Shown: one piece after another, positions 1 through 64,000 of the stretch
Layout of the letters: the number at the start of each line of letters is the position of its first letter
Numbering within the stretch: the first letter of the stretch is position 1
IMG/VR virus record: IMGVR_UViG_2713896908_000007
DNA length: 64,000 bases
DNA from: a virus
Taxonomy: Duplodnaviria; Heunggongvirae; Uroviricota; Caudoviricetes
Direction: 5' to 3' (one strand)
Translations under genes and position numbers: made by a program
Notes under the pieces: model-generated
Told to the model about the DNA's origin: nothing
Seen by the model: only the letters and a program-made list of their open reading frames with translations
The model's database searches: none

Positions 1-1790
<1,790 letters not shown>

Positions 1791-1819
1791 AAAAAGCCCG
1801 GCGTTCGGGCTTTTCTGTT
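1791..1819. terminator. bidirectional rho-independent terminator between convergent genes
   Basis: A-run, AGCCCG-GCGTT-CGGGCT hairpin, T-run; lies between the two convergent stop codons. Confidence 0.6.
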
Positions 1820-1836
1820 ATGACGGGTTCAATTTT

Positions 1837-2835
1837 TTATCCGTTACCGCGCGACGGTTTCTGCGTGATAAACGTATCAAGCATCTTTTCCGCAATTGCC
1901 GACCAGGTGTGACACTGGACCTTTTCAGCATTTTTCACGCGATCAATGCGAGCAATAACCTCATCCCAATCAATCCGCGACTTGATAACCATATGGTTCA
2001 CCAAAGCCAGGCGATCCGGCGGAAGACAATCGGGCGGCGTTAATATCAACGCCCCACACATTGCCGCCTCAAGAACAGTTAATCCAAGGCTTTCGGGATG
2101 CGTAACGATAAAAACGTCACTCTTACGCAATTCAGCTGCAAATTCGGTTGCTGGTACCGGCGTCCGTCTGTATGGGGTTACCGATATATTCCCTGGATCA
2201 ATGGTAATCAATCCGTCATCGGTCAACGTTCTGGCCTCATACGGAACGGTCAGACGCTGAAGGTTCATAAGGATACTTAAGGAGTGATCAAAACCACTAA
2301 CATCAAATGCAGCGTGGTCTACAAAAATACGCAGAACATCGTCTGTTTTGGTTTCCAGATGGAACAGCTCCTGATTCGCTGCCCATCCAACATGTTTGTT
2401 AAAACGATTATGGCGCTCTAACCTGCCGGGATTATCCAGGTACCGCCAGGTATCATCGCGGACAGTAAAAGTAATATCGACTGGTGCCGAATCCAGCATA
2501 GAACCGTCGTATACCTGGGCTACCCATCCAGTAAATCGACGACGCAGTTGCACGCCTATTTCCCTGGGCACCGTAGTAAAATACCTCAATCCTGGTGCCA
2601 AAATGGCCTTCGCAGAACATGCGGTCGCAGCAGTCAACACAGCTTCAACATAATCCTCCGGGCTTTCGACGCCGGGGGAATATGGACGATGGTATTGCAA
2701 TGTTACCCCAGCCTCACTAAAGGCGCAGGCCAGGTTATAAGCCCACATTTCCGTATATGTTTTCACATCACTGATGGCTTCAAATTTTCGCCCAATGATC
2801 AGGATGTTCATCGGCTTTTCCTCATTCCATTGCAT
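1837..2835 (-). CDS. glycosyltransferase-like protein (GT-B C-terminal half), at the P1 dbn position
   Basis: C-terminal THPESLGLTVLEAAMCGALIL resembles the GT-B E-x7-E region; stop/start overlap with ban. Confidence 0.45.
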   Translation of the reverse strand: MQWNEEKPMNILIIGRKFEAISDVKTYTEMWAYNLACAFSEAGVTLQYHRPYSPGVESPEDYVEAVLTAATACSAKAILAPGLRYFTTVPREIGVQLRRRFTGWVAQVYDGSMLDSAPVDITFTVRDDTWRYLDNPGRLERHNRFNKHVGWAANQELFHLETKTDDVLRIFVDHAAFDVSGFDHSLSILMNLQRLTVPYEARTLTDDGLITIDPGNISVTPYRRTPVPATEFAAELRKSDVFIVTHPESLGLTVLEAAMCGALILTPPDCLPPDRLALVNHMVIKSRIDWDEVIARIDRVKNAEKVQCHTWSAIAEKMLDTFITQKPSRGNG

Positions 2836-4199
2836 TAATAATCCTCTTGCCAGTCAGCACCAGCATAGTTATCAAATCGTGAATACTGGCCGTTAAAAGC
2901 CAATCTCACCGTGCCAATCGGGCCATTTCGTTGCTTACCAATAATCACCTCGGCAATGCCCTTCATTTCGCTATCCGGGTGATAAACCTCGTCGCGATAC
3001 AGAAACATGATCAGGTCTGCGTCCTGTTCAATTGCTCCAGATTCACGCAAATCTGAATTTACCGGTCGTTTGTCCGCACGCTGTTCAAGCGAGCGATTAA
3101 GTTGTGACAATGCCACCACCGGCACCTGTAATTCCTTCGCCAACGCCTTAAGTGAGCGAGAAATCTCGGCAATTTCCAGCGTTCGGTTGTCTTGCAGCTC
3201 GGGGACGCGCATAAGTTGCAGGTAGTCGATCATGATCATGCTCAATCCGCCATTTTCTTTATAAACACGACGAGCACGGGAACGAAGCTCTGTAGGTGTC
3301 AGGGCGCTTGAGTCATCAATAAAAATATTCTGCTTGTCCAACAGAATCCCCATTGCACCAGAAACACGCGCCCAATCCTCGTCGTTAAGTTGCCCCGTTC
3401 TAATACGAGTCTGATCAACACGTGCAAGAGAGGCCAGTGAGCGCATCATCAGCTGGTGGCTTGGCATCTCAAGGCTAAAAACCAATACAGGCTTATCGCT
3501 ACGGACTGCGGCATTTTCGACAAGATTCATCGCAAACGTAGTCTTTCCCATAGATGGGCGGGCGGCGACAATAGTGAGATCGGATGGCTGAAGCCCTGCC
3601 GTCTTCTTATTGAGATCGGTAAATCCGGTATCAAGCCCCGTTACACCATCATGCGGTCGCTGAAACAACTCTTCTATGCGAGATACCGTTGCATCGAGAA
3701 TGCTGGCGATATCTTTTGGACCACTACCGCTCTTTTGTCGTTTTTCAGCTATTTCAAAAACGCGGCGCTCGGCCATATCCAGCAATTCATTGCTGCTCCG
3801 GCCATCCTGCGCATATCCAGCTTCGGCTATTTCATTTGCGACGGAAATCATTTCACGAACAACCGCACGTTCACGAACGATATCCGCATAAGCACAAATA
3901 TTTGCCGCGCTGGGCGTGTTCTTTGACATCTCCGCAAGGTACGCAAAACCACCGGCGCGTTCTAATTTACCGTTCTGTTCAAGTGCTTCAGCAAGTGTTA
4001 TCAAATCAATCGGTTTGCCATGACTTAATAACCTCTCCATCTCACTGAAAATTTCACGATGAGCACTGGTATAAAAATCATCAGCAACTATACGATCTGC
4101 AACTTCATCCCAGCGGCAGTTATCAAGCATTAAGCCACCAAGCACAGCTTGTTCTGCACTAAGGGAATTTGGCATGGATTCAAGAGGGGATGCAGACAT
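2835..4199 (-). CDS. ban: replicative DNA helicase, DnaB family (P1 Ban-like)
   Basis: N-terminal AEQAVLGGLMLDN and Walker A GKTTFAMNL; RecA-like core; likely start is the ATG two codons inside the track ORF, preceded by GGAG. Confidence 0.85.
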   Translation of the reverse strand: MSASPLESMPNSLSAEQAVLGGLMLDNCRWDEVADRIVADDFYTSAHREIFSEMERLLSHGKPIDLITLAEALEQNGKLERAGGFAYLAEMSKNTPSAANICAYADIVRERAVVREMISVANEIAEAGYAQDGRSSNELLDMAERRVFEIAEKRQKSGSGPKDIASILDATVSRIEELFQRPHDGVTGLDTGFTDLNKKTAGLQPSDLTIVAARPSMGKTTFAMNLVENAAVRSDKPVLVFSLEMPSHQLMMRSLASLARVDQTRIRTGQLNDEDWARVSGAMGILLDKQNIFIDDSSALTPTELRSRARRVYKENGGLSMIMIDYLQLMRVPELQDNRTLEIAEISRSLKALAKELQVPVVALSQLNRSLEQRADKRPVNSDLRESGAIEQDADLIMFLYRDEVYHPDSEMKGIAEVIIGKQRNGPIGTVRLAFNGQYSRFDNYAGADWQEDY

Positions 4200-4484
4200 T
4201 AACACTCCACCCTGGTGTGCTGAATGTCAGATATAATCGGCATACTCAAATCACTCCTAACGATATGAGTCATCACCAGAAAATCAGGATTAATGCGCCG
4301 GACTCTTCCCGGCTGTCACACCGAATCGCCAGGATGGTGAGTCCCTGTATCCGCTATCCCTCCAACGGTGACTTGCACATTCCGGCTACCTGGTTTGTTG
4401 CCTGAGCTAGGGGAAAAGGTAACCCCTTTAACGTCACCAGACCGCTAACGACGCATGTGCCAGACGCCGTGTTACAACCAAATG

Positions 4485-4560
4485 TGGTGACCCCTACCGG
4501 ACTTGAACCGGTGACCGTGCGATTATGAGTCGCCAGCTCTAACCACTGAGCTAAAGGGCC
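4485..4560 (-). tRNA. tRNA with anticodon CAU (Ile2-lysidine type or Met)
   Basis: 76-nt cloverleaf GGCCCTT...CTCATAA...GGTTCAAGTCC...CCA; 7-bp acceptor stem; T-loop consensus; encoded CCA. Confidence 0.85.
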
Positions 4561-4563
4561 GGA

Positions 4564-4671
4564 TTACTGTTTCCTAAGTGCTTCAATGGCGCTAACAACG
4601 CCGCCTACAACTATGGCAACAATGATAATGAGAACAATTGGATACTTGTCAGCAAAATCCCAGAAGCCCAT
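4564..4671 (-). CDS. 35-aa hydrophobic single-pass membrane peptide
   Basis: MGFWDFADKYPIVLIIIVAIVVGGVVSAIEALRKQ; start overlaps the upstream stop (TGATG); below the ORF-track size cutoff. Confidence 0.35.
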   Translation of the reverse strand: MGFWDFADKYPIVLIIIVAIVVGGVVSAIEALRKQ

Positions 4672-4835
4672 CACTGATCCTTCGAAGCTGTTTTAAATAT
4701 CGGCCATACCAATGTTACAGCCACTGCCACCAACGCCCCGTCCGATAAAACTGACAGGATTGTGCTGGTGAAATCCACCAGCACGGACAGCAAGAGAAAA
4801 CCAATGGCGATTGCGATACGTGCCTTGCTTGCCAT
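4671..4835 (-). CDS. 54-aa hydrophobic membrane peptide
   Basis: MASKARIAIAIGFLLLSVLVDFTSTILSVLSDGALVAVAVTLVWPIFKTASKDQ; ATG overlaps the TerB-like stop (TAATG). Confidence 0.35.
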   Translation of the reverse strand: MASKARIAIAIGFLLLSVLVDFTSTILSVLSDGALVAVAVTLVWPIFKTASKDQ

Positions 4836-5269
4836 TACAGATAATCTTCCACACGAAGACCTAAACGACGGCCTACTTCTTCCAGTACTTTGTGTTCTGC
4901 TGGCTCGATTTCACCGTCCGCTTCTGCAATCGTCAGCATGTTAACGAATACTTCTTCCGCTTCTTTTGGGTCGTTTTTGATATCTTCAATTTCGCGAAGG
5001 ATATTCATGCGACCAACACGGAAGCCAGCTTCCAGTTGCTCGGTAAAGCGGGTAATTGTTGCGGTAATTTCGTTACCAAAATGACTAAGACGCGGATTAG
5101 AGCGGATAAGCTGATCAAGTTTCGCTGTTTCTTCTTTTTTGATTTCACCATCAGCGGCAGACACCAACAAACAGCCACCGATAATGGCCTCCATCAGATC
5201 GCGATTCTCAACTTTTTTCAGCTCTACTTTTGCAGAAGCGACTTTCTTGCCGAACAATTTACCGAACAT
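4835..5269 (-). CDS. TerB-like (tellurite-resistance domain) protein
   Basis: 144 aa with paired acidic DGE motifs (AADGEIKKEE, AEADGEIEPAEH) typical of the TerB fold; first gene of a coupled operon. Confidence 0.55.
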   Translation of the reverse strand: MFGKLFGKKVASAKVELKKVENRDLMEAIIGGCLLVSAADGEIKKEETAKLDQLIRSNPRLSHFGNEITATITRFTEQLEAGFRVGRMNILREIEDIKNDPKEAEEVFVNMLTIAEADGEIEPAEHKVLEEVGRRLGLRVEDYL

Positions 5270-5531
5270 TGGTTATCCCTCAATAAAAGTGACATATTTA
5301 TTAGATTGCGGTGCCGGGTGCCTCCCGGTGACGTTAACCAGTTAACAATTAACGCCGGAATGTTTAATCATCAAGGAGGATTGTTTTAACTGTTCCGCGT
5401 GCGCTTAGCCGAATTCACCGCAATGGTAAGAGCACTTGGCTGGCTGGGCGGCGATGACGCCTGTACGCATTTGGTGATCCGGTTCTGCTTCCGGCATTCG
5501 CTTAATTAGCCAAATACTCTTAACGTTGCGC

Positions 5532-5618
5532 TGGTGGAGAGTAATGGAATCGAACCATCATCGCTTGCGCAATGGGACGGTTTTCAAGACCGCTTGAGCG
5601 CCATACTCCCTACTCTCC
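5532..5618 (-). tRNA. tRNA-Ser (anticodon UGA), type II with long variable arm
   Basis: 87 nt; anticodon loop CTTGAAA; variable arm ATTGC-GCAA-GCGAT hairpin; T-loop TTCGATT; encoded CCA. Confidence 0.7.
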
Positions 5619-5859
5619 AATGATTGTGGTGGTCGGTGCTGATCTCCGACTGCGCCTCTTTTTTTCATAGCCCATAAGGCCGGTCAGTGCGCTTGATGAC
5701 TGAGGCATCGATATTTACTACGCCGCCTCGTTGCCATAGGGCGGACTTGCGCGCCAGCAACGCGCATTCACCACAACGGAAAGAGCATTCACGTCTCGCA
5801 TCGCGGGAAAAAGCCCACGGTAGAGAGTCGAACTCTACAAATGCTCTTACCTGTTGTGC

Positions 5860-5992
5860 TGGTGCCGGTTAACGGATTCGAACCGCTGACCTCTGGCCTA
5901 ACATCGAATCGTTGTCATTTGACCAGCAAGGCTGTCTACCGAAGTAGAAACGATGCTTTGGCTCTCGTGCTCTCCCACTGAGCTAAACCGGC
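5860..5992 (-). tRNA. atypical 133-nt tRNA-like gene: tRNA 5' and 3' portions separated by about 57 nt of inserted sequence
   Basis: 5' GCCGGTT-TA-GCTC-AGTGGGA-GAGC (acceptor and D arm); 3' AGCGG-TTCGAAT-CCGTT-AACCGGC-A-CCA; acceptor halves pair; no canonical anticodon arm found. Confidence 0.35.
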
Positions 5993-5994
5993 AT

Positions 5995-6070
5995 TGGCGA
6001 TGGTGGGTGGATTCGAACCACCGACCAGTTAGTTAACAGCCAACTGCTCTAACCGCTGAGCTACACCATC
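5995..6070 (-). tRNA. tRNA-Asn (anticodon GUU)
   Basis: 76-nt cloverleaf GATGGTG...CTGTTAA...GGTTCGAATCC...CACCATC-G-CCA. Confidence 0.85.
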
Positions 6071-6730
6071 ACTTGCCGGGTACGTCTCCGGCGAGGGCTT
6101 CCACCTCCGTATGCTTTTCGGCGCACCGCGCCCTGGCTGCAATTCGGTAACAGGGGATGCATAACCCTGGCTTCCAGCGTGATTAGCGCTTTCAGCATGA
6201 CGGGATATACCCGTAAATTCGTGGAACTGTACCCAAAGTGCTGTTAAGCACCGCTGTTACGCTGAAAAGAAGACGCAACAGGAAAGGACGCTGACCAACA
6301 GATGGCCCCTTCTCGTTCATCTGGTTAATCACACCAGCGCCCTTACCTGTTGTGCCTCCCCGTTCCCTAATACACAGACGGGGACACTCTGCGGTCGATT
6401 TTTTGACGGGGGACGACTCATACCCCGTGGCGTCTGGCTTCTTAGGCCGCAGCCATCATCAGATCATCGTTTGCATTTACTTTAATGGTCAGTTTCTAAA
6501 CCGCCGCAAAGTCGCTAACCATGACGAAAACCCTGAAAAAACGCCCACCCGAAGATGGGCAAACAGGATGTAAGCTCGTTACGCATTTCGGTATTGCCAC
6601 TTAGGCGTATGGTCAACCTGGCAACTCGGCGTCATGAGGGGGAAGGAGTCACTACCCCGCCATACTTGCCGCCGCGCCTGTCGCGGCTAACAGCTAAATC
6701 GCTCTATAAATCACGATTCATTGAAACCAT

Positions 6731-6758
6731 ATTACACTAATAAATTTATTAGAGCAAT
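6731..6758. promoter_or_regulatory. pair of overlapping, inverted P1 C1-repressor-type operators
   Basis: AAATTTATTAGAGCAAT (17/17 to the remembered consensus ATTGCTCTAATAAATTT, reverse orientation) overlapping ATTACACTAATAAATTT (15/17). Confidence 0.6.
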
Positions 6759-9700
6759 ATAGCAATAACGTCATGAGCTACACCACGAGTGTTCCCCTTA
6801 CAAGACACAGAACGTCTGGCAAAAAGAGGTTCCACTCTGAAGCCACTGTCTTGGTAAAGCTCCCTGATGTTTGGCGCACCACTATTAGTAATGAGGATCT
6901 TTGCACCTCGGCGATGAGCATCCATTAGCAGAGATACCAGGCGTTTTTGCTCTTCAAACTTAAAGTCATGACCGGAATAGTTTGTAAACCCCTCTGTATT
7001 GGGGAGCGGTTCATACGGAGGATCGCAAAAGATGACATCTCCTTCTCCGGCAGCTTCAATCACCGCTGAAAAATCACCACATACAAACTCAGAACGCCCT
7101 TCAGCACCAAGGAAGGCTTCCATCTCCTGTAATGGGAAATACGGAGTTTTATACTTCCCATAACCAACATTAAACTCACCGGCCTGGTTGTAACGCGTCA
7201 ATCCGTTAAAACAATGTCGGTTCAGGAACAAAAACGCTGCTGCACGATGTAAATCATCATAGGCTTGTTTGTTAAACGCATTCCGTACTGCCAGGTATCC
7301 TTCCTGTGTGTTGTAGTCCTGGAAAAACCGATGCGCCAGAGTGATAAGTGAATGACCCTCACGTTGCAGAGTCCTGTAAAAGTTAATCAGGTCAGCATTC
7401 ACATCATTTAGCAGATTTTCTTGATATCCGGCATTTATGAAGACAGCTCCGCCACCAACGAAAGGCTCGATCAGGCGCTTTCCGTCAGGTAAATGCCTAA
7501 AGATTTGTTCAAGAACACCAAATTTTCCGCCGACCCATTTAAATATGGGACGGTCAAATTCTGCCGTTAGCTTAACTCTCCGTTCTGTTGCTTCATGATT
7601 TTTTGCCTGCTGATATGCAGCCTTAATAATCCGCTCACCAATCCATCGCATTACTGGTATCGCCATGCTATTGCCGATCGCTTTGTAACGCGGTCCGTCA
7701 GCTGCAAGCATCGCGGCCTCTTCTTCGCTTAAATCTGGATAGTGATTGCGAAGGTATGCCAGTTCATCTGAAGTAACTTTTTTACGCTTTTCCGTCGGGA
7801 TCAACGTATGCCCATCAGGAAAACCTTGCAGTCTTTCACATTCGACAGGGGTAAGACGGCGGACAGCTACTGCTGCGTTTCCTACGTCATAGCAAACGGC
7901 TGTTGTATTTTTGGCCATTAAAGATGGTGAAGTATTCTTAGTTGCAGCATGTTGTGTACCGCTCATACGCTCAGGAAAAGCCAATGTAACAAGATGCTCA
8001 TGGCTTTCTTGCTCACGTGCCCGCAATGTACCATGCCCTTCTGACCAAAAACCTGCTCCTGTGCTGCTAAAAACTGCAAGGTCAGTGGCATCTTTAAAGT
8101 CTCTCGCCTTTACTGTCGATGCGGTTTCATCGCCAATATATTCCCCAAATGCCGCCATCCTGAAAGCGTTTACGGCTTTCGTCGATTTCATACCGGGGGT
8201 AATGTCAGCGTGTAGGCATGGATTTAGGCTTTCGCCACTGATTGCAGCGCCATTTGCAATAATGGCGGAAGCGATTTCCTTCTTTTTTCGGCTCGGCGCA
8301 ATATTCCGGCGCACGCCTTCGAACTCAAAAAGTACCGTTGCGGGATCGAGGTCTGTTCGAGCACTTGCGACAACAAACACGCGTCGGCGTCGTTGTGCCA
8401 CTCCGAAGTATTGGGCATCAAGGATTCTCCAGGCCACCTTTCGCTGCGGTCCATAAATACAACCACACTGCGGCCACTTTGGAGCATGGCAACCGGTTTT
8501 GCCATCCCACCGCCAGAACGCGTTACTTTTTCCTGATTCAGGTCGATCACCTGGTTCAAATGGCGCATCTTCTCCAGCCAATCCGGCAAGGAAACATCCG
8601 AAGGCGTTATCTGCCGATGACAAGACTCCTGGGACATTTTCCCAGACGATAACGGCTGGTTTGAGAAATGACTCAGCCCGTTTGTCGTCAATTGCATTTG
8701 CAAGCTCCACATACTTTAAAGTTAGCGCGCCACGCTCATCATCAAGCCCACCACGTAATCCCGCGATACTGAATGCCTGACAGTTATGGACCACCGCACC
8801 ATTGAGAATATAGGAATGATCACCTTCGACTTCTATGTTGTATACAGTATCTAGGCCTACCGATTTAAACTCTTTGACTGTTCGTAAAAGCATTCCATGA
8901 GCCAATCTTGATTTACGTGACAATTTCTGCGGGCAGATTGTTACCTGATAATAATTCCGTTGATTTACCACGCGATCCTCGATCACTTTTTTGGGCTCAA
9001 CTTCAATAAAGCTGACCGAAGAAACATAACCACAAGTCTGTGACACCCCCGCAACGCCCCAAGCAAGCGCAGGACTAACACTATTAATTCTAAATCCCGC
9101 TTTACCACTTGGTGTCCCATCAGTATCAAGATAGCCTTGTAAAAACACATGACGCAATGGATGCGACATCACCCATGCAGGGATACGCTTAGCATGGCTT
9201 AACTCGCCAAAATGTTCATTAAGCCAATTGGCATAACACGTATCATTCAAGGTTACTTTGATGCTCCCTCGGATTTCTCTTGCCACGGAAAATATGTTTT
9301 CTGGTATGCGACAATGAAACTTTCTCAATTTCTGGCAATTTATGCCAAAAACAACCGCCTTCTTAGATTTACCTCTCCATCTCCTAATATATCCATCGCC
9401 AACATAAGCGCCCGCAAGATACATAGCCTGTTCTTCAGACAAGAACCGAGAACAAATATCTGGAGATGCAATATTGAAATTAGTTAGAGCGCACCATTGA
9501 TATCCTGGCATATCACATGCTGCTCGCCATTCCGGTTCAGACAACAACTCTCTCTTAAAATATGTGCCATTTTTCCGGGTGTTTTGGGCTTTCCACCGAA
9601 CAGCCAGGAAGGGATGGTCATTGGTTGTTCTTATACCTAAAGGCTGCCCAACGGCATTAAGTAACCCCGTATTAGCTATTTTTGAACCAACTCTTTTTAC

Positions 9701-10036
9701 TTGTTGTAACCGCCCGAGATGACTGACTACGTAATCGCCAGGGCAAACATCTTCTATTGGTTTATAACCATTTTTACAAAGAACCATATGCCCCGCGGTA
9801 AAACATGGTGTTCCCCCGACGAGCACGTCAGGGGATTCGATTTCCCCAGCCAGGACTTTTTTGGCAAGTTTAGTCATGTCGTCAAGGTTGGCGACATGGG
9901 GCCAGCGGTGCGCAAGAACGGCCGATGGAAAAGACTCGATTTCAGCAAACCACGCCGGACGCATACCCAACGGTTCCCAGGCAATACTCGCGGCTTCAAT
10001 TCCACTGCAAACAGATCCATAGCACAGCTCTTTCAC
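6749..10036 (-). CDS. dmt: bifunctional DNA methyltransferase (N-terminal C5-cytosine MTase, C-terminal Dam-like N6-adenine MTase) with an intein
   Basis: C5 motifs ([30 protein letters not shown]) then Dam motifs ([22 protein letters not shown]); GTG start overlaps the hrdC stop. Confidence 0.85.
8783..9805 (-). other. intein (341 aa) with LAGLIDADG homing-endonuclease motifs, inserted before the catalytic Cys of C5-MTase motif IV
   Basis: GGTP|CFTAGHMVL...TNDHPF...[10 protein letters not shown]...[10 protein letters not shown]...[13 protein letters not shown]|CQAFSIAG; excision restores [12 protein letters not shown]. Confidence 0.8.
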
Positions 10037-10938
10037 TGCTTAGCCTCTCCACCAAGGGCATTTACCAGAGCATCAACCAGGCACGAAATTTCACTGGTCA
10101 ACAGGAAGAAATCTGCGTCCAGTCGCTGCGCGACATCTTCACTATCAATATCAGAGTTCTGCTCAAGCAATTCATCCGCAAATTTGACGCTGGTAAGGCT
10201 GAAGTTATGGTCCAGTGTAAATTTAATGCGGTTCTGCCAGTCGAGTGCCAACTTAGTGACGAGCTTGCCAGCTTCCAGGTGTGTGGAAATTTCATCGCTT
10301 CCCAAATCCTGCTTTTTCACTCGGGCAATACCGCCATCCTCAAGCACTGCCTTAAGTTCTGCCGCATCCCCCATTTGAAATCCCTGTGGAGCACTACCAT
10401 CACGTACCCAGTCGGTCAGCGTTAATTCAATGGGATTTTCAACACTTAGGGGAACAACAGGAAGAGAACCCAGAGATTTACGCATAAGCGCGAGCATATC
10501 CTCTGCCTGCCGCGCGCTGGCATTGATATAGATACGTTTAGTTGAACCGTCGTAGATCGCCTGGATAACAGAAAACTTTGAAAAAGCCCGTGGCAGAAGA
10601 GAATGCAGAACTTCGTCTTTCAGGGAGTCCTTCTCTGTTTTCTTCAGTTTACGCGCTTGTTCTTGCTCAAGTTTTCCAATTTTTTCTTGAATAGCTCGCT
10701 GGATAACCGGCGGGGGAAGAATTTTTGTTTCGCGCTTTGCTTCAACAAGGATAAAACCATTTCCATGCATAGCGATAACTTCGGAATTATCACCAAATGG
10801 CGATACAAAACCGAACTTGGCCATATCCTGACTACCGCATGGCGTGAAAAGGATCATTTTCGTTTTATCTTCTAAGTCGGTCAGATCCGCCTCACGAGAA
10901 AGTTTATAAATAGTAATGTTTTTCCAGTGCTTAAACAT
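10033..10938 (-). CDS. hrdC: recombination-associated protein RdgC homologue
   Basis: Collinear with remembered E. coli RdgC ([40 protein letters not shown]); start ATG at 10938 overlaps the upstream stop. Confidence 0.85.
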
Positions 10939-11287
10939 GTTGTAACCCTTGAATATCAACCACAGAAAGCTCGTCTTTGTAGAAAAATGCCAGGTTGTGG
11001 CCCCCCCTCGTTTGAGCGTATGAGCTGGGACCAATTTCGTTCTTCCAGACAAATGGCTTCAAATCCGTACGGCGAAGCATAAAAACGCGATTTGTTCCGC
11101 TCTGATTCCCAATGAGGCAAAAGCCTTCTTTCACCTTGATAGCCTGCAAGTTGTCGAGTTCACCGCTGGTTACACGGCTATCGAACTCCTTGCGGCTTAT
11201 TAGCTCCATCTGCATCTGACGACTCCAAACAAATGCCCATTGAAGGGCGATGGCTGAATAGTACCGAAAACACGACATAAAAAACAA
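10931..11287 (-). CDS. small protein upstream of hrdC (uhr-like); true start probably an internal Met
   Basis: ORF coupled to hrdC; the track start is a TTG inside the operator, so MQMELISRK is more plausible. Confidence 0.4.
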
Positions 11288-11303
11288 TATTCATTAGAGC
11301 AAT
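11287..11303. promoter_or_regulatory. C1-type operator upstream of the uhr-hrdC-dmt operon
   Basis: ATATTCATTAGAGCAAT, 15/17 to the reverse-orientation consensus. Confidence 0.5.
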
Positions 11304-11384
11304 TTTACAGCAAGTGAATGCCATGTAGACCACAAACAACCTAAGTTAAAATAACGAAAATCAGAGCAAATCATTGGTGATGAC

Positions 11385-11669
11385 GTGACAAGTATTGCAA
11401 CAAAAGACAGCATTTGTTCGGGGCACGGAGGATTCCCATCCAGACCTCCTGTAGAGAGTGAACCACTACTTAAAGTCAACGGAGTCGAAGTGTTAGTTGA
11501 TGGTAAGCAATATGCACAGCATACCGATGGAAACAGTACGCACGGTGGGCAAGCTATATCAACTAGGGCATGGTTTACCGTCAATGGTAAAGGGGTCGTA
11601 TGCGTTGGTGACCCTGTTTCATGCGGCTCTACCGTAGCGTCAGGAGACGCCCTGGTTCAGGTAAGTTAG
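11385..11669 (+). CDS. small Gly/Cys-containing protein, possibly PAAR-like
   Basis: 94-aa ORF with GTG start; SICSGHGG and VCVGDPVSCGS motifs; assignment weak. Confidence 0.3.
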   Translation: MTSIATKDSICSGHGGFPSRPPVESEPLLKVNGVEVLVDGKQYAQHTDGNSTHGGQAISTRAWFTVNGKGVVCVGDPVSCGSTVASGDALVQVS

Positions 11670-11677
11670 GAGATATC

Positions 11678-12466
11678 ATGCTGGAAAAAGACTACCAGTT
11701 ATCCGCATATAAAAAATTGGCCGCAGCCGGTGGGATGAAAACACCTGGTGCCATAACATCGGCACGAAACAGCGCTAACACAGCAAAACAGCTTGCAGAA
11801 GAATTGACCGGATTAATTTTGGATACAATTGTCTATCCCGACACTATTACCAGCTATGTTTCAACGATCAGAACAACCACAACCGGCTTAACGAACATTG
11901 GAGAACTGGCAACTAAGCACGCGGACCTGTTGGCTGGTTATGCAGATCTGTCAATGCTGCTTCAACTCGATATTGGTTGGGATGTTTACTGCCGTGCTAA
12001 TGAGCGAGAAGTATCAGAACTGCTGATCTCTATTGCCATTGGTGATGTGACTATTACTAAATCGCTTGAGGACGCTGTAAACGCGCTTAATACATCAAGT
12101 TTAGTCGCTGCTATGGGGGAGATTAACCAGACCATTAACACTGGCTCAGGAAGTTCGTCAGGCACTAGTTCAGGCGGCGGCACTGCCACTCCCCCACCAG
12201 CACTAACAGAAAAGCAAATTGAGGCTCTGAAAGTAGCAACTGAACAGTTTGGGGTAGTTTTCAACCAAACAACAGCGCCCACAGTTGCATTGCAACAGCA
12301 GTATGAACGAGCGAAGGAAAGCGCCAGCGTAGCCATAACTGCTTATAACCATGCTATCGGAACCGCGCTGGCGGAAGCATCAGCAAATAAGGCCAGCACC
12401 GCCAGCGCAGTCGCAGCTTTGGTTCCTGATTCTGTTCTTGATGAATTAAACAAGGCGACACTTTAA
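11678..12466 (+). CDS. hypothetical protein with Ser/Gly/Thr-rich linker
   Basis: ATG at 11678 preceded by AGGAG; low-complexity GSGSSSGTSSGGGTATPPP segment; no domain recognised. Confidence 0.45.
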   Translation: MLEKDYQLSAYKKLAAAGGMKTPGAITSARNSANTAKQLAEELTGLILDTIVYPDTITSYVSTIRTTTTGLTNIGELATKHADLLAGYADLSMLLQLDIGWDVYCRANEREVSELLISIAIGDVTITKSLEDAVNALNTSSLVAAMGEINQTINTGSGSSSGTSSGGGTATPPPALTEKQIEALKVATEQFGVVFNQTTAPTVALQQQYERAKESASVAITAYNHAIGTALAEASANKASTASAVAALVPDSVLDELNKATL

Positions 12467-12505
12467 CAAAGGACTTCACAGATAATTTTTCTTCAGGAGG
12501 AAGAA

Positions 12506-12928
12506 ATGTCGTTTTTTTCAACGTTAAAAACAGCTTTGTCTTTGAAGGAGAAACTTGCTGTTACTGGTGTTCTTGTCCTGATTTGCGCACTCGTTGGTGC
12601 TGGGTTTGCATGGGAACGTCATCAGCTAAAGCAAGCCATGGAGAAAATTGGCAGTCTTGATCAGGCTGTTAAGGAACGTGATAAGTCAATAATGGATCTT
12701 AACCAGACCATTGAGACGATGAACAAAGCAGAGCAACATTTTCACAGCCAGGAAGTGAAAAATGAATCAGAACAAGCCAAGTATGCTGACAGGCAAATGG
12801 AACGAAAAGCTGAAGTTCAGAAACAACTTGTTGCGGCGGGTAATGTTCGCCAGCGCATTCCTGTTGACACTCAGCGGTTGCTCCGGGAGTCGATCAGCGA
12901 ATTTAACGCCGACGCCGACAAAGGTTAA
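12506..12928 (+). CDS. candidate i-spanin (Rz-like): N-terminal transmembrane helix plus coiled coil
   Basis: ATG with AGGAGG RBS; TM segment LAVTGVLVLICALVGAGFAW; charged helical remainder; overlaps a lipoprotein gene in another frame. Confidence 0.5.
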   Translation: MSFFSTLKTALSLKEKLAVTGVLVLICALVGAGFAWERHQLKQAMEKIGSLDQAVKERDKSIMDLNQTIETMNKAEQHFHSQEVKNESEQAKYADRQMERKAEVQKQLVAAGNVRQRIPVDTQRLLRESISEFNADADKG

Positions 12929-13094
12929 TCACCCTGCCCCCAAAAGTGCATTTATGTGCAGGATGCCAGAGTTTAGCAGTGAATATTTTGATGATCTGCC
13001 AGCCTATATCCTTGATACAGAAACGATGCTGATGGGGATTAACAGGAAGAATCGCAACGTTAATGATTACAACCGCGCTATCAGCGGTAACTAA
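12843..13094 (+). CDS. candidate o-spanin (Rz1-like) lipoprotein
   Basis: Lipobox FLLTLSGC then Pro-rich mature region; starts inside the 3' end of the i-spanin candidate in an alternative frame. Confidence 0.5.
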   Translation: MFASAFLLTLSGCSGSRSANLTPTPTKVNHPAPKSAFMCRMPEFSSEYFDDLPAYILDTETMLMGINRKNRNVNDYNRAISGN

Positions 13095-13105
13095 AAGGGA
13101 TTTTT

Positions 13106-13498
13106 ATGTCTGATAAAGTAACAGTAAAGCAAACTATCAACAAAGCGACTTCAATCTACAAAATTGAGCAAATCACTGTTGGCAAGCCAGGATCTGAACA
13201 ATACCGTCATGCTTTCGAGCTTGCCGATCAGCTTGGTTTAAAACATCCAGATTGTATCGAGCATGTATTTCCGACCTATGCTGATGAGCAATGTACTCAT
13301 GTTCTTACCGAAGAGGATTTTTTCAGCACTGAAGAACGAGAAGGCGTTGATCGCTGCATTGGTGTGATTTGTTCTTCGGTAAGTGATGAGTTATTCCCTA
13401 ATGTGCCTGAATATGGTGGTATTGGATACCAATTCCTGTACGAGGGCGATGAGCTTAAATGCTATGAACATGGTCTTCTCATCGAAAGCGTAGAATAA
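13106..13498 (+). CDS. hypothetical acidic protein upstream of the replicon origin
   Basis: 130-aa ORF with RBS, followed by a terminator hairpin; no domain recognised. Confidence 0.5.
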   Translation: MSDKVTVKQTINKATSIYKIEQITVGKPGSEQYRHAFELADQLGLKHPDCIEHVFPTYADEQCTHVLTEEDFFSTEEREGVDRCIGVICSSVSDELFPNVPEYGGIGYQFLYEGDELKCYEHGLLIESVE

Positions 13499-13512
13499 TA
13501 CGGCTTCCTTCC

Positions 13513-13540
13513 AACCGGCTTTGTTGGCCGGTTTATTCAA
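13513..13540 (+). terminator. rho-independent terminator
   Basis: AACCGGC / GCCGGTT hairpin followed by a T-rich tract. Confidence 0.5.
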
Positions 13541-13541
13541 C

Positions 13542-13620
13542 TTATCCACAGCATAGATCCAATAAACAGATCCAAAAGAGAACCCTAGAAGATCCAAATA
13601 AGATCCCGGATCGCTGCAGG
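13542..13620. promoter_or_regulatory. oriR-like origin elements: consensus DnaA box plus a cluster of five GATC sites
   Basis: TTATCCACA at about 13542-13550; repeated AGATCC heptamers within about 60 bp; immediately upstream of the iterons. Confidence 0.6.
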
Positions 13621-13650
13621 CCGCGCCATGTCTGGCCTGAAACGTGATCA

Positions 13651-13758
13651 ACATTGACTATATGCGATTTTATGTTGACTGTACACGATTTATTGTTGAC
13701 TACACGCGATTTTATGTTGACTATACGCGATATAAACATTGACTGTACGCGATTTTAA
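13651..13758 (+). repeat. iteron array: five direct repeats of about 21 bp (incC-like)
   Basis: Consensus TGTTGACTRTACRCGATTTTA at 21-22 bp spacing directly upstream of repA. Confidence 0.8.
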
Positions 13759-13833
13759 AGCCTGAATATTCACAGCTGTTGATAACAGCCATCCAAATTG
13801 ACGTCAGGCCGCGCCACACATGGAGAAACCACG

Positions 13834-14718
13834 ATGCCGGAAGAAAGTAAAGGCTTCCTTAGCGTTGAAGAAGTTGCAGGAAATACAGGAGAAATCCACA
13901 GCCTGAAACCCAATAACAACAGCACTATACAACCCATCGCTTTGTTGCGCTTAGGTGTGTTTGTGCCAACCTTAAAATCTACCAATGTGGCACTACGTCG
14001 CGGATCGTCAGTTACTACAAACACAACGAACGCAACCGAAGAACTATCAAGCCTCAAAATTGTTGAGCAGGAAGGCTATGAGGGAATTGAAATTCATGGT
14101 CCACGCCTGGATATGGATACTGATTTTAAGGTGTGGGTGGGCATAACCTCCGCGTTGTTTGACTATGCACCTGATGATGACGGTATAATTACCCTGCCAT
14201 TCTCCGAGTTTGCCGATCGATGCGGCTATCCACGTAAGCGCCTTTCAAAGGCGTTCCGTAAAAGTATTGATGACTCTCTGACACGCATTCAGCAGACAGT
14301 TGTCAAATTCCGCTTCCCGGCGGCAAAAGGTCATCTCAATAACATTAACGTCAACTTGTTGGCATATAGCAGCCTGAATACCGAGCTTGATGTTATCGAG
14401 ATCCAGCCGCAGAAACAGCTATCTGAACTTTACTATGTTGACTATAAGCGAATCCTGAAGCTGAAGATGCTGGATAAGCTCGGGCGCAAAGAGACGGCCA
14501 AGGTACTGTATACATTCTTTGAGGCTCTACCTGCCAACCCAGCACCTGTCAGCATTGAGCGCCTTAGAGCAAGGCTTAACCTCAAATCATCCGTTAGCGT
14601 GCAAAATAGCGTTATCAGAAAAGCCATGAAAGATTTGGAAGCTATTGAATATCTTAAATTTTCAGAGATAAAAAACGGCAGGAAAATCGGCTTCCAGATC
14701 CATAAGCGCAATCCATAA
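13834..14718 (+). CDS. repA: iteron-binding plasmid replication initiator RepA
   Basis: Shares PIALLRLGVFVP and GPRLDMDTDFK blocks with remembered P1 RepA but diverges elsewhere; ATG at 13834 with GGAG RBS. Confidence 0.8.
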   Translation: MPEESKGFLSVEEVAGNTGEIHSLKPNNNSTIQPIALLRLGVFVPTLKSTNVALRRGSSVTTNTTNATEELSSLKIVEQEGYEGIEIHGPRLDMDTDFKVWVGITSALFDYAPDDDGIITLPFSEFADRCGYPRKRLSKAFRKSIDDSLTRIQQTVVKFRFPAAKGHLNNINVNLLAYSSLNTELDVIEIQPQKQLSELYYVDYKRILKLKMLDKLGRKETAKVLYTFFEALPANPAPVSIERLRARLNLKSSVSVQNSVIRKAMKDLEAIEYLKFSEIKNGRKIGFQIHKRNP

Positions 14719-14720
14719 TA

Positions 14721-14980
14721 TTGACTATATGCGATAGCGAGAAGTTGACTATAGGCGACATTCGTTGACGCTGGTGGATTTTTGCTGGCGTCAATATTCT
14801 GCAAGTCGCTATTGAGATGGCTTTTAGGGTCATTTCATCGCGTATAGTCAACGTTTCTCCCGACAATATCTTACATAGTCGATCTTTGGTGGAGTTAAAT
14901 CGACTACAGTCAACTTTTGACTGTGGTCATATCGCGCATAGTCAACTATTCACATTAACCTTCGCGCATAGTCAACATTT
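14721..14980. repeat. second iteron cluster downstream of repA (incA-like), both orientations
   Basis: Eight or nine TTGACTATAYGCGA-type copies, direct and inverted, between the repA stop and the next gene. Confidence 0.7.
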
Positions 14981-15010
14981 GCGCGGTTCTCATCAAGCAG
15001 TGGTATTGAT

Positions 15011-15820
15011 ATGCAAGAAGAGAAACAACACTACCTCTACATTCTGGTGCCGGAGAACGGAGATACTTTTAAAATCGGCATTTCATGTGGTCCATTGGCA
15101 CGGTTTAAAGGGCTACAAGTGAGTCCCGATATTGCGCTTTCACGAATCTATCGTGGTACGCGTTTGGCAATGGTTAATCTTGAGCGGGCTTTACACGCAA
15201 CCTTTTTCCCCTGGAATGCGCCGTGGGAGAAAAGCGCCGGTGGCGGGTATACTGAATGGTTTACACGAGAGTGTCTTGATAAGGTTTTGGCTCATATCGA
15301 ATATCTAAATGATATGTGGGGAGGGATTCTCGAGCTCATTAAGTCGAATGATTTACTTCAGCGTCCAGTAGATGCTGCTCGCTCTTTCGAAAAAGAACTG
15401 GATGTTACTTCTATCGTGACTTTCAAAGATGACGCAGGAATGAGGGACGTGGCTTATGTCTCCATATCTGGCTATGACCCGGACGCGATCCGCGCTCAAT
15501 GTGAATTGCTGAAAGCAATGTTTATGCTTCGGACTAAATATCCCTGGGAGACAGGGCGGGTGTGCTTCCCTATGGAAGAGTTAACCGCCACCATTGATTC
15601 CCAGCTTTACCACGATAATCCAGAGAAGTTTTTTAGCCTTTTAACCGGTAATGGGCTTAACTGTGTGTCCGGGCTGGGGCGAAGTAGAATCCAACATGCC
15701 TCGCTCTTCGGTCCCTTCTTTTACGATCGACACGGGTACTTTGAGGCTGAACTTCCGGCGCTTACGCGTGCTATAGATACTATCGATTTCGAACGATTAT
15801 TCGCTGCTCTTAGCAAATAA
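15011..15820 (+). CDS. T5orf172 (GIY-YIG-like) domain protein
   Basis: N-terminal YLYILVPENGDTFKIGIS ... GGGYTEWF resembles the T5orf172/MUG113 domain; own terminator; sits between the incA-like iterons and parA. Confidence 0.6.
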   Translation: MQEEKQHYLYILVPENGDTFKIGISCGPLARFKGLQVSPDIALSRIYRGTRLAMVNLERALHATFFPWNAPWEKSAGGGYTEWFTRECLDKVLAHIEYLNDMWGGILELIKSNDLLQRPVDAARSFEKELDVTSIVTFKDDAGMRDVAYVSISGYDPDAIRAQCELLKAMFMLRTKYPWETGRVCFPMEELTATIDSQLYHDNPEKFFSLLTGNGLNCVSGLGRSRIQHASLFGPFFYDRHGYFEAELPALTRAIDTIDFERLFAALSK

Positions 15821-15827
15821 CACTGAT

Positions 15828-15848
15828 GCCCCTGAACGGGGCTTTTTT
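15828..15848 (+). terminator. rho-independent terminator
   Basis: GCCCC-TGAAC-GGGGC hairpin followed by TTTTTT. Confidence 0.8.
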
Positions 15849-15988
15849 GTGCCCTCCTTGCAACGCTCAATCGTGCAAAATGAACCAAACATGCAGAGAA
15901 TGCTATGTACAAGCATCTGCGCATACATTATTATTTTATGTAGCATTTTTAATTAAATTCAAAAATACAGCATAAAGGATGACTTTCG

Positions 15989-17185
15989 ATGAGTGATTCC
16001 AGCCAGCTTCACAAGGTTGCTCAAAGAGCAAACAGAATGCTCAATGTTCTGACTGAACAAGTACAGTTGCAAAAGGATGAGCTACACGCGAACGAGTTTT
16101 ACCAGGTCTATGCGAAAGCGGCACTGGCAAAATTGCCTCTACTGACTCGAGCGAACGTTGACTATGCCGTAAGTGAAATGGAAGAAAAGGGTTATGTTTT
16201 CGATAAACGCCCTGCTGGCTCTTCAATGAAATATGCGATGTCAATTCAGAACATCATTGATATATATGAACATCGCGGAGTGCCAAAATACCGGGATCGC
16301 TACAGCGAAGCGTATGTTATTTTCATCTCCAATCTTAAAGGCGGTGTGTCAAAAACTGTATCGACGGTTTCTCTGGCGCATGCAATGCGTGCCCACCCTC
16401 ATCTTCTGATGGAAGATTTAAGGATTCTGGTTATTGACCTTGATCCGCAATCTTCAGCAACGATGTTTTTAAGCCATAAACACTCTATTGGTATCGTAAA
16501 CGCAACATCTGCACAGGCTATGTTGCAGAATGTAAGCCGTGAAGAGCTGTTAGAGGAGTTTATTGTTCCTTCTGTTGTACCTGGGGTTGACGTTATGCCT
16601 GCGTCGATTGACGATGCCTTTATTGCATCCGATTGGAGAGAGCTGTGCAATGAGCATCTACCGGGTCAGAACATCCATGCTGTCCTGAAAGAAAATGTGA
16701 TTGATAAGCTGAAGAGCGATTATGATTTTATCCTCGTTGATAGTGGTCCTCACCTTGACGCCTTCCTGAAAAATGCTTTGGCCTCGGCCAATATACTGTT
16801 TACACCTCTGCCACCAGCAACGGTCGATTTCCACTCATCGCTTAAATACGTTGCCCGCCTTCCTGAGTTGGTGAAACTCATTTCGGATGAAGGCTGCGAG
16901 TGCCAGCTTGCGACTAACATTGGTTTTATGTCCAAGTTGAGTAACAAGGCAGACCATAAGTATTGCCATAGCCTGGCGAAAGAAGTGTTCGGTGGGGATA
17001 TGCTCGATGTCGTCCTACCTCGCCTTGATGGTTTCGAACGCTGCGGCGAGTCCTTTGACACTGTTATTTCTGCTAATCCGGCAACGTATGTTGGTAGTGC
17101 TGACGCACTGAAGAACGCGCGCATCGCCGCTGAAGATTTTGCAAAAGCAGTTTTTGACCGTATTGAATTTATCAGATCTAACTAA
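15989..17185 (+). CDS. parA: partition ATPase ParA (P1 type Ia)
   Basis: 398 aa; deviant Walker A KGGVSKT; N-terminal HTH extension; sequence matches remembered P1 ParA. Confidence 0.9.
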   Translation: MSDSSQLHKVAQRANRMLNVLTEQVQLQKDELHANEFYQVYAKAALAKLPLLTRANVDYAVSEMEEKGYVFDKRPAGSSMKYAMSIQNIIDIYEHRGVPKYRDRYSEAYVIFISNLKGGVSKTVSTVSLAHAMRAHPHLLMEDLRILVIDLDPQSSATMFLSHKHSIGIVNATSAQAMLQNVSREELLEEFIVPSVVPGVDVMPASIDDAFIASDWRELCNEHLPGQNIHAVLKENVIDKLKSDYDFILVDSGPHLDAFLKNALASANILFTPLPPATVDFHSSLKYVARLPELVKLISDEGCECQLATNIGFMSKLSNKADHKYCHSLAKEVFGGDMLDVVLPRLDGFERCGESFDTVISANPATYVGSADALKNARIAAEDFAKAVFDRIEFIRSN

Positions 17186-17201
17186 GGAGTAAGAAAACGC
17201 C

Positions 17202-18203
17202 ATGTCAAAGAAAAACAGACCAACAATTGGGCGAACCCTTAATCCTTCAGTATTAAGCGCATTTGATAGTTCCTCTGCCTCTGGTGATCGGGTTGAGCAG
17301 GTATTCAAGCTATCAACTGGTCGCCAGGCTACATTCATTGAGGAGGTAATCCCTCCAAACCGGGTAGAAGGCGATACCTTTGTTGATCAGCATAACAACG
17401 GACGTGATCAGGCAGCTCTTACACCAAAATCATTAAAAAGCATCAGAAGCACCATTAAGCATCAGCAATTTTACCCAGCAATAGGTGTTAGACGGGCTAC
17501 AGGAAAAATTGAAATTTTGGATGGTTCCCGGCGTCGAGCTTCTGCCATCTTAGAGAACGTAGGGTTGCGGGTTTTAGTCACGGACCAGGAGATCAGCGTC
17601 CAGGAAGCGCAAAATTTAGCGAAAGACGTTCAGACAGCATTGCAGCACAGCATTCGAGAAATAGGTCTGCGTTTGATGCGAATGAAAAATGCTGGGATGA
17701 GTCAGAAGGATATTGCAGCCAAGGAAGGGCTATCTCAGGCGAAGGTCACGCGTGCTCTCCAGGCAGCGAGTGCTCCGGAAGAATTAGTCGCCCTTTTCCC
17801 TGTGCAGTCGGAATTAACCTTTTCGGACTACAAAACGCTTTGTGCTGTTGGCGACGAAATGGGGAACAAGAATTTAGAGTTTGATCAGCTTATTCAAAAC
17901 ATATCCCCGGAAATAAACGACATCTTATCCATTGAAGAAATGGCCGAAGATGAAGTTAAAAATAAAATCCTGCGCTTGATAACAAAGGAAGCCTCACTAC
18001 TCACGGATAAAGGTTCTAAAGATAAGTCCGTAGTTACTGAATTATGGAAATTTGAGGACAAAGATCGCTTTGCAAGGAAGCGCGTGAAAGGCCGTACCTT
18101 TTCCTATGAGTTTAATCGACTCTCTAAAGAGTTACAGGAAGAACTTGACAGGATGATTGGGCATATCCTAAGAAAAAGCCTCGATAAAAAGCCGAAACCT
18201 TAA
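17202..18203 (+). CDS. parB: centromere-binding partition protein ParB
   Basis: 333 aa; ParB box GSRRRAS; follows parA with RBS; matches remembered P1 ParB. Confidence 0.9.
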   Translation: MSKKNRPTIGRTLNPSVLSAFDSSSASGDRVEQVFKLSTGRQATFIEEVIPPNRVEGDTFVDQHNNGRDQAALTPKSLKSIRSTIKHQQFYPAIGVRRATGKIEILDGSRRRASAILENVGLRVLVTDQEISVQEAQNLAKDVQTALQHSIREIGLRLMRMKNAGMSQKDIAAKEGLSQAKVTRALQAASAPEELVALFPVQSELTFSDYKTLCAVGDEMGNKNLEFDQLIQNISPEINDILSIEEMAEDEVKNKILRLITKEASLLTDKGSKDKSVVTELWKFEDKDRFARKRVKGRTFSYEFNRLSKELQEELDRMIGHILRKSLDKKPKP

Positions 18204-18204
18204 A

Positions 18205-18300
18205 CTTTCGCCATTGAAATTTCATTGGTAACATTCTGTTTTTAAAGAAAATTCATCTAAAATTTCAAGGTGAAATCGCCACGATTTCACCTTGGATTTT
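18205..18300. promoter_or_regulatory. parS-like partition site
   Basis: TCGCCA and ATTTCA(C/T) box motifs, including inverted GTGAAATCGCCACGATTTCAC, just after the parB stop. Confidence 0.7.
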
Positions 18301-18350
18301 ACCCTCCTCCCCTATCCCTACAAAAAATAAAAAAATTACTTTTCGCGAGA

Positions 18351-18377
18351 AAGTCAACAAGTGACTTTCAATAAAAT
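18351..18377 (+). promoter_or_regulatory. candidate late promoter upstream of the capsid gene
   Basis: Inverted repeat AAGTCA-ACAAG-TGACTT, then AGTGACTTTCAATA and a TAAAAT -10-like hexamer. Confidence 0.35.
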
Positions 18378-18407
18378 CTCTTCCGAAAAGGGATTCACAC
18401 AAGTGCC

Positions 18408-20135
18408 TTGTGTTTAAGGAAGAGTAACTTGAGTAACTTACGCGAATACCAGAATCGTATTGCAGATATCGCAAAACGCTCTAAATCCGTTCTTGGCTGG
18501 ACAAGCACTGCGCAGTTCGGCACCGATAATCAATTCATTAAAGATGATGCCGCGCGTGCCGCATCTATCCTTGAGGCTGCTCGTAAAGACCCGATTTTTG
18601 CGGGTATCTCTGATAATGCCATCGCTCAAATCGCTACAGCGTGGGCAAGCGCACTGGCTGACTACGCTACAACACATAAATCTATGCCGCGTCCGGAAAT
18701 TCTGGCCTCCTGCCACCAGACGCTGGAAAACTGCCTGATTGAGTCCACCCGCAATAGCATGGATGCCACCAATAAAGCGATGTTGGAATCCGTCGCGGCA
18801 GAGATGATGAGTGTTTCTGACGGTGTTATGCGTCTGCCTTTATTCCTGGCGATGATCCTGCCTGTTCAGTTGGGGGCAGCTACCGCTGATGCGTGCACCT
18901 TCATTCCGGTTACGCGTGACCAGTCCGATATCTACGAAGTCTTTAACGTGGCGGGTTCCTCTTTTGGTTCTTATGCTGCTGGTGATGTTCTGGACATGCA
19001 ATCCGTTGGTGTGTATAGCCAGCTGCGCCGCCGCTATGTACTGGTTGCAAGTTCCGACGGTACCAGCAAAACAGCGACCTTCAAGATGGAAGACTTCGAG
19101 GGCCAGAATGTTCCGATCCGCAAAGGCCGTACAAATATCTATGTTAACCGTATTAAGTCTGTTGTTGATAACGGCTCCGGCTCACTGCTTCACTCGTTTA
19201 CTAATGCTGCTGGTGAGCAAATCACTGTTACCTGCTCTCTGAACTACAACATTGGTCAGATTGCCCTGTCGTTCTCCAAAGCGCCGGATAAAGGCACCGA
19301 GATCGCAATTGAGACGGAAATCAATATTGAAGCCGCTCCTGAGCTGATCCCGCTGATTAACCACGAAATGAAGAAATACACCCTGTTCCCCAGCCAGTTC
19401 GTTATTGCAGCTGAGCACACGGTACAGGCGGCGTATGAAGCACAGCGTGAATTTGGTCTTGACCTCGGTTCTCTACAGTTCCGCACTCTGAAGGAATACC
19501 TGTCTCATGAACAGGATATGTTGCGTCTTCGCATCATGATCTGGCGTACTCTTGCGACAGACACATTTGACATCGCTCTACCGGTTAACCAGTCCTTTGA
19601 TGTATGGGCAACCATCATTCGTGGCAAATTCCAGACTGTATATCGCGATATTATTGAGCGCGTTAAATCTTCTGGTGCGATGGGGATGTATGCCGGTGCT
19701 GATGCGGCATCTTTCTTCAAACAGTTGCCGAAGGATTTCTTCCAGCCAGCAGAAGATTATATCCAGACACCATACGTTCACTACATTGGCACTCTGTTCG
19801 GTAACGTCAAAGTGTTCGAAGTACCAGAAGGTATTTGCACGAACCTGACCGCCGAAGGTATTCAGTTCAGCCCGATGGATGTGCTGTGCTACGTCCGTGA
19901 TGAAAATCCGGGCAAAGCGGGCTTTGTGACTGGTGATGCAGTTCCAGCTATCCCATTCCAGCATCCAACCACCCCGGCACTGGTCAACCGAACCACTCTG
20001 TGGGGTTCGGCTATCAACGATATGCATCCACGCAACGGTGCTGACTACTTCACCCGTGTAACTCTGACTATGGCCAAAAATGGCGGAATTAACTTCCTGA
20101 CCGGTAACACGATTGATGCTGGTGACTCTGAGTAA
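18408..20135 (+). CDS. putative major head protein (P1 gene 23 position)
   Basis: Large ORF after parS and before the sheath gene; no N-terminal ATG, so start is TTG (18408 or 18429, the latter with AGGAAG RBS). Confidence 0.5.
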   Translation: MCLRKSNLSNLREYQNRIADIAKRSKSVLGWTSTAQFGTDNQFIKDDAARAASILEAARKDPIFAGISDNAIAQIATAWASALADYATTHKSMPRPEILASCHQTLENCLIESTRNSMDATNKAMLESVAAEMMSVSDGVMRLPLFLAMILPVQLGAATADACTFIPVTRDQSDIYEVFNVAGSSFGSYAAGDVLDMQSVGVYSQLRRRYVLVASSDGTSKTATFKMEDFEGQNVPIRKGRTNIYVNRIKSVVDNGSGSLLHSFTNAAGEQITVTCSLNYNIGQIALSFSKAPDKGTEIAIETEINIEAAPELIPLINHEMKKYTLFPSQFVIAAEHTVQAAYEAQREFGLDLGSLQFRTLKEYLSHEQDMLRLRIMIWRTLATDTFDIALPVNQSFDVWATIIRGKFQTVYRDIIERVKSSGAMGMYAGADAASFFKQLPKDFFQPAEDYIQTPYVHYIGTLFGNVKVFEVPEGICTNLTAEGIQFSPMDVLCYVRDENPGKAGFVTGDAVPAIPFQHPTTPALVNRTTLWGSAINDMHPRNGADYFTRVTLTMAKNGGINFLTGNTIDAGDSE

Positions 20136-20195
20136 TCAGAGGAAGCTCTCCGTTTAACATAGCGCCCCTGCGCGGGGCGCATAACAGGGAAAGTT

Positions 20196-40816: not shown

Positions 40817-43800
40817 ATGAATGACGTTACAGTTGTTACATCGGTCACTTACCCATCACCCGAGTCGTTGGCTCTGGTGGCTGATGTGCAATACCACGAA
40901 CCATATCTGTCAGCCGCGCTAAACCGAAAATTCAGGGGAATTGTTGCCCCTGGATTTTATGCCGGTTTCTTGCCTAAGCCTGGTGGTGGGATGAACCTGT
41001 TAATCACCTCAGTGGATGGTGATAAAACTGCTGGCGCTGCGTCAGTGGATATTGGTGAATTCTACCAGGTAACTATTCAGCACCGTAAGGATATTTCTCT
41101 TGCACTTAGTGCAGGTAAGAAATATGCAATTGTGCTGAAGGGAAGATACCTCCTTGGAGAGGATACCTATCAGGTTAATACCGCGTCACATATTCATGCG
41201 GCTGAATTTATTGCCAGAATCTATACCGATTCATATCAGTTGGGAGATGGGGAGCTACTTGTTTGTACGGTAAATATCCCTGCTGGCGTATCTGCCATTA
41301 CCCAGGAGATGATTGATACATCTGAGCGTATCAACCGCACGATCGGCATTGAAATATCAGACTCTGTAACCAGCACCAGAAGTGATGTTGCGGCAAGTTC
41401 GCTGGCAGTTAAAAAAGCCTACGATCTGGCGAAAAGCAAGTATACGGCGCAGGATGCAAGCACAACGCAAAAGGGATTAGTTCAGCTCAGTAGCGAAACT
41501 AACAGCGACAGCGAAACAATGGCGGCTACCCCTAAAGCCGTTAAGTCTGTAAAAGATCTTGCTGATACTAAAGCGCCAATAGAAAGCCCGAATCTGACAG
41601 GGAAACCAGGTGCCCCGACTGCGGCCCCTGGTACAAACAGCAATCAGATCGCAAATACAGCATTTGTTCATGCCGCTATAAACGCGCTTATCAACGGCGC
41701 CCCAGGAACACTGGATACGCTGAAAGAAATTGCGGCCGCTATCAACAACGATCCGAAGTTCGGCACGACTATCAATAATGCGCTGAATCTTAAGGCTCCT
41801 TTAGCAAACCCTGCATTCACCGGAATACCTACCGCGCCTACAGCACCGCAGGGTACAAATAACACACAGATAGCAACGACTGCTTATGTTAGGGCGGCTA
41901 TTTCCGCATTGGTCGGTTCATCTCCTGAAGCTCTGGATACTCTGAATGAGTTAGCTGCGGCGCTTGGCAATGACCCGAACTTTGCGACAACCATGACCAA
42001 TGCACTGGCAGGGAAACAGCCTCTTGATGCAACCTTAACCGCGCTCGCTGCCCTTGCGACTGGTGCAAATAAACTGCCTTATTTCACCGGTAAGGATACG
42101 GTAGCGCAGACTGATTTAACGTCAGTCGGTCGCGATATTCTGGCTAAAACAAGCACACTGGCCGTTATCCAATACCTTGGTTTAAGAGAACTTGGCACAA
42201 GCGGTGAAAAGATTCCCCTGTTGAGCACGGCTAACACATGGAGTGCACGCCAGACTTTCAACGGCGGGATCACCGGGGCGCTGACAGGGAACGCCGACAC
42301 CGCTACAAGATTGCAGACGGCGAGAAAAATTAATGATGTTCTATTTGATGGTTCAAAGGATATCACTTTAACTGCCGAAAACTTAAAGCTTGAGCAAACA
42401 GTAGAATTAGCTGCTGGTGCTTTACAGAAAAAACAGAACGGCGCAGATATTCCAGATAAGGGTGCTTTCCTGAACAATATTAACGCGGTCAGTAAAACAG
42501 ATTTTGCTGCTAAGCGTGGGATGCGTTATGTGCGAGTTAACGCTCCGGCAGGTGTAACGCCCGGAAAATATTACCCTGTTGTTGTAAAACGTAACTCGGG
42601 TTCAACAAGTGAACTTGCATCAAGGGTAGTTATATCCACTAAATCTGTTGGTGGAGCAGATCCTATGAACAACTGCGAGTTCAGCGGATTTGTGATGCCT
42701 GGCGGCTGGACTGACAGAGGGCGTTATGCCTATGGAATGTTCTGGCAATATCACAACAATGAACGAGCAATTCATTCGATAATGATGAGTGCTAAGTCAG
42801 ATGATTTGCACTCTGTATTCTATGTTGATGGTGCTGCTTTCCCTGTCTTTGCATTTATTGAAGATGGCCTGTCAATATCCGCACCGGGTGCTGATCTCGT
42901 TGTTAATGATACGACCTATAAGTTTGGGGCAATAAACCCGGCGACAGAATGTGTCGCGGCTGACGTTATCCTTGATTTTAAAAGTGGGCGTGGTTTTTAT
43001 GAATCTCATTCGTTAATTGTTAACGATAACTTGTCGTGCAAAAAACTTTTCGCAACAGACGAAATTGTAGCGCGTGGTGGTAATCAGATTCGAATGATAG
43101 GCGGGGAATACGGTGCGTTATGGAGAAATGACGGCGCTAAAACTTACCTGCTGCTTACCAACAAAGGTGATGTTTATGGCGAGCATAATGCATTAAGACC
43201 GTTTGCTGTTGATAACGCAACTGGTGAACTGACTGTTGGAACCAAACTATCCGCAAGTCTGAACGGTAACGCATCGACAGCAACCAAGTTACAAAATGCG
43301 ATAAATATTAATGGCGTTAAATTTGATGGTTCCAGTGATATAAATATTAATACGTTAGTATCCCGAAACCGTGTTACAGCATTAAGTGGGAGCGCAAAGG
43401 GTACGCCAGGTATCCAAATGTATGAAGCGTACAACAATGGATATCCTTTTACTTATGGTAACGTTCTTCATCTTACTGGCGCAGCAGCAGTTGGCGAAGG
43501 AGAGTTATTTATTGGGTGGAGTGGGACCAGCGGCGCTCATGCTCCGGCATATATTCGCTCCCGACGAGATACCACAGATGCTAACTGGTCGCCGTGGGCG
43601 CAGCTTTACACGTCAGCTCATCCTCCGGCAGAGTTTTATCCAGTCGGTGCCCCAATTCCGTGGCCTTCTGATGTAGTACCTACAGGTTATGCTATTATGC
43701 AGGGGCAAACTTTTGATAAGTCCGCATACCCAAAACTTGCAGTGGCTTATCCATCTGGTGTTATCCCTGATATGCGTGGATGGACAATCAAGGGTAAACC

Positions 43801-44248
43801 CGCCAGTGGGCGTGCCGTATTGTCTCAGGAACAGGATGGCATCAAGTCGCACACCCACAGTGCCAGCGCATCAAATACTGACCTCGGTACTAAAACGACC
43901 AGCTCATTTGATTACGGGACAAAAACGGTCAGCACGTTTAACCACGGTACAAAAACGACAAACAATACAGGAGCGCATACGCATACTGTCGGTGGTCGTT
44001 ACGGTGGTGACTCCATCGGGGGTAAACAACGCGTACAGGTATCAGGAACCAACCAGGTGTCAAGCTCTGCCGGAGCACATGCCCATACTGTCGATATTGG
44101 TCAGCATAACCACACCGTAGGTATTGGTGCCCATGCGCACACTGTGGCATTGGGTGCGCACGGACATACCATCACGGTTAACGCTACTGGTAATGCGGAA
44201 AACACCGTAAAAAACATTGCATATAACTATATTGTGAGGCTTGCATGA
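40817..44248 (+). CDS. S: tail fibre protein S with C-terminal HxH repeats
   Basis: ATG at 40817 after AAGGA; repeated collar motifs; C-terminal GAHTHT/GAHAHT/GAHGHT repeats of the T4 gp37-type metal-binding tip. Confidence 0.75.
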
Positions 44249-45114
44249 TTAAGTTAATTCTTTCAGCGCCAGTACATGAAATGGCTGAAGCATTTAAGCG
44301 GGTATTCGCAAATGCAGATAATGTGGATGTTGTAGAAAAAACATTTGAAGCAATCCCGGAATTTGACTGCATGGTCAGTGCGGCAAACAGTTTCGGGCTA
44401 ATGGATGGCGGCGTTGACGCTGCCATTACTGCATTCTTTGGTACTCAGTTACAGACACGTGTTCAGAATCATATTCTTCGTGAATATCTTGGTGAGCAGC
44501 CTGTAGGCACTGCATTTGTTATTGAAACGGGGGATAACAACCATCCCTGGCTGGTACATGCGCCAACAATGCGCGTTCCGCTGACCATTGACGGAACAGA
44601 CGCTGTATATAACGCCACGTGGGCTGCTTTACTTGCCATCTTTCAGCACAATAAAAATGCAACGACAGACAGGAAAATAAAGACGGTGGTATTCCCTGCA
44701 ATGGGGGCCGGATGTGGTCAGGTGCCGTTTGAAAGTGTTGCCCGGCAGATGAAGCAGGCATGGGATAACTTTAATAAAAAAACAGAAGCAATTAACTGGG
44801 AATACGCACACTCCCGCCAGTTGGCAGTATTTAATACATGCGCGTACTGCCCGGGTACTCCTGTTTGTCGTTATGCGGATATTAAATATATTGGACTTGG
44901 CGATTACCGGACGTATTGCTTACGGTCGGGGCAGGTATGCATTAATCCTGAACATCAGGTTGATGACGTGCTGACTAATAATCGTTCTCGCCCGGGGGCG
45001 CATATGCATCAGATTAATCCGGTAAAATCCGTAGGTAATATTGCCATTGGCGCACACAGCCACGGAAGGAATATCACCATTGGTGCTCATTCCCATACCC
45101 CACATAAACAATAA
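44245..45114 (+). CDS. macro-domain protein with C-terminal fibre-tip HxH repeats
   Basis: [18 protein letters not shown] and [14 protein letters not shown] match macro-domain signatures; C-terminal [17 protein letters not shown]; ATGA overlap with S. Confidence 0.75.
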
Positions 45115-45138
45115 TTCTTTCTCTGATTAGAGGTGAAA

Positions 45139-45717
45139 ATGACTTTCAGAATGAGTGCTGAAGCACAAACCATTCGCGTATTTAATTATCTCGATGGTAC
45201 AAATGAATTTATTGGAGAAAGTGATGCCTATATTCCACCACATACAGGGCTTCCGGCAAACAGCACAGATATTGCTCCTCCTAAGATTCCAGCTGGTTTT
45301 GCCGCTATATTCGACACAACCCGAAACTTATGGAATTTAATAGAGGACCATAGAGGAAAAACTGTTTATCACACTGAAACAGGTGACGCTAAAACTATAT
45401 TTAAATTAGGCGCTTTGCCTGAGGATGTTACGTGCATTCCTCCTGATGATGAGTATCAGAAGTGGAATGGAAATCAATGGGTTACAGACGATGAGGCGAA
45501 GCATCAAGCTCAGATAACCTATGCAAACTCAAAGAAAAATGAGTTGTTAAAGCACGCAAGCGTAGAGATAGCGATCTTACAAGATGCTGTTGATTTATGT
45601 ATTGCAACAGATGAAGAGAAAGTTTTATTAAATGAATGGAAAAAATACAGAGTGCTTGTAAATAGGTTAAATGAAGATGACATCATTCAAATGAAAGTCC
45701 CTGAAATACCAGTTTGA
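45139..45717 (+). CDS. U: tail fibre assembly chaperone
   Basis: Tfa-like protein (FAAIFDTT...W, DEEKVLLNEWKKYRVLVNRL); immediately follows the fibre locus. Confidence 0.7.
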   Translation: MTFRMSAEAQTIRVFNYLDGTNEFIGESDAYIPPHTGLPANSTDIAPPKIPAGFAAIFDTTRNLWNLIEDHRGKTVYHTETGDAKTIFKLGALPEDVTCIPPDDEYQKWNGNQWVTDDEAKHQAQITYANSKKNELLKHASVEIAILQDAVDLCIATDEEKVLLNEWKKYRVLVNRLNEDDIIQMKVPEIPV

Positions 45718-45771
45718 TTTATATATTAATAAGCCACTGTTGACAGGACTGTTTTACAGTGGTTTGTTTTA

Positions 45772-46920
45772 TTATCCAAACCAATTTTCTAGAACATTTT
45801 CAAATTTATGGGTAACTTGCCACCATAAATAGTTCTCTAATACATATTTCTTTCCGTTATTTGCAATTTGTTCTAATTTTTCGGAGTGTAATGTTTCATA
45901 TATATCACTAGCTAAACTTTCTGGCAACATTGGTTCATTTATATGAAATCCTGTATGGTTATTTTTTACAAATTCAACCATTCCACCTCGAGTGCTAACT
46001 AAAACGGGTTTTCCTGCCCCCATAGCTTCTATAGCAACCATGCAGAACGGTTCTTGAAACTGAGATGGGATTACAACTAGATCGGCTATAGGATAGTAAC
46101 GGTACATATCATCTGGTTTTACCCCGCCAACAAGATGACAACGCGAACCAATAGTTCCAGCAAGTTCCCTTACTTGTTTTTGATATGCAGCTTTTTCTCC
46201 TTTATCTTTATTATTGTAGTCACCAACAACTACAAGTTCTATATTGTCACATGATTTTATCAATTTTTTAAACGCTTGTAATAGTAAAACAGTCCCTTTT
46301 TCAGGGGAGATCCTTCCCGCATAAAAGATAACTTTTTTCTCAGAGGGAATGCCTAAATCTTGTTTTGTTAGCGGGGGTAGCCCTTTATCTAGATTGTGTG
46401 GTTCTGTACCATTAGGAACTATACAAATTTCAGCGTCAGGAAGATGTTTTTCATAAAAATCCTTTAAATACTGACTTGGAACAAGCATTTTCACATTGCT
46501 ATCTAGCCCTTTCGGTGTAAAGGCATTATGCATATGCATTATCATTTTTGCGTCAGGAGCTTTCTCTCTAATTTGACGATAAAGTTTCATGCTGTTATGA
46601 ACAATAATAATGCTATCGTTTGTGATATTGAAATCTTTAGCAATGTTTAACACTCGTTGTGAATATGGAATAGGATCTATTCTGCTCCATTTTTGAAATA
46701 TCCGTTTATAAAGACGGCTAAACCCTATTCTATGGATAGAGCATCGCTCATTAACAATATCTTTTTCTGAGAAACCATCCTCTCGAATGCATGCTATACG
46801 ATTTGGTATTCTTGTTCTCTTTGCGACTTGATATATCCAAGTTTCAACAGCTGCTGCGCCACGAGGTGGTATTGAAAATATTGGTGTAACTGTAAATATT
46901 AATTTGTCAATCATGAGCAA
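45772..46920 (-). CDS. GT-B fold glycosyltransferase (GT4-like)
   Basis: 382 aa; C-terminal EPFCMVAIEAMGAGKPVL fits the GT4 E-x7-E region; AT-rich; overlaps the upstream acetyltransferase gene. Confidence 0.7.
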   Translation of the reverse strand: MLMIDKLIFTVTPIFSIPPRGAAAVETWIYQVAKRTRIPNRIACIREDGFSEKDIVNERCSIHRIGFSRLYKRIFQKWSRIDPIPYSQRVLNIAKDFNITNDSIIIVHNSMKLYRQIREKAPDAKMIMHMHNAFTPKGLDSNVKMLVPSQYLKDFYEKHLPDAEICIVPNGTEPHNLDKGLPPLTKQDLGIPSEKKVIFYAGRISPEKGTVLLLQAFKKLIKSCDNIELVVVGDYNNKDKGEKAAYQKQVRELAGTIGSRCHLVGGVKPDDMYRYYPIADLVVIPSQFQEPFCMVAIEAMGAGKPVLVSTRGGMVEFVKNNHTGFHINEPMLPESLASDIYETLHSEKLEQIANNGKKYVLENYLWWQVTHKFENVLENWFG

Positions 46921-47458
46921 CTATCCTCTTATAATCTTTTTCCTTTAAATGTTTTTTTGGGGTTGCGGGAGAGCCCGCATACATTGTATTAGCAGGAACA
47001 TCAGTATTTACAACGCTATTTGCAGCTATAACACTATTGTCTCCTATTTTTACACCTGGTAGCACAGTTGTATTTGCCCCAATCCAAACATTACGGCCTA
47101 TTTTTATTGGAGCGCAAATTGTTTCTTTGGGACGTTTGCTTGGTGTTAGTGGATGCGTGACAGTTGTTAATACAACGTTGGGGCCAATGGCAGAGTTACA
47201 TCCAATATCTATTGTTTTTGCATCGAGAAAAACACAATTTGCGTTAATGAAGACCTTTTTATCAATAATTATATTGCCATTCTCAAAATAAAATGGAGCT
47301 GTTATTGTTGAGTCTTCACTTACTTTAACTCCTGTTTTTTTTAATGTGATTAATTTTTTTCTTTTTGAGATCAAGGTATAATTAAATATATGTCTTGCTT
47401 TCTTTGCTTTCTTTTTTTGAAAAATTATATAGAAATAATATGTTAGCAAATCAAACAT
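46907..47458 (-). CDS. hexapeptide-repeat acetyltransferase
   Basis: Tandem left-handed beta-helix hexapeptides (IGRNVWIGANTTV, IGDNSVIAANSVV); AT-rich. Confidence 0.7.
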   Translation of the reverse strand: MFDLLTYYFYIIFQKKKAKKARHIFNYTLISKRKKLITLKKTGVKVSEDSTITAPFYFENGNIIIDKKVFINANCVFLDAKTIDIGCNSAIGPNVVLTTVTHPLTPSKRPKETICAPIKIGRNVWIGANTTVLPGVKIGDNSVIAANSVVNTDVPANTMYAGSPATPKKHLKEKDYKRIVAHD

Positions 47459-47482
47459 TGTTGTTTTACTTCCATTTAAAAT

Positions 47483-47812
47483 TTAACTATCAAATGTGGC
47501 TCCTATTTCTCGCATTTTGTTAAGTATGATGTTTATTTCATTGCTACCGAGAGAAGTTTGGGCAGCTATGAAAAAAAGTATGTGCAATGACATAGATCTG
47601 TTATTTTCTTTGTTTATATATTTTCTCCACTGGCTATCGCTGCTGACCCCGGCTAGTTCTGCCATTTGATTCCCTGTATACCCAAGCGTTTCTTTGAATT
47701 GACGCAAATCTTGTGATTTGGGGGGGGTGTAGTTGTTTATTAACCTCATATTAAACCCATTATTGGTAAGCTTTCGTTGGTGTAATGGTAGCACCAATGG
47801 GGCTGCTGTCAA
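47483..47812 (-). CDS. small HTH-like protein at the head of the GT/acetyltransferase cassette
   Basis: ORF with a probable HTH (LGYTGNQMAELAGVSSDSQW); start uncertain (track TTG, or internal ATG at 47749). Confidence 0.35.
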   Translation of the reverse strand: MTAAPLVLPLHQRKLTNNGFNMRLINNYTPPKSQDLRQFKETLGYTGNQMAELAGVSSDSQWRKYINKENNRSMSLHILFFIAAQTSLGSNEINIILNKMREIGATFDS

Positions 47813-47889
47813 GCGTCTTTTCTTTATAAATATAGGGAGCCATCAAAATCTGACATTAATTATCTATCGAAATATTTTGAATGACTGGT

Positions 47890-47910
47890 GAGAAGTTACT
47901 TTGCATACCA
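47890..47910 (+). promoter_or_regulatory. candidate late promoter upstream of lydA
   Basis: GAGAAGTTACTTTGCATACCA; the AGTTACTTTGCATA core recurs upstream of other late genes. Confidence 0.35.
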
Positions 47911-47939
47911 TTACCTCCTGACAACGTAGGAGGGAACTT

Positions 47940-48269
47940 GTGCTTGACACACAGGAATTAGCTCCAGTTGCTATTGCGCTCCTGCTTTCAGTAATTGGTG
48001 GGATAGGCACGTTCCTGATGGATGTCCGAGACGGTCGCCAGTCTGGCAATTTGTTGGGATTGGTTACGGAGATCTTTGTTGCAGTGACAGCTGGCGCGGT
48101 GGCGTACCTATTGGGGCAACACGAGGGCTGGGAGTTATCAATTACGTACTTAATGGTAACGATAGCCAGCAATAACGGTCATGAGGTGATTTCAGGGATG
48201 AAACGAGTGAATATCGATAGCATTCTGAATGTTCTTACAAGTTTGGTGAAAAAGGGAGGCGGGAAATGA
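47940..48269 (+). CDS. lydA: holin
   Basis: 109 aa with hydrophobic helices and basic C-terminus; GTG start after AGGAGG; coupled to the next gene. Confidence 0.65.
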   Translation: MLDTQELAPVAIALLLSVIGGIGTFLMDVRDGRQSGNLLGLVTEIFVAVTAGAVAYLLGQHEGWELSITYLMVTIASNNGHEVISGMKRVNIDSILNVLTSLVKKGGGK

Positions 48270-48709
48270 TTGGCTGGGGTGTATGCGCTCTTGCGGCAGC
48301 CTTAGCTGATCGCTATTTGCTAAAACGCAAGGACATCACGAATTTAGAGCTTGGTGATGTGGAAATTAAACCGGGATTTATCCGGGTGCCGTTCAAATAT
48401 CGGTCTAAATTCCCGTTTTTGCGCGGTGCAACGGTCAGATATTGGCTCCGTGATGTTCAGAAGCCGACGACAGTGATTGAAGGCGAACAACGTTGCCTGA
48501 CGTCGGCTGAACAGGGCGAAAACAGTGAATGGTTGTACATACCCACTGAATATATGGGTAAAGGAGAACGACTGTGGCATTTCAACGTCATGGTTACGCA
48601 CGGCGACTCGTTCATTAACCCGTTGTATCGGATTTTCCCTGTTACTCAGCAAATCCGCAGAAGTTACGTAATAAATCTCGCACAGGATGTGTCAGATGAC
48701 GAAAAATAA
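48266..48709 (+). CDS. lydB: lysis regulator (antiholin-like) LydB
   Basis: 147-aa ORF coupled to the holin, as in the P1 lydA-lydB pair. Confidence 0.55.
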   Translation: MIGWGVCALAAALADRYLLKRKDITNLELGDVEIKPGFIRVPFKYRSKFPFLRGATVRYWLRDVQKPTTVIEGEQRCLTSAEQGENSEWLYIPTEYMGKGERLWHFNVMVTHGDSFINPLYRIFPVTQQIRRSYVINLAQDVSDDEK

Positions 48710-49298
48710 GTATGCAACGGTCGATTTTGACCAGGTTAATGAAAAGGGGCTTAAATCCCTTATCACGGCGATCAATAAAACCGGTGTTACGGTAATTGAG
48801 GTTGACTCCAGCAACCGCGCAACTACGAAAGATGGCGTTAAAGTTAAAACCGCAAAGTTGGTTCTTAACGACGGACAAATTCTTGCTATACAGGTAAATG
48901 ATACTGGCGATATATCGTCTGTGAAACTGAATGGAAAAGCTATTCCTAATGCTCAATCGCCAGATATCAAGACGCTTGGTACCGTCATGGGGCAAGCGGC
49001 CCACAAAAACGCTGCAAAATTCCAGAAATCACTGATCGCCAAAGCTAAACGTGTTGCCAATCCGGTAGACAAGAAACCGGCAGTTAAATCCAACTTTCAG
49101 CGCCTGCAAGAGGCAAAACAGCGGAATGCTCAGGTGGTTGCCGCTTATAAATCCGCGCAGAACTCGGTGTCTTTCAATCAACAGCAGATCACTGATTTGC
49201 GGGCGAAGCTGGATAAGGAGACAGGTCGACTCAATAACGAAAAGGCCAGGAATGGCGAACTCAAACGCCGTCTTAAGCAACTGAAAGCAGGAAATTAA
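48696..49298 (+). CDS. Dar-operon protein (hdf-like)
   Basis: About 200-aa ORF immediately upstream of and coupled to darA; basic coiled-coil C-terminus. Confidence 0.45.
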   Translation: MTKNKYATVDFDQVNEKGLKSLITAINKTGVTVIEVDSSNRATTKDGVKVKTAKLVLNDGQILAIQVNDTGDISSVKLNGKAIPNAQSPDIKTLGTVMGQAAHKNAAKFQKSLIAKAKRVANPVDKKPAVKSNFQRLQEAKQRNAQVVAAYKSAQNSVSFNQQQITDLRAKLDKETGRLNNEKARNGELKRRLKQLKAGN

Positions 49299-49299
49299 C

Positions 49300-51219
49300 A
49301 TGGAACAGTTCAATATCAATAAAGGGGTGACGATCAAACCTGGGCTTGACGTGCTTCCCCCGCCAGTGACTGATGATGAATATCGCGCATTAATGGCCGG
49401 TGAGGACCGCTATCTGATGACGGAATCCAACACCCTGGAGGAAATCGAGGCTACGTTCTTCTATGACAAGCCGATCCACTGGTGTGCTACGGATTTACTG
49501 GAGGCGATTAGTTCTACTCGTTTGCAGTTACACCGGACCATGCAGGCATTTGTCCGGGCATTGAACCAGAAGCTGAATGGTACCGGAATCTCTGCGGGGA
49601 GTGATAAAACGGGGGATGTGGCCCAGAGCGGCGCGCGCGCGATCGGCGGCGCTGAAATTGGTCGGGCACGTAACGTTAACGGGCTGCCGGTCCTGCCAGC
49701 CATTATTCCGCTCAGTGATGGTCAGACTATCAGCATTTTGTTTCATAGCCCGACAGCGGAAAACCGGATCACCAATAGCGATACGCTGGTTGCTTTCCAG
49801 TTCTTACTGAATAAAAAAGACGTTACTCACACCGTTGCTCCGATGAGTGGACGTGATATGACGCTGGCGCAGGTCACCATGAAACTTGCCAACCTTGCAG
49901 AGAAAAACTCGGCAAAATTCCAGCGTGCGCAGAAGAAGAAAAAAGCCCTGGTTGATGAAATAACCCAACTACAGGCTGACAGTGACCAGAAAGAGGATGC
50001 CATGAGCGACCTCGCGGATCAGGTGGCAGCGGTAGAAGGCCAGAAGGCAGATCTGGAGCAGAAAATTAACGCGGTTGCTTCGGAAGCGGATTCTCTTTAT
50101 CAAGAAAATGAGCGTTTGCAGGCGGAGATTGAGCAGCTCAATCGCACTGGTGGGCGCGATACCATTGCTCCAACGGGGATGACTGGTGGGCACTCTCGCG
50201 CGCTGACGGATCGCCTTGCCAGTATCAAAAATCGTATGCATATGGACGGGGAAGCGACGCTCAGTAATGGTGCATCAATGAAGCAATTCATTGGGGACGG
50301 CAAAGGGTATGTCCAGTTAACCGATCCGGATGGCAGCGTGTACATGATCAAGGCTAAATCCATACAGGGTGTGGACATGGCAGATGCGATCGGCAAGCTG
50401 TTTAAAGCCTATAAAGCGGGTAACGTATCGGAATATCTGGTCCAACCAGAAGAGCCTAAACCGGAAAACGTCGAACCTGAACCAGCGGAAGATACCGGTA
50501 GCTCTTCGCCTGAACCAGAAGTCTCTGTAGGTGCATATCGATATGCCCTGCAAATGCGTCCGGCGGCCCCAGGCGCGATACCTGAAGGTAACAAAGCAAT
50601 TCTGCCGTGCCCTGATGAAGGTGACCCGTATTATGAATATGCGCGCTACGGCATTGTTACTTACGATACCCCGCTTTCTGATCAGCAAATGAGTGAGTAC
50701 GACCTGAAGTTATTGCCTCGCGAGGATTCTTTCGACTTCCTGGCGAAGACACTTACTAATGGTCCGTTTGGCAAATATGCACAAAAAGCTCTGGAGCTGG
50801 CCACCAGCTCACCAGACGAGTTCCGCGTAATGCTGAAAACTCAGTTTCAAAAAACTTTCCCCAATATTGCGTTTCCGGGGGGCGCAGGCACCGAGAAAAT
50901 GGTGCAGAGCATGATCAATGCATTGCAGGCCGAAGTCGGTGAGATTACTCAACCAGAATCGGCCCCGGAACAGCATGATGAAAAGGTTAGCGAAGCAGAT
51001 GCAGAGGCTAATAAAGCCATTGAATATCTCAATAACGTGATGGATATGCAAAGCACTGACATGGCGGAGATCCGCAACGCCAGGGGCAATGTCAGGGAAG
51101 CGATTGCTGCCCTTCAGGCTGCCGGACGTTTTGATGAAAACGAAGAGCTGGTTAACGGCGCAGCTCGCCACCTGGCTGATCTGCTGGTAGCAATCCAGAA
51201 AGCGGGAGGAGCGGCATGA
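49300..51219 (+). CDS. darA: antirestriction capsid protein DarA
   Basis: 639 aa, same length and operon position as remembered P1 DarA. Confidence 0.65.
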   Translation: MEQFNINKGVTIKPGLDVLPPPVTDDEYRALMAGEDRYLMTESNTLEEIEATFFYDKPIHWCATDLLEAISSTRLQLHRTMQAFVRALNQKLNGTGISAGSDKTGDVAQSGARAIGGAEIGRARNVNGLPVLPAIIPLSDGQTISILFHSPTAENRITNSDTLVAFQFLLNKKDVTHTVAPMSGRDMTLAQVTMKLANLAEKNSAKFQRAQKKKKALVDEITQLQADSDQKEDAMSDLADQVAAVEGQKADLEQKINAVASEADSLYQENERLQAEIEQLNRTGGRDTIAPTGMTGGHSRALTDRLASIKNRMHMDGEATLSNGASMKQFIGDGKGYVQLTDPDGSVYMIKAKSIQGVDMADAIGKLFKAYKAGNVSEYLVQPEEPKPENVEPEPAEDTGSSSPEPEVSVGAYRYALQMRPAAPGAIPEGNKAILPCPDEGDPYYEYARYGIVTYDTPLSDQQMSEYDLKLLPREDSFDFLAKTLTNGPFGKYAQKALELATSSPDEFRVMLKTQFQKTFPNIAFPGGAGTEKMVQSMINALQAEVGEITQPESAPEQHDEKVSEADAEANKAIEYLNNVMDMQSTDMAEIRNARGNVREAIAALQAAGRFDENEELVNGAARHLADLLVAIQKAGGAA

Positions 51220-51602
51220 CACTATCAGCTATTGAGTTAATGGACCTCAGCGATAAGTTGGATGCTCTGATGTCCAAAGCTGCTACCGCGAGTGGCATGG
51301 AGTTGCTGGATATCAGCGATGAAATTGACCAGATCATGCAACAGATGGGGTACGGCGCGTCCGGCGGCGGTAGTGGCGAGGAAAAACAACCTTCAGTACA
51401 TGATGGTGTGCCAAAACTGGTTGCTGATTTCCTGGCTGATAAATTCGTCGATCAGAGCACCGATGCATTTATCGGCACCTTGCAGGACTTGAGTCAATAT
51501 GTTGGCACATACATCGACCTGGACCAGGTTAAACAGCACACGGCGGCATGGATAGCCGCCAACATTAAAGAGGCTTCAGGTGTTCGCAGCAACTCTACAT
51601 GA
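51216..51602 (+). CDS. DdrA-like small acidic protein
   Basis: 128-aa ORF coupled to darA. Confidence 0.45.
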   Translation: MTLSAIELMDLSDKLDALMSKAATASGMELLDISDEIDQIMQQMGYGASGGGSGEEKQPSVHDGVPKLVADFLADKFVDQSTDAFIGTLQDLSQYVGTYIDLDQVKQHTAAWIAANIKEASGVRSNST

Positions 51603-51663
51603 GCTGTAGTTTTCGAAGATTCTCACAAGTTCATTTCGCGTAGGTATTTATTTAACCATTAAA

Positions 51664-51701
51664 GCCGAATGCGGCGGGCACACCACATTCGGCAATTTTT
51701 T
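51664..51701. terminator. rho-independent terminator between convergent ddrA-like gene and gldA
   Basis: GCCGAATG ... CATTCGGC hairpin followed by AATTTTTT. Confidence 0.65.
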
Positions 51702-51735
51702 GAAAACTATCAATGAATTAAATAATCAGAGGGGC

Positions 51736-52839
51736 TTATTCCCACTCTTGCAGGAAACGCTGACCGTACTGGTCGGCTACCAGCAGTGCAGCATAAACCT
51801 GATCTGGCGTTGCGCCGCCAGGCATGTTGTGGATGGTTTCACCTTCTGCACATGCCGCTTCTGCGACAATCCGCATTTTCGCCGGGATATCTTCTTTAAT
51901 ATCCAGTTGTGCCAGGGTAATTGGCAGGCCGACAGCATGGCACAGCGCAGCTACGGTTTCGATTTCTTCAACTGGTGCGTTTTCCAGAACCAGTTGCGTC
52001 AGCGTACCGAATGCCACTTTCTCACCGTGATAATAGTGATGCGCATCCGGAATGGCCGTCAGGCCATTGTGCACCGCGTGCGCCGCCGCCAGGCCGCCGC
52101 TTTCAAAGCCCACGCCGCTCAAATAGGTGTTAGCTTCAATCACACGTTCCAGCGCCGGAGTCACCACATGCTGTTCAGCGGCAAGCATCGCTTTTTCGCC
52201 TTCTTCCAGCAGGGTGTTGTAGCACAGTTCAGCCAGAGCCAGTGCTGCCTGAGTACATTTACCGCCCGCCATCGTGGTTGCGCCGCTGCGGGAACAGGCA
52301 CGTGCTTCAAACCAGGTTGCCAACGCATCGCCAATACCCGCCGCTAACAGACGTGCAGGTGCGCCAGCAACAATTTTGGTATCCACAATGACGCGTTCCG
52401 GGTTGTTTGGCAGCATCAGATAACGTTCAAACTCACCATCATCGGTGTAGATAACGGAAAGGGCGCTGCAAGGTGCGTCGGTTGAGGCAATGGTTGGGGC
52501 AACTGCAACAGGAACGCCCATAAAGTGTGCCAGTGCTTTGGCTGTATCGAGGGTTTTACCTCCGCCGATTCCCAGAATTGCGCTACACTGAGCATTCTCT
52601 GCAATACCCCGCAGACGATCGATTTCATTTTGCGAACATTCACCGCCGAACGGGGCAATTTCTACCTCTATTCCAGCATCTTTAAAACTTTTCTCAATAT
52701 TAGTTTGAGCAAAACCTAACACAAATTTGTCACCTACCACCAACCAATGTTCTGCCAGCGGTTTCAGGTATTCACCCAGGCGATTAATGACATCTGCGCC
52801 TTGGATGTATTTACCCGGTGATTGAATGATGCGGTCCAT
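51736..52839 (-). CDS. gldA: glycerol dehydrogenase (iron-containing ADH family), host-type metabolic gene
   Basis: 367 aa; first ~190 residues match remembered E. coli GldA almost exactly, C-terminal half more diverged; own AAGGAG RBS. Confidence 0.9.
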
Positions 52840-52986
52840 AATTGCTCCTTTAGAGATGAGTTATGCTAAATGTTTTGTTATTCCCGGATGACCTTCTGTA
52901 TATATCTTAAGTCAACATTATAAGTTGACGCCAATATTCCGTAGAAGAGATGTTACTTCGCGAGCAGTATGACTCCATAGGTTTCT

Positions 52987-53005
52987 GAGACGTTACTTTG
53001 CATAT
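52987..53005 (+). promoter_or_regulatory. candidate late promoter
   Basis: GAGACGTTACTTTGCATAT, sharing the GTTACTTTGCATA core with the lydA upstream motif. Confidence 0.3.
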
Positions 53006-53142
53006 GATATTGCTGAGGCAAATACATTCAATGCCGCATTTTTGTGAGATTTTAAGCCAATCTACATCACCATTAGGTAAGAGTATCTTTTTTTGGTGGT
53101 GATGGCGCAATGTATCAGTGGACAGCATAAGGTGTAACAGGG

Positions 53143-54831
53143 ATGTGTTTGAACGATCATACAGTTATGGCCACCAGCAGCGGCTACATCGGTGTGGCAC
53201 CGTATACCCGCTTGCTATTACATCAGGCATCCGGCATCAAAGATATTATTCACCTGATCAGGCTGCTTTCCCGTACAGATCCCCAGGATGAACAGCTTGT
53301 TCAAGTGCTTGCGCATTTTGTCCGAATGCCTGTTGCCGACGTGAAAAAATGGTGCCGATTATTCGGTATCAGCAATTCGTTACTTCGCGGATTGTTAAAT
53401 CACGCATCCTCCCTTGGGCGCGACGGATTTGATGAGATAGCGCAGGCGATAAAAAACGGAGATATGCCACCAGCTATTGACTGGTTTTCCATTCGCCCAA
53501 CCAGGGTGAAAGCATTCCTTAGTGCGGCGCAATCAGCATCACCATTGGCAGAAATGGTTCAGAGGTTGTCGCTCATATTCACAGATCATACCGCGTTCGG
53601 TGATCTGGCTCTGGACGAGATGAAAGAAGCCTCCATTCAGTGGGCCGCTCAACAAAATGAGGTTAACTCAGACTTCTTGCCAGCATTCAGGAAGGCCGTT
53701 AGTAAAGCGGATGATGCCCGTGGAATTCTGAAGGCATTTAAGGCATTGCAAAGTCGGGTTAATAAACATGTCGGTGATATCGATGGGGTAACGGCGGAAG
53801 GCAGGGATATCCTTAAAGAGCACGGCATAACGCCAGAGTTTATTGATGAGATCAGGACGGATATGCAGCGTGAGGTCGTATCGTCCCTGCAAATTGTAGC
53901 CAGAGCGTTGGCGGATGCTAATCCGAAGAGTGCGGCCATTGTTAACCGGGTTATTGGTGATATTGAAGCATCGGAGGGCATGGGGGCGCTGAAACTCTTC
54001 CTTTCGCGAGCGTTTAATCCTAACGGCAATATTCTCCCTGGCATTATTGGTGAGGCTAAAAGGTATGTCAGTGAAGAAGAACTTGAGCAGCTTGACCAAC
54101 TACTTAAGCGATTCTCATATAACCCGCAGACACGCTGGCAAATGAATCAGCGAAGTATGGGTTCGGTCCACGAGAAAGTGTTATCTGCCATGAACAGTGC
54201 GATCGCAAACTCATCCGTATCTGAAGAAAAAGCTCTTGAGTGGGCCGACTCTTTTATCACGGAAGAAGTGGAAGAAGCCCGCGCTGGACAGAATGGTGGG
54301 ATAGACCTGCGCAAGGAACTTGCTGATATTTATCGCCTGACCGGCGGTAAAATTTCGACCCTATCAAAGATAATTCACCACCAGGGAAGGGCATATGCAA
54401 ATCTTAATGGTATTGTTGCTGTCAATTTGAACGATGAAAATGCAAGCGCACTGTGGCACGAGCTTGGTCATCATCTTGAGTACAGTAACCCTGGTCTGTT
54501 AGAGAAAGCCAGGTCATTCCTGAAGGCCAATGTTGAAGGGGATAAGCCATCTTTCGTTAATATCGGTGGGCGTGGTAAACCTGAATGGTGCTTCAGATCT
54601 CGATTGAGTAATATTTATATGGCGAAGGTATACCCGCCAGCCTCAGTGAGTAACTCCGGGAAAATTCGGCAGAAAGCACCGACTATTTCCAAAACGTCAG
54701 CAACGGAAGTATTCTCTATGGCTCTTCAGTTGTATCATGACAAAGAGGCCGCTGCCGCATCACTGATGAATGGTGACGGATTGCTGGAACTGTTATTAGG
54801 TGTGGCAAAGGAGCTAAATAATGCAGATTAA
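53143..54831 (+). CDS. large protein with C-terminal HExxH zincin-like motif
   Basis: 562 aa; WHELGHHLEYSNPG near the C-terminus; coupled to a small acidic ORF; occupies the region where P1 has ddrB. Confidence 0.45.
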   Translation: MCLNDHTVMATSSGYIGVAPYTRLLLHQASGIKDIIHLIRLLSRTDPQDEQLVQVLAHFVRMPVADVKKWCRLFGISNSLLRGLLNHASSLGRDGFDEIAQAIKNGDMPPAIDWFSIRPTRVKAFLSAAQSASPLAEMVQRLSLIFTDHTAFGDLALDEMKEASIQWAAQQNEVNSDFLPAFRKAVSKADDARGILKAFKALQSRVNKHVGDIDGVTAEGRDILKEHGITPEFIDEIRTDMQREVVSSLQIVARALADANPKSAAIVNRVIGDIEASEGMGALKLFLSRAFNPNGNILPGIIGEAKRYVSEEELEQLDQLLKRFSYNPQTRWQMNQRSMGSVHEKVLSAMNSAIANSSVSEEKALEWADSFITEEVEEARAGQNGGIDLRKELADIYRLTGGKISTLSKIIHHQGRAYANLNGIVAVNLNDENASALWHELGHHLEYSNPGLLEKARSFLKANVEGDKPSFVNIGGRGKPEWCFRSRLSNIYMAKVYPPASVSNSGKIRQKAPTISKTSATEVFSMALQLYHDKEAAAASLMNGDGLLELLLGVAKELNNAD

Positions 54832-55126
54832 AATCGCAGCGCCATTAGGCGGAGATGCAATTATCGAATTTGATGATAATGAAGAAGTTTCCGGGCGTTT
54901 AAGCATTATCTCCGGTGACATTACCGAGGACATGATCGCTGAAGCCATAGCTGGAGCAAATCCCAATAGCTATATGGGATTCGTTAACTCCCTTGATGCT
55001 CCCGCAAGCGATGTTCTCCGAACGCTGCATCTTTACGCTGGCTGGTTTGTTGATTGGCCAGCAGTAGAGGGTGGCGATGAGGACGACGATGATTTCGGTG
55101 ATAATATTAATCAGATTATATTTTAA
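54821..55126 (+). CDS. small highly acidic protein
   Basis: 101 aa, Asp/Glu-rich with EGGDEDDDDFGD; start overlaps the end of the HExxH protein gene. Confidence 0.4.
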   Translation: MQIKIAAPLGGDAIIEFDDNEEVSGRLSIISGDITEDMIAEAIAGANPNSYMGFVNSLDAPASDVLRTLHLYAGWFVDWPAVEGGDEDDDDFGDNINQIIF

Positions 55127-55285
55127 CCCATATGAGATATAATCGTTCTAATGGCATAAAGTTAGATTGTTCTTATATTCGACTTTGTGCCATCATTAGG
55201 ACTAATCATTTAGGGGTTCTTTTAGGTAGAAATTTAGCAATACATGTTTAGTATGGCAATATTTTCTAAAGGAGTTAGGTAAAAA

Positions 55286-56164
55286 GTGAAAAGAATTATT
55301 CCTGATAAAAAATGGTTAAAAGAAGAAAGCAGTAAGCGACAAGTGCCATCAGAATGTCCCTATGCAAATTCATATCGATGTCCTAGATATCACGAAAGTG
55401 TTATTTTGTTCTCACAGATGCAAATGATTGATGGCATGTCATATAATAAAGAGAAGGAGTTGAAACAGTTCTGGGAGAGAACCGACCTCTCTTCTTTATG
55501 TAATGGAGAAACCCCGTTGGTCTCAAAAAATGATAAAGGCGGGATTTTCTCTATAGATAATTTCTGTCCAGAAATATCGTTTAGATATTTAGGTTACTAT
55601 GCAGACTATATGCTGAGATACATTGATGAAGATGCTCACACTATAGGGTATGGCATAGCTAAAAGAGATCAGAAAGAAAATGATTGGAAGTATGATTGGT
55701 CCGAGGTCAATGCTGTTTTCTATGAGGATTGTTACCTCTTTGAGAGAGTTAAACAATTCAATAAAGAACTTCATGATAGTTTCTTTAAAAGACTACATCC
55801 GAATATTGTAATGCAAATAAGTAGAATGGATAAGTGTTTGGACTCAAATGACCCAACCGGTGTTTTGCATGCGGCATCTAATATTCTAGAAACAATGGCT
55901 AAAGAAATATTAGATGATCCAAATGTATTAAATAAATCGTTTGGCTCTTTTTTTGAGAAGTTTAAAAAAGAGTCAAAGTTGCCGTTAGGGTTTATTAATG
56001 CAGTTAAAGATATTTATGACTTACGTAATAAAATACCTACTGCTGGTCATGGGGGGGTGGGGATGCCTGGGTTATCTTTATCTGATGCCATAATGATTGC
56101 TGCATCAACAAAGGCTATTGTAGAGATTGAGTACAGAAACATTGATGTGGCTGCTATTGATTGA
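55286..56164 (+). CDS. AT-rich orphan protein, function unknown
   Basis: 292-aa ORF with AAGGAG RBS after an AT-rich promoter region; Cys-rich N-terminus; no domain recognised. Confidence 0.45.
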   Translation: MKRIIPDKKWLKEESSKRQVPSECPYANSYRCPRYHESVILFSQMQMIDGMSYNKEKELKQFWERTDLSSLCNGETPLVSKNDKGGIFSIDNFCPEISFRYLGYYADYMLRYIDEDAHTIGYGIAKRDQKENDWKYDWSEVNAVFYEDCYLFERVKQFNKELHDSFFKRLHPNIVMQISRMDKCLDSNDPTGVLHAASNILETMAKEILDDPNVLNKSFGSFFEKFKKESKLPLGFINAVKDIYDLRNKIPTAGHGGVGMPGLSLSDAIMIAASTKAIVEIEYRNIDVAAID

Positions 56165-56228
56165 GCTAATATAGCGAGGTTCCTTTTTGTATCGTTCGAA
56201 TTATCCCCGCCTGTCGGCGGGGTATAAC

Positions 56229-57011
56229 TTAATCACTTTCTACCTCTTCCGTTGAGTTTTCCAATGCTGCGCGACACAATTTCCTGGCATTGGTTATAGC
56301 CACACTTTTTACCTCATCCGTCATTGTACAGGTAATGTACTGATCGAGTTCTTCAGCTCGGATGATGCTTTTCCCAATCATAAACTCTATTTGCCAGAGC
56401 AGATCGGCATCCATCGTCAGTATTTCAGCCTGGCCTTCTGGGCCTGCGGGGAAGCAAACATAAGACTGTTTGCCCAGGCCGATAACTCGACAACTTGCTT
56501 CAAGAATTGCACGCTTGAGGTCTGACTTTGTAACTGAAACAGGTTGATTTTCACCTGTGATTACGCCGTTGGCATGGACGTGGAAGGGCATGTAGCTTGA
56601 AATTCGCTCTACTTTCCATACGCCAGCAAGCGATCCTTCATGCAGCACAATGGGGGTAACCGCGAGTTTCATCTCACCATATAACTGCTGGCAGATAGCT
56701 GGATTGCTGAATACATCCAAAGGTTCACACTCAAACAGCGGTGCAATCTGCATGAGGTCCATCATGGTCATACCAGGGGTACGAGCAGTAATGAATCTGC
56801 GCATTCCAGTATCCATTGTGCGCCAGATAGCTACACCATGCTTTTTGCTCACTTCTTCAGTAAAGCCAAGGTGGCACATGATGGTTTTTTCGATAGCCAG
56901 ATCAGAGATAGAAACCTTTTCGCCTGGCACGCCATCATTATTGATGGTCACTTCGACACTCTGGCCATTACGTAGGCGGTATTGAATGGTTTTAGTATTT
57001 TGTGCTGTCAT
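56229..57011 (-). CDS. hypothetical protein downstream of ssb
   Basis: 260-aa ORF on the ssb strand; no domain recognised. Confidence 0.4.
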   Translation of the reverse strand: MTAQNTKTIQYRLRNGQSVEVTINNDGVPGEKVSISDLAIEKTIMCHLGFTEEVSKKHGVAIWRTMDTGMRRFITARTPGMTMMDLMQIAPLFECEPLDVFSNPAICQQLYGEMKLAVTPIVLHEGSLAGVWKVERISSYMPFHVHANGVITGENQPVSVTKSDLKRAILEASCRVIGLGKQSYVCFPAGPEGQAEILTMDADLLWQIEFMIGKSIIRAEELDQYITCTMTDEVKSVAITNARKLCRAALENSTEEVESD

Positions 57012-57208
57012 AGTCTTTTCTCTGCTTAAAAACTGATGTATTGCGCCTTCAGGTTGGTTAGGAATGTTTTCCCACCAGCGAAAGCAATATCTCGGGGTGT
57101 TCTATTCGTTAAAATCGCGTGCCATTGCCAACTTTGGCGTTTTTTAGCGAGTTCGTGCTTTTGTTGGCGCCTGGACCACCGCTTTTCTTTCAGTCGTTTT
57201 TTACACAT

Positions 57209-57697
57209 TCAAAACGGAATATCGTCGTCAAAGTCCATTGGAGGTTCGTTATTGGCATTGCTCTGAGGTTTACCGCCACCGCTGTATTGCTGGTGGTTTT
57301 GAGGTTGGTTCGATTGCCCCCAGCCATTTGAGGACTGCGAATCGTCACGGCGAGTGCCAATCATTTGCATGGTGCCACCCTGGCTGACGATAATTTCCGT
57401 CGTATAACGTTCTACACCGACGTCATCTGTCCACTTACGGGTTTTAAGTTTCCCTTCGATGTAGACCTGAGAACCTTTTCGTAAATACTCACTCGCAATT
57501 TCAGCAAGTTTTCCGAACAAAACGACTTTATGCCATTCTGTTTGCTCTTTCTGTTGGCCCGTTTGCTTGTCGCGCCATGATTCATTCGTTGCGATGCTGA
57601 GTCTTCCGACTGCGCCGCCATTTGGTATATATCTGATCTCCGGGTCTTGTCCCAGGGTACCAATCAGGATGACTTTGTTTACACCGCGTTGTGCCAC
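57209..57697 (-). CDS. ssb: single-stranded DNA-binding protein
   Basis: OB-fold N-terminus ([19 protein letters not shown]), Gly/Gln-rich linker, acidic tail DFDDDIPF; GTG start. Confidence 0.9.
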
Positions 57698-57716
57698 TTA
57701 TCTTACCTAATAAAAT

Positions 57717-57733
57717 AAATTAATTAGAGCAAT
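57717..57733. promoter_or_regulatory. C1-type operator upstream of ssb
   Basis: AAATTAATTAGAGCAAT, 16/17 to the consensus, about 20 bp upstream of the ssb start. Confidence 0.55.
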
Positions 57734-57865
57734 AATGTATATCTTTGAAACGTAGCTAACAAGTGATTTGCATTATCCTGTGCCTTCTAAAGGGATCGAG
57801 TCAGTCGGTATTGGCTGTGAATGGGTGTTTGTCCTGGAGCGTAAAATTTCGCTTATGAGGTCTTT

Positions 57866-58423
57866 ATGAAGGGAAAAACAGCCGCAGGAGGCGGTGCAAT
57901 TTGCGCTATCGCGGTGATGATTACCATCGTGATGGGTAATGGCAATGTGCGAACCAACCAGGCGGGGCTTGAGCTGATTGGTAACGCTGAAGGTTGCCGA
58001 CGTGATCCATACATGTGCCCGGCAGGGGTATGGACTGACGGGATCGGTAATACACACGGGGTAACGCCGGGTGTGCGAAAAACAGACCAGCAAATCGCCG
58101 CTGATTGGGAAAAGAATATCCTGATCGCTGAACGCTGTATTAATCAGCACTTCCGGGGCAAAGACATGCCCGATAATGCCTTCAGTGCAATGACAAGCGC
58201 GGCATTCAATATGGGATGCAATAGCTTACGGACCTACTACAGCAAAGCGCGAGGCATGCGAGTAGAAACATCCATCCACAAGTGGGCGCAGAAAGGGGAA
58301 TGGGTGAATATGTGTAACCATCTCCCTGATTTCGTGAACAGTAACGGCGTGCCCTTGCGAGGTTTAAAGATTCGCCGTGAAAAAGAACGCCAGCTTTGCC
58401 TGACTGGGCTGGTCAATGAATAA
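57866..58423 (+). CDS. lyz: endolysin with N-terminal SAR domain
   Basis: 185 aa; Gly/Ala-rich weakly hydrophobic N-terminus then a T4-lysozyme-like catalytic region; same length as remembered P1 Lyz. Confidence 0.85.
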   Translation: MKGKTAAGGGAICAIAVMITIVMGNGNVRTNQAGLELIGNAEGCRRDPYMCPAGVWTDGIGNTHGVTPGVRKTDQQIAADWEKNILIAERCINQHFRGKDMPDNAFSAMTSAAFNMGCNSLRTYYSKARGMRVETSIHKWAQKGEWVNMCNHLPDFVNSNGVPLRGLKIRREKERQLCLTGLVNE

Positions 58424-58670
58424 ACTCCGGCAGCTCCGCCGACTTTCGACAATGAAGTTATCGCTGGCGGCGATAGTTTTTGACTCGATTTTCATGGCGG
58501 TATATGTGCTCAATGAGACGTGGCCACTGGAACCGCTATTATATGCCGGGCTTCGGCTGTGCCTGACATTTTTGAGCATGGCTGCAAGATTGATGCAGCA
58601 GAAAGAAACCGCTTCAGATTGTCCACGCCGTGCGGTGCGCAAATATATGGCACGCAGGCGAAAGCGATAA
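58416..58670 (+). CDS. small membrane protein overlapping the lyz 3' end
   Basis: 84-aa ORF with two hydrophobic segments and a basic tail; followed by a strong terminator. Confidence 0.35.
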   Translation: MNKLRQLRRLSTMKLSLAAIVFDSIFMAVYVLNETWPLEPLLYAGLRLCLTFLSMAARLMQQKETASDCPRRAVRKYMARRRKR

Positions 58671-58681
58671 TAGTTAACGAG

Positions 58682-58709
58682 AACCCCGGCAGCCGCCGGG
58701 GTTATTTTT
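58682..58709 (+). terminator. rho-independent terminator
   Basis: AACCCCGGC-AGC-GCCGGGGTT hairpin followed by ATTTTTGG. Confidence 0.85.
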
Positions 58710-58714
58710 GGTGG

Positions 58715-59734
58715 TTATTTAAATGGATTGATTGAATTATTAAACGTGATGATGCTTGTCTCACACGGTGCCTGGACGTTAGCCGCTTGCGGAACCTCCT
58801 TAATTTTCTTGGTGACAGGCAAGTTGCGTGCTCCAACTTTGATCAGAGATTCGAAAAGTGTGGCAACGATTTTTGCATCACCAGGTTCTTTGAGGCGGAA
58901 TGCGTCTTTTTGGGCGGCGGAGACGAAGATTGGGAGGTTATCCAGTTCGTCTTGCATCGCTGCCAGCACATCATCGCGGATACCCGCTGTTTCCTCCAGC
59001 AAAGCGATTCGCGCTTCAGCATCTGCGATCTTGGCCATTGCTTCGAGGTGGCGGCCCTGGCTTTCGAGTAGTGCAGTTTCCAGTTCTGCCGTACGCTCTG
59101 TCGCCTCCACCATCATTTCCAGTTCAGCCATTTTGCCGTAATGGGATATAACGGCCTGCACTGACTCGTCGGAGTACCCATGCGCCGCCAGGGACTCTGC
59201 CAGTAAGGATTTAGAATCCGCGCTTTCAAACATTCCGGCGCTGGCAGGATGATCCAGGCTGATATAGTTCGGCGTTGTCACATAATCCACACCATGGAAG
59301 CTGGTGGTTACAGCGATTTTCCCGGACTCACGCCCGCCAGTGGCCCAGCTCCAGCCACCAGCTCGGCTTTCGATCATCGCGGCGACAATTTTACCCGGCT
59401 CTGTGTTAAGAATTTCCTGTGTATGGGTAACGATTCCGTTGTCGTCAACAGATATAGCCACTGTGCGGCACGCTGGAACATTGTCGATTACGACCGGGCG
59501 ACCTTCCACCATGATCACGCTGGTTTCTGGTACTTCCAGTTTGCCGGTCAGCTGTCGGCGACCGTGACCGTAATAGCCGAAAAGCTCACCAAGGCGTAAA
59601 CCTTCCTGAGTTTCCTTGCTTTCAAGCATGGTCTTAACCGCGCTTAATACATACTGTCGCCCGTTCTGGCGACCTTTTCGAGCATTGCTATAGAGACAAA
59701 AGCGGTCAGTGACCGTTTTCAAAACATCAGTCAT
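58715..59734 (-). CDS. head morphogenesis protein (protease/scaffold-like, P1 pro position)
   Basis: 339 aa with a coiled-coil C-terminal half; position between lyz and portal candidate. Confidence 0.4.
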   Translation of the reverse strand: MTDVLKTVTDRFCLYSNARKGRQNGRQYVLSAVKTMLESKETQEGLRLGELFGYYGHGRRQLTGKLEVPETSVIMVEGRPVVIDNVPACRTVAISVDDNGIVTHTQEILNTEPGKIVAAMIESRAGGWSWATGGRESGKIAVTTSFHGVDYVTTPNYISLDHPASAGMFESADSKSLLAESLAAHGYSDESVQAVISHYGKMAELEMMVEATERTAELETALLESQGRHLEAMAKIADAEARIALLEETAGIRDDVLAAMQDELDNLPIFVSAAQKDAFRLKEPGDAKIVATLFESLIKVGARNLPVTKKIKEVPQAANVQAPCETSIITFNNSINPFK

Positions 59735-61009
59735 TATATTGCCCTCCAGCTACCTTACCTAATGTCTGTTGGTATATTGGCTTTGATAACATTTTCGTCC
59801 GTGTATTCATTTATATACTCATTAGTTTCAATGTATTATATAGAACATGAAGCGTGCCTATAAATATCGATTCTATCCAACTCCCGAACAAACCGAGCTA
59901 TTAGCCCGGACTTTTGGGTGTGTGCGTTTTGTCTATAACAGCCTCCTTCGCTGGCGTACCGATGCATACTACGCACGCCATGAGAGGGTCGGCTATGCAC
60001 AAGCCAGCGCCAAATTAACGGCACTGAAAAAAGAACCAGAATTCGCTTGGCTGAATGACGTTTCCTGCGTCCCCCTCCAGCAGTCTCTGCGCCACCAACA
60101 AACGGCTTTTGCTAACTTTTTCGCCGGGCGTGCTGCATACCCAGTTTTTAAGAGCAAGCGGCATAAACAGGCCGCAGAACTAACTGCCAGCGCATTTAAA
60201 TACCGTGACGGCAAGCTGTACATGGCAAAGAGCAAAGAGCCGTTAGATGTTCGCTGGAGCCGTCCGTTGCCGTCTGCTCCATCCACTGTCACTATCACCA
60301 GGGATGCTGCCGGACGATATTTTGTATCCTGTCTCTGCGAGTTTGAGCCTGTATCACTGCCGATCACCGTTTCCACGGTCGGCATTGATATTGGTTTAAA
60401 AGATTTGTTCGTCACCGATACCGGTTTCAAAACTGGCAATCCTCGACACAACGCTAAATACGCGAAGCGATTAGCAGTGTTACAGCGCAGATTGAGCAAG
60501 AAACAAAAAGGCTCAAAGAACCGCGCCAAAGCACGTTTAAAGGTTGCCCGCCTCCACGCGAGAATAGTCGATTGTCGGATGGATAACCTGCATAAGTTGT
60601 CCCGCAAACTGATTAACGAAAACCAAGTTGTTTGCGTCGAATCCCTTAAAGTGAAAAACATGATCCGTAACCCGAAGCTGTCTAAAGCAATAGCTGACGC
60701 AGGCTGGAGCGAACTTGTACGCCAACTCCAGTACAAAGGAGAATGGGGTGGACGTAGCATTGTCGCTATCGACCAGTATTTCCCTTCTTCCAAACGTTGC
60801 AGCAGTTGCGGCTTCACCATGCAAAAAATGCCTCTTAATATTCGTAAATGGCACTGCCCGGAATGTGGCGCAGAGCATGATCGTGATATTAACGCGGCCC
60901 GTAATATAAAAGCTGCCGGGCTGGCAGTGTTAGCCCTTGGAGAGTCTGTAATTCCTAAGCCGCTTCATGTGGTTTAGGTCGGACTCTGTGAATTGGGAAT
61001 GTTTGCCGT
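59735..61009 (+). mobile_element. solo TnpB element (IS200/IS605 family, no tnpA), filling the gap between two structural genes
   Basis: Single tnpB ORF plus about 110 bp left and 30 bp right flanks; element ends not defined. Confidence 0.55.
59847..60977 (+). CDS. tnpB: TnpB, RuvC-like RNA-guided nuclease
   Basis: Hallmark N-terminus MKRAYKYRFYPTPEQ; RuvC motifs (GIDIGLKD, ...E..., HDRDINAARNI); zinc finger CSSCG...CPECG. Confidence 0.85.
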   Translation: MKRAYKYRFYPTPEQTELLARTFGCVRFVYNSLLRWRTDAYYARHERVGYAQASAKLTALKKEPEFAWLNDVSCVPLQQSLRHQQTAFANFFAGRAAYPVFKSKRHKQAAELTASAFKYRDGKLYMAKSKEPLDVRWSRPLPSAPSTVTITRDAAGRYFVSCLCEFEPVSLPITVSTVGIDIGLKDLFVTDTGFKTGNPRHNAKYAKRLAVLQRRLSKKQKGSKNRAKARLKVARLHARIVDCRMDNLHKLSRKLINENQVVCVESLKVKNMIRNPKLSKAIADAGWSELVRQLQYKGEWGGRSIVAIDQYFPSSKRCSSCGFTMQKMPLNIRKWHCPECGAEHDRDINAARNIKAAGLAVLALGESVIPKPLHVV

Positions 61010-62740
<1,731 letters not shown>

Positions 62741-62806
62741 TTAATTAGAATAATTCGCATCGTGTTTTAACGGAATTTAACACTAGTCACTTGTTAAGGA
62801 TTACCA

Positions 62807-64000: not shown

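Follow-up and report, generated by a model that had tools for sequence, protein, structure and literature searches.

The TerB domain is known from the terZABCDE operon, which also encodes the membrane protein TerC. TerB-like domains occur too in DjlA and in YebE/DUF533, where fused membrane anchors hold them at the inner membrane. A third setting is provided by the phage-plasmids P1 and P7. The annotated record of P1 gives the gene order tciA, tciB, tciC, trnI, ban, dbn, and that of P7 gives terB, upf69.4 ('TciB-like'), upf69.6, tRNA-Ile, ban. A P1 lysogen does not express the ban operon unless the operator carries a mutation. According to the GenBank feature notes, the annotation of the P1 tci genes is homology-based, and the label 'tellurite/colicin resistance/cell-division' that they carry is a guess from homology.

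Little else has been written about these genes. The tciABC genes constitute one of eight variable regions and are missing in around half of one P1 subgroup (PMC9603915). A CRISPRi study of plaque formation by P1vir, covering the whole genome, found tciA, tciB, tciC, trnI and ban to be non-essential (PMC10695390), and a preprint places tci genes among those that are mis-regulated in an hfq host. Elsewhere in the literature searched, tciB and tciC occur in gene lists only and no functional study was found, whilst DUF3927, the Pfam family to which TciB belongs, occurs in one figure legend.

Structure and identity of the locus

The window analysed here is the whole of a 64,000 nt viral sequence (IMG/VR record IMGVR_UViG_2713896908_000007) and is a P1/P7-like phage-plasmid. 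A 1.2 kb segment around the locus of interest is 100% identical to Escherichia albertii plasmid pEA16-1_1 and matches 592 plasmid records, nearly all of them from Escherichia or Salmonella and nearly all non-mobilizable. When compared with a phage collection, the locus is 96.5% identical to P7, and 92.7% identical to P1 over tciB-tciC-trnI.

The genes of the locus lie on the minus strand. A TerB-family gene (4835..5269; terB in P7, with P1 tciA as its functional counterpart) encodes a cytoplasmic protein of 144 aa. It is followed by tciB (4671..4835; P7 upf69.4), which encodes a hydrophobic DUF3927 protein of 54 aa, by tciC (4564..4671; P7 upf69.6), which encodes a single-pass hydrophobic peptide of 35 aa, and by trnI (4485..4560), an ileX-like tRNA-Ile2 gene with anticodon CAT that was found with both ARAGORN and Rfam. 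Further downstream in the same operon lies ban (2835..4199), which encodes a DnaB-like replicative helicase and is annotated as dnaB by PGAP in the identical plasmid and as ban in P1 and P7. Read on the reverse strand, the terB/tciB junction (CTGTAATGGCA) has the form CTG-TAATG-GCA, in which TAA and ATG share one base, and the tciB/tciC junction (CAGTGATGGGC) has the form CAG-TGATG-GGC, in which TGA and ATG share one base. The 3′ end of tciC reads CAGTAA-TCC-GGCCC, leaving 3 nt between the stop codon and the first base of trnI; this spacer is also 3 nt in P1/P7-type alleles and is 6 or 9 nt in two others. The list of open reading frames gives the tciC frame as 4564..4674 (minus strand), 36 aa from a GTG, which becomes 35 aa when read from the ATG at 4671.

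The original prediction was of two ORFs, of 54 and 35 codons, chained behind a TerB-like gene through TAATG and TGATG and ending 3 nt before a tRNA-Ile, and all of these details are confirmed, on the minus strand. The tRNA itself was labelled Met(CAT) by ARAGORN. However, a chromosomal E. coli tRNA-Ile (PGAP annotation) matches it from end to end with 88% identity and the P1 copy is annotated as ileX-like, and because of these two observations the label tRNA-Ile is correct.

Both mini-ORFs have counterparts in the reference genomes. P1 tciB and P7 upf69.4 have the same length as the window gene, overlap the TerB gene in the same way and belong to the same ban operon; no substantive difference was found. 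At the protein level the window TciB is 100% identical to that of P7 and 83% identical to P1 TciB. The first ten or so codons of P1 tciB differ from the window, with a recombination boundary at about position 4804. Upstream of this, the TerB protein is 99% identical to P7 TerB and 31% identical to P1 TciA. P1 tciC and P7 upf69.6 resemble the window gene in their length of 35 codons, in the overlap with the tciB stop codon and in the 3 nt spacer to trnI, and are 74% identical to it. The window carries a minority tciC allele (Y10, I15, I16, V19, A20, V25, V26, S27, A28), present in 3 of 47 copies and 94% identical to the SJ46-type allele. In pEA16-1_1, PGAP annotates the TerB gene and, at the position of tciB, a 'DUF3927 family protein' (WP_000146941.1), with no feature at tciC. 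We identify the mini-ORFs as tciB and tciC, already named in the P1/P7 reference genomes and not new; in the three-gene cassette terB/tciA-tciB-tciC they are cistrons two and three. As a discovery this carries little weight, both ORFs having names and one a Pfam family.

The TerB partner gene

Assignment of the upstream gene to the TerB family is supported by matches to Pfam TerB (PF05099; 55.6 bits, gathering threshold 24.4), PHROG 632 (E = 2.5e-63) and the KP-TerB structure (PDB 2JXU; E = 3.7e-7). The protein is without a signal sequence. Conserved TerB N-termini (MFGKLFGKK, MLGILKKK, MGFLGFGKK) look like an amphipathic basic segment. The terB start codon is preceded, 7 nt upstream, by a GAGG Shine-Dalgarno sequence (-6.1 kcal/mol).

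Whilst the window gene shares its domain with the TerB of the terZABCDE operon, it differs in its surroundings. There, TerB is encoded alongside the membrane protein TerC; here it stands without another ter gene and is partnered by a DUF3927 peptide. No terC, terD, terE or terZ was found within about 3 kb; the gene is surrounded instead by tRNAs, tciB, tciC, trnI, ban and dam, and membership of the ter tellurite-resistance operon is ruled out. The protein is also weakly similar to DjlA (NCBIfam, E = 7e-6) and DUF533 (Pfam, E = 2e-4). In DjlA and YebE/DUF533 the anchor is part of the same polypeptide, whereas in the window it would have to come from separate, translationally coupled peptides. 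A search with NCBIfam yielded nothing useful for TciB or TciC.

tciB is a coding gene coupled to terB

TciB matches Pfam DUF3927 (PF13064) with E = 1.1e-25 and 89.8 bits against a gathering threshold of 25, residues 4-54 aligning to positions 3-53 of the 53-position profile, and matches PHROG 1470 ('TciB-like') with E = 2e-23. It has the characters by which the family is described, being a stand-alone hydrophobic protein of 50-60 aa with an invariant [VI]DFT[SG]...S...D motif. Conservation was assessed in 84 sequences, comprising 80 IMG/VR loci around TerB homologues, P1, P7 and pEA16-1_1 (83 fetched), and the window. An intact small ORF containing VDFTS directly follows TerB in 82 of the 84, representing 28 protein and 34 nucleotide alleles that encode 54-60 aa. 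Pairwise dN/dS (Nei-Gojobori) among the 34 nucleotide alleles ranges from 0.13 to 0.40, with a median of 0.28 over 444 pairs, and dS ranges from 0.4 to saturation. In an alignment of 25 diverse members, D21, F22, T23, S28, D32, V36 and P45 are invariant.

The overlap with the TerB stop codon is equally persistent. It is found in 96 of 97 fetched DUF3927 copies, as TAATG (57), TGATG (35) or GTGA (4); the remaining copy is degraded and lacks a TerB gene. The Shine-Dalgarno sequence of tciB itself is weak (-3.3 kcal/mol, compared with -6.1 for terB) and lies 11 nt away, which fits a dependence on ribosomes terminating at terB. A frame-disrupted tciB beside an intact TerB gene was seen in a single case (P0277). 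Taken together, these comparative data indicate that tciB is clearly coding.

The arrangement as a whole is no chance feature, as the same overlaps and open frames recur in the 80 IMG/VR loci and in other genomes. The accompanying argument, that the tight coupling implies translation, is well supported for the 54-codon ORF by the DUF3927 match, the dN/dS values and the retention of the overlap in spite of saturation at synonymous sites; for the 35-codon ORF its support is moderate.

tciC is probably a real gene

The position of tciC between tciB and trnI is the same in the window as in P1 and P7. TciC matches PHROG 23152 over its whole length (residues 1-35 of 35, E = 1.2e-25) and belongs to no Pfam family. 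A tblastn search returned it from P1-like plasmids and phages only, and in the fetched loci tciC was confined to P1/D6-like elements. The frame is open in 47 of 47 copies, which comprise 9 nucleotide and 6 protein alleles, one of the latter shorter by a single codon. The start codon is preceded at 5 nt by a conserved Shine-Dalgarno sequence, AAGGA (-5.5 kcal/mol).

A divergent version of the gene is carried by D6. The D6-type TciC (MDFWTYIDKNPGWSLLFLLVIVYGVEQVAKNLRRRK) has 36 aa and is only 31% identical to that of the window. Nevertheless, it retains the overlap with the tciB stop codon, an N-terminal FW..DK.P, the hydrophobic core that forms the transmembrane segment and a basic C-terminus. 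It is likewise preceded by AGGA at a similar distance, within a range of 5-7 nt, even though the overlapping C-terminus of tciB differs. Moreover, in two distant metagenomic loci a DUF3927 gene is followed by a coupled hydrophobic ORF of 37-40 codons.

On the other hand, tciB may be the only real gene of the two, the 35-codon frame being a non-functional spacer ORF that is kept open by chance and by the constraints of tRNA-precursor processing. The window and the common P1/P7 allele differ by 12 substitutions, 9 of them replacements, giving a dN/dS of about 0.9-1.0, which by itself is no evidence of constraint. The frame was not called by PGAP in any plasmid examined and the D6 version is not annotated in the D6 record. 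It is also absent from every TerB-DUF3927 pair outside the P1/D6-like elements, and by our own estimate a 35-codon open frame arises by chance about one time in five. Set against this, none of the 9 nucleotide alleles in the 47 loci is broken, the ribosome-binding motif keeps its place although the coding sequence over which it lies has changed, the D6-type allele preserves overlap, length, motif, core and basic tail at 31% identity, and comparable third mini-ORFs follow DUF3927 genes in distant loci. In addition, each of the nine replacements stays within the I/V/A/G/S group or exchanges Y and H. In a simulation with matched transitions and transversions (n = 100,000), only 1.2% of replicates kept the frame open and the transmembrane segment apolar with equally conservative replacements (p of about 0.012). 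A spurious frame is, on this evidence, unlikely, though it still merits some weight. We consider it quite likely that tciC is translated, and these features point to its probably being a real gene. If so, it is one that automatic annotation with PGAP has dropped in hundreds of plasmids.

The cassette lies in the C1-controlled ban operon

A closer inspection of the upstream region revealed a bivalent C1 operator, Op(ban)/Op72, at 6731..6758 in the 3′ end of the dam/dmt gene, overlapping the promoter region of the ban operon. It consists of a perfect 17-mer, ATTGCTCTAATAAATTT, at 6742-6758 on the minus strand and an overlapping copy with 2 mismatches at 6731-6747 on the plus strand. Matches to the C1 operator number 7 in the window, compared with 0.35 expected. 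The position 6731-6758 corresponds to Op(ban) in P7 and to Oban in P1, and both annotations put the tci genes under Op(ban).

Downstream of the operator on one strand follow tRNA-Asn(GTT) (5995..6070, minus strand; ARAGORN, and Rfam tRNA with 71.7 bits), tRNA-Ser(TGA) (5532..5618, minus strand; ARAGORN), an STnc100-like leader, terB-tciB-tciC, trnI and ban. The cassette, lying downstream of the C1 operator and on the same strand, is thus part of the repressor-controlled ban operon. This placement suggests expression upon derepression, that is in lytic growth, and not a resistance trait of the lysogen. Promoter and terminator scans of the locus gave results at chance level.

The place occupied by the cassette in the ban operon is a variable cargo slot. 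In RCS47 the position of tciABC, immediately upstream of the same tRNA gene, is taken by a gene for a 275-aa lipoprotein.

The leader of the TerB gene (5307..5422, minus strand) is a partial match to STnc100 (RF02076), covering model positions 31-147 of 206 with 50.3 bits against a gathering threshold of 47. As to STnc100 being a general part of the module, no match at the gathering threshold was found in 15 related loci. The same kind of tRNA-Ser is annotated in D6. Examined for structured RNA, the conserved stretch of 190 nt that separates trnI from ban gave a fold z-score of 0.17 and no Rfam match.

TerB-DUF3927 pairs in other temperate phages

The pairing of TerB with DUF3927 extends well beyond P1-like elements. 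Pairs overlapping by 1 or 4 nt were found in lambdoid prophages of Klebsiella, where the gene for the Q antiterminator lies on one side and holin genes on the other, in a Yersinia prophage near kil-type genes, and in 186/P2-like prophages of Serratia, whose early operon has the order Cox-Fil-TerB-DUF3927-RepB. Further pairs are present in Rosenbergiella, Buttiauxella and Erwinia, and in GC-rich metagenome contigs. The two genes thus make up an obligately coupled unit that moves among temperate phages of at least three distinct architectures, always in operons that fire on induction. Identification of the peptides as a phage holin from their neighbourhood was rejected, the flanks in the window being TerB and a tRNA with no endolysin, and only the Klebsiella lambdoid pair lying upstream of holins.

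A profile search with DUF3927 returned 760 clusters at 90% identity; among the matches listed, every protein stands alone, measures 50-60 aa and comes from Enterobacterales. When 1.84 billion representatives were searched exhaustively with an HMM, only 167 members were recovered, nearly all of 45-75 aa, and no genuine TerB-DUF3927 fusion was found among these 167 family representatives. Long DUF3927 matches that were considered as fusions (P0134, P0198, P0249, P0309 and P0277) turned out to be frameshift or chimeric calls.

TerB can also be found with a different neighbour. In Pseudomonas prophages a TerB that is 67-76% identical is followed, with a 4 nt overlap, by an unrelated 67-aa protein with an N-terminal membrane anchor, and in one phage-like lineage TerB has no small membrane neighbour at all. 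Phage TerB with a coupled small membrane protein is thus a recurrent theme that is not universal. The expectation that a TerB-like protein would have small membrane partners is upheld in the sense of a gene arrangement that recurs in several phage types, including the unrelated partner of the Pseudomonas prophages.

Predicted membrane topology of TciB and TciC

TciB is basic at its N-terminus (K4, R6) and again at its C-terminus, with about 41 hydrophobic residues in between and a GRAVY score of 1.22. In the AlphaFold2 prediction, made from 25 aligned sequences, residues 2 to 52 form a single unbroken helix with a mean pLDDT of 90.5. Calculated at 100 degrees per residue, D21, S28, D32 and V36 fall on one face of this helix, and D21, T23, S28 and D32 make up an invariant polar stripe. 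The second hydrophobic stretch of TciB has 14 residues only. With this predicted helix, TciB may form either a single span or a hairpin with a kink at the invariant D32-G/A33.

In either allele type, TciC starts acidic, ends basic and has an apolar core of 18 residues. Its GRAVY score is around 1.2 and its best 19-residue window reaches 2.97. With the positive-inside rule, this charge pattern means that TciC is probably oriented with its N-terminus out and its C-terminus in.

Proposed function and alternatives

On balance we favour the view that tciB and tciC are accessory genes of P1/P7-type phage-plasmids whose products act as membrane partners of the cytoplasmic TerB during lytic development, and we think this rather probable. 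Ribosomes that finish TerB would reinitiate on tciB, and given the weak Shine-Dalgarno sequence of the latter, we infer that TerB and TciB are made together. TciB, joined by TciC in P1-like elements, would then serve as an inner-membrane partner that holds or couples the soluble, probably metal-binding TerB at the cytoplasmic face. In effect, the separate peptides would be a trans-acting counterpart of the anchors that are fused, in cis, in DjlA and YebE/DUF533. Expression of such a complex would follow the release from C1 repression early in the lytic cycle; its target would be the envelope or the ion homeostasis of the infected cell, and for plaque formation in the laboratory it is dispensable. 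Two observations bear on how tight the putative interaction could be. The same TciB accompanies two types of TerB that are only 31% identical (P1 versus P7 and the window), which argues against a highly specific interface, and the lack of TerB-DUF3927 fusions weighs against a tight, specific complex.

The original prediction went on to suggest a membrane-stress or exclusion module, which is a guess based on homology; the suggestion is a reasonable one, but it repeats what the homology-derived annotation of these genes already says. An alternative has TciB and TciC as membrane-damaging effectors, such as a type I toxin, a holin or a viroporin-like peptide, with TerB as their regulator or antidote, the whole serving as a toxin/immunity, lysis-timing or abortive-infection/exclusion device. 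The high hydrophobicity of both peptides would suit such a role, as would the invariant intramembrane Asp, Ser and Thr residues that line one face of the TciB helix, as would be expected of an oligomeric ion path. The Klebsiella prophage pair, moreover, sits directly upstream of holin genes, and the ter operon has been associated with phage inhibition and with pore-forming colicin resistance (PMC7371120; PMC9603915). However, the genes follow one another as translationally coupled members of an operon, which appears unlike the arrangement of type I toxin loci, and promoter and antisense-promoter signals are at chance: a consensus scan, which is weak evidence, gave no antisense promoter-like site in 4564-4835 and a promoter-like count equal to the shuffle expectation (5 found, 3.7 expected). 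Nor do lysis genes adjoin the cassette in P1-like or P2-like elements, and its knock-down was without effect on plaque formation (PMC10695390). A search against the PADLOC defence models, including the TerB-containing Shango and Bunzi, gave no match for TciB or TciC and a single sub-significant one for the TerB protein (PDC-S48, E = 0.009). We therefore regard an effector role as distinctly unlikely. More doubtful again, and in our estimation very improbable, is that the cassette confers tellurite or colicin resistance in the prophage state, as a lysogenic-conversion trait of the kind that the name Tci implies. The homology-based annotation speaks for it and the TerB fold is confirmed, but TerB occurs alone, with terC, terD, terE and terZ all missing nearby, and a perfect C1 operator precedes the cassette. 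In other phages, the pair is placed in early or late lytic operons, and no resistance phenotype was found in the literature searched.

Returning to TciB and TciC as membrane partners of TerB in lytic development, a broader and far more speculative extension would make TerB-DUF3927, with a lineage-specific third peptide such as TciC, a conserved membrane module that temperate phages of unrelated types (P1-like, lambdoid, P2/186-like) keep in lytic operons under repressor control. It might act as a TerB-gated path for ions or metals, or stabilise the membrane and so protect the infected cell against depolarising abortive infection, colicins or superinfection, and in P1-like elements an RNase P cut at trnI would set the 3′ end of the tciC mRNA. 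We think it improbable that all of this holds. If it were true, the amount of peptide made would be tied to tRNA maturation through RNase P cleavage at trnI, 3 nt past the stop codon of tciC. The annotation gap around these genes is in any case of long standing, and the cassette is present, on P1-like phage-plasmids, in about 5% of complete E. coli genomes.

Gene content of the slot upstream of tRNA-Ile and of TerB loci elsewhere

In phage RCS47, a gene for a 275-aa lipoprotein (comparison locus L101, 4386-5213) is found where the window has terB-tciB-tciC (4564-5269). Both slots lie immediately upstream of the same tRNA-Ile, and homology between RCS47 and the window ends a few bases upstream of this tRNA, at approximately position 4569. 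The slot thus serves as a cargo-exchange point of the ban operon.

The gene that follows terB also differs between elements. TerB genes of Pseudomonas prophages, 67-76% identical to that of the window, are succeeded by a gene for a 67-aa protein (L082, 2941-3144; L105, 2935-3138), whose ORF shares 4 nt with the TerB stop at both loci. This protein has a membrane anchor at its N-terminus and two Cys residues, with no Pfam family assigned to it. It is unrelated to DUF3927, yet it occupies the DUF3927 position after TerB.

A tciC-like ORF of 36-37 codons, very divergent (31% identical), is present in D6-like elements (L042, 3096-3209; L102, phage D6), and is without annotation in the D6 reference genome. 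In two GC-rich metagenome contigs (L103 and L104), the DUF3927 homologue is longer, at 92-97 aa, with a coiled-coil-like tail, and is followed by a translationally coupled third hydrophobic mini-ORF of 37-40 codons (L103, 411-533; L104, 331-444). No relationship of these third mini-ORFs to TciC could be detected. The only frame-disrupting variant encountered in the analysis was P0277, a 175-aa TerB protein from a 92,985-bp E. coli contig, the 3′ end of which reads through across tciB in another frame. This read-through indicates either a frameshift or a sequencing error, and would uncouple tciB.

Non-coding and tRNA-like elements of the ban operon

Within the 5′ leader of terB, the Rfam sRNA family STnc100 is matched at 5307-5422 (minus strand; model positions 31-147 of 206) with 50.3 bits, barely over the gathering score of 47. 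None of 15 related TerB loci contains a match at the gathering threshold, so STnc100 does not belong to the TerB module in general.

Directly 3′ of tRNA-Asn, at the site occupied by tRNA-Thr in P1 and P7, lies a tRNA-like element of ~131 nt (5862-5992, minus strand). Acceptor, D and T arms are discernible (GCCGGTT-TA-GCTCAGTGGGAGAGC ... CAGCGGTTCGAATCCGTTAACCGGCACCA), with an insert of ~65 nt replacing the anticodon arm. The element was not called as a tRNA by Rfam or by ARAGORN, with or without introns allowed; the sole Rfam match there is a weak one to YrlA at 5941-6052 (21 bits vs a gathering score of 69).

Between trnI and ban is a non-coding stretch (4294-4483). Folding gave no evidence of a stable RNA structure (z = 0.17) and Rfam returned no match within it. 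In Stx2-converting phages, an intergenic segment downstream of the cI repressor gene, itself without annotation, shares ~83% identity with this stretch.

What the first reader, a model, noticed from the sequence alone, without database searches (positions are those of the whole stretch)
5860..5992. 133-nt tRNA-like gene with about 57 nt of internal insertion, in tandem with tRNA-Asn
Three nt downstream of tRNA-Asn lies a sequence with a canonical acceptor 5' strand and D arm (GCCGGTT-TA-GCTC-AGTGGGA-GAGC) and, about 57 nt further on, a canonical T arm, complementary acceptor 3' strand and CCA. The intervening segment contains a perfect TCTAC-TTCG-GTAGA tetraloop hairpin and a long-range GCATCG/CGATGT pairing, but I could not fold a standard anticodon arm. 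It could be an intron-containing or permuted tRNA, a structured insertion into a tRNA-Thr-like gene, or a decayed gene.
Basis: seen in the sequence. Interest (0 to 1): 0.55.

Follow-up and report, generated by a model that had tools for sequence, protein, structure and literature searches.

The report
tRNA-shaped phage RNA with knob
In the slot where phage P1 has an ordinary threonine tRNA, this P1-like plasmid carries a conserved tRNA-shaped RNA whose anticodon arm is replaced by a long arm ending in an invariant three-hairpin knob. It is a member of an apparently undescribed family found in tRNA gene arrays of unrelated phages, and its function is unknown.

Summary
On the minus strand, window 5992→5860 is a 133-nt gene two bases after tRNA-Asn. 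It has an intact acceptor stem, D arm, variable loop, T arm and ACCA. P1, P7 and D6 carry a normal 76-nt tRNA-Thr(UGU) in the same slot; here only the 17-nt anticodon arm is replaced, by 75 nt.

It is not decay. The same module sits in tRNA-like bodies in P1-like and SSU5-like phage-plasmids, E. coli phage Jgk1 and environmental phage contigs (15 distinct sequences, 8 lineages), always in tRNA arrays on the tRNA strand. Acceptor, T and module-closing stems covary. The three hairpin stems and junction strands barely change, while two hairpin loops vary freely.

It is not an intron-containing or permuted tRNA. No single excision restores an anticodon arm in 14 of 15 members, and ARAGORN and Rfam give no tRNA, intron, tmRNA or ribozyme call. 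RefSeq labels it "tRNA-OTHER".

Best reading: a non-decoding RNA co-transcribed with tRNAs from the C1-repressed ban operon. The tRNA body likely serves for processing and stability, and the knob likely binds a host factor. The partner and function are unknown, and I found no description in the literature I could search.

The parts
5860..5992 (-). Whole 133-nt tRNA-shaped gene. Element position p maps to window coordinate 5993-p.
   Evidence: Family model R1 gives 155 bits over exactly 5860-5992. RefSeq 'tRNA-OTHER' has the same bounds on E. coli plasmids.
5986..5992 (-). Acceptor stem, 5' strand GCCGGUU; pairs with 5864-5870.
   Evidence: 6 of 7 pairs show changes on both sides across the family.
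5969..5983 (-). D arm GCUC-AGUGGGA-GAGC (G18 G19 present).
   Evidence: Read from the sequence. Aligns to the D arm of P1 tRNA-Thr. Stem is 95% paired in the family.
5957..5968 (-). Position 26 plus the 5' strand of the connector helix: A CGAGA GCC AAA. GCC pairs with GGC at 5896-5898; purine-rich internal loops lie on either side.
   Evidence: GCC/GGC flips to GGC/GCC or GGG/CCC in L015 and L028.
5951..5956 (-). Stem Pc, 5' strand GCAUCG; closes the knob and pairs with 5901-5906.
   Evidence: The second pair occurs as CG (8), GC (5), AU (1) and UA (1). 100% of cells are paired.
5935..5948 (-). Hairpin H1: UCUAC-UUCG-GUAGA.
   Evidence: Stem invariant in all 15 sequences. No variant was found when H1 was left free in an IMG/VR scan.
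5924..5934 (-). Hairpin H2: CAGC-CUU-GCUG.
   Evidence: Stem invariant; the loop varies in sequence and length, 3-4 nt. No variant stem was found when H2 was left free.
5914..5923 (-). Hairpin H3: GUC-AAAU-GAC.
   Evidence: Stem invariant; loop is AAAU, AAU, AAAC or AUA. No variant stem was found when H3 was left free.
5907..5913 (-). Conserved junction strand AACGAUU. It can alternatively pair with AUCGUU at 5949-5954.
   Evidence: 5 of 7 columns are invariant among lineage representatives. The alternative pairing is read from the sequence; L025 G83A weakly argues against it.
5901..5906 (-). Stem Pc, 3' strand CGAUGU.
   Evidence: Covaries with 5951-5956.
5893..5900 (-). 3' strand of the connector: UA GGC CAG.
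5888..5892 (-). Variable loop AGGUC.
   Evidence: Kept in 14 of 15 members. G15 and C48, which could form the Levitt pair, are read from the sequence.
5871..5887 (-). T arm AGCGG-UUCGAAU-CCGUU.
   Evidence: 3 of 5 stem pairs change on both sides. The GGUUC...CC bases of the arm are invariant across the family.
5860..5870 (-). Acceptor 3' strand AACCGGC, discriminator A, CCA.
   Evidence: N-C-C is encoded after the stem in all 15 members; the last base is A, C or U.
5995..6070 (-). tRNA-Asn(GUU), the upstream neighbour in the same transcript; 2-nt spacer.
   Evidence: ARAGORN; Rfam tRNA 71.7 bits.
6731..6758 (-). C1 repressor operator Obanab overlapping promoter P1ban, the likely transcription start region for the tRNA block.
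   Evidence: The 28-nt P1 operator sequence is found exactly. The P1 record annotates it as controlling ban.

Best explanation
This is a functional, non-decoding tRNA-like RNA gene, and one member of a conserved phage family.

How I think it works:
1. It is transcribed with tRNA-Asn and the other small RNAs of the C1-repressed ban operon, so mainly when the prophage is induced.
2. The intact tRNA body (acceptor stem, D arm, variable loop, T arm, encoded NCC(A)) folds into the L shape. It is cut out of the precursor by RNase P and the 3' trimming and CCA enzymes, giving a stable ~133-nt species.
3. Where the anticodon arm should be there is an arm about twice as long. It has two internal loops and ends in a compact four-way junction of three short hairpins.
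4. That knob is the working part. It presents helices and junction strands that are fixed in sequence, which I take to be the binding surface for a widely conserved bacterial macromolecule or ligand.
5. The RNA cannot read codons.
6. The module probably spreads between phage tRNA genes by short-patch recombination, using the near-universal D-arm and T-arm sequences as homology arms.

Shown here: the gene is real, is under selection as an RNA on this strand, has a tRNA body, lacks an anticodon arm, lies in the ban operon, and replaces tRNA-Thr as an allele.
Inferred: processing by tRNA enzymes, stability, that the knob binds a host factor, and the recombination route.
Unknown: the partner and the benefit to the phage.
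For: - Allelic replacement: P1, P7 and D6 carry a 76-nt tRNA-Thr(UGU) at the same place with the same acceptor, D and T arms. P1 homology breaks only between 5969 and 5893.
- Family: the same module in tRNA-like bodies occurs in 11 of 678 plasmids that match the scaffold, in 6 of 5,426 complete E. coli genomes where it is annotated tRNA-OTHER, in phage Jgk1, in IMG/VR contigs and in metagenome contigs. This gives 15 distinct sequences.
- Context: in every locus that also carries ARAGORN-called tRNAs (all except the 1.9-kb contig L028) it lies on the strand of those tRNAs.
- Selection on RNA structure: acceptor 6 of 7, T stem 3 of 5, and stem Pc with four pair types; 96.7% of cells paired; 0 of 500 shuffles reach the observed values. 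RNAalifold finds the same fold. G-U pairs in Pc, the T stem and the acceptor stem fit only this strand.
- The related phages Jgk1 and L020 differ at 3 of 7 acceptor pairs, all compensated.
- Sequence constraint on the knob: 0 of 24 hairpin-stem columns vary, against 13 of 14 acceptor columns and 4 of 4 H2-loop columns. Scans that left each hairpin free in turn found no other versions.
- No linked protein gene is shared across lineages. P1-like copies sit in different downstream contexts. The partner, if any, is therefore probably host-encoded.
- Operator Obanab/P1ban is exact, about 740 nt upstream.
- The element contains no credible ORF.
Against: - There are no expression or processing data for this RNA.
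- The invariance of the knob is partly produced by how members were found: exact-match patterns needing 19 or more fixed bases. More divergent members could exist and would soften the picture.
- Only about 8 independent lineages are known.
- Nothing identifies the partner. A ligand-binding, catalytic or ribosome-directed role fits the same data.
- The discriminator base and first base pair vary, so neither aminoacylation nor its absence can be inferred.
- A terminator-like hairpin lies between the promoter and the tRNAs (6542-6565). Read-through is assumed because P1 has the same layout.
Confidence: 0.55

Rival explanations
1. The knob is itself an active RNA: a small-molecule aptamer or a small self-cleaving or otherwise catalytic motif, carried on a tRNA chassis, rather than a passive protein-binding site.
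For: The conservation pattern is typical of riboswitch aptamers and small ribozymes: short helices and junction strands fixed in sequence, capping loops free to vary. Two mutually exclusive pairings are possible for AUCG, with either CGAU copy (read from the sequence). The junction is compact, with zero-length linkers between hairpins.
Against: There is no match to any Rfam ribozyme or riboswitch, even with permissive settings on the module alone. No hammerhead, twister, pistol or hairpin-ribozyme core is visible by eye. No cis-regulated gene is involved.
Confidence: 0.15
2. It is a precursor tRNA with a new kind of small intron. A phage or host enzyme removes the module and yields a working tRNA (Thr or other).
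For: It occupies the tRNA-Thr slot. No tRNA-Thr was found in the held sequence of any carrier. The highest-scoring ordinary tRNAs against the family model are tRNA-Thr genes of P7, P1, D6 and T4. Relaxed ARAGORN can force a 54-nt 'intron'.
Against: The anticodon stem itself is missing. For every possible single splice position, 14 of 15 members give no arm with at least 4 of 5 pairs, U33 and R37. The forced ARAGORN model has a stem with 2 of 5 positions unpaired, and its anticodon is not conserved between members. The module is too small for group I and gives no Rfam intron hit. It has no bulge-helix-bulge, and bacteria lack that endonuclease (established knowledge).
Confidence: 0.06
3. It is an RNA anti-CRISPR or decoy. 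H1 with its 5' flank (GUUUCUAC-UUCG-GUAGAC) mimics the Cas12a (type V-A) crRNA handle AAUUUCUAC-UGUU-GUAGAU and sequesters the nuclease, with the tRNA body supplying abundance.
For: 13 of 19 handle positions match, including the whole 5-bp stem and the UU before it (my recollection of the Cas12a repeat; the repeat is confirmed in the RacrVA1 entry). Repeat-mimicking RNAs against V-A systems exist in phages (PMC10651486).
Against: Published Racrs are near-identical copies of the full host repeat (36 of 36 for RacrVA1). Here positions -1, -18 and -19, which I recall as important for the handle pseudoknot, differ. As far as I know, E. coli, Salmonella and E. albertii do not carry type V-A systems. 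H2, H3 and the junction are equally conserved, which this idea does not explain. The sequence is absent from the held part of the Racr supplement.
Confidence: 0.04
4. It is a dead tRNA-Thr gene disrupted by a selfish or accidental DNA insertion. The conservation reflects recent spread, or a DNA-level role of the three palindromes, such as protein binding sites.
For: The hairpin stems show no compensatory changes, as expected for DNA palindromes or for very recent transfer. The element is rare.
Against: The flanking tRNA stems have diverged extensively with full compensation, which requires long-term selection on the RNA. G-U pairs are strand-specific. The H2 and H3 loops have had time to diverge in sequence and length. 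The module is never found outside a tRNA-like body: every other pattern hit was a chance match in apparently coding DNA. The insertion is a precise arm-for-arm replacement.
Confidence: 0.05
5. It is an aminoacylated tRNA mimic that acts on the ribosome or on a tRNA-dependent enzyme, in the manner of tmRNA.
For: It has a complete acceptor/T minihelix, and N-C-C(A) is encoded in all members. The L-shape tertiary signature is kept (G18 G19, AGGUC variable loop).
Against: No conserved identity element is present: the discriminator is A, G, U or C, the 1-72 pair is G-C or A/C, and there is no G3-U70. ARAGORN makes no tmRNA call. The only short reading frame overlaps stem positions that covary for pairing. 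Complementarity to 16S, 23S and 5S rRNA does not exceed shuffled controls.
Confidence: 0.1

Closest known systems
Phage T4 stable RNAs species 1 and 2 (rnaC, rnaD)
   Same: They are small stable RNAs of unknown function encoded inside a phage tRNA gene cluster on the tRNA strand. rnaC is 139 nt and has a canonical T arm (CCGGG-UUCGAAU-CCCGG), paired termini and a large structured insert.
   Different: There is no sequence or module similarity: BLAST and model R1 hit only T4 tRNAs, not rnaC or rnaD. I saw no recognisable D arm or encoded CCA in the rnaC sequence. rnaC is not known as a family spanning unrelated phages.
Engineered 'tRNA scaffold' for recombinant RNA expression (Ponchon and Dardel; discussed in PMC3753655)
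   Same: The design is the same: the anticodon stem-loop of a tRNA is replaced by a structured RNA of interest. The tRNA body then provides processing and protection from nucleases in E. coli.
   Different: That scaffold is man-made. The RNA here is natural, conserved and under selection. Whether the body works the same way here is an inference.
YrlA / bacterial Y RNAs (Rfam RF02553; PMC4201824)
   Same: These are non-decoding RNAs that combine a tRNA-like domain (T arm and D arm) with a protein-binding module; some are phage-encoded.
   Different: The topology is opposite. In YrlA the RNA ends lie on the 'anticodon' side and the acceptor-like stem is closed by a loop. The Rfam score here is 21.4 bits against a threshold of 69, and that match spans the neighbouring tRNA-Asn. 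No Ro/Rsr binding helix is present.
tmRNA
   Same: A tRNA-like acceptor/T domain is joined to a large non-tRNA insert.
   Different: tmRNA lacks a normal D arm, carries G3-U70 and encodes a tag ORF. None of these applies here.
Functional RNAs carried inside tRNA genes: the archaeal tRNA-Trp intron box C/D RNA, metazoan tricRNAs (PMC4536317), and gammaherpesvirus tRNA-miRNA units
   Same: A tRNA gene serves as the vehicle for expression and processing of a second functional RNA.
   Different: Those cargo RNAs are released by splicing or tRNase Z and leave a normal tRNA, or lie downstream of it. Here no tRNA can be regenerated.
RNA anti-CRISPRs (Racr) against type V-A (PMC10651486)
   Same: They are short phage RNAs that mimic a CRISPR repeat hairpin. 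H1 resembles the Cas12a handle stem.
   Different: The match is only partial, the known hosts have no V-A system (my knowledge), and the rest of the knob is left unexplained.

Membership tests
Canonical elongator tRNA (Rfam RF00005) | 7-bp acceptor stem, discriminator base, 3' CCA | tested here: met
   GCCGGUU/AACCGGC-A-CCA. 6 of 7 pairs covary in the family.
Canonical elongator tRNA (Rfam RF00005) | D arm with G18 G19 and T arm with the GUUCRANYC loop | tested here: met
Canonical elongator tRNA (Rfam RF00005) | 5-bp anticodon stem with a 7-nt loop (U33, anticodon, R37) | tested here: not met
   75 nt of other structure lies in its place. ARAGORN makes no call, the Rfam tRNA model gives no hit even at E<=10, and no arm can be reconstructed.
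Canonical elongator tRNA (Rfam RF00005) | Length about 70-95 nt | tested here: not met
   131-135 nt in all members.
Group I intron-containing bacterial or phage tRNA | Intron of about 200 nt or more with a P1-P9 core, inserted in the anticodon loop so that the exons restore the arm | tested here: not met
   The module is 75 nt. No Rfam intron hit. The exons do not restore an arm.
Archaeal-type (bulge-helix-bulge) tRNA intron | Two 3-nt bulges on opposite strands separated by a 4-bp helix at the exon-intron borders | tested here: not met
   The connector has two-sided internal loops (4x2 and 3x2 or 2x1) around a 3-4-bp helix (inspection).
Permuted or split tRNA | The 3' half is encoded upstream of the 5' half, or the halves are on separate transcripts | tested here: not met
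   The halves are collinear, and the ends pair as a normal acceptor stem.
tmRNA | tRNA-like domain with G3-U70 and no D stem, plus a tag reading frame and pseudoknots | tested here: not met
   ARAGORN makes no tmRNA call. The 3-70 pair is C-G or U-A. Rfam tmRNA hits lie elsewhere and are weak.
YrlA / Y RNA (RF02553) | Score at or above the gathering threshold; Ro-binding terminal helix; closed acceptor-like hairpin | tested here: not met
   21.4 bits against 69, and the match straddles tRNA-Asn. The topology is opposite.
RNA anti-CRISPR (repeat mimic) | Near-identity to the CRISPR repeat of a system present in the host | tested here: inconclusive
   13 of 19 matches to the Cas12a handle (from memory). 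Not in the held Racr tables. Host CRISPR content cannot be checked with these tools.
Stable tRNA-like RNAs of phage tRNA clusters (T4 rnaC type; an informal class) | Encoded in a phage tRNA array on the tRNA strand, with T arm and paired termini, and non-decoding | tested here: met
   There is no homology to rnaC, so the match is of kind, not of family.
Pseudogene (decayed tRNA) | No selection for structure; sporadic and lineage-specific | tested here: not met
   Compensatory changes and conservation across 8 lineages.

The most novel reading that the evidence does not exclude
The family is a new class of phage RNA effector. A natural 'tRNA chassis' delivers an invariant three-hairpin junction that captures or inhibits a broadly conserved bacterial factor, for example a tRNA-directed defence nuclease or another tRNA-handling enzyme. 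The module moves between phage tRNA genes by recombination through the universal D- and T-arm sequences. tRNA arrays would then be counter-defence islands that hold not only spare tRNAs but also tRNA-shaped inhibitors.
Probability: 0.3. Interest if true: 0.85.

Novelty: new variant of a known kind. Interest (0 to 1): 0.68.

Why it matters
Phage tRNA arrays are now seen as tools against tRNA-cleaving host defences as well as for codon supply. A conserved, non-decoding, tRNA-shaped RNA in the same arrays, with a payload that is almost frozen in sequence from E. coli phage-plasmids to environmental jumbo-phage-sized contigs, points to an unrecognised RNA-based function during infection.

It is also a natural counterpart of the engineered tRNA scaffold.

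Because it occurs in P1-like and SSU5-like plasmids of E. coli, E. albertii and Salmonella, it can be tested directly with standard genetics. It may also shed light on the T4 species 1 and 2 RNAs, whose function the T4 record still lists only as 'small, stable RNA'.

Practically, annotation pipelines either miss it or label it 'tRNA-OTHER'. A dedicated covariance model would correct that.

Tried and rejected
1. ARAGORN with intron options, at default and lowered thresholds. Only a forced, poorly paired 'Ser(cga)+54-nt intron' model appeared.
2. ARAGORN on every deletion product. It was too permissive to be informative: it accepts almost any arm when the body is strong, and the anticodons are inconsistent between members. 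I replaced it with a strict single-intron test.
3. Rfam at gathering and permissive thresholds, on the region and on the module alone. Nothing relevant was found.
4. Complementarity of the module to E. coli 16S, 23S and 5S rRNA. The longest match is 9 nt, within the shuffled range.
5. The minimum-free-energy fold pairs the module's 3' part with the T arm. This pairing is not kept in Jgk1, so I rejected it as a conserved alternative.
6. Kink-turn, bulge-helix-bulge, T-box-like UGGN/NCCA pairing and a tmRNA-like tag frame, all checked by inspection. None fits or covaries.
7. A search for a co-inherited protein in the flanks of all lineages. Only a Gp49-like protein is shared, by three lineages (Jgk1, L020/L024 and one SSU5-like locus).
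8. Two scans of GTDB representative genomes. The result was zero hits and one chance hit in a coding region.
9. Pattern hits L019, L027, L036 and L037-L050 are chance matches in apparently coding DNA.
10. Ten literature searches, including exact motif strings, and three papers read. No description of this RNA was found. The library is incomplete, so this is not proof of novelty.

Full report
WHAT IS THERE

The window is a P1-like phage-plasmid. It carries the C4 antisense RNA and its targets. Its tRNA region aligns with P1, P7 and D6. The element itself is 100% identical to copies on Escherichia albertii plasmids.

The feature lies on the minus strand, 5992→5860. It reads:

GCCGGUU UA GCUC AGUGGGA GAGC A | CGAGA GCC AAA GCAUCG UU [UCUAC UUCG GUAGA] [CAGC CUU GCUG] [GUC AAAU GAC] AACGAUU CGAUGU UA GGC CAG | AGGUC AGCGG UUCGAAU CCGUU AACCGGC A CCA

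It starts two bases after tRNA-Asn (5995-6070).

COMPARISON WITH P1

- P1, P7 and D6 have an ordinary 76-nt tRNA-Thr(UGU) in the same position, with the same 2-nt spacer.
- Homology to P1 (about 93%) runs from 8007 down to 5969, which is the end of the D stem. It resumes at 5893.
- So the 17-nt anticodon stem-loop of tRNA-Thr has been exchanged for 75 nt, and everything else in the tRNA is retained.
- The exact C1 operator Obanab with promoter P1ban lies at 6731-6758 on the same strand (P1 annotation). The RNA therefore belongs to the C1-repressed ban operon.
- No credible ORF covers the region.

HOW THE STANDARD TOOLS SEE IT

- ARAGORN does not call it, with or without intron options. Only at a lowered threshold does it force a poorly paired model with a 54-nt 'intron'.
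- The Rfam tRNA model and all other Rfam families are silent, including when the module alone is searched with permissive filters.
- RefSeq/PGAP annotates exactly the same 133-nt interval as 'tRNA-OTHER' on six complete E. coli plasmids.

IT IS A FAMILY

BLAST and pattern scans recovered the module in several settings:
- P1-like elements (window, L009-L011, L013).
- SSU5-like phage-plasmids of E. coli and Salmonella (L005-L008, L012, L014, L025, L026).
- The 74-kb E. coli phage Jgk1 (L004).
- Environmental contigs of 1.9 to 866 kb, some of jumbo-phage size (L015-L018, L020-L024, L028-L032).

This gives 15 distinct sequences in about 8 lineages.

- In every case the module sits inside a tRNA-like body.
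- In every locus that also carries ARAGORN-called tRNAs (all but the 1.9-kb contig L028), it is in or next to the tRNA array and on the tRNA strand.
- It is rare: 11 of 678 plasmids that match the scaffold, 6 of 5,426 complete E. coli genomes, and 1 of 50,697 phage records.
- It was never found outside a tRNA-like body. All other pattern hits were chance matches in apparently coding DNA.

STRUCTURE AND SELECTION

My hand-drawn structure and the RNAalifold consensus agree. The structure consists of:
- a cloverleaf body;
- a connector helix (GCC/GGC) flanked by purine-rich internal loops;
- a 6-bp closing stem, Pc;
- three hairpins, H1 to H3, joined without linkers;
- junction strands UU and AACGAUU.

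Support for the structure:
- Across the family 96.7% of cells are paired, and 13 pairs change on both sides. 0 of 500 shuffles reach the observed paired fraction, number of double-changed pairs or covariation score.
- The acceptor stem covaries at 6 of 7 pairs and the T stem at 3 of 5. The second pair of Pc occurs as CG, GC, AU and UA.
- G-U pairs show that the constraint acts on the RNA of this strand.
- The related phages Jgk1 and L020 differ at 3 of 7 acceptor pairs, all compensated.

The knob behaves differently from the body:
- Among eight lineage representatives, 0 of 24 hairpin-stem columns vary and the UU junction is fixed.
- By comparison, 13 of 14 acceptor columns, 4 of 4 H2-loop columns and 3 of 4 H3-loop columns vary.
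- The search patterns themselves fixed parts of the knob, so I left each hairpin free in turn in separate IMG/VR scans. No alternative versions appeared.
- The caveat remains that each scan still needed about 20 exact bases elsewhere in the module.

A covariance model of the family scores members at 108-161 bits and ordinary tRNAs at 59 bits or less. The best-scoring ordinary tRNAs are the tRNA-Thr genes of P7, P1, D6 and T4.

WHAT IT IS NOT

- Not a decayed gene, given the selection evidence above.
- Not a permuted tRNA: the halves are collinear.
- Not an intron-containing tRNA. I tested every possible single splice position and both variable-loop lengths. In 14 of 15 members no product has an anticodon arm with at least 4 of 5 pairs, U33 and R37. 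The module is too small for a group I intron, and its borders are not a bulge-helix-bulge.
- Not tmRNA: no G3-U70, no ARAGORN call, and the only short frame overlaps covarying stem positions.
- Not YrlA: 21 bits against a threshold of 69, with the opposite topology.
- Its complementarity to rRNA does not exceed chance.

MOST LIKELY MECHANISM

The RNA is co-transcribed with tRNA-Asn and the other small RNAs when C1 repression is lifted. The tRNA body is preserved in full, including G18 G19, the AGGUC variable loop and an encoded N-C-C(A) in all members. This argues that the body must be recognised as a tRNA, most simply by RNase P and the 3'-end machinery. The body would then act like the engineered 'tRNA scaffold' and give a stable, abundant RNA.

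The knob is read in a sequence-specific way: helices and junction are fixed while loops are free. It is therefore the functional payload.

Three observations suggest that any partner is host-encoded and widely conserved in bacteria:
- no protein gene travels with the module;
- P1-like copies sit in different downstream contexts;
- the carriers range from E. coli, E. albertii and Salmonella plasmids and an E. coli phage to uncultured environmental contigs whose hosts are unknown.

The arm-for-arm exchange in a body otherwise identical to the resident tRNA-Thr suggests short-patch recombination through the near-universal D-arm and T-arm sequences. This last point is an inference.

I put about 0.55 on this overall reading. 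Within it, 'real structured RNA gene under selection' is about 0.9, and 'binds a host macromolecule' is only about 0.4. The alternatives are: an aptamer or ribozyme knob (0.15), an aminoacylated mimic acting on the ribosome or on enzymes (0.10), a new kind of intron (0.06), a dead gene or DNA-level element (0.05), and a Cas12a-handle mimic (0.04).

THE CAS12a LEAD

H1 with its flank (GUUUCUAC-UUCG-GUAGAC) matches 13 of 19 positions of the type V-A crRNA handle. Repeat-mimicking RNA anti-CRISPRs against V-A systems exist (PMC10651486). Several points count against the idea:
- published Racrs copy the whole repeat;
- three handle positions that I recall as important differ;
- the known hosts lack V-A systems, to my knowledge;
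- the idea leaves H2, H3 and the junction unexplained.

I keep it only as a cheap experiment.

COMPARISON WITH KNOWN RNAs

- The closest in kind are the T4 species 1 and 2 RNAs, stable RNAs in the T4 tRNA cluster. rnaC has a T arm and paired termini around a large insert. There is no homology to the present family.
- In design, the closest is the artificial tRNA scaffold.
- YrlA, tmRNA and tRNA-embedded cargo RNAs share the principle of a tRNA-like part joined to another module. They differ in topology, processing or defining features; see the membership table.
- I found no description of this family in ten full-text searches, including exact motif strings, or in a catalogue paper of phage structured RNAs. 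The library is incomplete.

VERDICT

The element is a member of a conserved and apparently undescribed family of tRNA-shaped, non-decoding phage RNAs with an invariant three-hairpin payload. Its function is open, but it can be tested directly in E. coli.

Noticed in passing
window 5755-5859 (- strand): Directly after the element lies a 105-nt structured unit (MFE -39.5 kcal/mol, z = -3.2). A long closing stem (CACAACAGGUAAGAGCA / UGCUCUUUCCGUUGUG) encloses three hairpins, the first of them T-arm-like (GUAGAG-UUCGACU-CUCUAC). P1 and D6 have a different insert inside the same kind of stem.
   Followed up: partly
window 5843-5859 and 6339-6355: A 17-nt direct repeat, GC(T/C)CTTACCTGTTGTGC, brackets the tRNA-Asn + tRNA-like block. 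On the RNA strand, each copy begins a long hairpin (CACAACAGGUAAGRGC...). Inverted copies lie at 5425-5438 and 5778-5789. These may be processing stems or module boundaries of the ban-operon leader.
   Followed up: no
window 5532-5618 (- strand): ARAGORN calls an 87-nt tRNA-Ser(UGA) with a weak D arm. The Rfam tRNA model does not reach threshold, and the best Rfam hit is tRNA-Sec at 37.7 bits (below 47). The gene is absent from P1, present in D6 (annotated 'AA not called by tRNAscan-SE'), and present but unannotated in P7.
   Followed up: partly
L021 1779-2001 (also L023 5212-5434, L022 1846-2068, L017 677-899): In environmental jumbo-phage-sized contigs, just upstream of the family member, lies a ~223-nt 'double tRNA-like' unit. 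An outer acceptor half, D arm and T arm enclose an inner T arm, closed helix and D arm in the YrlA-like order. A further acceptor+T-arm RNA follows at L021 2003-2085.
   Followed up: partly
window 5307-5422 (- strand): Rfam STnc100 (Gammaproteobacterial sRNA) matches at 50.3 bits, just above its threshold of 47, downstream of the tRNA block.
   Followed up: no
window 30330-30536 (- strand): C4 antisense RNA (70 bits) and its a1/b1 target element (55.5 bits), the P1 immI immunity region. This confirms that the window is P1-like.
   Followed up: no
window 6442-6546 (- strand): A weak Rfam 'permuted tmRNA' match (21 bits, E = 0.07). It lies near the stretch that corresponds by position to the region the P1 record calls 'dicF-like', and a terminator-like hairpin sits at 6542-6565. 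Probably a chance match.
   Followed up: no
L034 38604 onward; L020 1780 onward: In phage Jgk1 and the related 70-kb environmental phage, a protein I take from memory to be Gp49-like (motif ...LLTFCVLVLENGFTVTGESACASPENF...) lies about 600 nt downstream of the element on the same strand. A homologue lies 3.6 kb away in one SSU5-like locus. It was not found in the other lineages.
   Followed up: partly

Follow-up and report, generated by a model that had tools for sequence, protein, structure and literature searches.

What lies in the long gap between the tRNA-Asn gene and dmt of P1/P7-like phages, where no protein is annotated? We examined this spacer in a window of 64,000 nt (the whole stretch analysed; IMG/VR record IMGVR_UViG_2713896908_000007), in which a first-pass annotation had described a GC-rich, non-coding interval at about 6071–6730 and had suggested a structured leader or small RNA of the tRNA-ban transcript. 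The gap is real, and its exact span is 6071–6748, because tRNA-Asn ends at 6070 and the dmt open reading frame (ORF) at 6749. Relative to its own genome it is indeed GC-rich (0.535 for 6071–6730 versus 0.467 ± 0.046 for 660-nt windows of the 64,000-nt window; top 3.4%), although in absolute terms this value is only moderate. The description of its ORFs as short and of low quality also held: the longest encodes 73 aa (6352–6573, plus strand), none of the four longest has a Pfam match, and a conserved coding signal was sought in homologues and was absent, with no reading frame on either strand open throughout the homologues of the spacer. The GenBank records of P1 and P7 annotate no CDS here.

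The hairpins reported in the spacer were found again as a terminator (6565–6542), a hairpin at 6354–6274 and two pseudoknots with compensatory changes, and the spacer lies, as had been claimed, downstream of the C1 operator pair on the tRNA strand, with the promoter Pban also upstream. The scan against covariance models of known RNA families that had been proposed as a check returned nothing above threshold in the spacer; Rfam scans of the spacer and of one whole carrier phage gave sub-threshold noise (mir-465, Ysr49, AdoCbl-II and others) plus a weak tmRNA_permuted alignment. Rather than one leader, the spacer is a succession of minus-strand RNA modules, which are arranged with its flanks as follows.

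6729–6758, minus strand: promoter Pban (−35 TTGCTC at 6757–6752; −10 TAATAT at 6734–6729)
6731–6758, both strands: bivalent C1 operator Op72/Oban (ATTGCTCTAATAAATTT, 6758–6742 on the minus strand; ATTACACTAATAAATTT, 6731–6747 on the plus strand)
6594–6726, minus strand: module A, a 5′ leader RNA with a conserved core at 6687–6594 (‘dicF-like region’ in the P1 annotation)
6536–6565, minus strand: intrinsic terminator from a terminator scan (stem UGUUUGCCCAUCUUCGGGUGGGCG followed by U6; stem region 6565–6542)
6353–6535, minus strand: tmRNA-like 183-nt element (antisense arm, linker, tag frame, H5-like hairpin and pseudoknots PK2 and PK3)
6274–6354, minus strand: long imperfect ‘cassette’ hairpin (CACAACAGGUAAGGGCGCUGG ... 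CAGCGUCCUUUCCUGUUGCG)
6071–6214, minus strand: P1-lineage block, directly upstream of tRNA-Asn
5995–6070, minus strand: tRNA-Asn (GUU), the first gene past the spacer (ARAGORN; Rfam tRNA, 71.7 bits)

Positions of Pban and its operator were transferred from the P1 record AF234172 and the P7 record, according to which this operator controls the tRNAs and ban. The stretch overlaps the last codons of dmt, an automated promoter scan made no call at Pban, and transcription probably starts near 6722. The first module of the transcript, module A, matches lambdoid and Stx prophages by BLAST (81–83% identity over query positions 45–137, ~90 nt), and in mEp460 the match sits directly upstream of dicB. 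Aligned with the dicB operons of Qin/mEp460-type prophages (alignment A6), its core is the homologue of the segment directly upstream of mature DicF, including a hairpin at 6625–6594 (GUUGCCA...UGGCAA) that covaries (GUUGUCA/UGACAAC versus GUUGCCA/UGGCAA). DicF of Qin is a trans-acting antisense small RNA of a prophage, and we rejected the identification of module A as DicF itself: the similarity lies upstream of the 53-nt DicF, the DicF segment is not conserved in the alignment, and the Rfam DicF model (RF00039) has no match in the spacer even at E ≤ 10. Unlike the dicB leader, module A is followed in P1 not by mature DicF but by a terminator of its own.

This terminator closes module A and adjoins the 183-nt element. 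Homology to D6 begins at its hairpin, and it is kept in P1-like variants in which module A has been replaced (upstream sequence L061). The possibility that its hairpin serves as an acceptor stem pairing with tRNA-Asn was dropped, the match being a chance one of 6 nt. Part of the transcription from Pban should stop at the terminator, and since no promoter was found between Pban and the element in P1, expression of the element there needs read-through. We tentatively regard the spacer as the 5′ portion of the P1/P7 tRNA-ban operon, under C1 repression and presumably transcribed.

The element is not confined to this operon. The segment 6532–6356 is 71–88% identical to unannotated DNA in unrelated phages, and the element occurs in at least eight phage groups, including Ackermannviridae, Gamaleyavirus, Drexlerviridae, Akiravirus, Deseoctovirus, Carvajevirus and Roufvirus. 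P1-like plasmids carrying it are present in 561 of 5,426 complete E. coli genomes (~10%); a scan of a bacterial genome collection returned five true members and five chance matches. Model R1 finds exactly one copy per locus (in the window, 6358–6486 on the minus strand, 115 bits), and the orientation is always that of the neighbouring tRNA genes. Unrelated lytic phages without a ban gene carry the element with its own sigma-70 promoter, and in Akira, C1, ZX4 and pIS4-A a TTGACA-17-TAGATT promoter puts the antisense arm within ~5 nt of the transcript start. The earlier view of the spacer as a structured leader or small RNA therefore survives in part: it is non-coding and structured and lies between Pban/Op72 and the tRNA-ban genes on their strand, but it is no single leader peculiar to the tRNA-ban transcript, because its core (6535–6353) is an autonomous RNA module, present in ban-less, unrelated lytic phages. 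We found no description of the element in the searchable literature; the AcrIIIA1 paper deals with fragments of host tmRNA and is unrelated.

What kind of RNA is this core? Its parts, all read on the minus strand, are as follows.

6492–6534, minus strand: antisense arm (blocks AGGGUUUUCGUC at 6534–6523, AGCGAC at 6516–6511 and UUUGCGGCGGUUUAGAAAC at 6510–6492)
6475–6491, minus strand: linker UGACCAUUAAAGUAAAU, ending in a UAAAU context just before the resume codon
6442–6474, minus strand: tag frame GCA AAC GAU GAU CUG AUG AUG GCU GCG GCC UAA (ANDDLMMAAA-stop)
6435–6455, minus strand: H5-like hairpin UGGCU-GCGGCCUAAGA-AGCCA, with the stop codon in its loop
6394–6427, minus strand: PK2 (stem 1, CGGGG 6427–6423 with CCCCG 6411–6407; stem 2, GUCG 6417–6414 with CGAC 6397–6394)
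6357–6393, minus strand: PK3 (stem 1, CGCAGA 6393–6388 with UCUGUG 6378–6373; stem 2, UCCCCG 6384–6379 with CGGGGA 6362–6357)

The element is almost certainly a conserved structured RNA related to the tag and pseudoknot region of tmRNA. Like the mRNA-like domain of tmRNA, it has the UAAAU|GCA resume context and a short frame that ends in Ala-Ala and a stop. Linker and resume region share 26 of 28 positions with a bona fide permuted tmRNA (L082), the motif TAAATGCAAACGAYRAT otherwise typifies genuine tmRNAs, most of them permuted, and the Rfam tmRNA_permuted alignment covers the linker and tag region, at a score (21 bits) below the gathering score of 47; the corresponding values for beta_tmRNA are 9.3 and 84.

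The tag is under coding-type constraint. Every member examined has exactly 10 codons and a stop, across 19 nucleotide versions, six phages selected by BLAST and all 27 versions of a tag-blind sample, whose members were chosen only through the pseudoknots. These 27 versions encode 15 peptides, a single peptide being specified by up to four nucleotide versions, and use TAA, TAG and TGA as stops. Diversity is higher at third codon positions (0.44) than at first (0.26) or second (0.21), and codon 10 is GCN with all four bases seen at its third position. A hairpin encloses the stop codon in 17 of 18 lineages, in a stem register that varies between lineages.

A single-sequence fold of the element is no more stable than shuffles (z −1.0), so the structural evidence is covariation. 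For PK2, 95% of cells are paired, eight of nine pairs show changes on both sides and none of 500 shuffles reaches the score; its crossing stem, which was not fitted by the covariance model, is compensatory at all four pairs. PK3 was counted on stems extracted by position rules blind to complementarity, because MAFFT and the first covariance model placed the P1-type PK3 two columns off. Here pairing holds in 98% of cells, 8 of 10 pairs show compensatory changes and again 0 of 500 shuffles reach the score, with stem 1 paired at six of six positions in 13 of 13 variants and stem 2 at four of four in 11 of 13. The PK3 loop, (U)AUUA, is conserved.

The half of tmRNA that carries the amino acid is missing. 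ARAGORN found no tmRNA in the window or at any of 42 element loci, and a scan for T-arm and acceptor features within 1.5 kb on either side of the element in seven lineages gave no shared candidate. Phage CS01 carries the element in a complete 48-kb genome without any tRNA, tmRNA or Rfam match. Upstream of the tag, PK1 and helix 2 are absent, and the ~60 nt that precede it consist of the antisense arm and the short linker. A lineage-specific tRNA-like gene with G3.U70, A73 and CCA lies near the element in L077, which belongs to a low-GC group, and in the window a tRNA-like gene with an insertion lies near it at 5868–5993.

In place of these domains, the 5′ arm is complementary to nt 68–104 of E. 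coli tmRNA (UAAA..GCCGCAA..AGUCGC.AAC..GACGAAAAC), that is, to the 3′ strand of PK1, the −1 region, the resume codon (nt 90) and codons 2–5. Local alignment of the reverse complement of the arm with tmRNA scores 33, compared with 15.4 ± 2.3 for shuffles (z 7.6; 0/1000) and 14 for the sense-strand control, and cofolding of arm and tmRNA yields a ΔΔG of −24.8 kcal/mol against −5.8 ± 2.8 for shuffles (0/300). Because cofolding with the tag region of the element itself gives only −12.5 kcal/mol, and the sense part of the element is not significantly similar to E. coli tmRNA (z 0.4), the target of the arm would be the host tmRNA and not its own tag region. These measures replaced an RNAduplex comparison of 60 nt with full tmRNA, which gave z of only −1 to −4 on a background inflated by the long interior loops that it allows.

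The complementarity, computed for all lineages against E. coli tmRNA (L127) only, recurs widely in the family. Arms of other enterobacterial lineages reach z 4.5–11.6, always at tmRNA nt ~68–106, and of 88 members picked by their pseudoknots, 83 reach z ≥ 4 on that interval. In 18 loci scanned from −150 to +400 it is confined to the 5′ arm, and no second antisense contact that would close a tmRNA ‘ring’ was found. Three complementary blocks are conserved, separated by spacers of differing length; the Aeromonas-type members L033 and L074 keep only an 11-nt match to E. coli tmRNA. The predicted duplex with tmRNA is broken by bulges, and the arm may be partly occluded, because the minimum free energy (MFE) fold of the single element sequence pairs part of it with the element’s own tag region. 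On this evidence, the element probably acts by pairing with host tmRNA. The stretches GUUUUCGUC and GCGAC lie within the arm, which differs in other phages: it has GCGGC/UCUUGCGG in phiEa2809 and is short in pAh6-C.

How could an RNA with both a tag of its own and an arm against the host tag be used? We infer that the element is a tmRNA-derived ‘coding piece’ without a tRNA-like domain, its 5′ end replaced by an arm antisense to the one-piece tmRNA of the host, and its make-up suggests that phages block or re-program ribosome rescue through it. Our working proposal, held with some reserve, is that the coding piece docks on host tmRNA and swaps its tag template in trans, so that proteins would receive a tag specified by the phage. 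The RNA would be made early: in P1 by read-through from Pban, in lytic phages from a strong sigma-70 promoter of its own. Processing at the flanking hairpin and tRNA would free it from the tRNA precursor. Its 5′ arm would pair with nt ~65–105 of host tmRNA, sequestering the 3′ strand of PK1 together with the resume codon and codons 1–5 of the tag, and the phage strand would exit the duplex on the PK1 side, offering UAAAU|GCA, the 10-codon tag, a stop in the H5-like hairpin and two pseudoknots. Host Ala-tmRNA–SmpB would still perform the rescue, and the ribosome would resume on the phage template and add (A)ANDDLMMAAA instead of (A)ANDENYALAA. That the phage tag is translated in this way, via the host tRNA-like domain, is in our estimate slightly less likely than not. 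Against a template swap, host tmRNA may simply lose its activity once its tag region and the 3′ strand of PK1 are locked in a duplex, and the ribosome would have to resume on a template that base pairing alone holds at this position.

If pairing only inactivates tmRNA, the element would be an antisense inhibitor or decoy that blocks tagging or triggers RNase III cleavage of tmRNA, with a tag that is never translated and a tmRNA-like body that merely binds tmRNA partners (S1, SmpB, RNase R) or stabilizes the RNA. To cover the host resume codon and first tag codons is the simplest way to stop tagging, and both the missing tRNA-like domain and the missing second tmRNA contact fit this view. We nevertheless consider it somewhat unlikely, as it leaves unexplained a fixed 10-codon frame with an Ala-Ala end and a fixed stop, synonymous changes, interchangeable stop codons and the retention of a tmRNA-type resume context.

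The coding-type constraint on the tag, together with the conserved complementarity to tmRNA, also goes unexplained if the element is, much as first suggested, purely a leader or processing platform in cis, whose structures set the stability, attenuation or RNase P/E/III processing of the tRNA-ban precursor and whose likeness to tmRNA is ancestry without present function. In favour of such a role, several phages have the element inside a tRNA precursor, with long hairpins and tRNAs as its neighbours, and in P1 a terminator precedes it; its presence in tRNA-less CS01 and in phages without ban makes the role improbable.

We give little credence to a genuine two-piece tmRNA, in which the element would be the coding piece and the acceptor piece some phage or host RNA, distinct from tmRNA, that has escaped recognition, such as an odd tRNA-like gene nearby. 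Permuted tmRNAs are the closest relatives of the tag region, and tRNA-like genes with insertions do lie near some loci (5868–5993 in the window; the L077 gene), but no partner is common to the lineages, none exists in the whole CS01 genome, and the 5′ arm has no acceptor-strand features and matches host tmRNA instead. There is a very small chance that the element is an inert ssrA fragment left by recombination or imprecise excision. Fragments of ssrA, an integration site, are known in prophages (PMC9004378), but these are ssrA 3′ ends rather than tag regions; the element occurs in strictly lytic phages, its sense part is unlike host ssrA, its two pseudoknots are kept by compensatory change and its tag is intact in every copy, the one truly decayed copy (L065) looking different from intact ones. 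A small protein, for example that of the 73-aa ORF at 6352–6573 on the plus strand, is hardly credible: in the P1 lineage and several others no stop interrupts this frame within the element, and some phage records annotate hypothetical proteins here, but the frame is broken in L084, L056, L132, L093 and L005 and lacks a Pfam match, indels between lineages are not multiples of three, and variation tracks base-pairing, not codons.

Trans-translation is the main ribosome-rescue path in bacteria and a drug target, and to our knowledge its handling by phages is largely unknown. Against this background, the element is a widespread, never-annotated phage RNA, present in textbook phage P1, whose sequence points to contact with tmRNA exactly at the resume codon and to a tag of its own. 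Should the template swap hold, it would be the first natural case of a tmRNA using a template from another genome, the tag region would be deliverable in trans to a one-piece tmRNA, and a phage could alter the fate of truncated proteins, for example during defence by cleavage of mRNA or tRNA. Should the element only block tmRNA, it would be a natural antisense inhibitor of trans-translation. Standard tRNA and tmRNA finders and Rfam miss this whole class of tmRNA relatives.

Among known systems, two-piece (circularly permuted) tmRNAs are described from alpha-proteobacteria, some beta-proteobacteria and cyanobacteria, and marine phages such as Melnitz (Keiler 2000; Sharkady & Williams 2004, as cited in PMC9004378). 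Like their coding piece, the element is a separate RNA with a resume context, a tag ending in Ala-Ala-stop, an H5 hairpin and a following pseudoknot, and base pairing would have to hold it to a tRNA-like partner; the layout of PK2 is that of L007 and L082. Unlike them, it has no acceptor 5′ strand, helix 2 or PK1 and is not accompanied by an encoded acceptor piece, its tag is short and fixed at 10 codons, and its arm is antisense to the tag region of another tmRNA, the one-piece molecule of the host. Complete tmRNAs are encoded by ~2.3% of phage genomes according to ARAGORN (PMC9004378), and the element resembles these in being phage-borne, among tRNA or early genes, with a tmRNA-type tag. They possess a tRNA-like domain and are found by ARAGORN, whereas the element is detected by ARAGORN in 0 of 42 loci and scores below all Rfam tmRNA thresholds.

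With E. coli ssrA the element shares a 10-codon tag that starts A-N-D and ends in Ala-Ala (host ANDENYALAA), a stop codon placed in a hairpin loop, and downstream pseudoknots, of which, past the tag, E. coli tmRNA has three and the element two; it differs in lacking the tRNA-like domain and PK1, and its 5′ arm is complementary, not homologous, to host tmRNA. The 5′-proximal, interrupted pairing with a host RNA, the early promoter and the release from a longer transcript that we propose would resemble those of DicF-type antisense RNAs, except that the target would be a non-coding RNA of translation rather than an mRNA and that the pairing arm, of ~40 nt, is joined to a tmRNA-like body of 140 nt that contains a reading frame. 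Phage T4 has stable RNAs C and D that are co-transcribed with its tRNA cluster; the element is likened to them, as a non-tRNA RNA within a phage tRNA precursor, by position alone.

Downstream of the element, the cassette hairpin (6354–6274) folds at −37.9 kcal/mol (z −4.7; 0/200 shuffles fold as well). Its stem sequence flanks varied inserts in many phages (L022, L024, L033, L056 and L128–L133), and processing at this hairpin may define where the element ends on its 3′ side. The P1-lineage block (6071–6214) is almost invariant in 20 P1-like variants; a search found no homologues of it beyond the P1/D6 lineage, and its fold is no better than shuffles (z −0.9). Between these two modules lies a variable hairpin (6262–6238), in which pairing is kept via a compensatory change.

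Between tRNA-Asn and dmt, the window carries two conserved modules of different ancestry, resolved by sensitive BLAST against phage genomes (294 records). The window is a P1/P7-like punavirus (5300–6800, 96% identity to phage P7 and about 94% to P1), and the P1 and P7 GenBank records have a matching gap downstream of Pban and the bivalent C1 operator Op72/Oban, annotated as controller of the tRNAs and ban. The first-pass annotation of a GC-rich, non-coding spacer was borne out: the gap spans 6071–6748 (GC 0.535 versus 0.467 ± 0.046 in same-size windows, top 3.4%), its hairpins are real, its ORFs are short (longest 73 aa; Pfam match in none of the four longest), and every frame on both strands is closed somewhere among homologues.

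Features of the spacer and its flanks (window coordinates)
5995–6070, minus strand: tRNA-Asn (ARAGORN and Rfam)
6071–6214, minus strand: P1-lineage block, 144 nt, directly upstream of tRNA-Asn
6262–6238: hairpin with compensatory variation among P1-like plasmids
6354–6274, minus strand: very stable imperfect hairpin (−37.9 kcal/mol, z −4.7)
6535–6353, minus strand: module B (the element), with antisense arm, linker, ten-codon tag frame, H5-like hairpin and pseudoknots PK2 and PK3
6565–6542, then U6: strong intrinsic terminator ending module A
6726–6594, minus strand: module A, leader RNA with conserved core 6687–6594
6734–6729 and 6757–6752: Pban −10 and −35 hexamers
6731–6747 (plus strand) and 6742–6758 (minus strand): operator half-sites
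6749: end of the dmt reading frame (ORF call)

The proposal of a structured leader or small RNA for the tRNA–ban transcript was only partly right, as the content is a widespread, apparently new phage RNA family, derived from tmRNA and, as we infer from sequence, aimed at host tmRNA. Module B (6532–6356) is 71–88% identical by BLAST to unannotated DNA of unrelated, mostly lytic phages, and it always runs in the same direction as neighbouring tRNA genes or the genes that flank it. Of 5,426 complete E. coli genomes, 561 carry the P1-type element (592 places, 581 on plasmids, none annotated), as do genomes of Pseudocitrobacter, Pantoea, Rouxiella and Rosenbergiella. An invariant TAAATGCAAACGA stood out in the first alignment, with GCN GCN TAA further along in the same frame; this reads as a tmRNA tag.

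Carriers of module B and tag peptides
Window: ANDDLMMAAA
Ackermannviridae: phiEa2809 (ANDNEFKVAA), Menlow (ANDNTFLAVA), PhiSH19, phiMAM1
Gamaleyavirus: Bp4 (ANDDVVLMAA), ECBP1
Drexlerviridae: CS01 (ANDDLMLMAA)
Akiravirus, Deseoctovirus, Carvajevirus, Roufvirus

A scan of IMG/VR for TAAATGCAAACGAYRAT yielded loci of two sorts: those with long tags ending in ALAA, many of them called by ARAGORN, mostly as permuted tmRNAs, and those with 10-residue tags, none of which (0/42) received a tmRNA call. Over the linker and resume region, 26 of 28 positions agree with a permuted tmRNA. The suggested scan with known covariance models aligned tmRNA_permuted to the tag region, at 21 bits against a threshold of 47, while a model of the family itself found exactly one copy per locus (window, 6358–6486, minus strand, 115 bits) and no match in E. 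coli ssrA. In Ackermannviridae (L003, 663–3688; L006, 2300–4300), the 2–3 kb around the element are unannotated or hold only tiny opposite-strand ORFs and resemble extensive non-coding RNA regions that precede the tRNA cluster; two of these ORFs that overlap the element, CPT_Menlow_039 and 040, are probably spurious. One IMG/VR contig (3300045988_169992, ~2290–2450) exemplifies a non-functional copy: this decayed P1-type element has lost PK2 and retains an intact tag frame, with sequence following a transposase-like ORF in place of the antisense arm.

Covariation supports the fold. PK2, directly after the tag hairpin, has 95% of cells paired and both-side changes at 8/9 pairs; its crossing stem, which lies outside the model, is compensatory at all four pairs (GUCG/CGAC, CCGA/UCGG, CUAG/CUAG, CCAA/UUGG), and 0/500 shuffles reached the PK2 score. 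For PK3, with stems extracted by position rules blind to complementarity, 98% of cells are paired and 8/10 pairs are compensatory. In 17 of 18 lineages a hairpin loop holds the stop codon, as it does in helix 5 of tmRNA. To avoid circularity, a second, tag-blind sample was drawn via the pseudoknots only (pattern AATTCGGCGCA...TGATTAATAA), which yielded 95 different upstream sequences and, at the nucleotide level, 27 different tags. All 27 contain exactly ten sense codons and a stop (TAA, TAG or TGA), for 15 different peptides, and codon positions 1, 2 and 3 have per-site diversities of 0.26, 0.21 and 0.44. GCN stands at codon 10 throughout, with all four third bases, codon 7 alternates between CUG and UUG, and one peptide can be written in as many as four ways, with GCA/GCU and AAC/AAU changes at the first codons among the differences. 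Among phages chosen by BLAST only, tags were intact in 6/6. The frame has neither a Shine-Dalgarno sequence nor a start codon, and the other frames are closed; by its substitution pattern, the tag behaves like a translated frame.

The element lacks the tRNA-like domain that defines a tmRNA and is therefore not to be filed as one. ARAGORN found no such domain or tmRNA for it, and a T-arm and acceptor scan of ±1.5 kb found nothing common to lineages and nothing whatever in seven of them. Cronobacter phage CS01, whose genome (48,195 bp) is complete, carries the element and has no tRNA, tmRNA or Rfam match. In a low-GC phage group (L077, ~2146–2227), a tRNA-like gene with G3.U70, A73 and encoded CCA, lacking a normal D-arm and an ARAGORN call, lies about 215 nt downstream of the element and is possibly an alanine-accepting partner in that lineage only.

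Upstream of the tag, the most conserved motif, AGUUUUCGUC, is the reverse complement of GACGAAAACU, codons 3–6 of the E. coli tag (tmRNA from NC_000913). The reverse complement of the 60 nt ahead of the linker aligns to tmRNA nt 68–104 with 29 matched positions in blocks UAAA, GCCGCAA, AGUCGC, AAC and GACGAAAAC, scoring 33 versus 15.4 ± 2.3 for shuffles (z 7.6, 0/1000) and 14 for the sense strand. Arms of other enterobacterial lineages hit the same interval (z 4.5–11.6), and in the pseudoknot-selected sample 83/88 reached z ≥ 4 on nt ~68–106; the match is short in Aeromonas-type members. Cofolding the window arm with tmRNA nt 60–112 gave a ddG of −24.8 kcal/mol versus −5.8 ± 2.8 for shuffled arms (0/300) and only −12.5 with the element's own tag region. 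The predicted duplex contains bulges, and the arm may pair in part with the element's own tag region. Three complementary blocks are kept while their spacers vary in sequence and length (0 to about 9 nt). Across 18 loci (−150 to +400, 50-nt windows), the two windows covering the arm gave the sole consistent tmRNA signal, and no second contact was found. Because the sense part is not significantly similar to E. coli tmRNA (z 0.4) and the arm is complementary to it, the element is not a copy of host ssrA; it is an end complementary to host tmRNA joined to a remainder resembling a foreign, two-piece-type tmRNA.

A coding-constrained frame without ordinary initiation, the missing tRNA-like domain (in some phages absent from the whole genome) and the predicted pairing of the conserved arm suggest, as the most economical model, that a coding piece docks on host tmRNA and replaces the host template; we put this tentatively at slightly below an even chance. 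The complementarity spans the PK1 3′ strand to codon 5 of host tmRNA and, since pairing is antiparallel, the phage strand would emerge from the duplex towards PK1 and, beyond 17 nt of linker, offer its own UAAAU|GCA roughly at the start of the host tag region (11 nt after PK1). This would be a variation on natural two-piece tmRNAs, in which base pairs hold the coding RNA to the acceptor RNA. A simpler alternative, in which the RNA does no more than block or destroy host tmRNA, is consistent with arm pairing but leaves the tag constraint unexplained, and we consider it rather unlikely. Complete phage tmRNAs are already known, from 2.3% of phage genomes (PMC9004378); a literature search that covered few subscription journals found no description of a tmRNA relative without a tRNA-like domain, an RNA antisense to tmRNA or these tag peptides.

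Akira, C1, ZX4 and pIS4-A share a TTGACA-17-TAGATT promoter whose end lies some 7 nt ahead of AGAUAGUUUUCG, which places the arm at the extreme 5′ end of the RNA; the Akira unit continues with hairpin cassettes, tRNA-Met and a terminator. No internal promoter was found in the P1-type spacer. Since Pban and the module A terminator both precede the element in P1 and P7, it is presumably made there by read-through on de-repression. Upstream of the element in L024 (~900–1010), a promoter-like TTGACT-17-TAAATT and a strong terminator, AAGCCCTGAGTTAATAGCTCGGGGCTTTTT, within about 60 nt suggest a further phage RNA of very small size; L048, L056 and L084 also have this terminator ahead of the element.

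Module A (6687–6594) is 81–83% identical by BLAST to lambdoid and Stx prophages, its match in mEp460 lies directly upstream of dicB, and its hairpin covaries (GUUGUCA/UGACAAC in prophages versus GUUGCCA/UGGCAA in the window). A DicF gene was ruled out: because alignment with Qin matches module A to the segment immediately before mature 53-nt DicF, not DicF itself, and the Rfam DicF model is unmatched in the spacer, the 'dicF-like region' annotated in P1 is best read as a relative of the DicF precursor. A match to the Rfam family STnc100 exceeds its gathering score (50.3 versus 47) at 5307–5422 (minus strand), upstream of the terB/tciA homologue, and in Qin the same element sits between dicF and dicB (GGTGAATGCGGCTGAGCGCACGCGGAACAG... 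in L135), which makes at least two RNA modules common to lambdoid dicB operons and the leader of the P1 ban operon.

In the remaining spacer, the 6354–6274 stem (CACAACAGGUAAGRGC.../...GCYCUUUCCKGUUGUG) surrounds different inserts in many phages and probably marks a processing site. Across 20 P1-like variants, block 6214–6071 hardly changes, unlike its neighbours. Its homologues are confined to the P1/D6 lineage, and an 11-nt string of the block, GUGGAAGCCCU, also occurs in PK3 of E. coli tmRNA, perhaps by chance. Between tRNA genes of unrelated phages there are arrays of cassettes, each with a variable insert enclosed by a long imperfect stem, CACAACAGGTAAGAGCATT ... AGTGCTCTTTCCGTTGTGG (window 5859–5771 and 6354–6274, minus strand; also L022, L024, L033, L056 and L128–L133). 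Some inserts contain a T-arm-like hairpin (for example GTAGAGTTCGACTCTCTAC, window ~5839–5821) or a conserved motif, CCCTTATGGGGCTTGGCTTAAATGCA, and the cassettes may be processing signals or tRNA-like remnants.

A tRNA-Thr-like gene (5868–5993, minus strand; no ARAGORN call) keeps the acceptor stem, D-arm start and T-arm of P1/P7 tRNA-Thr, with the anticodon arm replaced by a structured ~57-nt insertion including a UUCG-capped hairpin; candidate readings are a disrupted tRNA, an intron-like insert and a tRNA-like RNA. The tRNA-Ser(UGA) at 5532–5618 (minus strand) scores 37.7 bits with the tRNA-Sec model, below threshold, and appears to be a normal class II tRNA in which the variable arm is long. 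The gene dmt (6752–10036, minus strand) encodes 1,095 aa versus 754 aa in P1, with an intein-like insertion (CFTAGHMV...VVHNC) within the C5-methylase part and Pfam Hint_2 and LAGLIDADG_3 between the DNA_methylase and MethyltransfD12 domains.

Follow-up and report, generated by a model that had tools for sequence, protein, structure and literature searches.

Results

The dmt Gene and Its Interruption

What interrupts the methyltransferase gene of a P1-like element exactly at its catalytic motif, and could the interrupting segment splice and move? The window (the whole stretch of DNA analyzed here, 64,000 nucleotides long) comes from a P1-like phage-plasmid and the gene hosting the insert is dmt, whose locus is 100% identical to that of E. 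albertii pEA36_1. The precursor open reading frame matched both PF00145 (104 bits) and PF02086 (193 bits); its parts are listed in Table 1.

Table 1. Features of the dmt locus, with positions in the window.
Feature	Position	Strand	Details
dmt precursor ORF	6749..10036	minus	1095 aa, 121.6 kDa, 3288 bp, GTG start; layout: C5-methyltransferase (C5-MTase) N-extein, intein, rest of C5-MTase, Dam-type N6-adenine MTase
N-extein	9806..10036	minus	Residues 1-77; C5-MTase motif I (SVCSGIE) through ...GGTP of motif IV
Intein	8783..9805	minus	341 aa, 1023 bp, 38.3 kDa; Dmt residues 78-418
Intein block A	9767..9805	minus	Cys1, first splice nucleophile
Intein block B	9599..9637	minus	TxxH motif, Thr61 and His64
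LAGLIDADG motif 1	9386..9424	minus	LAGAYVGDG, catalytic Asp137; helix 134-147 in the AF2 model
LAGLIDADG motif 2	9113..9154	minus	LQGYLDTDG, catalytic Asp229; PF14528 match spans intein residues 221-284
Intein blocks F and G	8783..8851	minus	End in His340-Asn341
C-extein, C5-MTase part	7553..8782	minus	Begins at Cys419; CQAFSIAG, ENV, QRRRR, variable target-recognition region
Cys419			+1 residue of the intein and motif IV catalytic Cys
C-extein flank travelling with the intein	8633..8782	minus	About 120-150 bp; haplotype common to all intein-bearing alleles examined
C-extein, Dam-family N6-adenine methyltransferase domain	6752..7552	minus	Residues ~829-1093; TIGR00571 252 bits, PF02086 193 bits

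The preliminary description had placed a 341-residue insert between the Pro and the Cys of C5-MTase motif IV, and we confirmed its exact junctions, VLVGGTP (ending in Pro77) on the N-terminal side and NGAVVHN/CQAFSIAG on the C-terminal side. By chance, about 8e-8 open frames of 341 codons would be expected, and the GC content of the insert is 42.7% vs. 48.7% in the remainder of the gene. In silico removal of the insert restored GGTPCQAFS and left, as had been proposed, a protein of 754 aa, which is the length of the reference P1 Dmt (AAQ14041, 2265 bp; phage P1 mod749::IS5 c1.100). The PF00145 score rose from 104 to 125 bits (124.6) in this spliced product, which matched profile positions 5-119 uninterrupted across the junction, and GGTPCQAFS aligned with GFPCQAFS of M.HhaI, the junction coinciding with Cys81 of the latter. 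The exteins have intact C5-MTase motifs (motif I, PCQ of motif IV, ENV of motif VI, and QRRRR of motif VIII). The intein-less P1 Dmt is identical to the spliced product at 708 of 754 residues, with Trp replacing the first Gly of GGTPCQ, and shares the operon context uhr-hrdC-dmt. According to the annotation of the P1 record, Dmt methylates “perhaps at C5 cytosine”; we found no paper on 5-methylcytosine formation by Dmt in the literature searched.

Sequence and Predicted Structure of the Insert

Every intein motif quoted in the preliminary description was present in the insert, i.e., Cys1, block A, block B, the two LAGLIDADG motifs, the terminal His-Asn, and the +1 Cys. The conserved Lys of the endonuclease is also intact, here and across the intein family, and the cysteines near the junction are Cys1, Cys10, and Cys21 of the intein plus the +1 Cys. 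When residues 78-418 were searched against intein and LAGLIDADG models, scores above the cut-offs were obtained for Pfam Hint_2 (29.3 bits, cut-off 28.4), Pfam LAGLIDADG_3 (PF14528; 29.0-33.2 bits, cut-off 22.5), and NCBIfam TIGR01443 intein_Cterm (28.9 bits, cut-off 15.6). Pfam Intein_splicing reached 18-22 bits, under its gathering cut-off of 35.8, and was left out of the evidence. The region of blocks F and G aligned to the Spl DnaX mini-intein.

Searching the PDB by sequence only gave weak matches (Spl DnaX mini-intein, E = 0.0013; PI-PkoII, E = 0.012), so that a fold search was needed. The AF2 model of the intein (pLDDT 91.4, pTM 0.89) exhibited helices at residues 134-147 and 228-239, with strands after each, the endonuclease being predicted to fold as two alpha-beta-beta-alpha-beta-beta-alpha halves and the splicing domain to adopt the HINT fold. 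The top Foldseek matches of this model in the PDB were PI-SceI (1.6e-17), the TliVMA and PhoVMA inteins, PI-PfuI, and PI-PkoII; mini-inteins, I-SceI, and I-OnuI-family enzymes were matched as well. PI-SceI (the S. cerevisiae VMA1 intein) and the archaeal inteins were the best structural matches (Foldseek E 1.6e-17 to 3e-09, TM-scores 0.51-0.61) although their sequence identity with the dmt intein is merely 11-16%. They share with it a HINT domain split around a double-motif LAGLIDADG endonuclease, as well as Cys1, the C-terminal His-Asn, and the +1 Cys, but their hosts are the V-ATPase or archaeal proteins instead of a phage methyltransferase, and the dmt intein, with 341 aa, is smaller than PI-SceI (solved chains of ~394-448 residues). 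Judging from the sequence and the model, the insert is very probably a canonical class 1 intein with a monomeric double-motif LAGLIDADG homing endonuclease, lodged between Pro77 and the motif IV catalytic Cys of dmt.

Distribution Among P1-Like Elements

Alignment with four intein-less dmt alleles (P1, P7, SJ46, and p50579417) confirmed a precise insertion, visible as a single gap of exactly 1023 bp, in the same column, between the Pro and Cys codons. The P1 reference dmt, without the insert, exhibits synonymous differences beside the site (GGT ACG CCT in P1 vs. GGA ACA CCA here). The intein-less junctions read GGTACGCCT/TGTCAG in the P1 reference and GGAACACCT/TGTCAG in the SA186 type; as longer DNA, the candidate cleavage targets are GTCTGGGGTACGCCT/TGTCAGGCATTC (P1 reference) and GTCGGGGGAACACCT/TGTCAGGCATTC (SA186-type).

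Of 5426 complete E. coli genomes, 152 (~3%) contained the intein DNA, carried on P1-like elements, and 493 contained the dmt C5 region, meaning that the intein is carried by ~31% of the dmt alleles (152/493) while ~69% are uninvaded; the uninterrupted junction was recovered in 339 genomes. The intein was also present in 133 PLSDB plasmids from Escherichia, Salmonella, and Shigella. The dmt gene of the P1 family is mosaic, with variable-region types of 672, 754, and 807 aa; two plasmids are annotated with yet another CDS, of 2589 bp (~862 aa). The position of the intein is identical in the P1-type (754 aa) and P7-type (672 aa) exteins, and every full-length allele examined keeps the 3288-bp frame open.

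Homologous Inteins at the Motif IV Site

It had been implied in the preliminary description that a C5-methylase was a novel intein host. This was not the case: C-5 methylase (IPR001525) is already listed for actinophages (see section “Discussion”), and more than 100 clusters (50% identity) carry a homologous intein at the same site. An exhaustive HMMER search recovered 183 clusters at E<1e-30, and the insertion was located at P/C..HN/C(Q/T) in 127 of the 140 full-length cluster representatives. All sampled proteins of this family (57/57) matched PF00145 and are C5-methyltransferases, the Dam fusion (PF02086) being found among these 57 solely in the P1-type cluster. Cys1, the Thr and His of block B, the C-terminal Asn, and the +1 Cys were invariant (128/128 family members); His340 was conserved in 114/128 and the LAGLIDADG Asp in 121/128 for motif 1 and 126/128 for motif 2. 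The dmt intein belongs to a large family, of which it is an ordinary member, and the P/C of motif IV in C5-methyltransferases is a major, little discussed intein site, occupied in no fewer than 127 of the 50%-identity clusters among the top matches.

Two proteins of metagenomic prophages (P0027 and P0028) and a Mannheimia haemolytica prophage protein (P0011) have the same P/C site and the same intein family as dmt, with 47-57% full-length identity. They are prophage-borne like the dmt intein, but their exteins are without the Dam fusion. P0028 adjoins an rdgC homologue, as does dmt in P1, and the Mannheimia copy is disrupted just after the intein. The source names of the clusters of these closest relatives told almost nothing past “Hint domain-containing protein” in Mannheimia.

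Conservation, Flank Haplotype, and Mobility

Across backgrounds, conservation is higher in the intein than in its exteins. Among intein-bearing alleles, identity was 98.4-99.3% in the intein and 96.7-100% in the first 150 bp of the C-extein, and fell to 88-94% in the remainder of the gene between the two extein types. Pairwise dN/dS of the intein, calculated on ~30 variable sites in six alleles, was 0.17-0.38 in all but one pair (~0.2-0.3), and dN/dS was well below 1 over the splicing domain. In the endonuclease region, we counted ~8 non-synonymous for 7 synonymous substitutions, the neutral expectation being ~3:1. As read from these alleles, the intein is under purifying selection.

In a first comparison, the flank differences were fixed between the four intein-less and six intein-bearing alleles. 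A targeted search recovered the flank haplotype in three intein-less alleles (SA186, HX138, and TUM9975) as well, differing solely at the Pro codon, CCT instead of CCA. We thus no longer consider the flank haplotype as a proof of co-conversion but as consistent with it. The linkage could also correspond to the ancestral background and ordinary recombination in a mosaic family, instead of co-conversion by homing. As for the population signature that homing would leave, the distribution is sporadic, the intein is present in two extein types, and it is more conserved than the exteins, yet the flank haplotype also occurs in some intein-less alleles. Altogether, the intein is genuine and probably mobile.

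The main competing explanation is that the intein can still splice but that its endonuclease is no longer active; it would be a passenger inherited vertically or shuffled by recombination, whose patchiness comes from the mosaic recombination of P1-like plasmids. We consider this possible but rather unlikely: both catalytic Asp of the LAGLIDADG motifs and the conserved Lys are preserved in this intein and family-wide, the ratio of substitutions in the endonuclease region is well under the neutral one, and conservation of the intein exceeds that of the exteins, although the visible mosaicism of P1-family dmt and the intein-less alleles sharing the flank haplotype would fit such a passenger. The large fraction of uninvaded alleles would fit an endonuclease that is weak or inactive, or target variants that resist cleavage.

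Discussion

Proposed Mechanism and Alternatives

We infer that the precursor splices, that the endonuclease of the probably mobile intein cleaves its target, and that the C5 activity of Dmt depends on splicing. The 121.6-kDa precursor would be translated with motif IV split, and an N-to-S acyl shift would take place at Cys1. The +1 Cys would then attack the thioester, the same thiol being the one that would later attack C6 of cytosine. Cyclization of Asn341 would release the 38.3-kDa intein, and an S-to-N shift would rebuild the Pro-Cys bond, producing a bifunctional Dmt of 83.3 kDa. Because motif IV is split in the precursor, no activity would be expected of the C5-MTase half before splicing; the Dam domain at the C-terminus, a separate fold, may not depend on it. 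In a cell with two P1-like elements, the free intein or the precursor would be expected to cut the intein-less dmt at the motif IV coding sequence, and repair from the intein-bearing copy would copy in the intein and a short flank, which corresponds to homing.

Alternatively, a splicing-defective or very slow intein could knock out the C5-MTase half, the gene being kept for its Dam domain alone, needed for methylation of the P1 pac sites. P1 requires Dam methylation at these sites for packaging, according to a review, the C5 activity of Dmt is only “perhaps” in the P1 annotation, and the homologous intein-bearing C5-MTase of Mannheimia prophages is broken just after the intein. We nevertheless find this improbable, as the splice-site residues are all intact and invariant in the family, the frame stays open in all full-length alleles examined, the low dN/dS extends over the splicing domain, and the C5-MTase motifs of the exteins are preserved.

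Finally, it is hardly conceivable that the segment is a conserved non-splicing accessory domain of the methyltransferase (Hint or BIL-like, or a domesticated endonuclease): Hint and LAGLIDADG folds are sometimes domesticated, but nothing beyond this general precedent favors the idea (WhiA matches appeared far down the Foldseek list), and we rejected it on the precise presence/absence polymorphism. About two thirds of the alleles, otherwise 93-98% identical, lack the segment to the exact base pair and effectively refute this reading; the segment itself starts precisely at Cys1 and ends in His-Asn ahead of a Cys, and its removal restores an uninterrupted catalytic motif. The nested LAGLIDADG endonuclease, the insertion into an invariant catalytic motif, and the +1 Cys in 128/128 members do not correspond to the BIL/non-splicing Hint class either.

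More speculatively, the intein could act as a post-translational switch in a bifunctional enzyme, with conditional splicing, combined with an endonuclease gene drive among co-resident or superinfecting P1-like phage-plasmids, a combination that we regard as unlikely. The precursor could already serve as Dam methylase for the pac sites, cytosine methylation being withheld until splicing. The latter could be redox-conditional, disulfide trapping being conceivable via Cys1, Cys10, Cys21, and the +1 Cys. The endonuclease would skew the inheritance of dmt alleles, together with the linked flank.

Comparison With Previously Described Methylase Inteins

Intein-bearing N4/N6 methylases have been reported from phages (Kelley et al., 2016, PMC5050341; Gosselin et al., 2023, PMC9957025); those recorded in the 2016 survey of mycobacteriophages are actinophage enzymes of the N6_N4 (PF01555) type. 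C-5 DNA methylase (IPR001525) appears in a 2025 survey of actinophages, in its list of hosts described as already known to contain inteins (bioRxiv 10.1101/2025.01.02.630785). The actinobacteriophage cases of these three studies likewise correspond to LAGLIDADG inteins in orphan phage methylases; these inteins are patchily distributed and show signs of having moved between diverged methylase genes. In contrast, the dmt intein resides in a Gram-negative phage-plasmid, its extein combines C5 and Dam methyltransferases in one bifunctional enzyme, and it is inserted at the catalytic Cys. The actinobacterial relatives of the dmt intein are just ~30% identical to it and have the site variant ASPE/C..N/CTNHS. 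Methylases are absent from the main text of Novikova et al. (2016; PMC4760082). The terms “intein” and “cytosine methyltransferase” occur together in several papers that proved unrelated, and a literature search turned up no intein report for P1 dmt, RCS47, punaviruses, or phage-plasmids. The C5-methylase is not new as an intein host; the P1 dmt intein is unannotated, and we found no paper mentioning it.

E. coli is generally regarded as a host free of inteins; a search for literature statements that it has no inteins found nothing useful, for or against. As far as the sequence indicates, dmt offers a homing intein that is natural and apparently intact, in P1 and E. coli, the most tractable phage-host pair available. 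The existence of matched natural intein-free alleles makes homing, co-conversion, and the cost of splicing at the catalytic cysteine directly measurable.

In public records of P1-like plasmids and phages, the 1095- or 1013-aa product is named, hundreds of times, merely Dam-family methyltransferase, Dmt, or DNA methyltransferase, so that both the mature protein and the free endonuclease are missed. Such records include RCS47, vB_EcoM-Ro157c2YLVW, and the laboratory P1 delta-res delta-mod stock OP279344.

Identification of the intein in Dmt

In profile searches, the Dmt ORF matched PF00145 (C5-cytosine methyltransferase), which was split, as well as PF02086 and TIGR00571 (Dam-type D12 N6-adenine methyltransferase). 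An insert separates the upstream ...VLVGGTP from the downstream CQAFSIAG... and contains TNDHPF; translation of the ORF recovered its coordinates and all the motifs listed in the preliminary description. Deleting its 341 residues in silico left 754 residues, the length given for P1 Dmt in the preliminary description and indeed that of the reference protein (AF234172, AAQ14041; 2265 bp, 754 aa). The insertion is precise: when the window dmt was aligned at the DNA level with the reference P1 dmt, the only gap measured exactly 1023 bp and fell between the codons for Pro and Cys. The GC content of the insert is 42.7% vs 48.7% for the remaining gene, and the chance expectation for an open frame of 341 codons is ~8e-8.

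Features of the dmt locus in the window
Feature	Position	Strand	Remark
Dmt ORF	6749..10036	minus	1095 codons
Intein insert	8783..9805	minus	Dmt residues 78-418; exact mapping from ORF
Variable (target-recognition) region of the C5-MTase	7553-8300	minus	
VLVGGTPCQ, upstream segment	9806-9835	minus	
hrdC/rdgC-family gene	10033-11052	minus	upstream of dmt

Three intein signatures were located inside the C5-MTase part of Dmt, all above their cut-offs: Hint_2 (29.3 bits vs 28.4), LAGLIDADG_3 (29.0 bits, or 33.2 with the isolated insert, vs 22.5) and TIGR01443, the NCBIfam intein C-terminal splicing region (28.9 bits vs 15.6). The Pfam Intein_splicing profile scored below its cut-off and was left out of the evidence. 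An AlphaFold2 model of the intein built from 14 homologues (mean pLDDT 91.4, pTM 0.89) had only intein endonucleases as top PDB matches, PI-SceI (E=1.6e-17), the TliVMA and PhoVMA inteins, PI-PfuI and PI-PkoII, followed by free-standing LAGLIDADG enzymes and mini-inteins; its architecture is the same as that of PI-SceI-type inteins. With the insert removed in silico, PF00145 scored 125 bits over two stretches instead of 104 bits over three, and one of the two crosses the junction (residues 8-135 vs profile positions 5-119). The spliced junction aligned with M.HhaI over a 28-letter stretch, in which the +1 Cys corresponds, by chain numbering, to Cys81, the catalytic nucleophile of motif IV in this enzyme. 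Profiles, predicted fold and junction alignment thus bore out the proposal of an intein with LAGLIDADG motifs at the catalytic Pro-Cys, and we consider it nearly certain that the catalytic Cys in the C5-MTase half of Dmt is the insertion site of a canonical intein that includes a LAGLIDADG endonuclease.

A 4-bp overlap between the upstream hrdC/rdgC-family gene and the GTG start of dmt points to translational coupling like that in P1. The longest version of the upstream ORF (339 aa, TTG start) exceeds the annotated RdgC (301 aa).

A family of inteins at motif IV of C5-MTases

A word-indexed search detected homologues with 47-52% identity in other C5-MTases at the same GGTP/C...HN/CQ junctions (slashes mark intein boundaries), and actinobacterial homologues, ~30% identical, at the site ASPE/C...N/CTNHS. 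When 1.84 billion cluster representatives were scanned exhaustively with HMMER, 4379 matched at E<=0.001, of which 183 reached E<=1e-30; among the 150 matches listed, 127 of the 140 full-length ones occupied the site P/C...N/C(Q or T). All 57 sampled family proteins carried PF00145, the Dam domain being confined, among these 57, to the P1-type cluster. Judged from these sequences, the Dmt intein is a member of a large family that would target the P/C site of C5-MTase motif IV.

In 128 inteins (the 127 same-site ones and that of the window), Cys1, the Thr and His of block B, the terminal Asn and the +1 Cys were invariant. The LAGLIDADG Asp residues were kept in 121/128 and 126/128, and a conserved Lys in 126/128, so that the endonuclease is preserved throughout the family, as would be expected of elements with ongoing homing. 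The 306-aa protein P0023 harbors at GGTP/C...HN/CQ of a C5-MTase a mini-intein of ~125 aa devoid of the endonuclease domain, corresponding to the stage of endonuclease loss predicted for the homing cycle. The metagenomic homologue P0009 has DTNG in its second LAGLIDADG motif (Asp to Asn) and Asn instead of the penultimate His (VVNN/C); this may be a decaying copy.

The family contexts examined were prophage-like. P0028 (55% identity), one of the two closest non-P1 relatives, comes from a metagenomic prophage with an integrase; its gene immediately follows an rdgC homologue and SSB (record L016, 6753-11048), much as dmt follows hrdC(rdgC) in P1. A reverse transcriptase and a bAvd gene on this contig (17272-18976) look like a diversity-generating retroelement. 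In Mannheimia haemolytica prophages (L018, 6001-7837; L019, 6001-7320), the intein-bearing C5-MTase stops soon after the intein (439 aa, ...VVHNCQSDKGG...); in L018 the remaining methylase is called as an ORF of its own (177 aa), so that a frameshift or pseudogene is apparent. Immediately downstream is an HNH endonuclease gene.

Distribution in P1-like elements

The window locus is 100% identical to the Escherichia albertii IncY plasmid pEA36_1. The intein DNA was present at >=99% identity in five phage records corresponding to three distinct phages, RCS47, vB_EcoM-Ro157c2YLVW and the P1 delta-res delta-mod laboratory isolate OP279344 (cited in two Argonaute papers), and in 133 PLSDB plasmids (Escherichia 118, Salmonella 14, Shigella 1). 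It occurred in 152 of 5426 complete E. coli genomes; as the adjoining C5-MTase region was found in 493 and an uninterrupted junction in 339, ~31% of E. coli dmt alleles are invaded. Product names were "Dam family site-specific DNA-(adenine-N6)-methyltransferase", "Dmt" or "DNA methyltransferase", one fragment was annotated "LAGLIDADG family homing endonuclease", and an intein was annotated in none of the feature tables examined. The intein is widespread yet unannotated in P1-like phage-plasmids.

Five of the 153 intein places in complete E. coli genomes were chromosomal; some P1-like elements or fragments are therefore integrated. Strain 06-00048 has two copies, one chromosomal and one plasmid-borne (NZ_CP015229.1, 1844818-1845840; NZ_CP012497.1).

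Evidence for mobility

We aligned twelve dmt alleles, six of them distinct intein-containing ones. In the alignment, the intein occupies one and the same column whether the extein is P1-type (754 aa) or P7-type (672 aa); large indels in the variable region distinguish these two backgrounds. Among intein-containing alleles, identity was 98.4-99.3% in the intein and 96.7-100% in the first 150 bp of the C-extein; between the two extein types, it was 88-94% in the remaining gene and 92-98% in the N-extein. All six share a flank haplotype consisting of synonymous ACA (Thr) and CCA (Pro) codons directly upstream of the intein, vs ACG CCT in intein-less P1-type alleles, and of seven downstream positions from +24 to +117; the end of the RCS47 tract falls between +117 and +126. 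The four intein-less alleles examined first had the alternative state at all these positions. Such a shared tract is the pattern that co-conversion during homing would give, and is consistent with homing without being decisive. A targeted search with an artificial "spliced" junction retrieved intein-less SA186, HX138 and TUM9975, which carry the haplotype except for the Pro codon (CCT); the haplotype may therefore be just the background in which the intein first arrived.

Pairwise dN/dS of the intein was 0.17-0.38 (0.71 for one pair), with ~8 non-synonymous and ~7 synonymous changes in the endonuclease region. This indicates purifying selection on the intein, although only ~30 variable sites lie behind the estimate. 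We lean toward an endonuclease that is currently active.

Proposed mechanism and known inteins

Splicing, which we regard as very likely, would follow standard class 1 intein chemistry. The +1 Cys would play a double role, as second splice nucleophile and, after ligation, as the thiol attacking cytosine C6. Since motif IV is parted by 341 residues in the precursor, C5 methylation should require splicing. The Dam domain, >400 residues downstream, may work irrespective of it; P1 packaging requires Dam methylation at pac sites (review), a need that could ease selection for rapid splicing. The endonuclease would be expected to recognise the motif IV coding sequence in empty dmt alleles.

The Dmt intein is mechanistically ordinary, and its biology matches that of the inteins in actinophage DNA methylases of the N4/N6 families (PMC5050341; see also PMC9957025). 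The earlier belief that no inteins had been described in C5-MTases was incorrect, since a 2025 survey names C-5 methylase IPR001525 among previously reported hosts (10.1101/2025.01.02.630785). The literature searched yielded no paper on an intein in a P1-family dmt, an absence that is no proof that none exists. The Dmt intein is useful as an annotation correction and offers a very tractable natural system for the study of homing and splicing.

Variation of the dmt exteins

The variable region of the C5-MTase differs in length between the window and the compared DNA records (L004-L008, L012-L014). Extein sizes in the aligned alleles were 672, 754 and 807 aa, and other records annotate CDS of 2289 bp (~762 aa) and 2589 bp (~862 aa). 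These differences suggest that P1-like plasmids exchange specificity domains as modules, independently of the intein. Finally, Dmt of the reference laboratory P1 (L001, 1501-3765) reads VLVWGTPCQ vs VLVGGTPCQ in the window and all other aligned alleles; this Gly-to-Trp change (GGG to TGG), three residues ahead of the catalytic Cys, might impair C5 activity in the reference strain.

What the first reader, a model, noticed from the sequence alone, without database searches (positions are those of the whole stretch)
13542..18300. Mosaic maintenance region: non-P1 iterons and diverged RepA combined with P1-type ParA, ParB and parS
ParA and ParB read as essentially P1 proteins and the site after parB has P1-like box motifs. 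RepA shares only short blocks with P1 RepA, and the iterons (TGTTGACTRTACRCGATTTTA) differ from the P1 19-mer as I recall it. The origin layout (DnaA box, GATC cluster, five iterons, repA, inverted iteron cluster) is nevertheless retained. This implies replicon swapping with likely altered incompatibility.
Basis: partly seen in the sequence, partly recalled or inferred. Interest (0 to 1): 0.4.

Follow-up and report, generated by a model that had tools for sequence, protein, structure and literature searches.

The report
Known p0111 replicon in P1-like phage-plasmid
This stretch is the plasmid-maintenance region of a P1-like phage-plasmid in which P1's own replication module is replaced by the already described "p0111" module while the P1-type partition system is kept; it is real but common and published.

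Summary
The window is 100% identical to Escherichia albertii plasmid pEA16-1_1, a P1-like phage-plasmid. ParA (397/398) and ParB (326/333) are P1 proteins, and parS keeps both P1-type box B hexamers. RepA is only 42% identical to P1 RepA, though homologous over its full length. Its iterons (core TTGACTRYRYRCGAT) are unrelated to the P1 19-mer.

The exchanged block is about 13500-15886. It begins directly after upfA, so the DnaA box and GATC cluster belong to the incoming module too. That origin half is conserved across the whole RepFIB/P1 initiator family, which is why it looks retained. The block also carries a T5orf172/GIY-YIG-like gene.

This is the "p0111" replicon type. RepA is 100% identical to RCS47 and 99.3% to pO111_2, and the block is present in about 390 PLSDB plasmids. 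Published work describes it as the alternative to IncY in P1-like phage-plasmids, with repeated switches.

Replication-based incompatibility with P1 is probably lost, but this is untested. Partition-based (incB) incompatibility should persist.

Novelty: already known. Minor extras: related replicons occur in D6-like and divergent P1-like elements, repA contains a conserved iteron-like site, and no record pairs the p0111 block directly with a P7-type parA.

The parts
13499..13541 (.). Left junction zone of the exchanged block: the end of upfA (stop codon 13496-13498), a hairpin at 13511-13527 and a 7-bp indel relative to P1
   Evidence: Sliding identity to P1 is 100% over 13275-13499, then 74-86% from about 13500. 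Alignment A1.
13542..13550 (+). DnaA box TTATCCACA (perfect consensus)
   Evidence: Aligned with the annotated P1 and P7 DnaA boxes.
13556..13649 (.). GATC (Dam site) cluster of AGATCC-type heptamers plus a GC-rich spacer; presumed origin-opening region
   Evidence: Six GATC sites at 13556, 13569, 13591, 13602, 13609 and 13646. The region is homologous to the annotated Dam sites of P1 oriR. It is 78.6% identical to P1 and 82.1% to L004.
13651..13757 (+). Five direct origin iterons (incC equivalent) with 21-22 bp spacing; core TTGACTRYRYRCGAT
   Evidence: In register with the P1 iterons they are only 39% identical.
13766..13785 (.). Two DnaA-box-like 9-mers with one mismatch each: ATATTCACA (+) and TTATCAACA (-), on the repA side of the iterons
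   Evidence: The flanking position matches P1 oriR, which is established knowledge. Function here is inferred.
13834..14718 (+). repA, a 294-aa Rep_3-type initiator of the p0111 type
   Evidence: 42% identical to P1 RepA. Pfam Rep3_C above its cut-off and Rep3_N just below it. phrog_775. 100% identical to RCS47 RepA and 99.3% to pO111_2 RepA.
14435..14456 (+). Iteron-like site inside repA (TTGACTATAAGCGAA)
   Evidence: PWM score 17. The 15-mer is identical in three repA genes; L004 repA is about 77% identical to the window at DNA level, and L010 is 84% at protein level. Function is inferred.
14718..14781 (+). Two direct iterons (14718-14739 and 14742-14763) plus a conserved degenerate element TTGACGCTGGTGGATTT (14765-14781)
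   Evidence: The degenerate element is conserved in L004 and L010.
14833..14978 (-). Four inverted iterons (14833-14854, 14895-14916, 14927-14948, 14957-14978) and one weak copy (14864-14885). Together with the direct copies this is the incA equivalent.
   Evidence: The same 2 direct + 4 inverted layout occurs in L004; L010 has 1 direct copy plus the degenerate element and 4 inverted copies.
15011..15820 (+). 269-aa protein with an N-terminal T5orf172 (GIY-YIG clan) domain; part of the exchanged block; function unknown
   Evidence: Pfam T5orf172, E = 4.4e-4, residues 8-85. phrog_2876 of unknown function, and phrog_681 endonuclease at E = 6.5e-9. Found in PLSDB only alongside the p0111 block. 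Split into two ORFs in pO111_2.
15828..15850 (+). Intrinsic-terminator-like hairpin followed by a T run, after the T5orf172 gene
15887..15991 (+). Right junction (homology to P1 resumes at 15887), then the P1-type par promoter and ParA operator
   Evidence: The promoter-like site at 15906-15934 coincides with the annotated Ppar of P1.
15989..17185 (+). parA, a type Ia partition ATPase with an N-terminal HTH
   Evidence: 397/398 identical to P1 ParA. Pfam HTH_54 + AAA_31. 57.5% identical to P7 ParA.
17202..18203 (+). parB, the centromere-binding protein
   Evidence: 326/333 identical to P1 ParB. Pfam ParB. 41.5% identical to P7 ParB.
18208..18290 (+). parS centromere: box B1 18208-18213, box A1 18219-18225, IHF site 18229-18241, box A2 18262-18268, box A3 18270-18276, box B2 18276-18281, box A4 18284-18290
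   Evidence: Alignment to the annotated P1 and P7 parS. Both box B hexamers are TCGCCA, as in P1.

Best explanation
This is the plasmid-prophage maintenance region of a P1-like phage-plasmid with two parts: a p0111-type iteron replicon and the P1-type ParA-ParB-parS partition system.

Replication, by homology with P1 oriR and RepFIB replicons (inferred):
- RepA monomers bind the five origin iterons.
- Together with DnaA at the flanking DnaA boxes, they open the adjacent Dam-methylated GATC region to start theta replication.
- RepA bound to the origin iterons represses its own gene.
- The downstream iteron cluster (2 direct + 4 inverted copies) holds copy number down by titrating RepA and pairing with the origin ('handcuffing').

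Partition works as in P1: ParB and IHF assemble on parS, and ParA segregates the copies and represses the par operon.

Relative to P1, the whole replicon cassette from the end of upfA to just upstream of Ppar (about 13500-15886) is of another lineage in the same initiator family, with co-varied RepA and iterons. Cassette exchange by recombination in the conserved flanks is the likely origin; its direction is unknown. The expected result is loss of replication-based (IncY) incompatibility with P1 while partition-based incompatibility is kept.
For: Shown here:
- The window is 100% identical to E. albertii pEA16-1_1, and 382 PLSDB records cover at least 80% of the region.
- P1 aligns at 94-100% on both flanks but not across 13637-15886.
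- Identity to P1 drops at about 13500.
- RepA is 42%, ParA 99.7% and ParB 97.9% identical to P1.
- The iterons are statistically solid and unlike P1's.
- parS boxes are P1-type.
- RepA is 100% identical to RCS47 RepA and 99.3% to pO111_2 RepA.
- RepA belongs to the RepFIB/P1 family: 45-49% identical to IncFIB initiators, with Rep3 domains.
- The same origin architecture, with lineage-specific iterons, is found in a D6-like element (L004), a divergent P1-like element (L010), another phage-gene-bearing contig (L006) and pO157 RepFIB.

Literature:
- PMC5241659: SJ46 RepA is 42% identical to P1 RepA.
- PMC9603915: repA' (p0111) plus gp57 replace repA (IncY); 24 of 55 P1-like elements are p0111.
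- PMC11165635: 132 p0111 against 94 IncY, with 17 inferred switches.
Against: - Nothing here tests function. No replication, copy-number or incompatibility experiment on the p0111 replicon was found in the papers read.
- The repA promoter was not identified by the consensus scan, so autorepression is by analogy only.
- Rep3_N scores 22.0 bits, just under its 22.4-bit cut-off.
- The direction of exchange is open. The p0111-type cassette also sits in a deeply diverged P1-like element (L010), with RepA divergence comparable to that of ParA. P1's IncY cassette could therefore be the newcomer.
Confidence: 0.9

Rival explanations
1. The region is simply a fast-diverged P1 (IncY) replicon. On this reading RepA and the iterons drifted in place, with no cassette exchange.
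For: RepA is a true homologue of P1 RepA over its full length. The origin layout is the same, and the DnaA/GATC half is still 79% identical to P1.
Against: - Identity to P1 falls abruptly from 100% to unalignable within a few dozen bases at both ends, while the flanks stay at 94-100%.
- No intermediates exist. RepA relatives are at least 99% identical in 392 plasmids; only six PLSDB records lie between 80% and 99%. The few relatives at 84-94% that were traced (L004, L010) also carry p0111-type iterons. Below that, similarity drops to 53% or less.
- P1 and P7 RepA are 100% identical to each other.
- The block carries an extra gene that P1 lacks.
Confidence: 0.02
2. The p0111 cassette was imported recently into P1-like phages from a conventional (non-phage) plasmid such as an IncFIB plasmid.
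For: RepA is annotated RepFIB/RepB family and is 45-49% identical to initiators of IncFIB plasmids. MOB-suite types the record IncHI1B.
Against: - No conventional plasmid with a close relative was found.
- The relatives above 80% identity whose context was examined (L004, L010) lie in P1-like or D6-like phage-plasmid backbones.
- The T5orf172 partner gene is found only with this cassette.
- PMC9603915 reports IncY and p0111 only in P1-like elements.
Confidence: 0.05
3. The p0111-type cassette is the older resident of the P1-like lineage, and the IncY cassette of P1 and P7 is the replacement. This shares the mechanism of the best explanation and differs only in the direction of exchange.
For: L010 is a P1-like element whose ParA and ParB are 89% and 67% identical to P1. 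It carries a p0111-type RepA (84%), the same iterons and a T5orf172 homologue (44%) at the same position. This fits long vertical co-descent of the cassette with the backbone.
Against: This rests on a single divergent contig, and no phylogeny was made here. PMC11165635 infers many switches, so the direction may differ between events.
Confidence: 0.35

Closest known systems
p0111 replicon type of P1-like phage-plasmids (pO111_2 of E. coli O111:H- 11128; phages RCS47, SJ46, JL22)
   Same: RepA is 99.3-100% identical. The whole region 13450-18400 is 97% identical at DNA level. The gene order oriR-repA-iterons-T5orf172-parA-parB-parS is the same.
   Different: Only allelic differences:
- The iteron array is 88-90% identical to RCS47.
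- The T5orf172 protein is 96% identical.
- A diverged patch covers the parA 3' end and parB 5' end.
- The T5orf172 gene is intact here but split in pO111_2.
Phage P1 plasmid replicon (oriR/incC, repA, incA; IncY)
   Same: Same genomic slot between upfA and parA. Same architecture: DnaA box, GATC cluster, five iterons at 21-22 bp spacing, repA, and a downstream iteron cluster in both orientations. RepA is homologous (42%).
   Different: - The iteron sequence is unrelated: TTGACTRYRYRCGAT against GATGTGTGCTGGAGGGAAA.
- The downstream cluster has 6-7 iterons rather than 9.
- There is an extra T5orf172 gene and a terminator.
- The block is 2.4 kb rather than 1.6 kb.
Phage P1 ParA-ParB-parS (type Ia partition; incB)
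   Same: ParA is 99.7% and ParB 97.9% identical. The par promoter and operator are the same, as are the parS box B hexamers and box A2-A4.
   Different: Seven ParB substitutions, five of them in the N-terminal 72 residues plus D164A and A299T. Box A1 is ATTTCAT, as in P7. Three changes lie in the non-specific positions of the IHF site.
RepFIB replicons of IncFIB plasmids (e.g. pO157)
   Same: Same initiator family (45-49% identity). The origin has a DnaA box and a GATC cluster that read as homologous to the window's, followed by iterons, rep and downstream iterons.
   Different: The iterons differ (ATAAGCTGTAGTCAGT-type). The initiator is longer (325 aa). The host element is a conjugative or virulence plasmid, not a phage-plasmid.

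Membership tests
Iteron-controlled theta replicons of the P1 RepA / RepFIB (Rep_3) family | Initiator with two winged-helix domains (Rep3_N + Rep3_C) homologous to P1 RepA / RepFIB RepA | tested here: met
   Rep3_C scores 27.3 bits against a 21.1 cut-off. Rep3_N scores 22.0 bits against a 22.4 cut-off, so it is marginal. 42% identity to P1 RepA over 272 aa, E = 9e-71. phrog_775 at 2.6e-134.
Iteron-controlled theta replicons of the P1 RepA / RepFIB (Rep_3) family | Array of direct repeats with about 21-22 bp spacing immediately upstream of the initiator gene | tested here: met
   Five copies at 13651-13757.
Iteron-controlled theta replicons of the P1 RepA / RepFIB (Rep_3) family | DnaA box(es) and a Dam-site cluster next to the iterons | tested here: met
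   Perfect DnaA box at 13542 and six GATC sites in 94 bp. Both are aligned to the annotated P1 features.
Iteron-controlled theta replicons of the P1 RepA / RepFIB (Rep_3) family | Second iteron cluster downstream of rep acting in copy-number control (incA type) | tested here: inconclusive
   The cluster is present at 14718-14978. Its control function cannot be tested with these tools.
Iteron-controlled theta replicons of the P1 RepA / RepFIB (Rep_3) family | Autonomous, RepA-dependent replication | not testable with these tools
   This needs a mini-replicon experiment. Indirect support: about 390 circular plasmid records carry this cassette. Whether it is their only replicon was not checked.
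IncY (P1/P7 replication incompatibility group) | P1-type 19-bp iterons (incA/incC) | tested here: not met
   No match to the P1 iteron consensus at up to 3 mismatches in 64 kb. The arrays are 39% identical in register.
IncY (P1/P7 replication incompatibility group) | RepA essentially identical to P1 RepA (P1 and P7 are 100% identical) | tested here: not met
   42% identity.
p0111 replicon type (PlasmidFinder name; reference from E. coli O111:H- 11128) | rep gene near-identical to that of the P1-like plasmid of strain 11128 and of elements the literature types as p0111 | tested here: met
   RepA is 99.3% identical to pO111_2 NC_013370.1 and 100% to RCS47. The region is 97% identical at DNA level to JL22, which PMC9603915 types as p0111. 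The PlasmidFinder reference AP010962 itself was not in the collections. That it equals pO111_2 rests on my memory.
P1-type ParABS (type Ia partition), P1 species specificity | ParA with an N-terminal HTH plus a Walker-type ATPase; ParB with the P1-type C-terminal domain | tested here: met
   HTH_54 + AAA_31, and Pfam ParB PF08775. 99.7% and 97.9% identity to P1.
P1-type ParABS (type Ia partition), P1 species specificity | parS with box A heptamers, an IHF site and box B hexamers of the P1 type (TCGCCA) | tested here: met
   Both box B hexamers are TCGCCA. P7 differs at the aligned box B positions.
GIY-YIG / T5orf172 nucleases (for the extra gene at 15011-15820) | T5orf172 domain with conserved Tyr, Arg and Glu motif residues, and demonstrated nuclease activity | tested here: inconclusive
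   The Pfam hit is marginal (21.2 bits against a 20 cut-off). The motif residues Y8/Y10, K21-I22-G23, R31, E58 and E82 are conserved in the 44%-identical homologue. The AF2 model is poor, with pLDDT 57. No fold or PDB match was found. Activity cannot be tested here.

The most novel reading that the evidence does not exclude
The T5orf172/GIY-YIG-like gene may be a working accessory of the p0111 cassette rather than a passenger.

What was observed:
- It always travels with the cassette.
- It is kept at 44% identity in a deeply diverged P1-like lineage.
- Its start directly abuts the inverted iterons.

The reading: it could be a homing-type nuclease that cuts the rival (IncY) allele during co-infection. 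Repair of the cut would then copy the p0111 cassette in by gene conversion. This would help explain the many replicon-type switches seen in P1-like phage-plasmids. Its expression might be coupled to RepA occupancy of those iterons.

Against it: the gene is split in pO111_2 and absent from the D6-like relative, so it is not needed for maintenance. No nuclease activity or target site is known.
Probability: 0.06. Interest if true: 0.55.

Novelty: already known. Interest (0 to 1): 0.15.

Why it matters
The region matters mainly as annotation. It identifies the element as a p0111-type P1-like phage-plasmid, a widespread carrier of resistance and virulence genes in Escherichia and Salmonella.

The two replicon types are already used for typing. 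What is still missing is any experiment on the p0111 replicon: iteron binding, copy control, and real compatibility with IncY P1. The anatomy given here supplies the coordinates for such tests: exact block limits, the iteron list, the conserved iteron-like site inside repA, and the P1-type parS.

It also predicts that IncY and p0111 elements would still interfere with each other through parS, and probably through phage immunity, even though their replicons differ.

Tried and rejected
1. I first placed the left junction inside oriR, at 13636, because the blastn match to P1 ended there. I rejected this after the sliding-identity profile and the comparison with L004. The match only ran on through a family-conserved origin half.
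2. The Chi octamer at 14770, inside the conserved element after repA, looked like a possible recombination hotspot. I rejected it as special because the window holds 20 Chi sites and the D6-like relative has GCTGGCGG there.
3. Structure of the T5orf172 protein. The AF2 model, built from a 3-sequence alignment, was poor (pLDDT 57). Foldseek against the PDB gave nothing at E <= 0.001. PDB sequence searches gave nothing for this protein or for RepA. PADLOC gave nothing.
4. The sigma-70 scan found no convincing repA promoter on the + strand within the iterons. Each iteron carries TTGACT (5 of 6 matches to the -35 consensus), but no good -10 follows.
5. The 12-bp exact repeat CAGGCCGCGCCA flanking the iteron array (13617 and 13805) is not conserved as a repeat in RCS47, L004 or L010. 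It is probably chance.
6. The PlasmidFinder reference accession AP010962 is not in the collections. I used pO111_2 NC_013370.1 instead.
7. Co-residence of IncY and p0111 elements in one genome could not be counted with the available search outputs.

Full report
**What is there.** The window is 100% identical over 13500-18400 to plasmid pEA16-1_1 of Escherichia albertii BIA_16-1 (NZ_CP117651.1). It is 97% identical to the P1-like phages and phage-plasmids phi456, SJ46, JL22, RCS47 and Ro157c2YLVW. A window-wide comparison with P1 shows a P1 backbone at 92-98% identity, interrupted by about ten non-P1 segments. The block at 13637-15886 is one of them.

**Check of the observation.**
- ORFs: repA 13834-14718 (294 aa, GGAG Shine-Dalgarno 7 nt upstream), a 269-aa ORF at 15011-15820, parA 15989-17185 and parB 17202-18203.
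- ParA is 397/398 and ParB 326/333 identical to P1. Against P7 they are 57.5% and 41.5%.
- RepA is 42% identical to P1 RepA over 272 residues, E = 9e-71. It is diverged but homologous throughout.
- Five direct iterons lie at 13651-13757 with 21-22 bp spacing.
- Downstream of repA there are two direct copies (14718-14763) and four inverted copies (14833-14978), plus one weak copy.
- The core TTGACTRYRYRCGAT occurs 9 times in the window at up to 1 mismatch, all within 13654-14975, against 0.2 expected.
- The P1 iteron consensus is absent at up to 3 mismatches.
- A perfect DnaA box sits at 13542, and six GATC sites lie in 13556-13649. Two one-mismatch DnaA boxes (13766 +, 13777 -) lie on the other side of the iterons.
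- parS (18208-18290) aligns box for box with the annotated P1 site. Both box B hexamers are TCGCCA, box A2-A4 are identical, and box A1 is ATTTCAT.
- The three changes in the IHF site fall in the non-specific N4 of the IHF consensus (the consensus is from my own knowledge).

**Limits of the exchanged block.** The blastn match to P1 ends at 13636 and resumes at 15887, 19 bp before the Ppar -35 hexamer. The left limit is misleading. Identity to P1 is 100% over 13275-13499 and drops to 74-86% from about 13500, directly after the upfA stop codon.

The DnaA box and GATC half of the origin is 78.6% identical to P1 but 82.1% identical to the origin of a D6-like element with a related RepA (L004). The whole oriR therefore belongs to the foreign cassette. 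That half reads as homologous even in RepFIB of pO157. It is a family trait, probably constrained by DnaA and Dam/SeqA (inference). The exchanged block is about 13500-15886 (2.4 kb), against 1.6 kb in P1.

**What it is.** RepA carries the Rep3 winged-helix domains. It is 45-49% identical to RepFIB-type initiators of IncFIB plasmids. It is thus a third branch beside P1 RepA and RepFIB. Each branch examined here keeps the same origin layout with its own iteron sequence: P1, the window, L006 (ATCTACTGTATGCTAC) and pO157.

RepA is 100% identical to RCS47 RepA. It is 99.3% identical to that of pO111_2 of E. coli O111:H- 11128, the strain that gives the 'p0111' replicon type its name. In PLSDB, 392 records encode a RepA at least 99% identical, and 391 records cover at least 80% of the block.

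**Literature.**
- SJ46 RepA was reported as 42% identical to P1 RepA (PMC5241659).
- In JL22, 'repA' (p0111) and an unknown gene gp57 replace repA (IncY)'. Of 55 P1-like elements, 31 are IncY and 24 are p0111 (PMC9603915).
- In Salmonella, 132 elements were p0111 and 94 IncY, with 17 inferred changes of type along the tree (PMC11165635).
- The finding is therefore already described. No paper I read dissects the p0111 iterons or tests incompatibility. PMC11165635 says only that the two types 'can theoretically be compatible'.

**Mechanism.** The mechanism is inferred by homology with P1 oriR. RepA binds the origin iterons and, together with DnaA, opens the methylated GATC region. RepA binding to the origin iterons represses repA. 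The downstream iterons limit copy number by titration and handcuffing. I could not identify the promoter.

Partition should work as in P1. Because RepA and iterons have co-varied, incA/incC-type incompatibility with P1 is probably lost. Because parS has P1 specificity, incB incompatibility with P1 (but not P7) should persist. Both points are predictions.

**Where the cassette comes from.** Relatives of the RepA at 84-85% identity sit in other phage-plasmids.
- L004 is a D6-like element. Its flanks are 81% identical to phage D6, and it is 99.5% identical to plasmid NZ_CP085065.1. The cassette lies between pmgB and tub, and D6 itself has an unrelated rep gene in that slot.
- L010 is a divergent P1-like contig whose ParA and ParB are 89% and 67% identical to P1. 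The cassette, together with a T5orf172 homologue, sits in the same place as here.
- No conventional plasmid with a close relative was found.
- The p0111-type cassette is thus an old resident of the P1/D6 group, and the direction of the P1-versus-p0111 exchange is open.

**The extra gene.** The 269-aa protein has a marginal T5orf172 (GIY-YIG clan) domain at residues 8-85. In PLSDB it is found only together with this cassette. In the large protein collections its only full-length relative is the L010 protein, at 44% identity; all other hits cover just the N-terminal domain. It is split into two ORFs in pO111_2 and absent from L004, so it is not required for maintenance. Structure prediction failed to inform.

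**Further observations.**
- An iteron-like 15-mer inside repA (TTGACTATAAGCGAA) is identical in three repA genes. L004 repA is about 77% identical to the window at DNA level, and L010 RepA is 84% identical at protein level. The codons on either side of the 15-mer vary.
- A chimeric query joined the 3' end of the T5orf172 gene to the 5' end of P7 parA. None of the 635 matching PLSDB records holds both parts side by side. Direct p0111 + P7-par adjacency is therefore unseen, whereas IncY occurs with both par types.
- RCS47 ParA and ParB are 99.7% and 100% identical to P1, and 57% and 42% to P7. This contradicts the statement relayed in PMC5241659 that they are P7-like.

**Verdict.** Novelty: already known. 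Interest is low.

Noticed in passing
window 15011-15820: A 269-aa T5orf172/GIY-YIG-like gene lies inside the exchanged block, directly after the inverted iterons. In PLSDB it occurs only with the p0111 cassette. Its one full-length distant homologue (44% identity) sits at the same place in a divergent P1-like contig (L010). It is split into two ORFs in pO111_2. Its function is unknown.
   Followed up: partly
window 14435-14456 (inside repA): The iteron-like 15-mer TTGACTATAAGCGAA is identical in the repA genes of the window, L004 and L010, although L004 repA is only about 77% identical to the window and the neighbouring codons vary. It may be an additional RepA-binding site.
   Followed up: partly
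window 14765-14781: The degenerate element TTGACGCTGGTGGATTT follows the two direct downstream iterons. It is conserved in L004 (one change) and L010. It is better conserved than some true iterons, and its role is unknown. It contains a Chi octamer in the window, but Chi sites are common here (20 in the window).
   Followed up: partly
L004:5700-7110 (E. coli GCA_013513435.1 contig; 99.5% identical to plasmid NZ_CP085065.1): D6-like phage-plasmids carry a p0111-related replicon (RepA 85% identical, same iterons and layout, no T5orf172 gene) between pmgB and tub. Phage D6 itself has an unrelated rep gene (25% identity) in that slot. Replicon cassettes are therefore exchanged in the D6 group too.
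   Followed up: partly
L011 (RCS47) versus L001 (P1) and L003 (P7): RCS47 ParA and ParB are 99.7% and 100% identical to P1, and only 57% and 42% to P7. PMC5241659, citing the RCS47 paper, states that they are identical to P7 and distant from P1. The sequences contradict that statement.
   Followed up: yes
window 16987-17487 and 18187-18400: Patches at 89-93% identity to both P1 and RCS47 lie within a par region that is otherwise 97-100% identical. They cover the 3' end of parA and 5' end of parB, and the parS region. They account for five N-terminal ParB substitutions and look like small recombination patches specific to the E. albertii lineage.
   Followed up: no
PLSDB, chimeric query of window 15400-15820 + L003:4739-5238: None of the 635 matching plasmid records has the p0111 cassette directly next to a P7-type parA. 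The p0111 cassette appears only with P1-type par, whereas the IncY cassette occurs with both par types.
   Followed up: partly
window 4805-5968, 8783-9802, 23791-25668, 27436-29030, 42482-43258, 43616-47879, 51575-53184, 55128-56221, 59747-61024: These are further window segments with no blastn match to P1. They probably correspond to the known variable regions of P1-like phage-plasmids. I did not examine them.
   Followed up: no
L002 / NZ_CP117651.1 record typing: The MOB-suite typing distributed with PLSDB labels this plasmid's replicon 'IncHI1B'. That does not fit the p0111/RepFIB-family RepA found here and is probably a typing artefact.
   Followed up: no
L006:5856-7047 (E. coli GCA_048104335.1, 99.8-kb contig): A different element with phage-like genes (a Peptidase_S74 protein, among others) has a RepA 50% identical to the window's. 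It has the same layout: five iterons (ATCTACTGTATGCTAC) at 21-bp spacing, rep, then downstream iterons. The element was not identified.
   Followed up: no

Follow-up and report, generated by a model that had tools for sequence, protein, structure and literature searches.

Macro domains play a central part in ADP-ribose signalling and in virus–host conflict. The yeast protein YMR087W, the sole studied member of the Macro2 type, turns Appr-1''-p into ADP-ribose and lacks de-MARylating activity (PMC6397177). Among phage proteins, AdfM (gp104 of PhiKZ and gp108 of PhiPA3) is a macro enzyme that removes ADP-ribose and has a proven anti-defence role (PMC13309987). In type II Thoeris, the macro domain of the effector ThsA reads an ADPR-1''-linked molecule (His-ADPR). 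Tail fibre and chaperone set the sensitivity of phages to this system, which signals with His-ADPR, as shown in Pseudomonas N4-like phages, whose fibres are unrelated to the fibre S studied here (bioRxiv 10.64898/2026.06.04.730250).

No part of a phage is exchanged or engineered more often than the module of tail fibre and chaperone. The gene order fibre tip followed by chaperone, as in gp37/gp38 of T4, is the classical exchangeable module, and in the gp37 needle the HxH motifs of the three chains coordinate seven iron ions per trimer (PMC11705849, citing the crystal structure). Here, a macro-domain gene located between a tail fibre gene of this type (S) and its chaperone gene (U) was analysed in a 64,000-nucleotide stretch of DNA (the window).

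The fibre locus and the position of the macro gene

The window is a P1-like phage-plasmid, with about 96.6% identity to P1 over 72% of window positions 30000–50000, and the region is 100% identical to plasmids of Escherichia albertii. The N-terminal 517 residues of S are 93% identical to P1 S, and beyond residue 517 the protein is no longer collinear with P1 S. A phmmer search of the PDB with the translation of window positions 43466–44245 showed that the last 204 residues of S (query residues 57–260) match the T4 gp37 tip (2XGF chain A; E = 4.3e-78), and the HxH units of this tip are GAHTH, GAHAH, GAHAH and GAHGH. Since the S tip is homologous to the gp37 tip, S and U form a classical gp37/gp38 (Stf/Tfa) exchangeable module. 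The chaperone gene U was assigned to Caudo_TAP/Tfa by Pfam (4.9e-32) and to PHROG 105, with the RefSeq coordinates as further evidence. No match to P1 cin, U or U' was found in the window, which contains only one cix site (42167–42190). On these grounds, an invertible C-segment at the fibre locus was ruled out.

The first-pass annotation had described the macro open reading frame (ORF) as overlapping the stop of S and preceding U. Inspection of the junctions agreed with this: the macro ATG (44245–44247) overlaps the S stop codon TGA (44246–44248) as ATGA, and 24 nt separate the macro ORF stop from the ATG of U. A GAGG Shine-Dalgarno sequence (44236–44239) lies inside the final S codons, 5 nt upstream of the macro ATG. 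The macro gene uses the ribosome-binding context of the fibre gene via the overlapping stop and start codons. A terminator-like site was looked for on the + strand of the S–U interval and none was seen, and the macro protein is presumably made late, together with the fibre. In RefSeq the gene is labelled 'macro domain-containing protein'; the protein matches PHROG 2613 (1e-136), whose function entry reads unknown. The features of the locus are listed in Table 1.

Table 1. Features of the S–macro–U locus (window coordinates)
Feature	Position	Strand	Details and basis
Tail fibre gene S (mosaic)	40817..44248	+	Pfam Phage_fiber_2, Gp34_trimer, Collar
T4 gp37-type receptor-binding tip of S (collar, HxH needle, C-terminus)	43634..44245	+	phmmer
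Coupling junction	44236..44248	+	GAGG Shine-Dalgarno in last S codons, then ATGA
Macro-domain protein gene	44245..45114	+	289 aa plus stop; ORF list, Pfam, PHROG 2613
Macro domain, aa 1–195	44245..44829	+	Pfam, AlphaFold, Foldseek, invariant columns
Cys-rich module, aa 196–245, putative metal site	44830..44979	+	alignment, pLDDT, dN/dS
HxH tail, aa 246–289 (GAHMH, IGAHSH, IGAHSH)	44980..45111	+	alignment, motif count
U/Tfa tail-fibre assembly gene with GAGGTG Shine-Dalgarno	45130..45717	+	ATG at 45139

A predicted Macro2-like ADP-ribose-binding domain

Both macro signatures on which the macro assignment had originally been based are present, at aa 44–61 and aa 148–162. The Pfam Macro profile (PF01661) was matched from end to end (positions 1–118 of 118) with 70 bits against a cutoff of 22 (E = 2.2e-19). 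With only 30 close homologues as input, AlphaFold reached a pLDDT of 55; with an alignment of 106 sequences that included distant standalone relatives, pLDDT exceeded 90 over most of aa 1–190 and the three-layer alpha/beta/alpha macro fold was obtained. Foldseek against the PDB returned 181 matches at E ≤ 0.001, and the best 50 of the 181 were all macro domains or macro-derived designs. Pfam, AlphaFold and Foldseek thus all bore out the macro fold proposed by the first-pass annotation. The best fold match was YMR087W (1njr; E = 1.2e-10, 198 columns, rmsd 3.1), which also came first in a profile search of PDB sequences (1.4e-7). Although YMR087W is the best solved match by both fold and profile, its identity to the window protein is only about 20%; a loop motif is common to the two (SPGNSYGYLGGGFD versus a 14-residue counterpart). 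Unlike the window protein, YMR087W is a standalone cellular enzyme with neither a Cys/His tail nor a viral context.

The ligand loops N48-x6-G55-G56-V57-D58 and G154-A-G156-C-G158 are invariant or nearly so in the 106 sequences, and the domain contains a further conserved motif, H105-x-P-T-M-R110. Across these phage-type and standalone macro sequences 36 columns are invariant, which together with the conserved loops indicates that the ligand site is constrained as in cellular enzymes; the ligand-site residues of the phage-type copies are as conserved as those of the standalone cellular relatives. Standalone bacterial macro proteins of about 200 aa are 45–55% identical to the window protein over aa 1–195 and share the 36 invariant residues, and the more distant members from jumbo phages and giant viruses, among them PhiPA3 gp271 and the Noxifer 'tail protein', are about 23–37% identical.

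The Pfam Macro_2 profile (PF14519) gave 22.5 bits for the window protein, below its 27-bit cutoff, and many close relatives carry a precomputed PF14519 match. Because it falls under the cutoff, the window protein is called Macro2-like and not a certified clade member, and it is best described as a Macro2/YMR087W-like predicted ADP-ribose-binding domain. The PADLOC match to DarG was marginal (E = 0.0035, 14.9 bits, 39 residues only), DarG structures were among the macro fold matches, ranked far below 1njr, and NCBIfam and PADLOC gave only generic or marginal macro matches. As the sole studied Macro2 member lacks de-MARylating activity, the window protein is provisionally placed outside the known counter-defence macro clades. 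AdfM and the bacterial DarG2 appear to belong to another macro clade, which is DarG/TARG1-like with an Asn/Lys site; unlike the window gene, AdfM protects replicating DNA, is encoded outside the tail operon and has no HxH tail. PhiPA3 gp271 was considered as AdfM and rejected: AdfM of PhiPA3 is gp108, and gp271 belongs to the clade of the window protein, so AdfM provides no functional anchor for this clade. ThsA is a host effector and not a phage protein, and no sequence relationship between it and the window protein was detected.

The C-terminal Cys/His segment and HxH tail

Alignment of the 30 phage-type sequences showed C202, C225 and C232 to be invariant, with C208 and H237 nearly so; in the tail, G251 is invariant, and H253 and H255 are conserved in at least 90%. 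Nearly all family members keep the first GAHxH, after which the tail varies in length and adds 0–3 more HxH units (1–4 in total). In the window gene, the motifs start at 44995 (GAHMH), 45049 (GAHSH) and 45082 (GAHSH). The first-pass annotation had stated that this tail repeats the GAHxH motif of the S end, and the count agreed, with three units in the tail and four in the S tip. These seven are among only eight occurrences of G[AS]HxH in a six-frame translation of the window (127,996 residues). When the macro protein was shuffled 100,000 times, 36 of the shuffles had three HxH motifs in the last 44 residues.

BLASTP of the macro tail against the S end gave motif-driven similarity. A duplication of the S end at the DNA level was rejected as the origin of the tail, as only 13–17-nt motif matches were found; the resemblance is at the protein level and, beyond the 5-residue motif, no homology to fibre domains was detectable. 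In the AlphaFold monomer model, the Cys segment forms a beta-hairpin at aa 211–225 with moderate pLDDT (62–72), and aa 240–289 are unstructured (pLDDT about 30). Searches of Pfam and PDB sequences with the C-terminal part gave no family or solved-structure match, the tail giving only a chance match to HypE in the PDB (E = 0.5). An independent Cys/HxH protein was also rejected, because the C-terminal 94 residues, used alone as a homologue query, found only one truncated gene fragment.

Comparison with the T4 gp37 tip showed that the macro tail reuses the I-G-A-H-x-H unit of the needle but differs in having only one to four units and no collar or head domain. The earlier proposal of a fibre tip module fused to the macro domain therefore stands for the HxH repeat and fails for a module homologous to a solved fibre domain; given no detectable homology to such a domain and a tail that is unstructured in the monomer model, 'fibre tip module' is an overstatement. 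The C-terminus is better described as a family-specific Cys4/His segment plus one to four short HxH units. Taken as a whole, this identity and architecture of the macro protein can be held with high confidence.

Selection on the macro gene

Pairwise comparison of close relatives gave dN/dS values of 0.10–0.31 for the macro domain, 0.12–0.20 for the Cys module and 0.23–0.32 for the tail, which diverges fast between distant relatives; recombination breakpoints occur inside the gene. The macro ORF is a real, selectively maintained gene. The first-pass annotation had named a non-expressed recombination scar as an outcome that would overturn its reading, and a scar or spurious ORF might be thought of since the ORF sits at a mosaic junction, SEN34 has a decayed fragment of the Cys module, and truncated and chimeric copies are known (P0019, P0024 and P0270). 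However, all three parts are under purifying selection (dN/dS 0.1–0.3), the gene is annotated in 128 of 5,426 E. coli genomes with an intact ORF in 127 of the 128 matches (at least 80% coverage), homologues number in the thousands, and the gene has a Shine-Dalgarno sequence and translational coupling. This explanation is effectively excluded.

An optional cassette of temperate enterobacterial phages

Fibre, macro and Tfa genes in this order, overlapping or nearly so, were found in the lambdoid prophage Gifsy-1 of Salmonella LT2, in the P2-like phages SEN4/SEN5 and Chuche, in other P1-like plasmids, and in lambdoid and P2-like E. coli prophages, including those of ST131 and O157:H7. Comparison of the S–U interval across P1-like genomes, the frame in which the locus had first been viewed, did show a shared arrangement, but lambdoid and P2-like phages have it too, so it is not specific to P1. 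At a threshold of at least 85% nucleotide identity, the 128 complete E. coli genomes with the gene held it at 108 chromosomal and 22 plasmid places, and among the matches listed it overlaps a fibre gene in 30 of 30 E. coli rows. The gene is present on 38 plasmids, and in the phage collection every full-length copy belongs to a temperate-type phage. A protein search gave 2,258 relatives, the best 120 of which are all from Enterobacterales, with names limited to 'macro domain-containing protein' or 'phage tail protein'; the latter label has no evidential basis for this family.

The same tip (85–93% nucleotide identity) is followed directly by Tfa, with no macro gene, in the P2-like STYP1, the T4-like Lv5cm and the E. 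coli EC2 and UMNF18 prophages, and in complete E. coli genomes the exact tip of the window is accompanied by the macro gene at 9 of 18 places. T4-like phages that have this tip carry no macro gene. Junction alignments showed that the fibre end ...GTGAGGCTTGCA leads into either ATGA (macro) or TAATG (Tfa); L098 lacks the macro gene, and its identical fibre end reaches Tfa through TAATG. The cassette is about 0.9 kb, brings its own GAGGTG for Tfa and is cleanly present or absent. These results indicate that it is mobile, optional and common to lambdoid, P2-like and P1-like temperate enterobacterial phages. Acetyltransferase cargo genes adjoin the cassette in the window, in L007 and L095–L097, and in SEN34.

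As the same tip occurs with Tfa directly downstream, the macro gene is not needed for fibre assembly. An essential fibre chaperone was rejected on the same macro-less tip/Tfa cassettes, and the macro protein has no match to Caudo_TAP among the Tfa families, whereas its neighbour U has one. An assembly factor or metallochaperone, whose tail would pass Fe/Zn to the nascent needle or template HxH pairing while the macro domain serves as regulator or scaffold, would suit a Cys/His-rich tail that is modelled as disordered, a gene placed between fibre and chaperone, and a gp37 needle that needs seven iron ions per trimer (PMC11705849). However, STYP1, Lv5cm, EC2 and UMNF18 assemble the same tip with no macro gene, the protein shows no similarity to Tfa, and a scaffold role leaves the conserved ADP-ribose site unexplained, making this role a very improbable one.

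Predicted origin of the fusion and its tie to the fibre

An exhaustive search of 1.8 billion representatives gave 2,386 relatives, nearly all of them standalone proteins of about 200 aa or eukaryotic-looking fusions, and nearly all matching only aa 1–195 of the window protein. The gene neighbourhood was compared at 80 loci in species-representative genomes. A Cys/His-rich tail and, directly downstream, a U-like Tfa gene were seen at every one of the seven enterobacterial-type loci (from E. coli, Erwinia, Izhakiella and a MAG that is probably mis-binned), and neither feature at any of the other 73 (Fisher p = 3e-10). Upstream of the seven, an S-like fibre end is present wherever the contig extends far enough. 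The other 73 loci encode chromosomal enzymes of about 200 aa in Chloroflexota, Cyanobacteria, Bacteroidota, Acidobacteriota, Planctomycetota and further groups. These standalone members have no Cys/HxH extension and no fibre or Tfa neighbours, and no conserved neighbour was found for them, any shared neighbour occurring in at most 5 of the 73 loci.

The fibre upstream of the macro gene ends in a gp37-type needle in 16 of 16 loci, with HxH repeats followed by ...(Y/F)NY(I/L)VRLA. Co-variation with the fibre tip was seen for every part of the macro protein (Spearman about 0.7, Mantel p = 0.0005) and exceeds that with Tfa (0.33–0.47); the signal for the tip could reflect physical linkage of adjacent DNA. 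In Izhakiella, a different Cys/His-rich linker occupies the same place and again ends in HxH units. It shows no DNA-level homology to the usual tail except in the last 59 nt, and a frameshifted standard tail was rejected, as the motif is found in no other frame. On the sequence comparisons, a cellular Macro2-like enzyme appears to have been taken up by the gp37-type tip/Tfa module in temperate enterobacterial phages; the Cys4/His and HxH tail, found only in fibre-locus copies, mimics the iron-binding repeat of the needle. The standalone bacterial, jumbo-phage and giant-virus members together are the likely source of the macro domain.

The macro protein could instead be a free cytoplasmic accessory ('moron') enzyme, a hydrolase or counter-defence protein that hitch-hikes at the fibre locus and whose tail serves self-oligomerisation or stability. 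The clean presence or absence of the optional cassette fits such a gene, as do the status of the fibre/Tfa region as a recombination and cargo hotspot, the breakpoints inside the macro gene, and the same-clade standalone members encoded away from fibres in jumbo phages and giant viruses. A hitch-hiker, however, would not be expected in one slot, always behind a gp37-type tip (16 of 16 loci), nor to carry its HxH tail in that slot only, with two unrelated Cys/His linkers at the same position. We regard a free accessory enzyme as unlikely.

The HxH mimicry and strict fibre context would suit a virion-borne enzyme on the fibre tip, a possibility raised by the first-pass annotation, with the HxH tail attached to the needle or Tfa and the macro domain acting on a surface substrate, for example as an esterase of O-acetylated LPS sugars; macro enzymes include O-acetyl-ADP-ribose deacetylases, and acetyltransferase genes lie next to the cassette. 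The enterobacterial surface is not known to carry an ADP-ribose-like substrate, however, and the ligand site is conserved with that of cytoplasmic standalone enzymes, which argues for the same intracellular substrate; moreover, the acetyltransferases occupy a known cargo site and vary. A literature search for published virion proteomics of Gifsy-1, SEN4/5 or Chuche found none. A place on the virion has little probability on this evidence.

Proposed function and significance

The best overall explanation, to which we would give slightly less than an even chance, is a macro enzyme of the fibre module whose tail is coupled to the fibre and which counters an ADP-ribose-based response. The tail would be disordered alone and fold with metal, forming a small trimeric needle-like stalk or docking onto fibre/Tfa complexes. 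It would thus be a metal-dependent oligomerisation or docking element modelled on the needle, coupling the enzyme to fibre or Tfa or at least trimerising it. An ADP-ribose-processing activity (hydrolysis at ribose 1'') would thereby be placed where and when fibres are assembled, and its purpose would be to neutralise an ADP-ribose-based host response, whether signal or modification, linked to fibre–chaperone complexes. The parts of this explanation differ in strength: functional coupling of the tail to fibre or Tfa is an evenly balanced matter, and a counter-defence purpose is doubtful. The latter is favoured because macro enzymes cleave at ribose 1'', AdfM provides a precedent, and fibre and chaperone set Thoeris sensitivity. 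Against it, most known anti-signalling genes act early in infection, which this late gene cannot do, and the sole studied Macro2-type enzyme is a housekeeping Appr-1''-p phosphatase (PMC6397177).

A link between Thoeris and the macro gene is only a hypothesis. In its most specific form, the macro protein would be a fibre-tethered anti-signalling enzyme acting on ADPR-1''-linked immune molecules, which is improbable. The HxH/Cys tail with its metal would dock onto the nascent gp37-type fibre or Tfa, structures that TIR-type sensors can recognise, and the Macro2-like site would cleave or sequester His-ADPR-like molecules or ADP-ribosyl marks where they are generated. If true, this would be a countermeasure that shares its coding locus and its translation with the immune trigger that it protects, and that is physically bound to this trigger.

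The family is already known from databases under generic names, and the macro domain has been noted in the Gifsy-1 annotation. Full-text searches of the literature found no publication on the fibre-locus context, the tail or the function of the macro gene. What is new is the fusion of a macro enzyme to a new partner and its fixed place in a structural operon, this tailed enzyme being confined to one type of fibre module and present in model prophages (Gifsy-1), in ST131 and O157:H7 E. coli and in P1-like phage-plasmids. Its strict association with the fibre and its mimicry of the needle would surprise a specialist. Because the 'tip plus chaperone' unit sometimes holds a third gene, the finding is also a warning for fibre swapping. 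The macro cassette may link ADP-ribose chemistry to tail-fibre production and, if the tail couples the enzyme to fibres or Tfa, this would be the first link between ADP-ribose chemistry and the biogenesis or sensing of tail fibres.

Mosaic tail fibre gene and C-segment remnant

Comparison with P1 showed that the S protein of the window phage is 93% identical to P1 S over aa 1-517, after which collinearity with P1 is lost for about 290 aa. In this non-collinear stretch lie a Gp34_trimer domain and a segment, GNA-TATKL...NINGV-FDGS, that occurs as a repeat; a T4 gp37-type tip follows the stretch. The cix copy found within S has no second counterpart in the window, and by blastn none of cin, U' and U has homologous sequence there. 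The cix copy is a frozen relic of the C-segment that can no longer invert.

Features of the fibre region and of the slot directly 3' of Tfa (post-Tfa slot) in the window and in compared loci (L-numbers)
Feature	Position	Strand	Source
S, mosaic tail fibre gene	40817-44248	+	window
P1 cix crossover sequence, exact copy within S	42167-42190	+	window
WaaK-like LPS N-acetylglucosaminyltransferase and hexapeptide-repeat acetyltransferase	45772-47458	-	window
Cys-module fragment, decayed, without macro domain	4001-4198		L008 (Salmonella phage SEN34)
Serine or O-acetyltransferases	post-Tfa slot		L007, L095-L097, SEN34
SAM methyltransferase	post-Tfa slot		L092, L093, L098
Reverse transcriptase and SLATT pair	post-Tfa slot		L094 (ST131)
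cdtA/cdtB	post-Tfa slot		L092

Recombination, decay and variants of the macro cassette

Recombination breakpoints were detected within the macro gene when the window copy (44245-45114) was compared with those of loci L001 and L005. Between Chuche and E. fergusonii (L005), dS was 0.27 for aa 1-195 but only 0.03 for aa 196-289. Exchange of module halves may use the conserved macro-coding DNA itself as a crossover site. In SEN34, the Cys-module fragment shares 56% identity with aa 184-255 of the window macro protein and adjoins an O-acetyltransferase gene, apart from the fibre and Tfa genes; this fragment is a remnant of a lost cassette.

Variant copies were found in Izhakiella australiensis, a single genome of which encodes three macro proteins of 300 aa (L013-L015) with a different, Cys-dense linker (CGC...CDCGCG...CRCG); the fibre upstream is just 291 aa long and retains the gp37-type needle end. 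A fibre-end/macro/Tfa cassette with 84% identity to that of the window was also present in a metagenome-assembled genome labelled 'Bacillota bacterium' (L010; JAEWTL010000041.1), most likely a mis-binned contig of an enterobacterial prophage.

Relatives of the macro protein and their annotation

Pseudomonas phage PhiPA3 encodes two macro proteins (H74/H75; BFVD F8SJA8): gp108 is the characterised anti-DarT2 enzyme AdfM, and the uncharacterised gp271 is a member of the same clade as the window macro protein. Standalone chromosomal macro proteins of Chloroflexota, Parabeggiatoa and Deltaproteobacteria (P0285, P0314, P0331, P0364 and P0375) are labelled 'phage tail protein', and the jumbo-phage macro proteins bear the same transferred name. 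The name was apparently transferred from the enterobacterial prophage copies, and no evidence supports it.

Genes downstream of Tfa

The slot directly 3' of Tfa is a cargo hotspot (L092-L098, L007 and L008). P1 carries U', Sv' and cin at this position, whereas the window phage has two opposite-strand genes instead. The product of the WaaK-like gene matched NF012028 with 658 bits (cutoff 618). The receptor of P1 is of the LPS core class. Lysogenic conversion is a candidate role for the WaaK-like transferase and hexapeptide-repeat acetyltransferase genes, whose products could modify the LPS core.

Follow-up and report, generated by a model that had tools for sequence, protein, structure and literature searches.

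The sequence analyzed here (a 64,000-nucleotide stretch, hereafter the window) comes from a P1-like plasmid prophage of Escherichia albertii. On its minus strand, positions 45772 to 47812 hold a three-gene operon that encodes a probable XRE-type HTH protein, a hexapeptide O-acetyltransferase, and a GT4 glycosyltransferase (GT). These three open reading frames (ORFs) had been proposed in a first-pass annotation, and they were corroborated by Pfam matches to Glycos_transf_1 and Hexapep and by a weak, subcutoff match to HTH_31. The AT-richness described there was also confirmed: the GC content of the cassette is 35.1% (35.3, 32.8, and 38.2% for the GT, acetyltransferase, and HTH genes, respectively) versus a window median of 47.2%, and a GC content this low is reached in only 0.6% of windows of the same size. 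The element also bears further cargo directed at the host, namely, Ail/Lom and gldA.

The cassette occupies the position of cin in P1, between a fibre chaperone gene and lydA, as had been claimed. The P1 gene order in this slot is U, U', Sv', cin, lydC, LPdar, and lydA (P1 sequence comparison). Homology to P1 DNA restarts at 47881, just upstream of LPdar, and the right junction (47881 to 48269, plus strand) retains LPdar (about 47895 to 47913), followed by lydA. Besides cin, lydC is absent from the interval. On the other side, the tail-fibre gene S (40817 to 44248, plus strand) has a P1-like constant part up to about 42370 (residues 1 to 518 of P1 S are 93% identical to the S protein of the element) and a foreign distal part thereafter. 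The difference from P1 is a replacement of ~5.5 kb (about 42371 to 47880) that begins inside S. It brought in a T4-gp37/lambda-Stf-type tip, a macro-domain ORF, a lambda-Tfa-type chaperone, and the operon; Sv, U, U', Sv', cin, and lydC were lost. The distal end of S is a T4 gp37-type receptor-binding tip (about 43634 to 44245); the final ~204 amino acids match the T4 gp37 tip structure 2XGF (E value of 2.9e-77). The macro-domain ORF (44245 to 45114, plus strand; Pfam Macro, 70 bits; phrog_2613) lies between S and the chaperone gene, and its start overlaps the stop codon of S (ATGA). Its C terminus shows HxH repeats as in the fibre needle and a weak match to the C terminus of S. The next gene (45139 to 45717, plus strand; Pfam Caudo_TAP, 111 bits), previously called U, does encode a fibre assembly chaperone, but one of the lambda-Tfa type with just 36% identity to P1 U over 108 amino acids.

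The inversion system of P1 has been lost. No tblastn match to P1 Cin (E value of ≤0.01) was found in the window or in the entire closest complete plasmid (NZ_CP117651.1), neither of the two has a second cix site or an inverted fibre copy, and no long inverted repeat and no second tip or chaperone gene was found. The earlier statements that the element has no recombinase and no inverted second fibre pair, which a cin-like gene elsewhere on the element could have overturned, thus held. A solitary cixR (42165 to 42191, plus strand) remains inside S as a relic of the system; it is identical to the P1 cixR region at 27/27 bases and is the sole match in the window (0 expected by chance). With cin absent and only a single cix site and a single tip left, fibre specificity is reasonably taken to be fixed; the first-pass annotation had spoken of a probably fixed host range. 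The slot is that of the Cin C-segment of P1 and P7 (compare Gin of Mu and Pin of e14), with the constant part of S and an intact cixR kept, but it contains one non-P1 tip and chaperone in place of a switchable pair. This case illustrates the loss of fibre switching from a P1-like element via one recombination inside S.

Region 3 of the P1-like phage JL22 (PMC9603915) resembles this locus in its gp37-type tip (74% identity), its Tfa (63%), and a hexapeptide acetyltransferase gene that directly follows tfa in convergent orientation. Unlike this locus, it still has cin, lydC, and a second set of fibre genes; it lacks the HTH and GT genes, and its acetyltransferase is of another subtype. Since JL22 has related cargo alongside cin and the C-segment, the gain of cargo and the loss of cin are separate events, and we rejected the cassette as a functional stand-in for cin.

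The GT gene (45772 to 46914, minus strand) starts at the ATG at 46914 and encodes 380 amino acids (a longer ORF call spans 45772 to 46920). The protein matches Pfam Glycos_transf_1 (128 bits) and, over positions 1 to 379, the curated NCBIfam WaaK family NF012028 of lipopolysaccharide (LPS) outer-core transferases at 657.9 bits (curated cutoff, 618 bits; members from waa clusters, 712 to 766 bits). The EX7E motif (E288 and E296) is invariant in 25/25 aligned family members. Chromosomal relatives with 54 to 63% identity adjoin waaL in waa clusters, whereas this gene lies outside any waa locus, with the phage tfa and lydA genes as neighbors. Relatives with at least 67% identity are all phage-borne or in an islet and form a single clade (neighbor-joining tree without bootstrap). 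The phage-borne ones adjoin tfa genes in at least five backbones, including P1-like, P2-like, and integrase-bearing prophages. The GT therefore resembles WaaK (E. coli R2 and Salmonella) and WaaD (E. coli R3 and Shigella) in its full-length family match, its motif, and its predicted soluble cytoplasmic state, but it differs in being carried by phages beside tail-fibre genes, in belonging to a separate clade, and in having an acetyltransferase and a putative XRE regulator as operon partners. From its family, it is predicted to add a terminal alpha-linked outer-core sugar, as do WaaK and WaaD. A literature search returned nothing specific on phage-borne WaaK or on a P1-like glycosyltransferase cassette.

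The donor of WaaK is UDP-GlcNAc, and WaaD was reportedly described in 2004 by Kaniuk et al. as a glucosyltransferase. WaaK attaches the terminal alpha-1,2 GlcNAc of the R2 core (PMC13293308), and WaaD has likewise been tied to GlcNAc (PMC3184986). Because WaaK uses UDP-GlcNAc and the accounts of WaaD conflict (Glc versus GlcNAc), the donor sugar of the phage enzyme is ambiguous. Among the waa-cluster relatives of the GT is waaD of S. flexneri (L017), to which the published primers for waaD deletion (PMC3184986) match. A chromosomal WaaK homologue (54% identity) is already present in E. albertii; the acceptor of the phage enzyme may therefore differ.

The stop codon of the acetyltransferase gene (46907 to 47458, minus strand) overlaps the start of the GT gene by 8 nucleotides. 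Its product is a LacA/Maa-like hexapeptide O-acetyltransferase (Pfam Hexapep, 54 bits) that aligns with the LacA structure 1KQA over residues 17 to 175 (E value of 1.3e-27) and keeps the aligned histidine (THP opposite GHP of LacA). Scores for orthology to Maa and LacA (103 and 102 bits) fell below the equivalog cutoffs (314 and 347 bits, respectively), and LbH acetyltransferases such as WbbJ and WcaF scored 70 to 71 bits. The same type of acetyltransferase stands as sole cargo at three other loci and therefore need not act on the product of the GT.

The operon is headed by the gene for the XRE-type HTH protein (47483 to 47749, minus strand; 88 amino acids; phrog_20491, E value of 4.6e-25). 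Its true start is the ATG at 47749 and not the TTG at 47812 of the ORF spanning 47483 to 47812: all 102 homologues examined begin with MRLI (102/102), and the TTG forms part of the -35 hexamer of a promoter candidate. NCBI names the homologues XRE family, and the match to Pfam HTH_31 is weak (16.9 bits; cutoff, 27). An AlphaFold2 model has five helices (pLDDT, 85.9), and its top Foldseek matches are all XRE HTH proteins (probability up to 0.98); because the corresponding E values are weak (0.04 to 0.1), the fold assignment is of moderate confidence. These matches include C-proteins of restriction-modification systems, Aca1, and CapH, which are likewise five-helix proteins of ~70 to 90 amino acids that head horizontally mobile operons. 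We regard the HTH protein as a putative controller.

The sigma-70-like promoter candidate (47785 to 47812, minus strand) consists of TTGACA, a 16-nucleotide spacer, and TG-TACCAT, with 10/12 consensus matches and an extended -10 TG; the regional count of promoter-like sites equals the shuffle expectation. At the other end, the 54-nucleotide gap between the convergent GT and tfa genes contains a hairpin that is likely a bidirectional terminator (45728 to 45768; -21.5 kcal/mol; z = -3.7 versus shuffles), which emerged from direct folding, a simple terminator scan having returned none. None of the three proteins has a transmembrane segment (Kyte-Doolittle 19-residue maximum, 1.1 to 1.3), and PADLOC gave no defense-system match for them.

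The first-pass annotation had proposed that the cassette modifies either a surface polysaccharide or a phage component. Only the former fits well, a surface glycan being likely given a GT of the WaaK/WaaD family and the cargo of related HTH cassettes, which consists mostly of sugar acyl- or acetyltransferases. The idea that the enzymes glycosylate and acetylate a tail fibre, another virion protein, or DNA draws on the adjacency of the fibre genes and on a Pfam GT4-conflict match of 48.8 bits, but the LPS-core family match is full-length and far stronger (658 versus 49 bits), and the closest nonphage relatives lie in waa clusters. Furthermore, the operon is oriented against the late fibre genes and has a promoter-like site and regulator of its own, no PADLOC match was obtained, and the membrane Acyl_transf_3 enzymes found in sister cassettes are of a kind typical for O-antigen acetylation. 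We therefore rejected a phage component or DNA as the target, an idea that we consider extremely improbable in view of operon orientation and enzyme family.

A relative of the HTH protein is encoded on 254 viral contigs. Among the 80 viral loci examined, the cargo behind it included Acyl_transf_3 in 32 and hexapeptide acetyltransferases in 11, and WaaZ-like and Acyl_transf_3-plus-SASA cargo was seen in further genome contexts. Of the 43 loci whose cargo is an acyl-, acetyl-, or glycosyltransferase, 38 have a fibre or tfa gene as their next convergent neighbor. We grouped these loci in this analysis as HTH-led, fibre-adjacent sugar-modification cassettes, and the cassette studied here fits the grouping, with a phrog_20491 head, sugar-modifying cargo on the same strand, and a convergent tfa gene. 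A 57-amino-acid membrane ORF precedes the HTH gene in 48/80 relatives and is absent upstream of it in this element.

We consider that the cassette is probably a lysogenic-conversion operon whose enzymes modify the lipid A-core at the cytoplasmic face and thereby change phage receptors; this function, including expression during lysogeny, acceptor, donor sugar, and phenotype, we infer from the genes and their context. In the plasmid-prophage state, transcription of the operon would start at a promoter of its own, and the small HTH protein would serve as controller. The two soluble enzymes would then work on the lipid A-core before its export, on the cytoplasmic side of the inner membrane, the GT putting alpha-linked Glc or GlcNAc onto the distal outer-core glucose and the acetyltransferase O-acetylating the core or a nearby sugar. 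The changed outer core would shift the adsorption of core-binding phages, possibly including that of the phage itself, and may also affect O-antigen ligation.

Alternatively, the modification of LPS or of a different envelope glycan (O-antigen unit, ECA, or colanic acid) could benefit the host, for example, by making it resistant to serum or bile, by helping it evade immunity, or by altering O-antigen ligation, with phage exclusion being incidental. In the R2 core, the GlcNAc added by WaaK is required for recognition by WaaL (PMC13293308), and a second such enzyme could therefore alter O-antigen attachment; the WbbJ and WcaF scores and the Ail/Lom and gldA cargo also point this way. We nevertheless regard this as rather unlikely. 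Related cassettes consistently adjoin fibre/tfa genes across unrelated backbones, and the GT gene and fibre tip travel together: the module from the tip to the acetyltransferase gene recurs in a non-P1 phage-plasmid with 84% nucleotide identity. This adjacency and comovement indicate a link with adsorption. The cassette could also be hitchhiking or decaying cargo without a current function in this element. It was found in just 10 of about 465 lydAB-bearing E. coli plasmids, IS5 lies between the acetyltransferase and GT genes in 2/14 plasmids, and the GT gene is frameshifted in 1/14, the closest complete record. Against such decay, which we judge improbable, none of the three ORFs is disrupted in the window, catalytic motifs are kept, and purifying selection is strong on the GT (dN/dS, 0.066) and acetyltransferase (0.14) genes; the frameshift sits in a homopolymer (T5) and thus could be a sequencing error. 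The dN/dS of the HTH gene is about 1.2 versus a close relative, a figure based on very few changes.

That prophages change the surface of their hosts is well known; what is unusual here is the set of enzymes. Prophage alteration of LPS is known mainly for the O-antigen, through membrane-bound Gtr and Oac enzymes. In lysogens of temperate phages, LPS is modified and adsorption blocked by GtrABC (P22, SfV, and CPS-53) and the Acyl_transf_3 proteins Oac/OafA (Sf6), which are encoded by moron-like genes that often lie at the ends of prophages; Acyl_transf_3 is also found in the sister HTH cassettes. However, Gtr and Oac, as integral membrane proteins, modify the O-antigen on the periplasmic side, whereas the cassette enzymes lack transmembrane segments and belong to other Pfam families, and the substrate of the GT family is the core, on the cytoplasmic side. 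Many coliphages, including P1 and T4, use the LPS core as a receptor. If the lysogenic-conversion reading is correct, a phage-borne clade of cytoplasmic outer-core transferases extends prophage LPS alteration to the core, which bears on host-range prediction, phage therapy, and P1 transduction in natural isolates.

P1 and T4 classically use the distal outer-core glucose as their LPS receptor. More tentatively, enterobacterial prophages might share a plug-in platform composed of an XRE controller, often preceded by the 57-amino-acid membrane protein, and interchangeable receptor-modifying cargo convergent with the fibre genes. In the present element, the phage-specific WaaK/WaaD clade might cap the distal outer-core glucose and be cotransferred with the gp37-type tip, the two forming a matched "bind and then mask" module, among phage-plasmids of both P1-like and P2-like types. 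The gp37/Stf-type tip may, however, recognize OmpC and not LPS, in which case the modified core need not mask the receptor of the phage itself. The shared HTH head offers a simple sequence handle for spotting receptor-modifying prophage cargo. Among the HTH loci, which are not independent lineages, cargo type and fibre type covary.

From 40000 to 64000, the window is ~100% identical to the Escherichia albertii plasmid pEA16-1_1 (NZ_CP117651.1, 99.4 kb), a P1-like phage-plasmid. The gene order of P1 in the slot considered here is S, U, U', Sv', cin, lydC, LPdar, and lydA. The window encodes R (40371-40805), the tail-fibre gene S (40817-44248), a macro-domain ORF (44245-45114), and a lambda-Tfa-like chaperone of the Caudo_TAP family (45139-45717), followed on the minus strand by genes for a GT4 glycosyltransferase (GT; 45772-46914), a hexapeptide acetyltransferase (46907-47458), and a small helix-turn-helix protein (HTH; 47483-47749). 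Past this cassette lie, in order, lydA, lydB, hdf, darA, and ddrA. The first-pass annotation described the three minus-strand ORFs and their Pfam families correctly, and the AT-richness it noted is pronounced (35.1% GC versus a window median of 47.2%; just 0.6% of windows of that size are as low). Waa loci are likewise typically GC-poor in their variable part (PMC8715443). The start codons first assigned to the HTH and GT genes needed correction. The HTH gene starts at ATG 47749 (88 aa), with MRLI at the N terminus of all 20 aligned homologues; the TTG at 47812, previously taken as its start, is part of a TTGACA in a promoter-like site. The GT gene starts at ATG 46914, with an 8-nt overlap with the acetyltransferase stop.

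The Cin inversion system of P1 has been lost. In tblastn searches of the window and the whole closest plasmid with P1 Cin, U', Sv', and LydC, Cin had no match in either, as the first-pass annotation had proposed, and the sole match of LydC was lydA (31%). That annotation had also reported no inverted second fibre set; we sought a second cix site and a long inverted repeat and found neither. Window S is 93% identical to residues 1 to 518 of P1 S and contains a perfect 27-nt cixR site (42165-42191), which an invertase provided in trans could still use as a substrate. P1 DNA identity picks up again at 47881, directly ahead of LPdar. Because a P1-like S with a lone cixR lies on the left, Cin is absent, and P1 identity is back at 47881, the event was a ~5.5-kb replacement (about 42371-47880) that removed Sv, U, U', Sv', cin, and lydC.

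Along with the cassette came a new fibre tip, the chaperone, and the macro-domain ORF. Over its final ~204 residues, S matches the receptor-binding tip of T4 gp37 (2XGF, E = 2.9e-77), and the start of the macro-domain ORF overlaps the S stop codon (ATGA). The C terminus of the macro-domain protein carries HxH repeats like those of the gp37 needle, and the same placement between fibre gene and chaperone is seen in Gifsy-1, SEN4/5, phage Chuche, and pEA32_4. The stretch from tip to acetyltransferase recurs in pEA32_4, with protein identities of 83% (tip), 92% (macro), 87% (Tfa), 92% (GT), and 67% (acetyltransferase). The region lydC-cin-Sv'-U'-U-S is one of eight hypervariable regions in P1-like plasmids (PMC9603915). 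Relatives of the window's tip (74%) and Tfa (63%) are present in the P1-like phage JL22, together with a convergent hexapeptide acetyltransferase, but JL22 has kept cin and the second fibre set (PMC9603915). This JL22 acetyltransferase gene (3860-4432 of locus L040), annotated as the serine acetyltransferase gene sacF, sits within an intact C-segment, in convergent orientation to tfa; its product is a hexapeptide acetyltransferase 62% identical to a second acetyltransferase type found behind HTH in viral loci.

The GT matched NCBIfam NF012028 (LPS N-acetylglucosaminyltransferase, WaaK/RfaK family) over its full length (658 bits; cutoff, 618), and the EX7E motif of GT4 is invariant. Scanning viral contigs and one genome per species yielded 33 loci with GT relatives, which split cleanly by genomic context. 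Relatives of ≤63% identity all adjoin waaL in chromosomal waa clusters; they include the relative in waaZ-waaK-waaL of the E. albertii type strain (54%) and Shigella flexneri waaD, whose published deletion primers match the S. flexneri waa locus (L017) at 6004 and 7111 (PMC3184986). Relatives of at least 67% identity all adjoin a phage tail-fibre assembly gene, with the single exception of a Salmonella arizonae islet, where a homologue of the window HTH precedes the GT. The phage-borne genes reside on P1-like plasmids, the 49.5-kb P2-like phage-plasmid pEA32_4, two P2-like myovirus contigs, and an integrase-adjacent prophage end. In a neighbor-joining tree without bootstrap, they formed a single clade, sister to the WaaD-type clade, and dN/dS between the window and pEA32_4 genes was 0.066. 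In the R2 core, WaaK is the enzyme responsible for the terminal alpha-1,2 GlcNAc (PMC13293308). One truncated copy of the window GT gene is named glucosyltransferase by NCBI. According to Kaniuk in 2004, WaaD reportedly uses glucose as its donor sugar. GlcNAc is given as the WaaD donor in PMC3184986. Because these reports conflict, and given the NCBI name, the donor of the GT may be either glucose or GlcNAc.

Over residues 17 to 175, the acetyltransferase aligns with LacA, the galactoside O-acetyltransferase (1KQA, E = 1.3e-27), as well as with maltose O-acetyltransferases, and it keeps the aligned His. Its scores fall far below equivalog cutoffs, so it is a family member rather than an orthologue. 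Its dN/dS was 0.14, and the window type occurs without GT at other loci. No transmembrane segments were detected in the HTH, acetyltransferase, or GT proteins, so all three are expected to work in the cytoplasm or on the membrane's inner face.

The most informative result was the genomic context of HTH. The protein has weak Pfam support, matches phrog_20491 (E = 4.6e-25), and, among Enterobacterales proteins, has 102 close homologues of ~87 aa, which carry the NCBI name XRE family. Its AlphaFold2 model comprises five helices (pLDDT, 85.9), and the best PDB matches, all with weak E-values, are XRE-type regulators (CapH, Aca1, SinR, and restriction-modification C-proteins). In Citrobacter, Serratia, and Yersinia, the same-strand gene after HTH encodes a WaaZ-like protein, an Acyl_transf_3 enzyme, or Acyl_transf_3 plus SASA, and in Pluralibacter there is no cargo; a fibre or Tfa gene comes next, in convergent orientation, in four of the five genome sets. 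Relatives of HTH are encoded on 254 viral contigs, 80 loci of which were listed. Of these 80, 32 carried Acyl_transf_3 as cargo, 11 a hexapeptide acetyltransferase, 15 other or unknown cargo, and 22 none; a WaaK-like GT was also present in 4 of the 11 hexapeptide loci listed, all 4 being P1-like elements. The first convergent gene in the 80 listed loci was a Gly_rich_2 fibre (24), Caudo_TAP (19), or Peptidase_S74 fibre (6) gene, and a fibre or Tfa gene faces the cassette in 38 of the 43 listed loci with acyl-, acetyl-, or glycosyltransferase cargo. By these context counts, in genomes and in the 80 listed viral loci, the window operon belongs to a common type of prophage cassette but carries rare cargo. 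A conserved 57-aa ORF (3290-3463 of comparison locus L047) with an N-terminal coiled coil and a C-terminal transmembrane helix sits ~37 nt ahead of the HTH gene in most relatives, including 48 of the 80 listed viral loci, and likewise in the S. arizonae islet; the window and the P1-like copies lack it. At two viral loci (L059 and L077) with the second acetyltransferase type behind HTH, the first convergent gene belongs to the HtrL_YibB family, found elsewhere beside the waa locus.

Judged from sequence, the best-supported reading is that the operon is a lysogenic-conversion operon that would act on lipid A-core from the cytoplasmic side, altering the outer core and hence phage adsorption. We favor it because of family membership, the separate phage clade, purifying selection, the architecture of the operon, with its promoter-like site, translational coupling, and terminator hairpin (z = -3.7), and the known LPS/O-antigen enzyme families of sister cassettes. 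Expression in the lysogen, acceptor, donor sugar, and phenotype are what we infer; self-exclusion by the cassette is uncertain. Besides LPS, tips of the gp37/Stf type can use OmpC. In its mode of action, the operon would resemble Gtr or Oac conversion, but it falls outside those families.

In PLSDB, 14 plasmids carry the cassette (E. albertii, E. coli, and E. fergusonii); among complete E. coli genomes, 10 have it, versus 465 lydAB plasmid matches (~2%). There are 424 plasmid matches to cin-like DNA, so most P1-like plasmids retain an invertase. IS5 (ISKpn26) lies between the acetyltransferase and GT genes in 2 of the 14 plasmids, such as pEA22_2 (L133, 1415-2580). The window GT copy is intact; in NZ_CP117651.1, a 1-nt deletion in a T5 run (window position 46196) frameshifts the gene.

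Elsewhere, a 1,095-aa Dmt-like double methyltransferase ORF (6749-10036, minus strand) has Hint_2 and LAGLIDADG_3 matches, which suggest an intein inserted in its C5-methylase part. The stretch 51603-53184, after ddrA, carries a gldA glycerol dehydrogenase gene (51736-52839, minus strand), and only residues 448 to 995 of P1 DdrB remain (53185-54828), so ddrB is truncated by the gldA-bearing insertion. A second AT-rich patch (30000-32000, ~36.5% GC), after an antirepressor-like gene, contains two ORFs (30844-31179 and 31154-31966) with hydrophobic N termini and no Pfam match. The window also encodes an Ail/Lom outer-membrane protein (25007-25522), an rve-type IS transposase (27754-28881), and TnpB (IS605 OrfB; 59847-60977).
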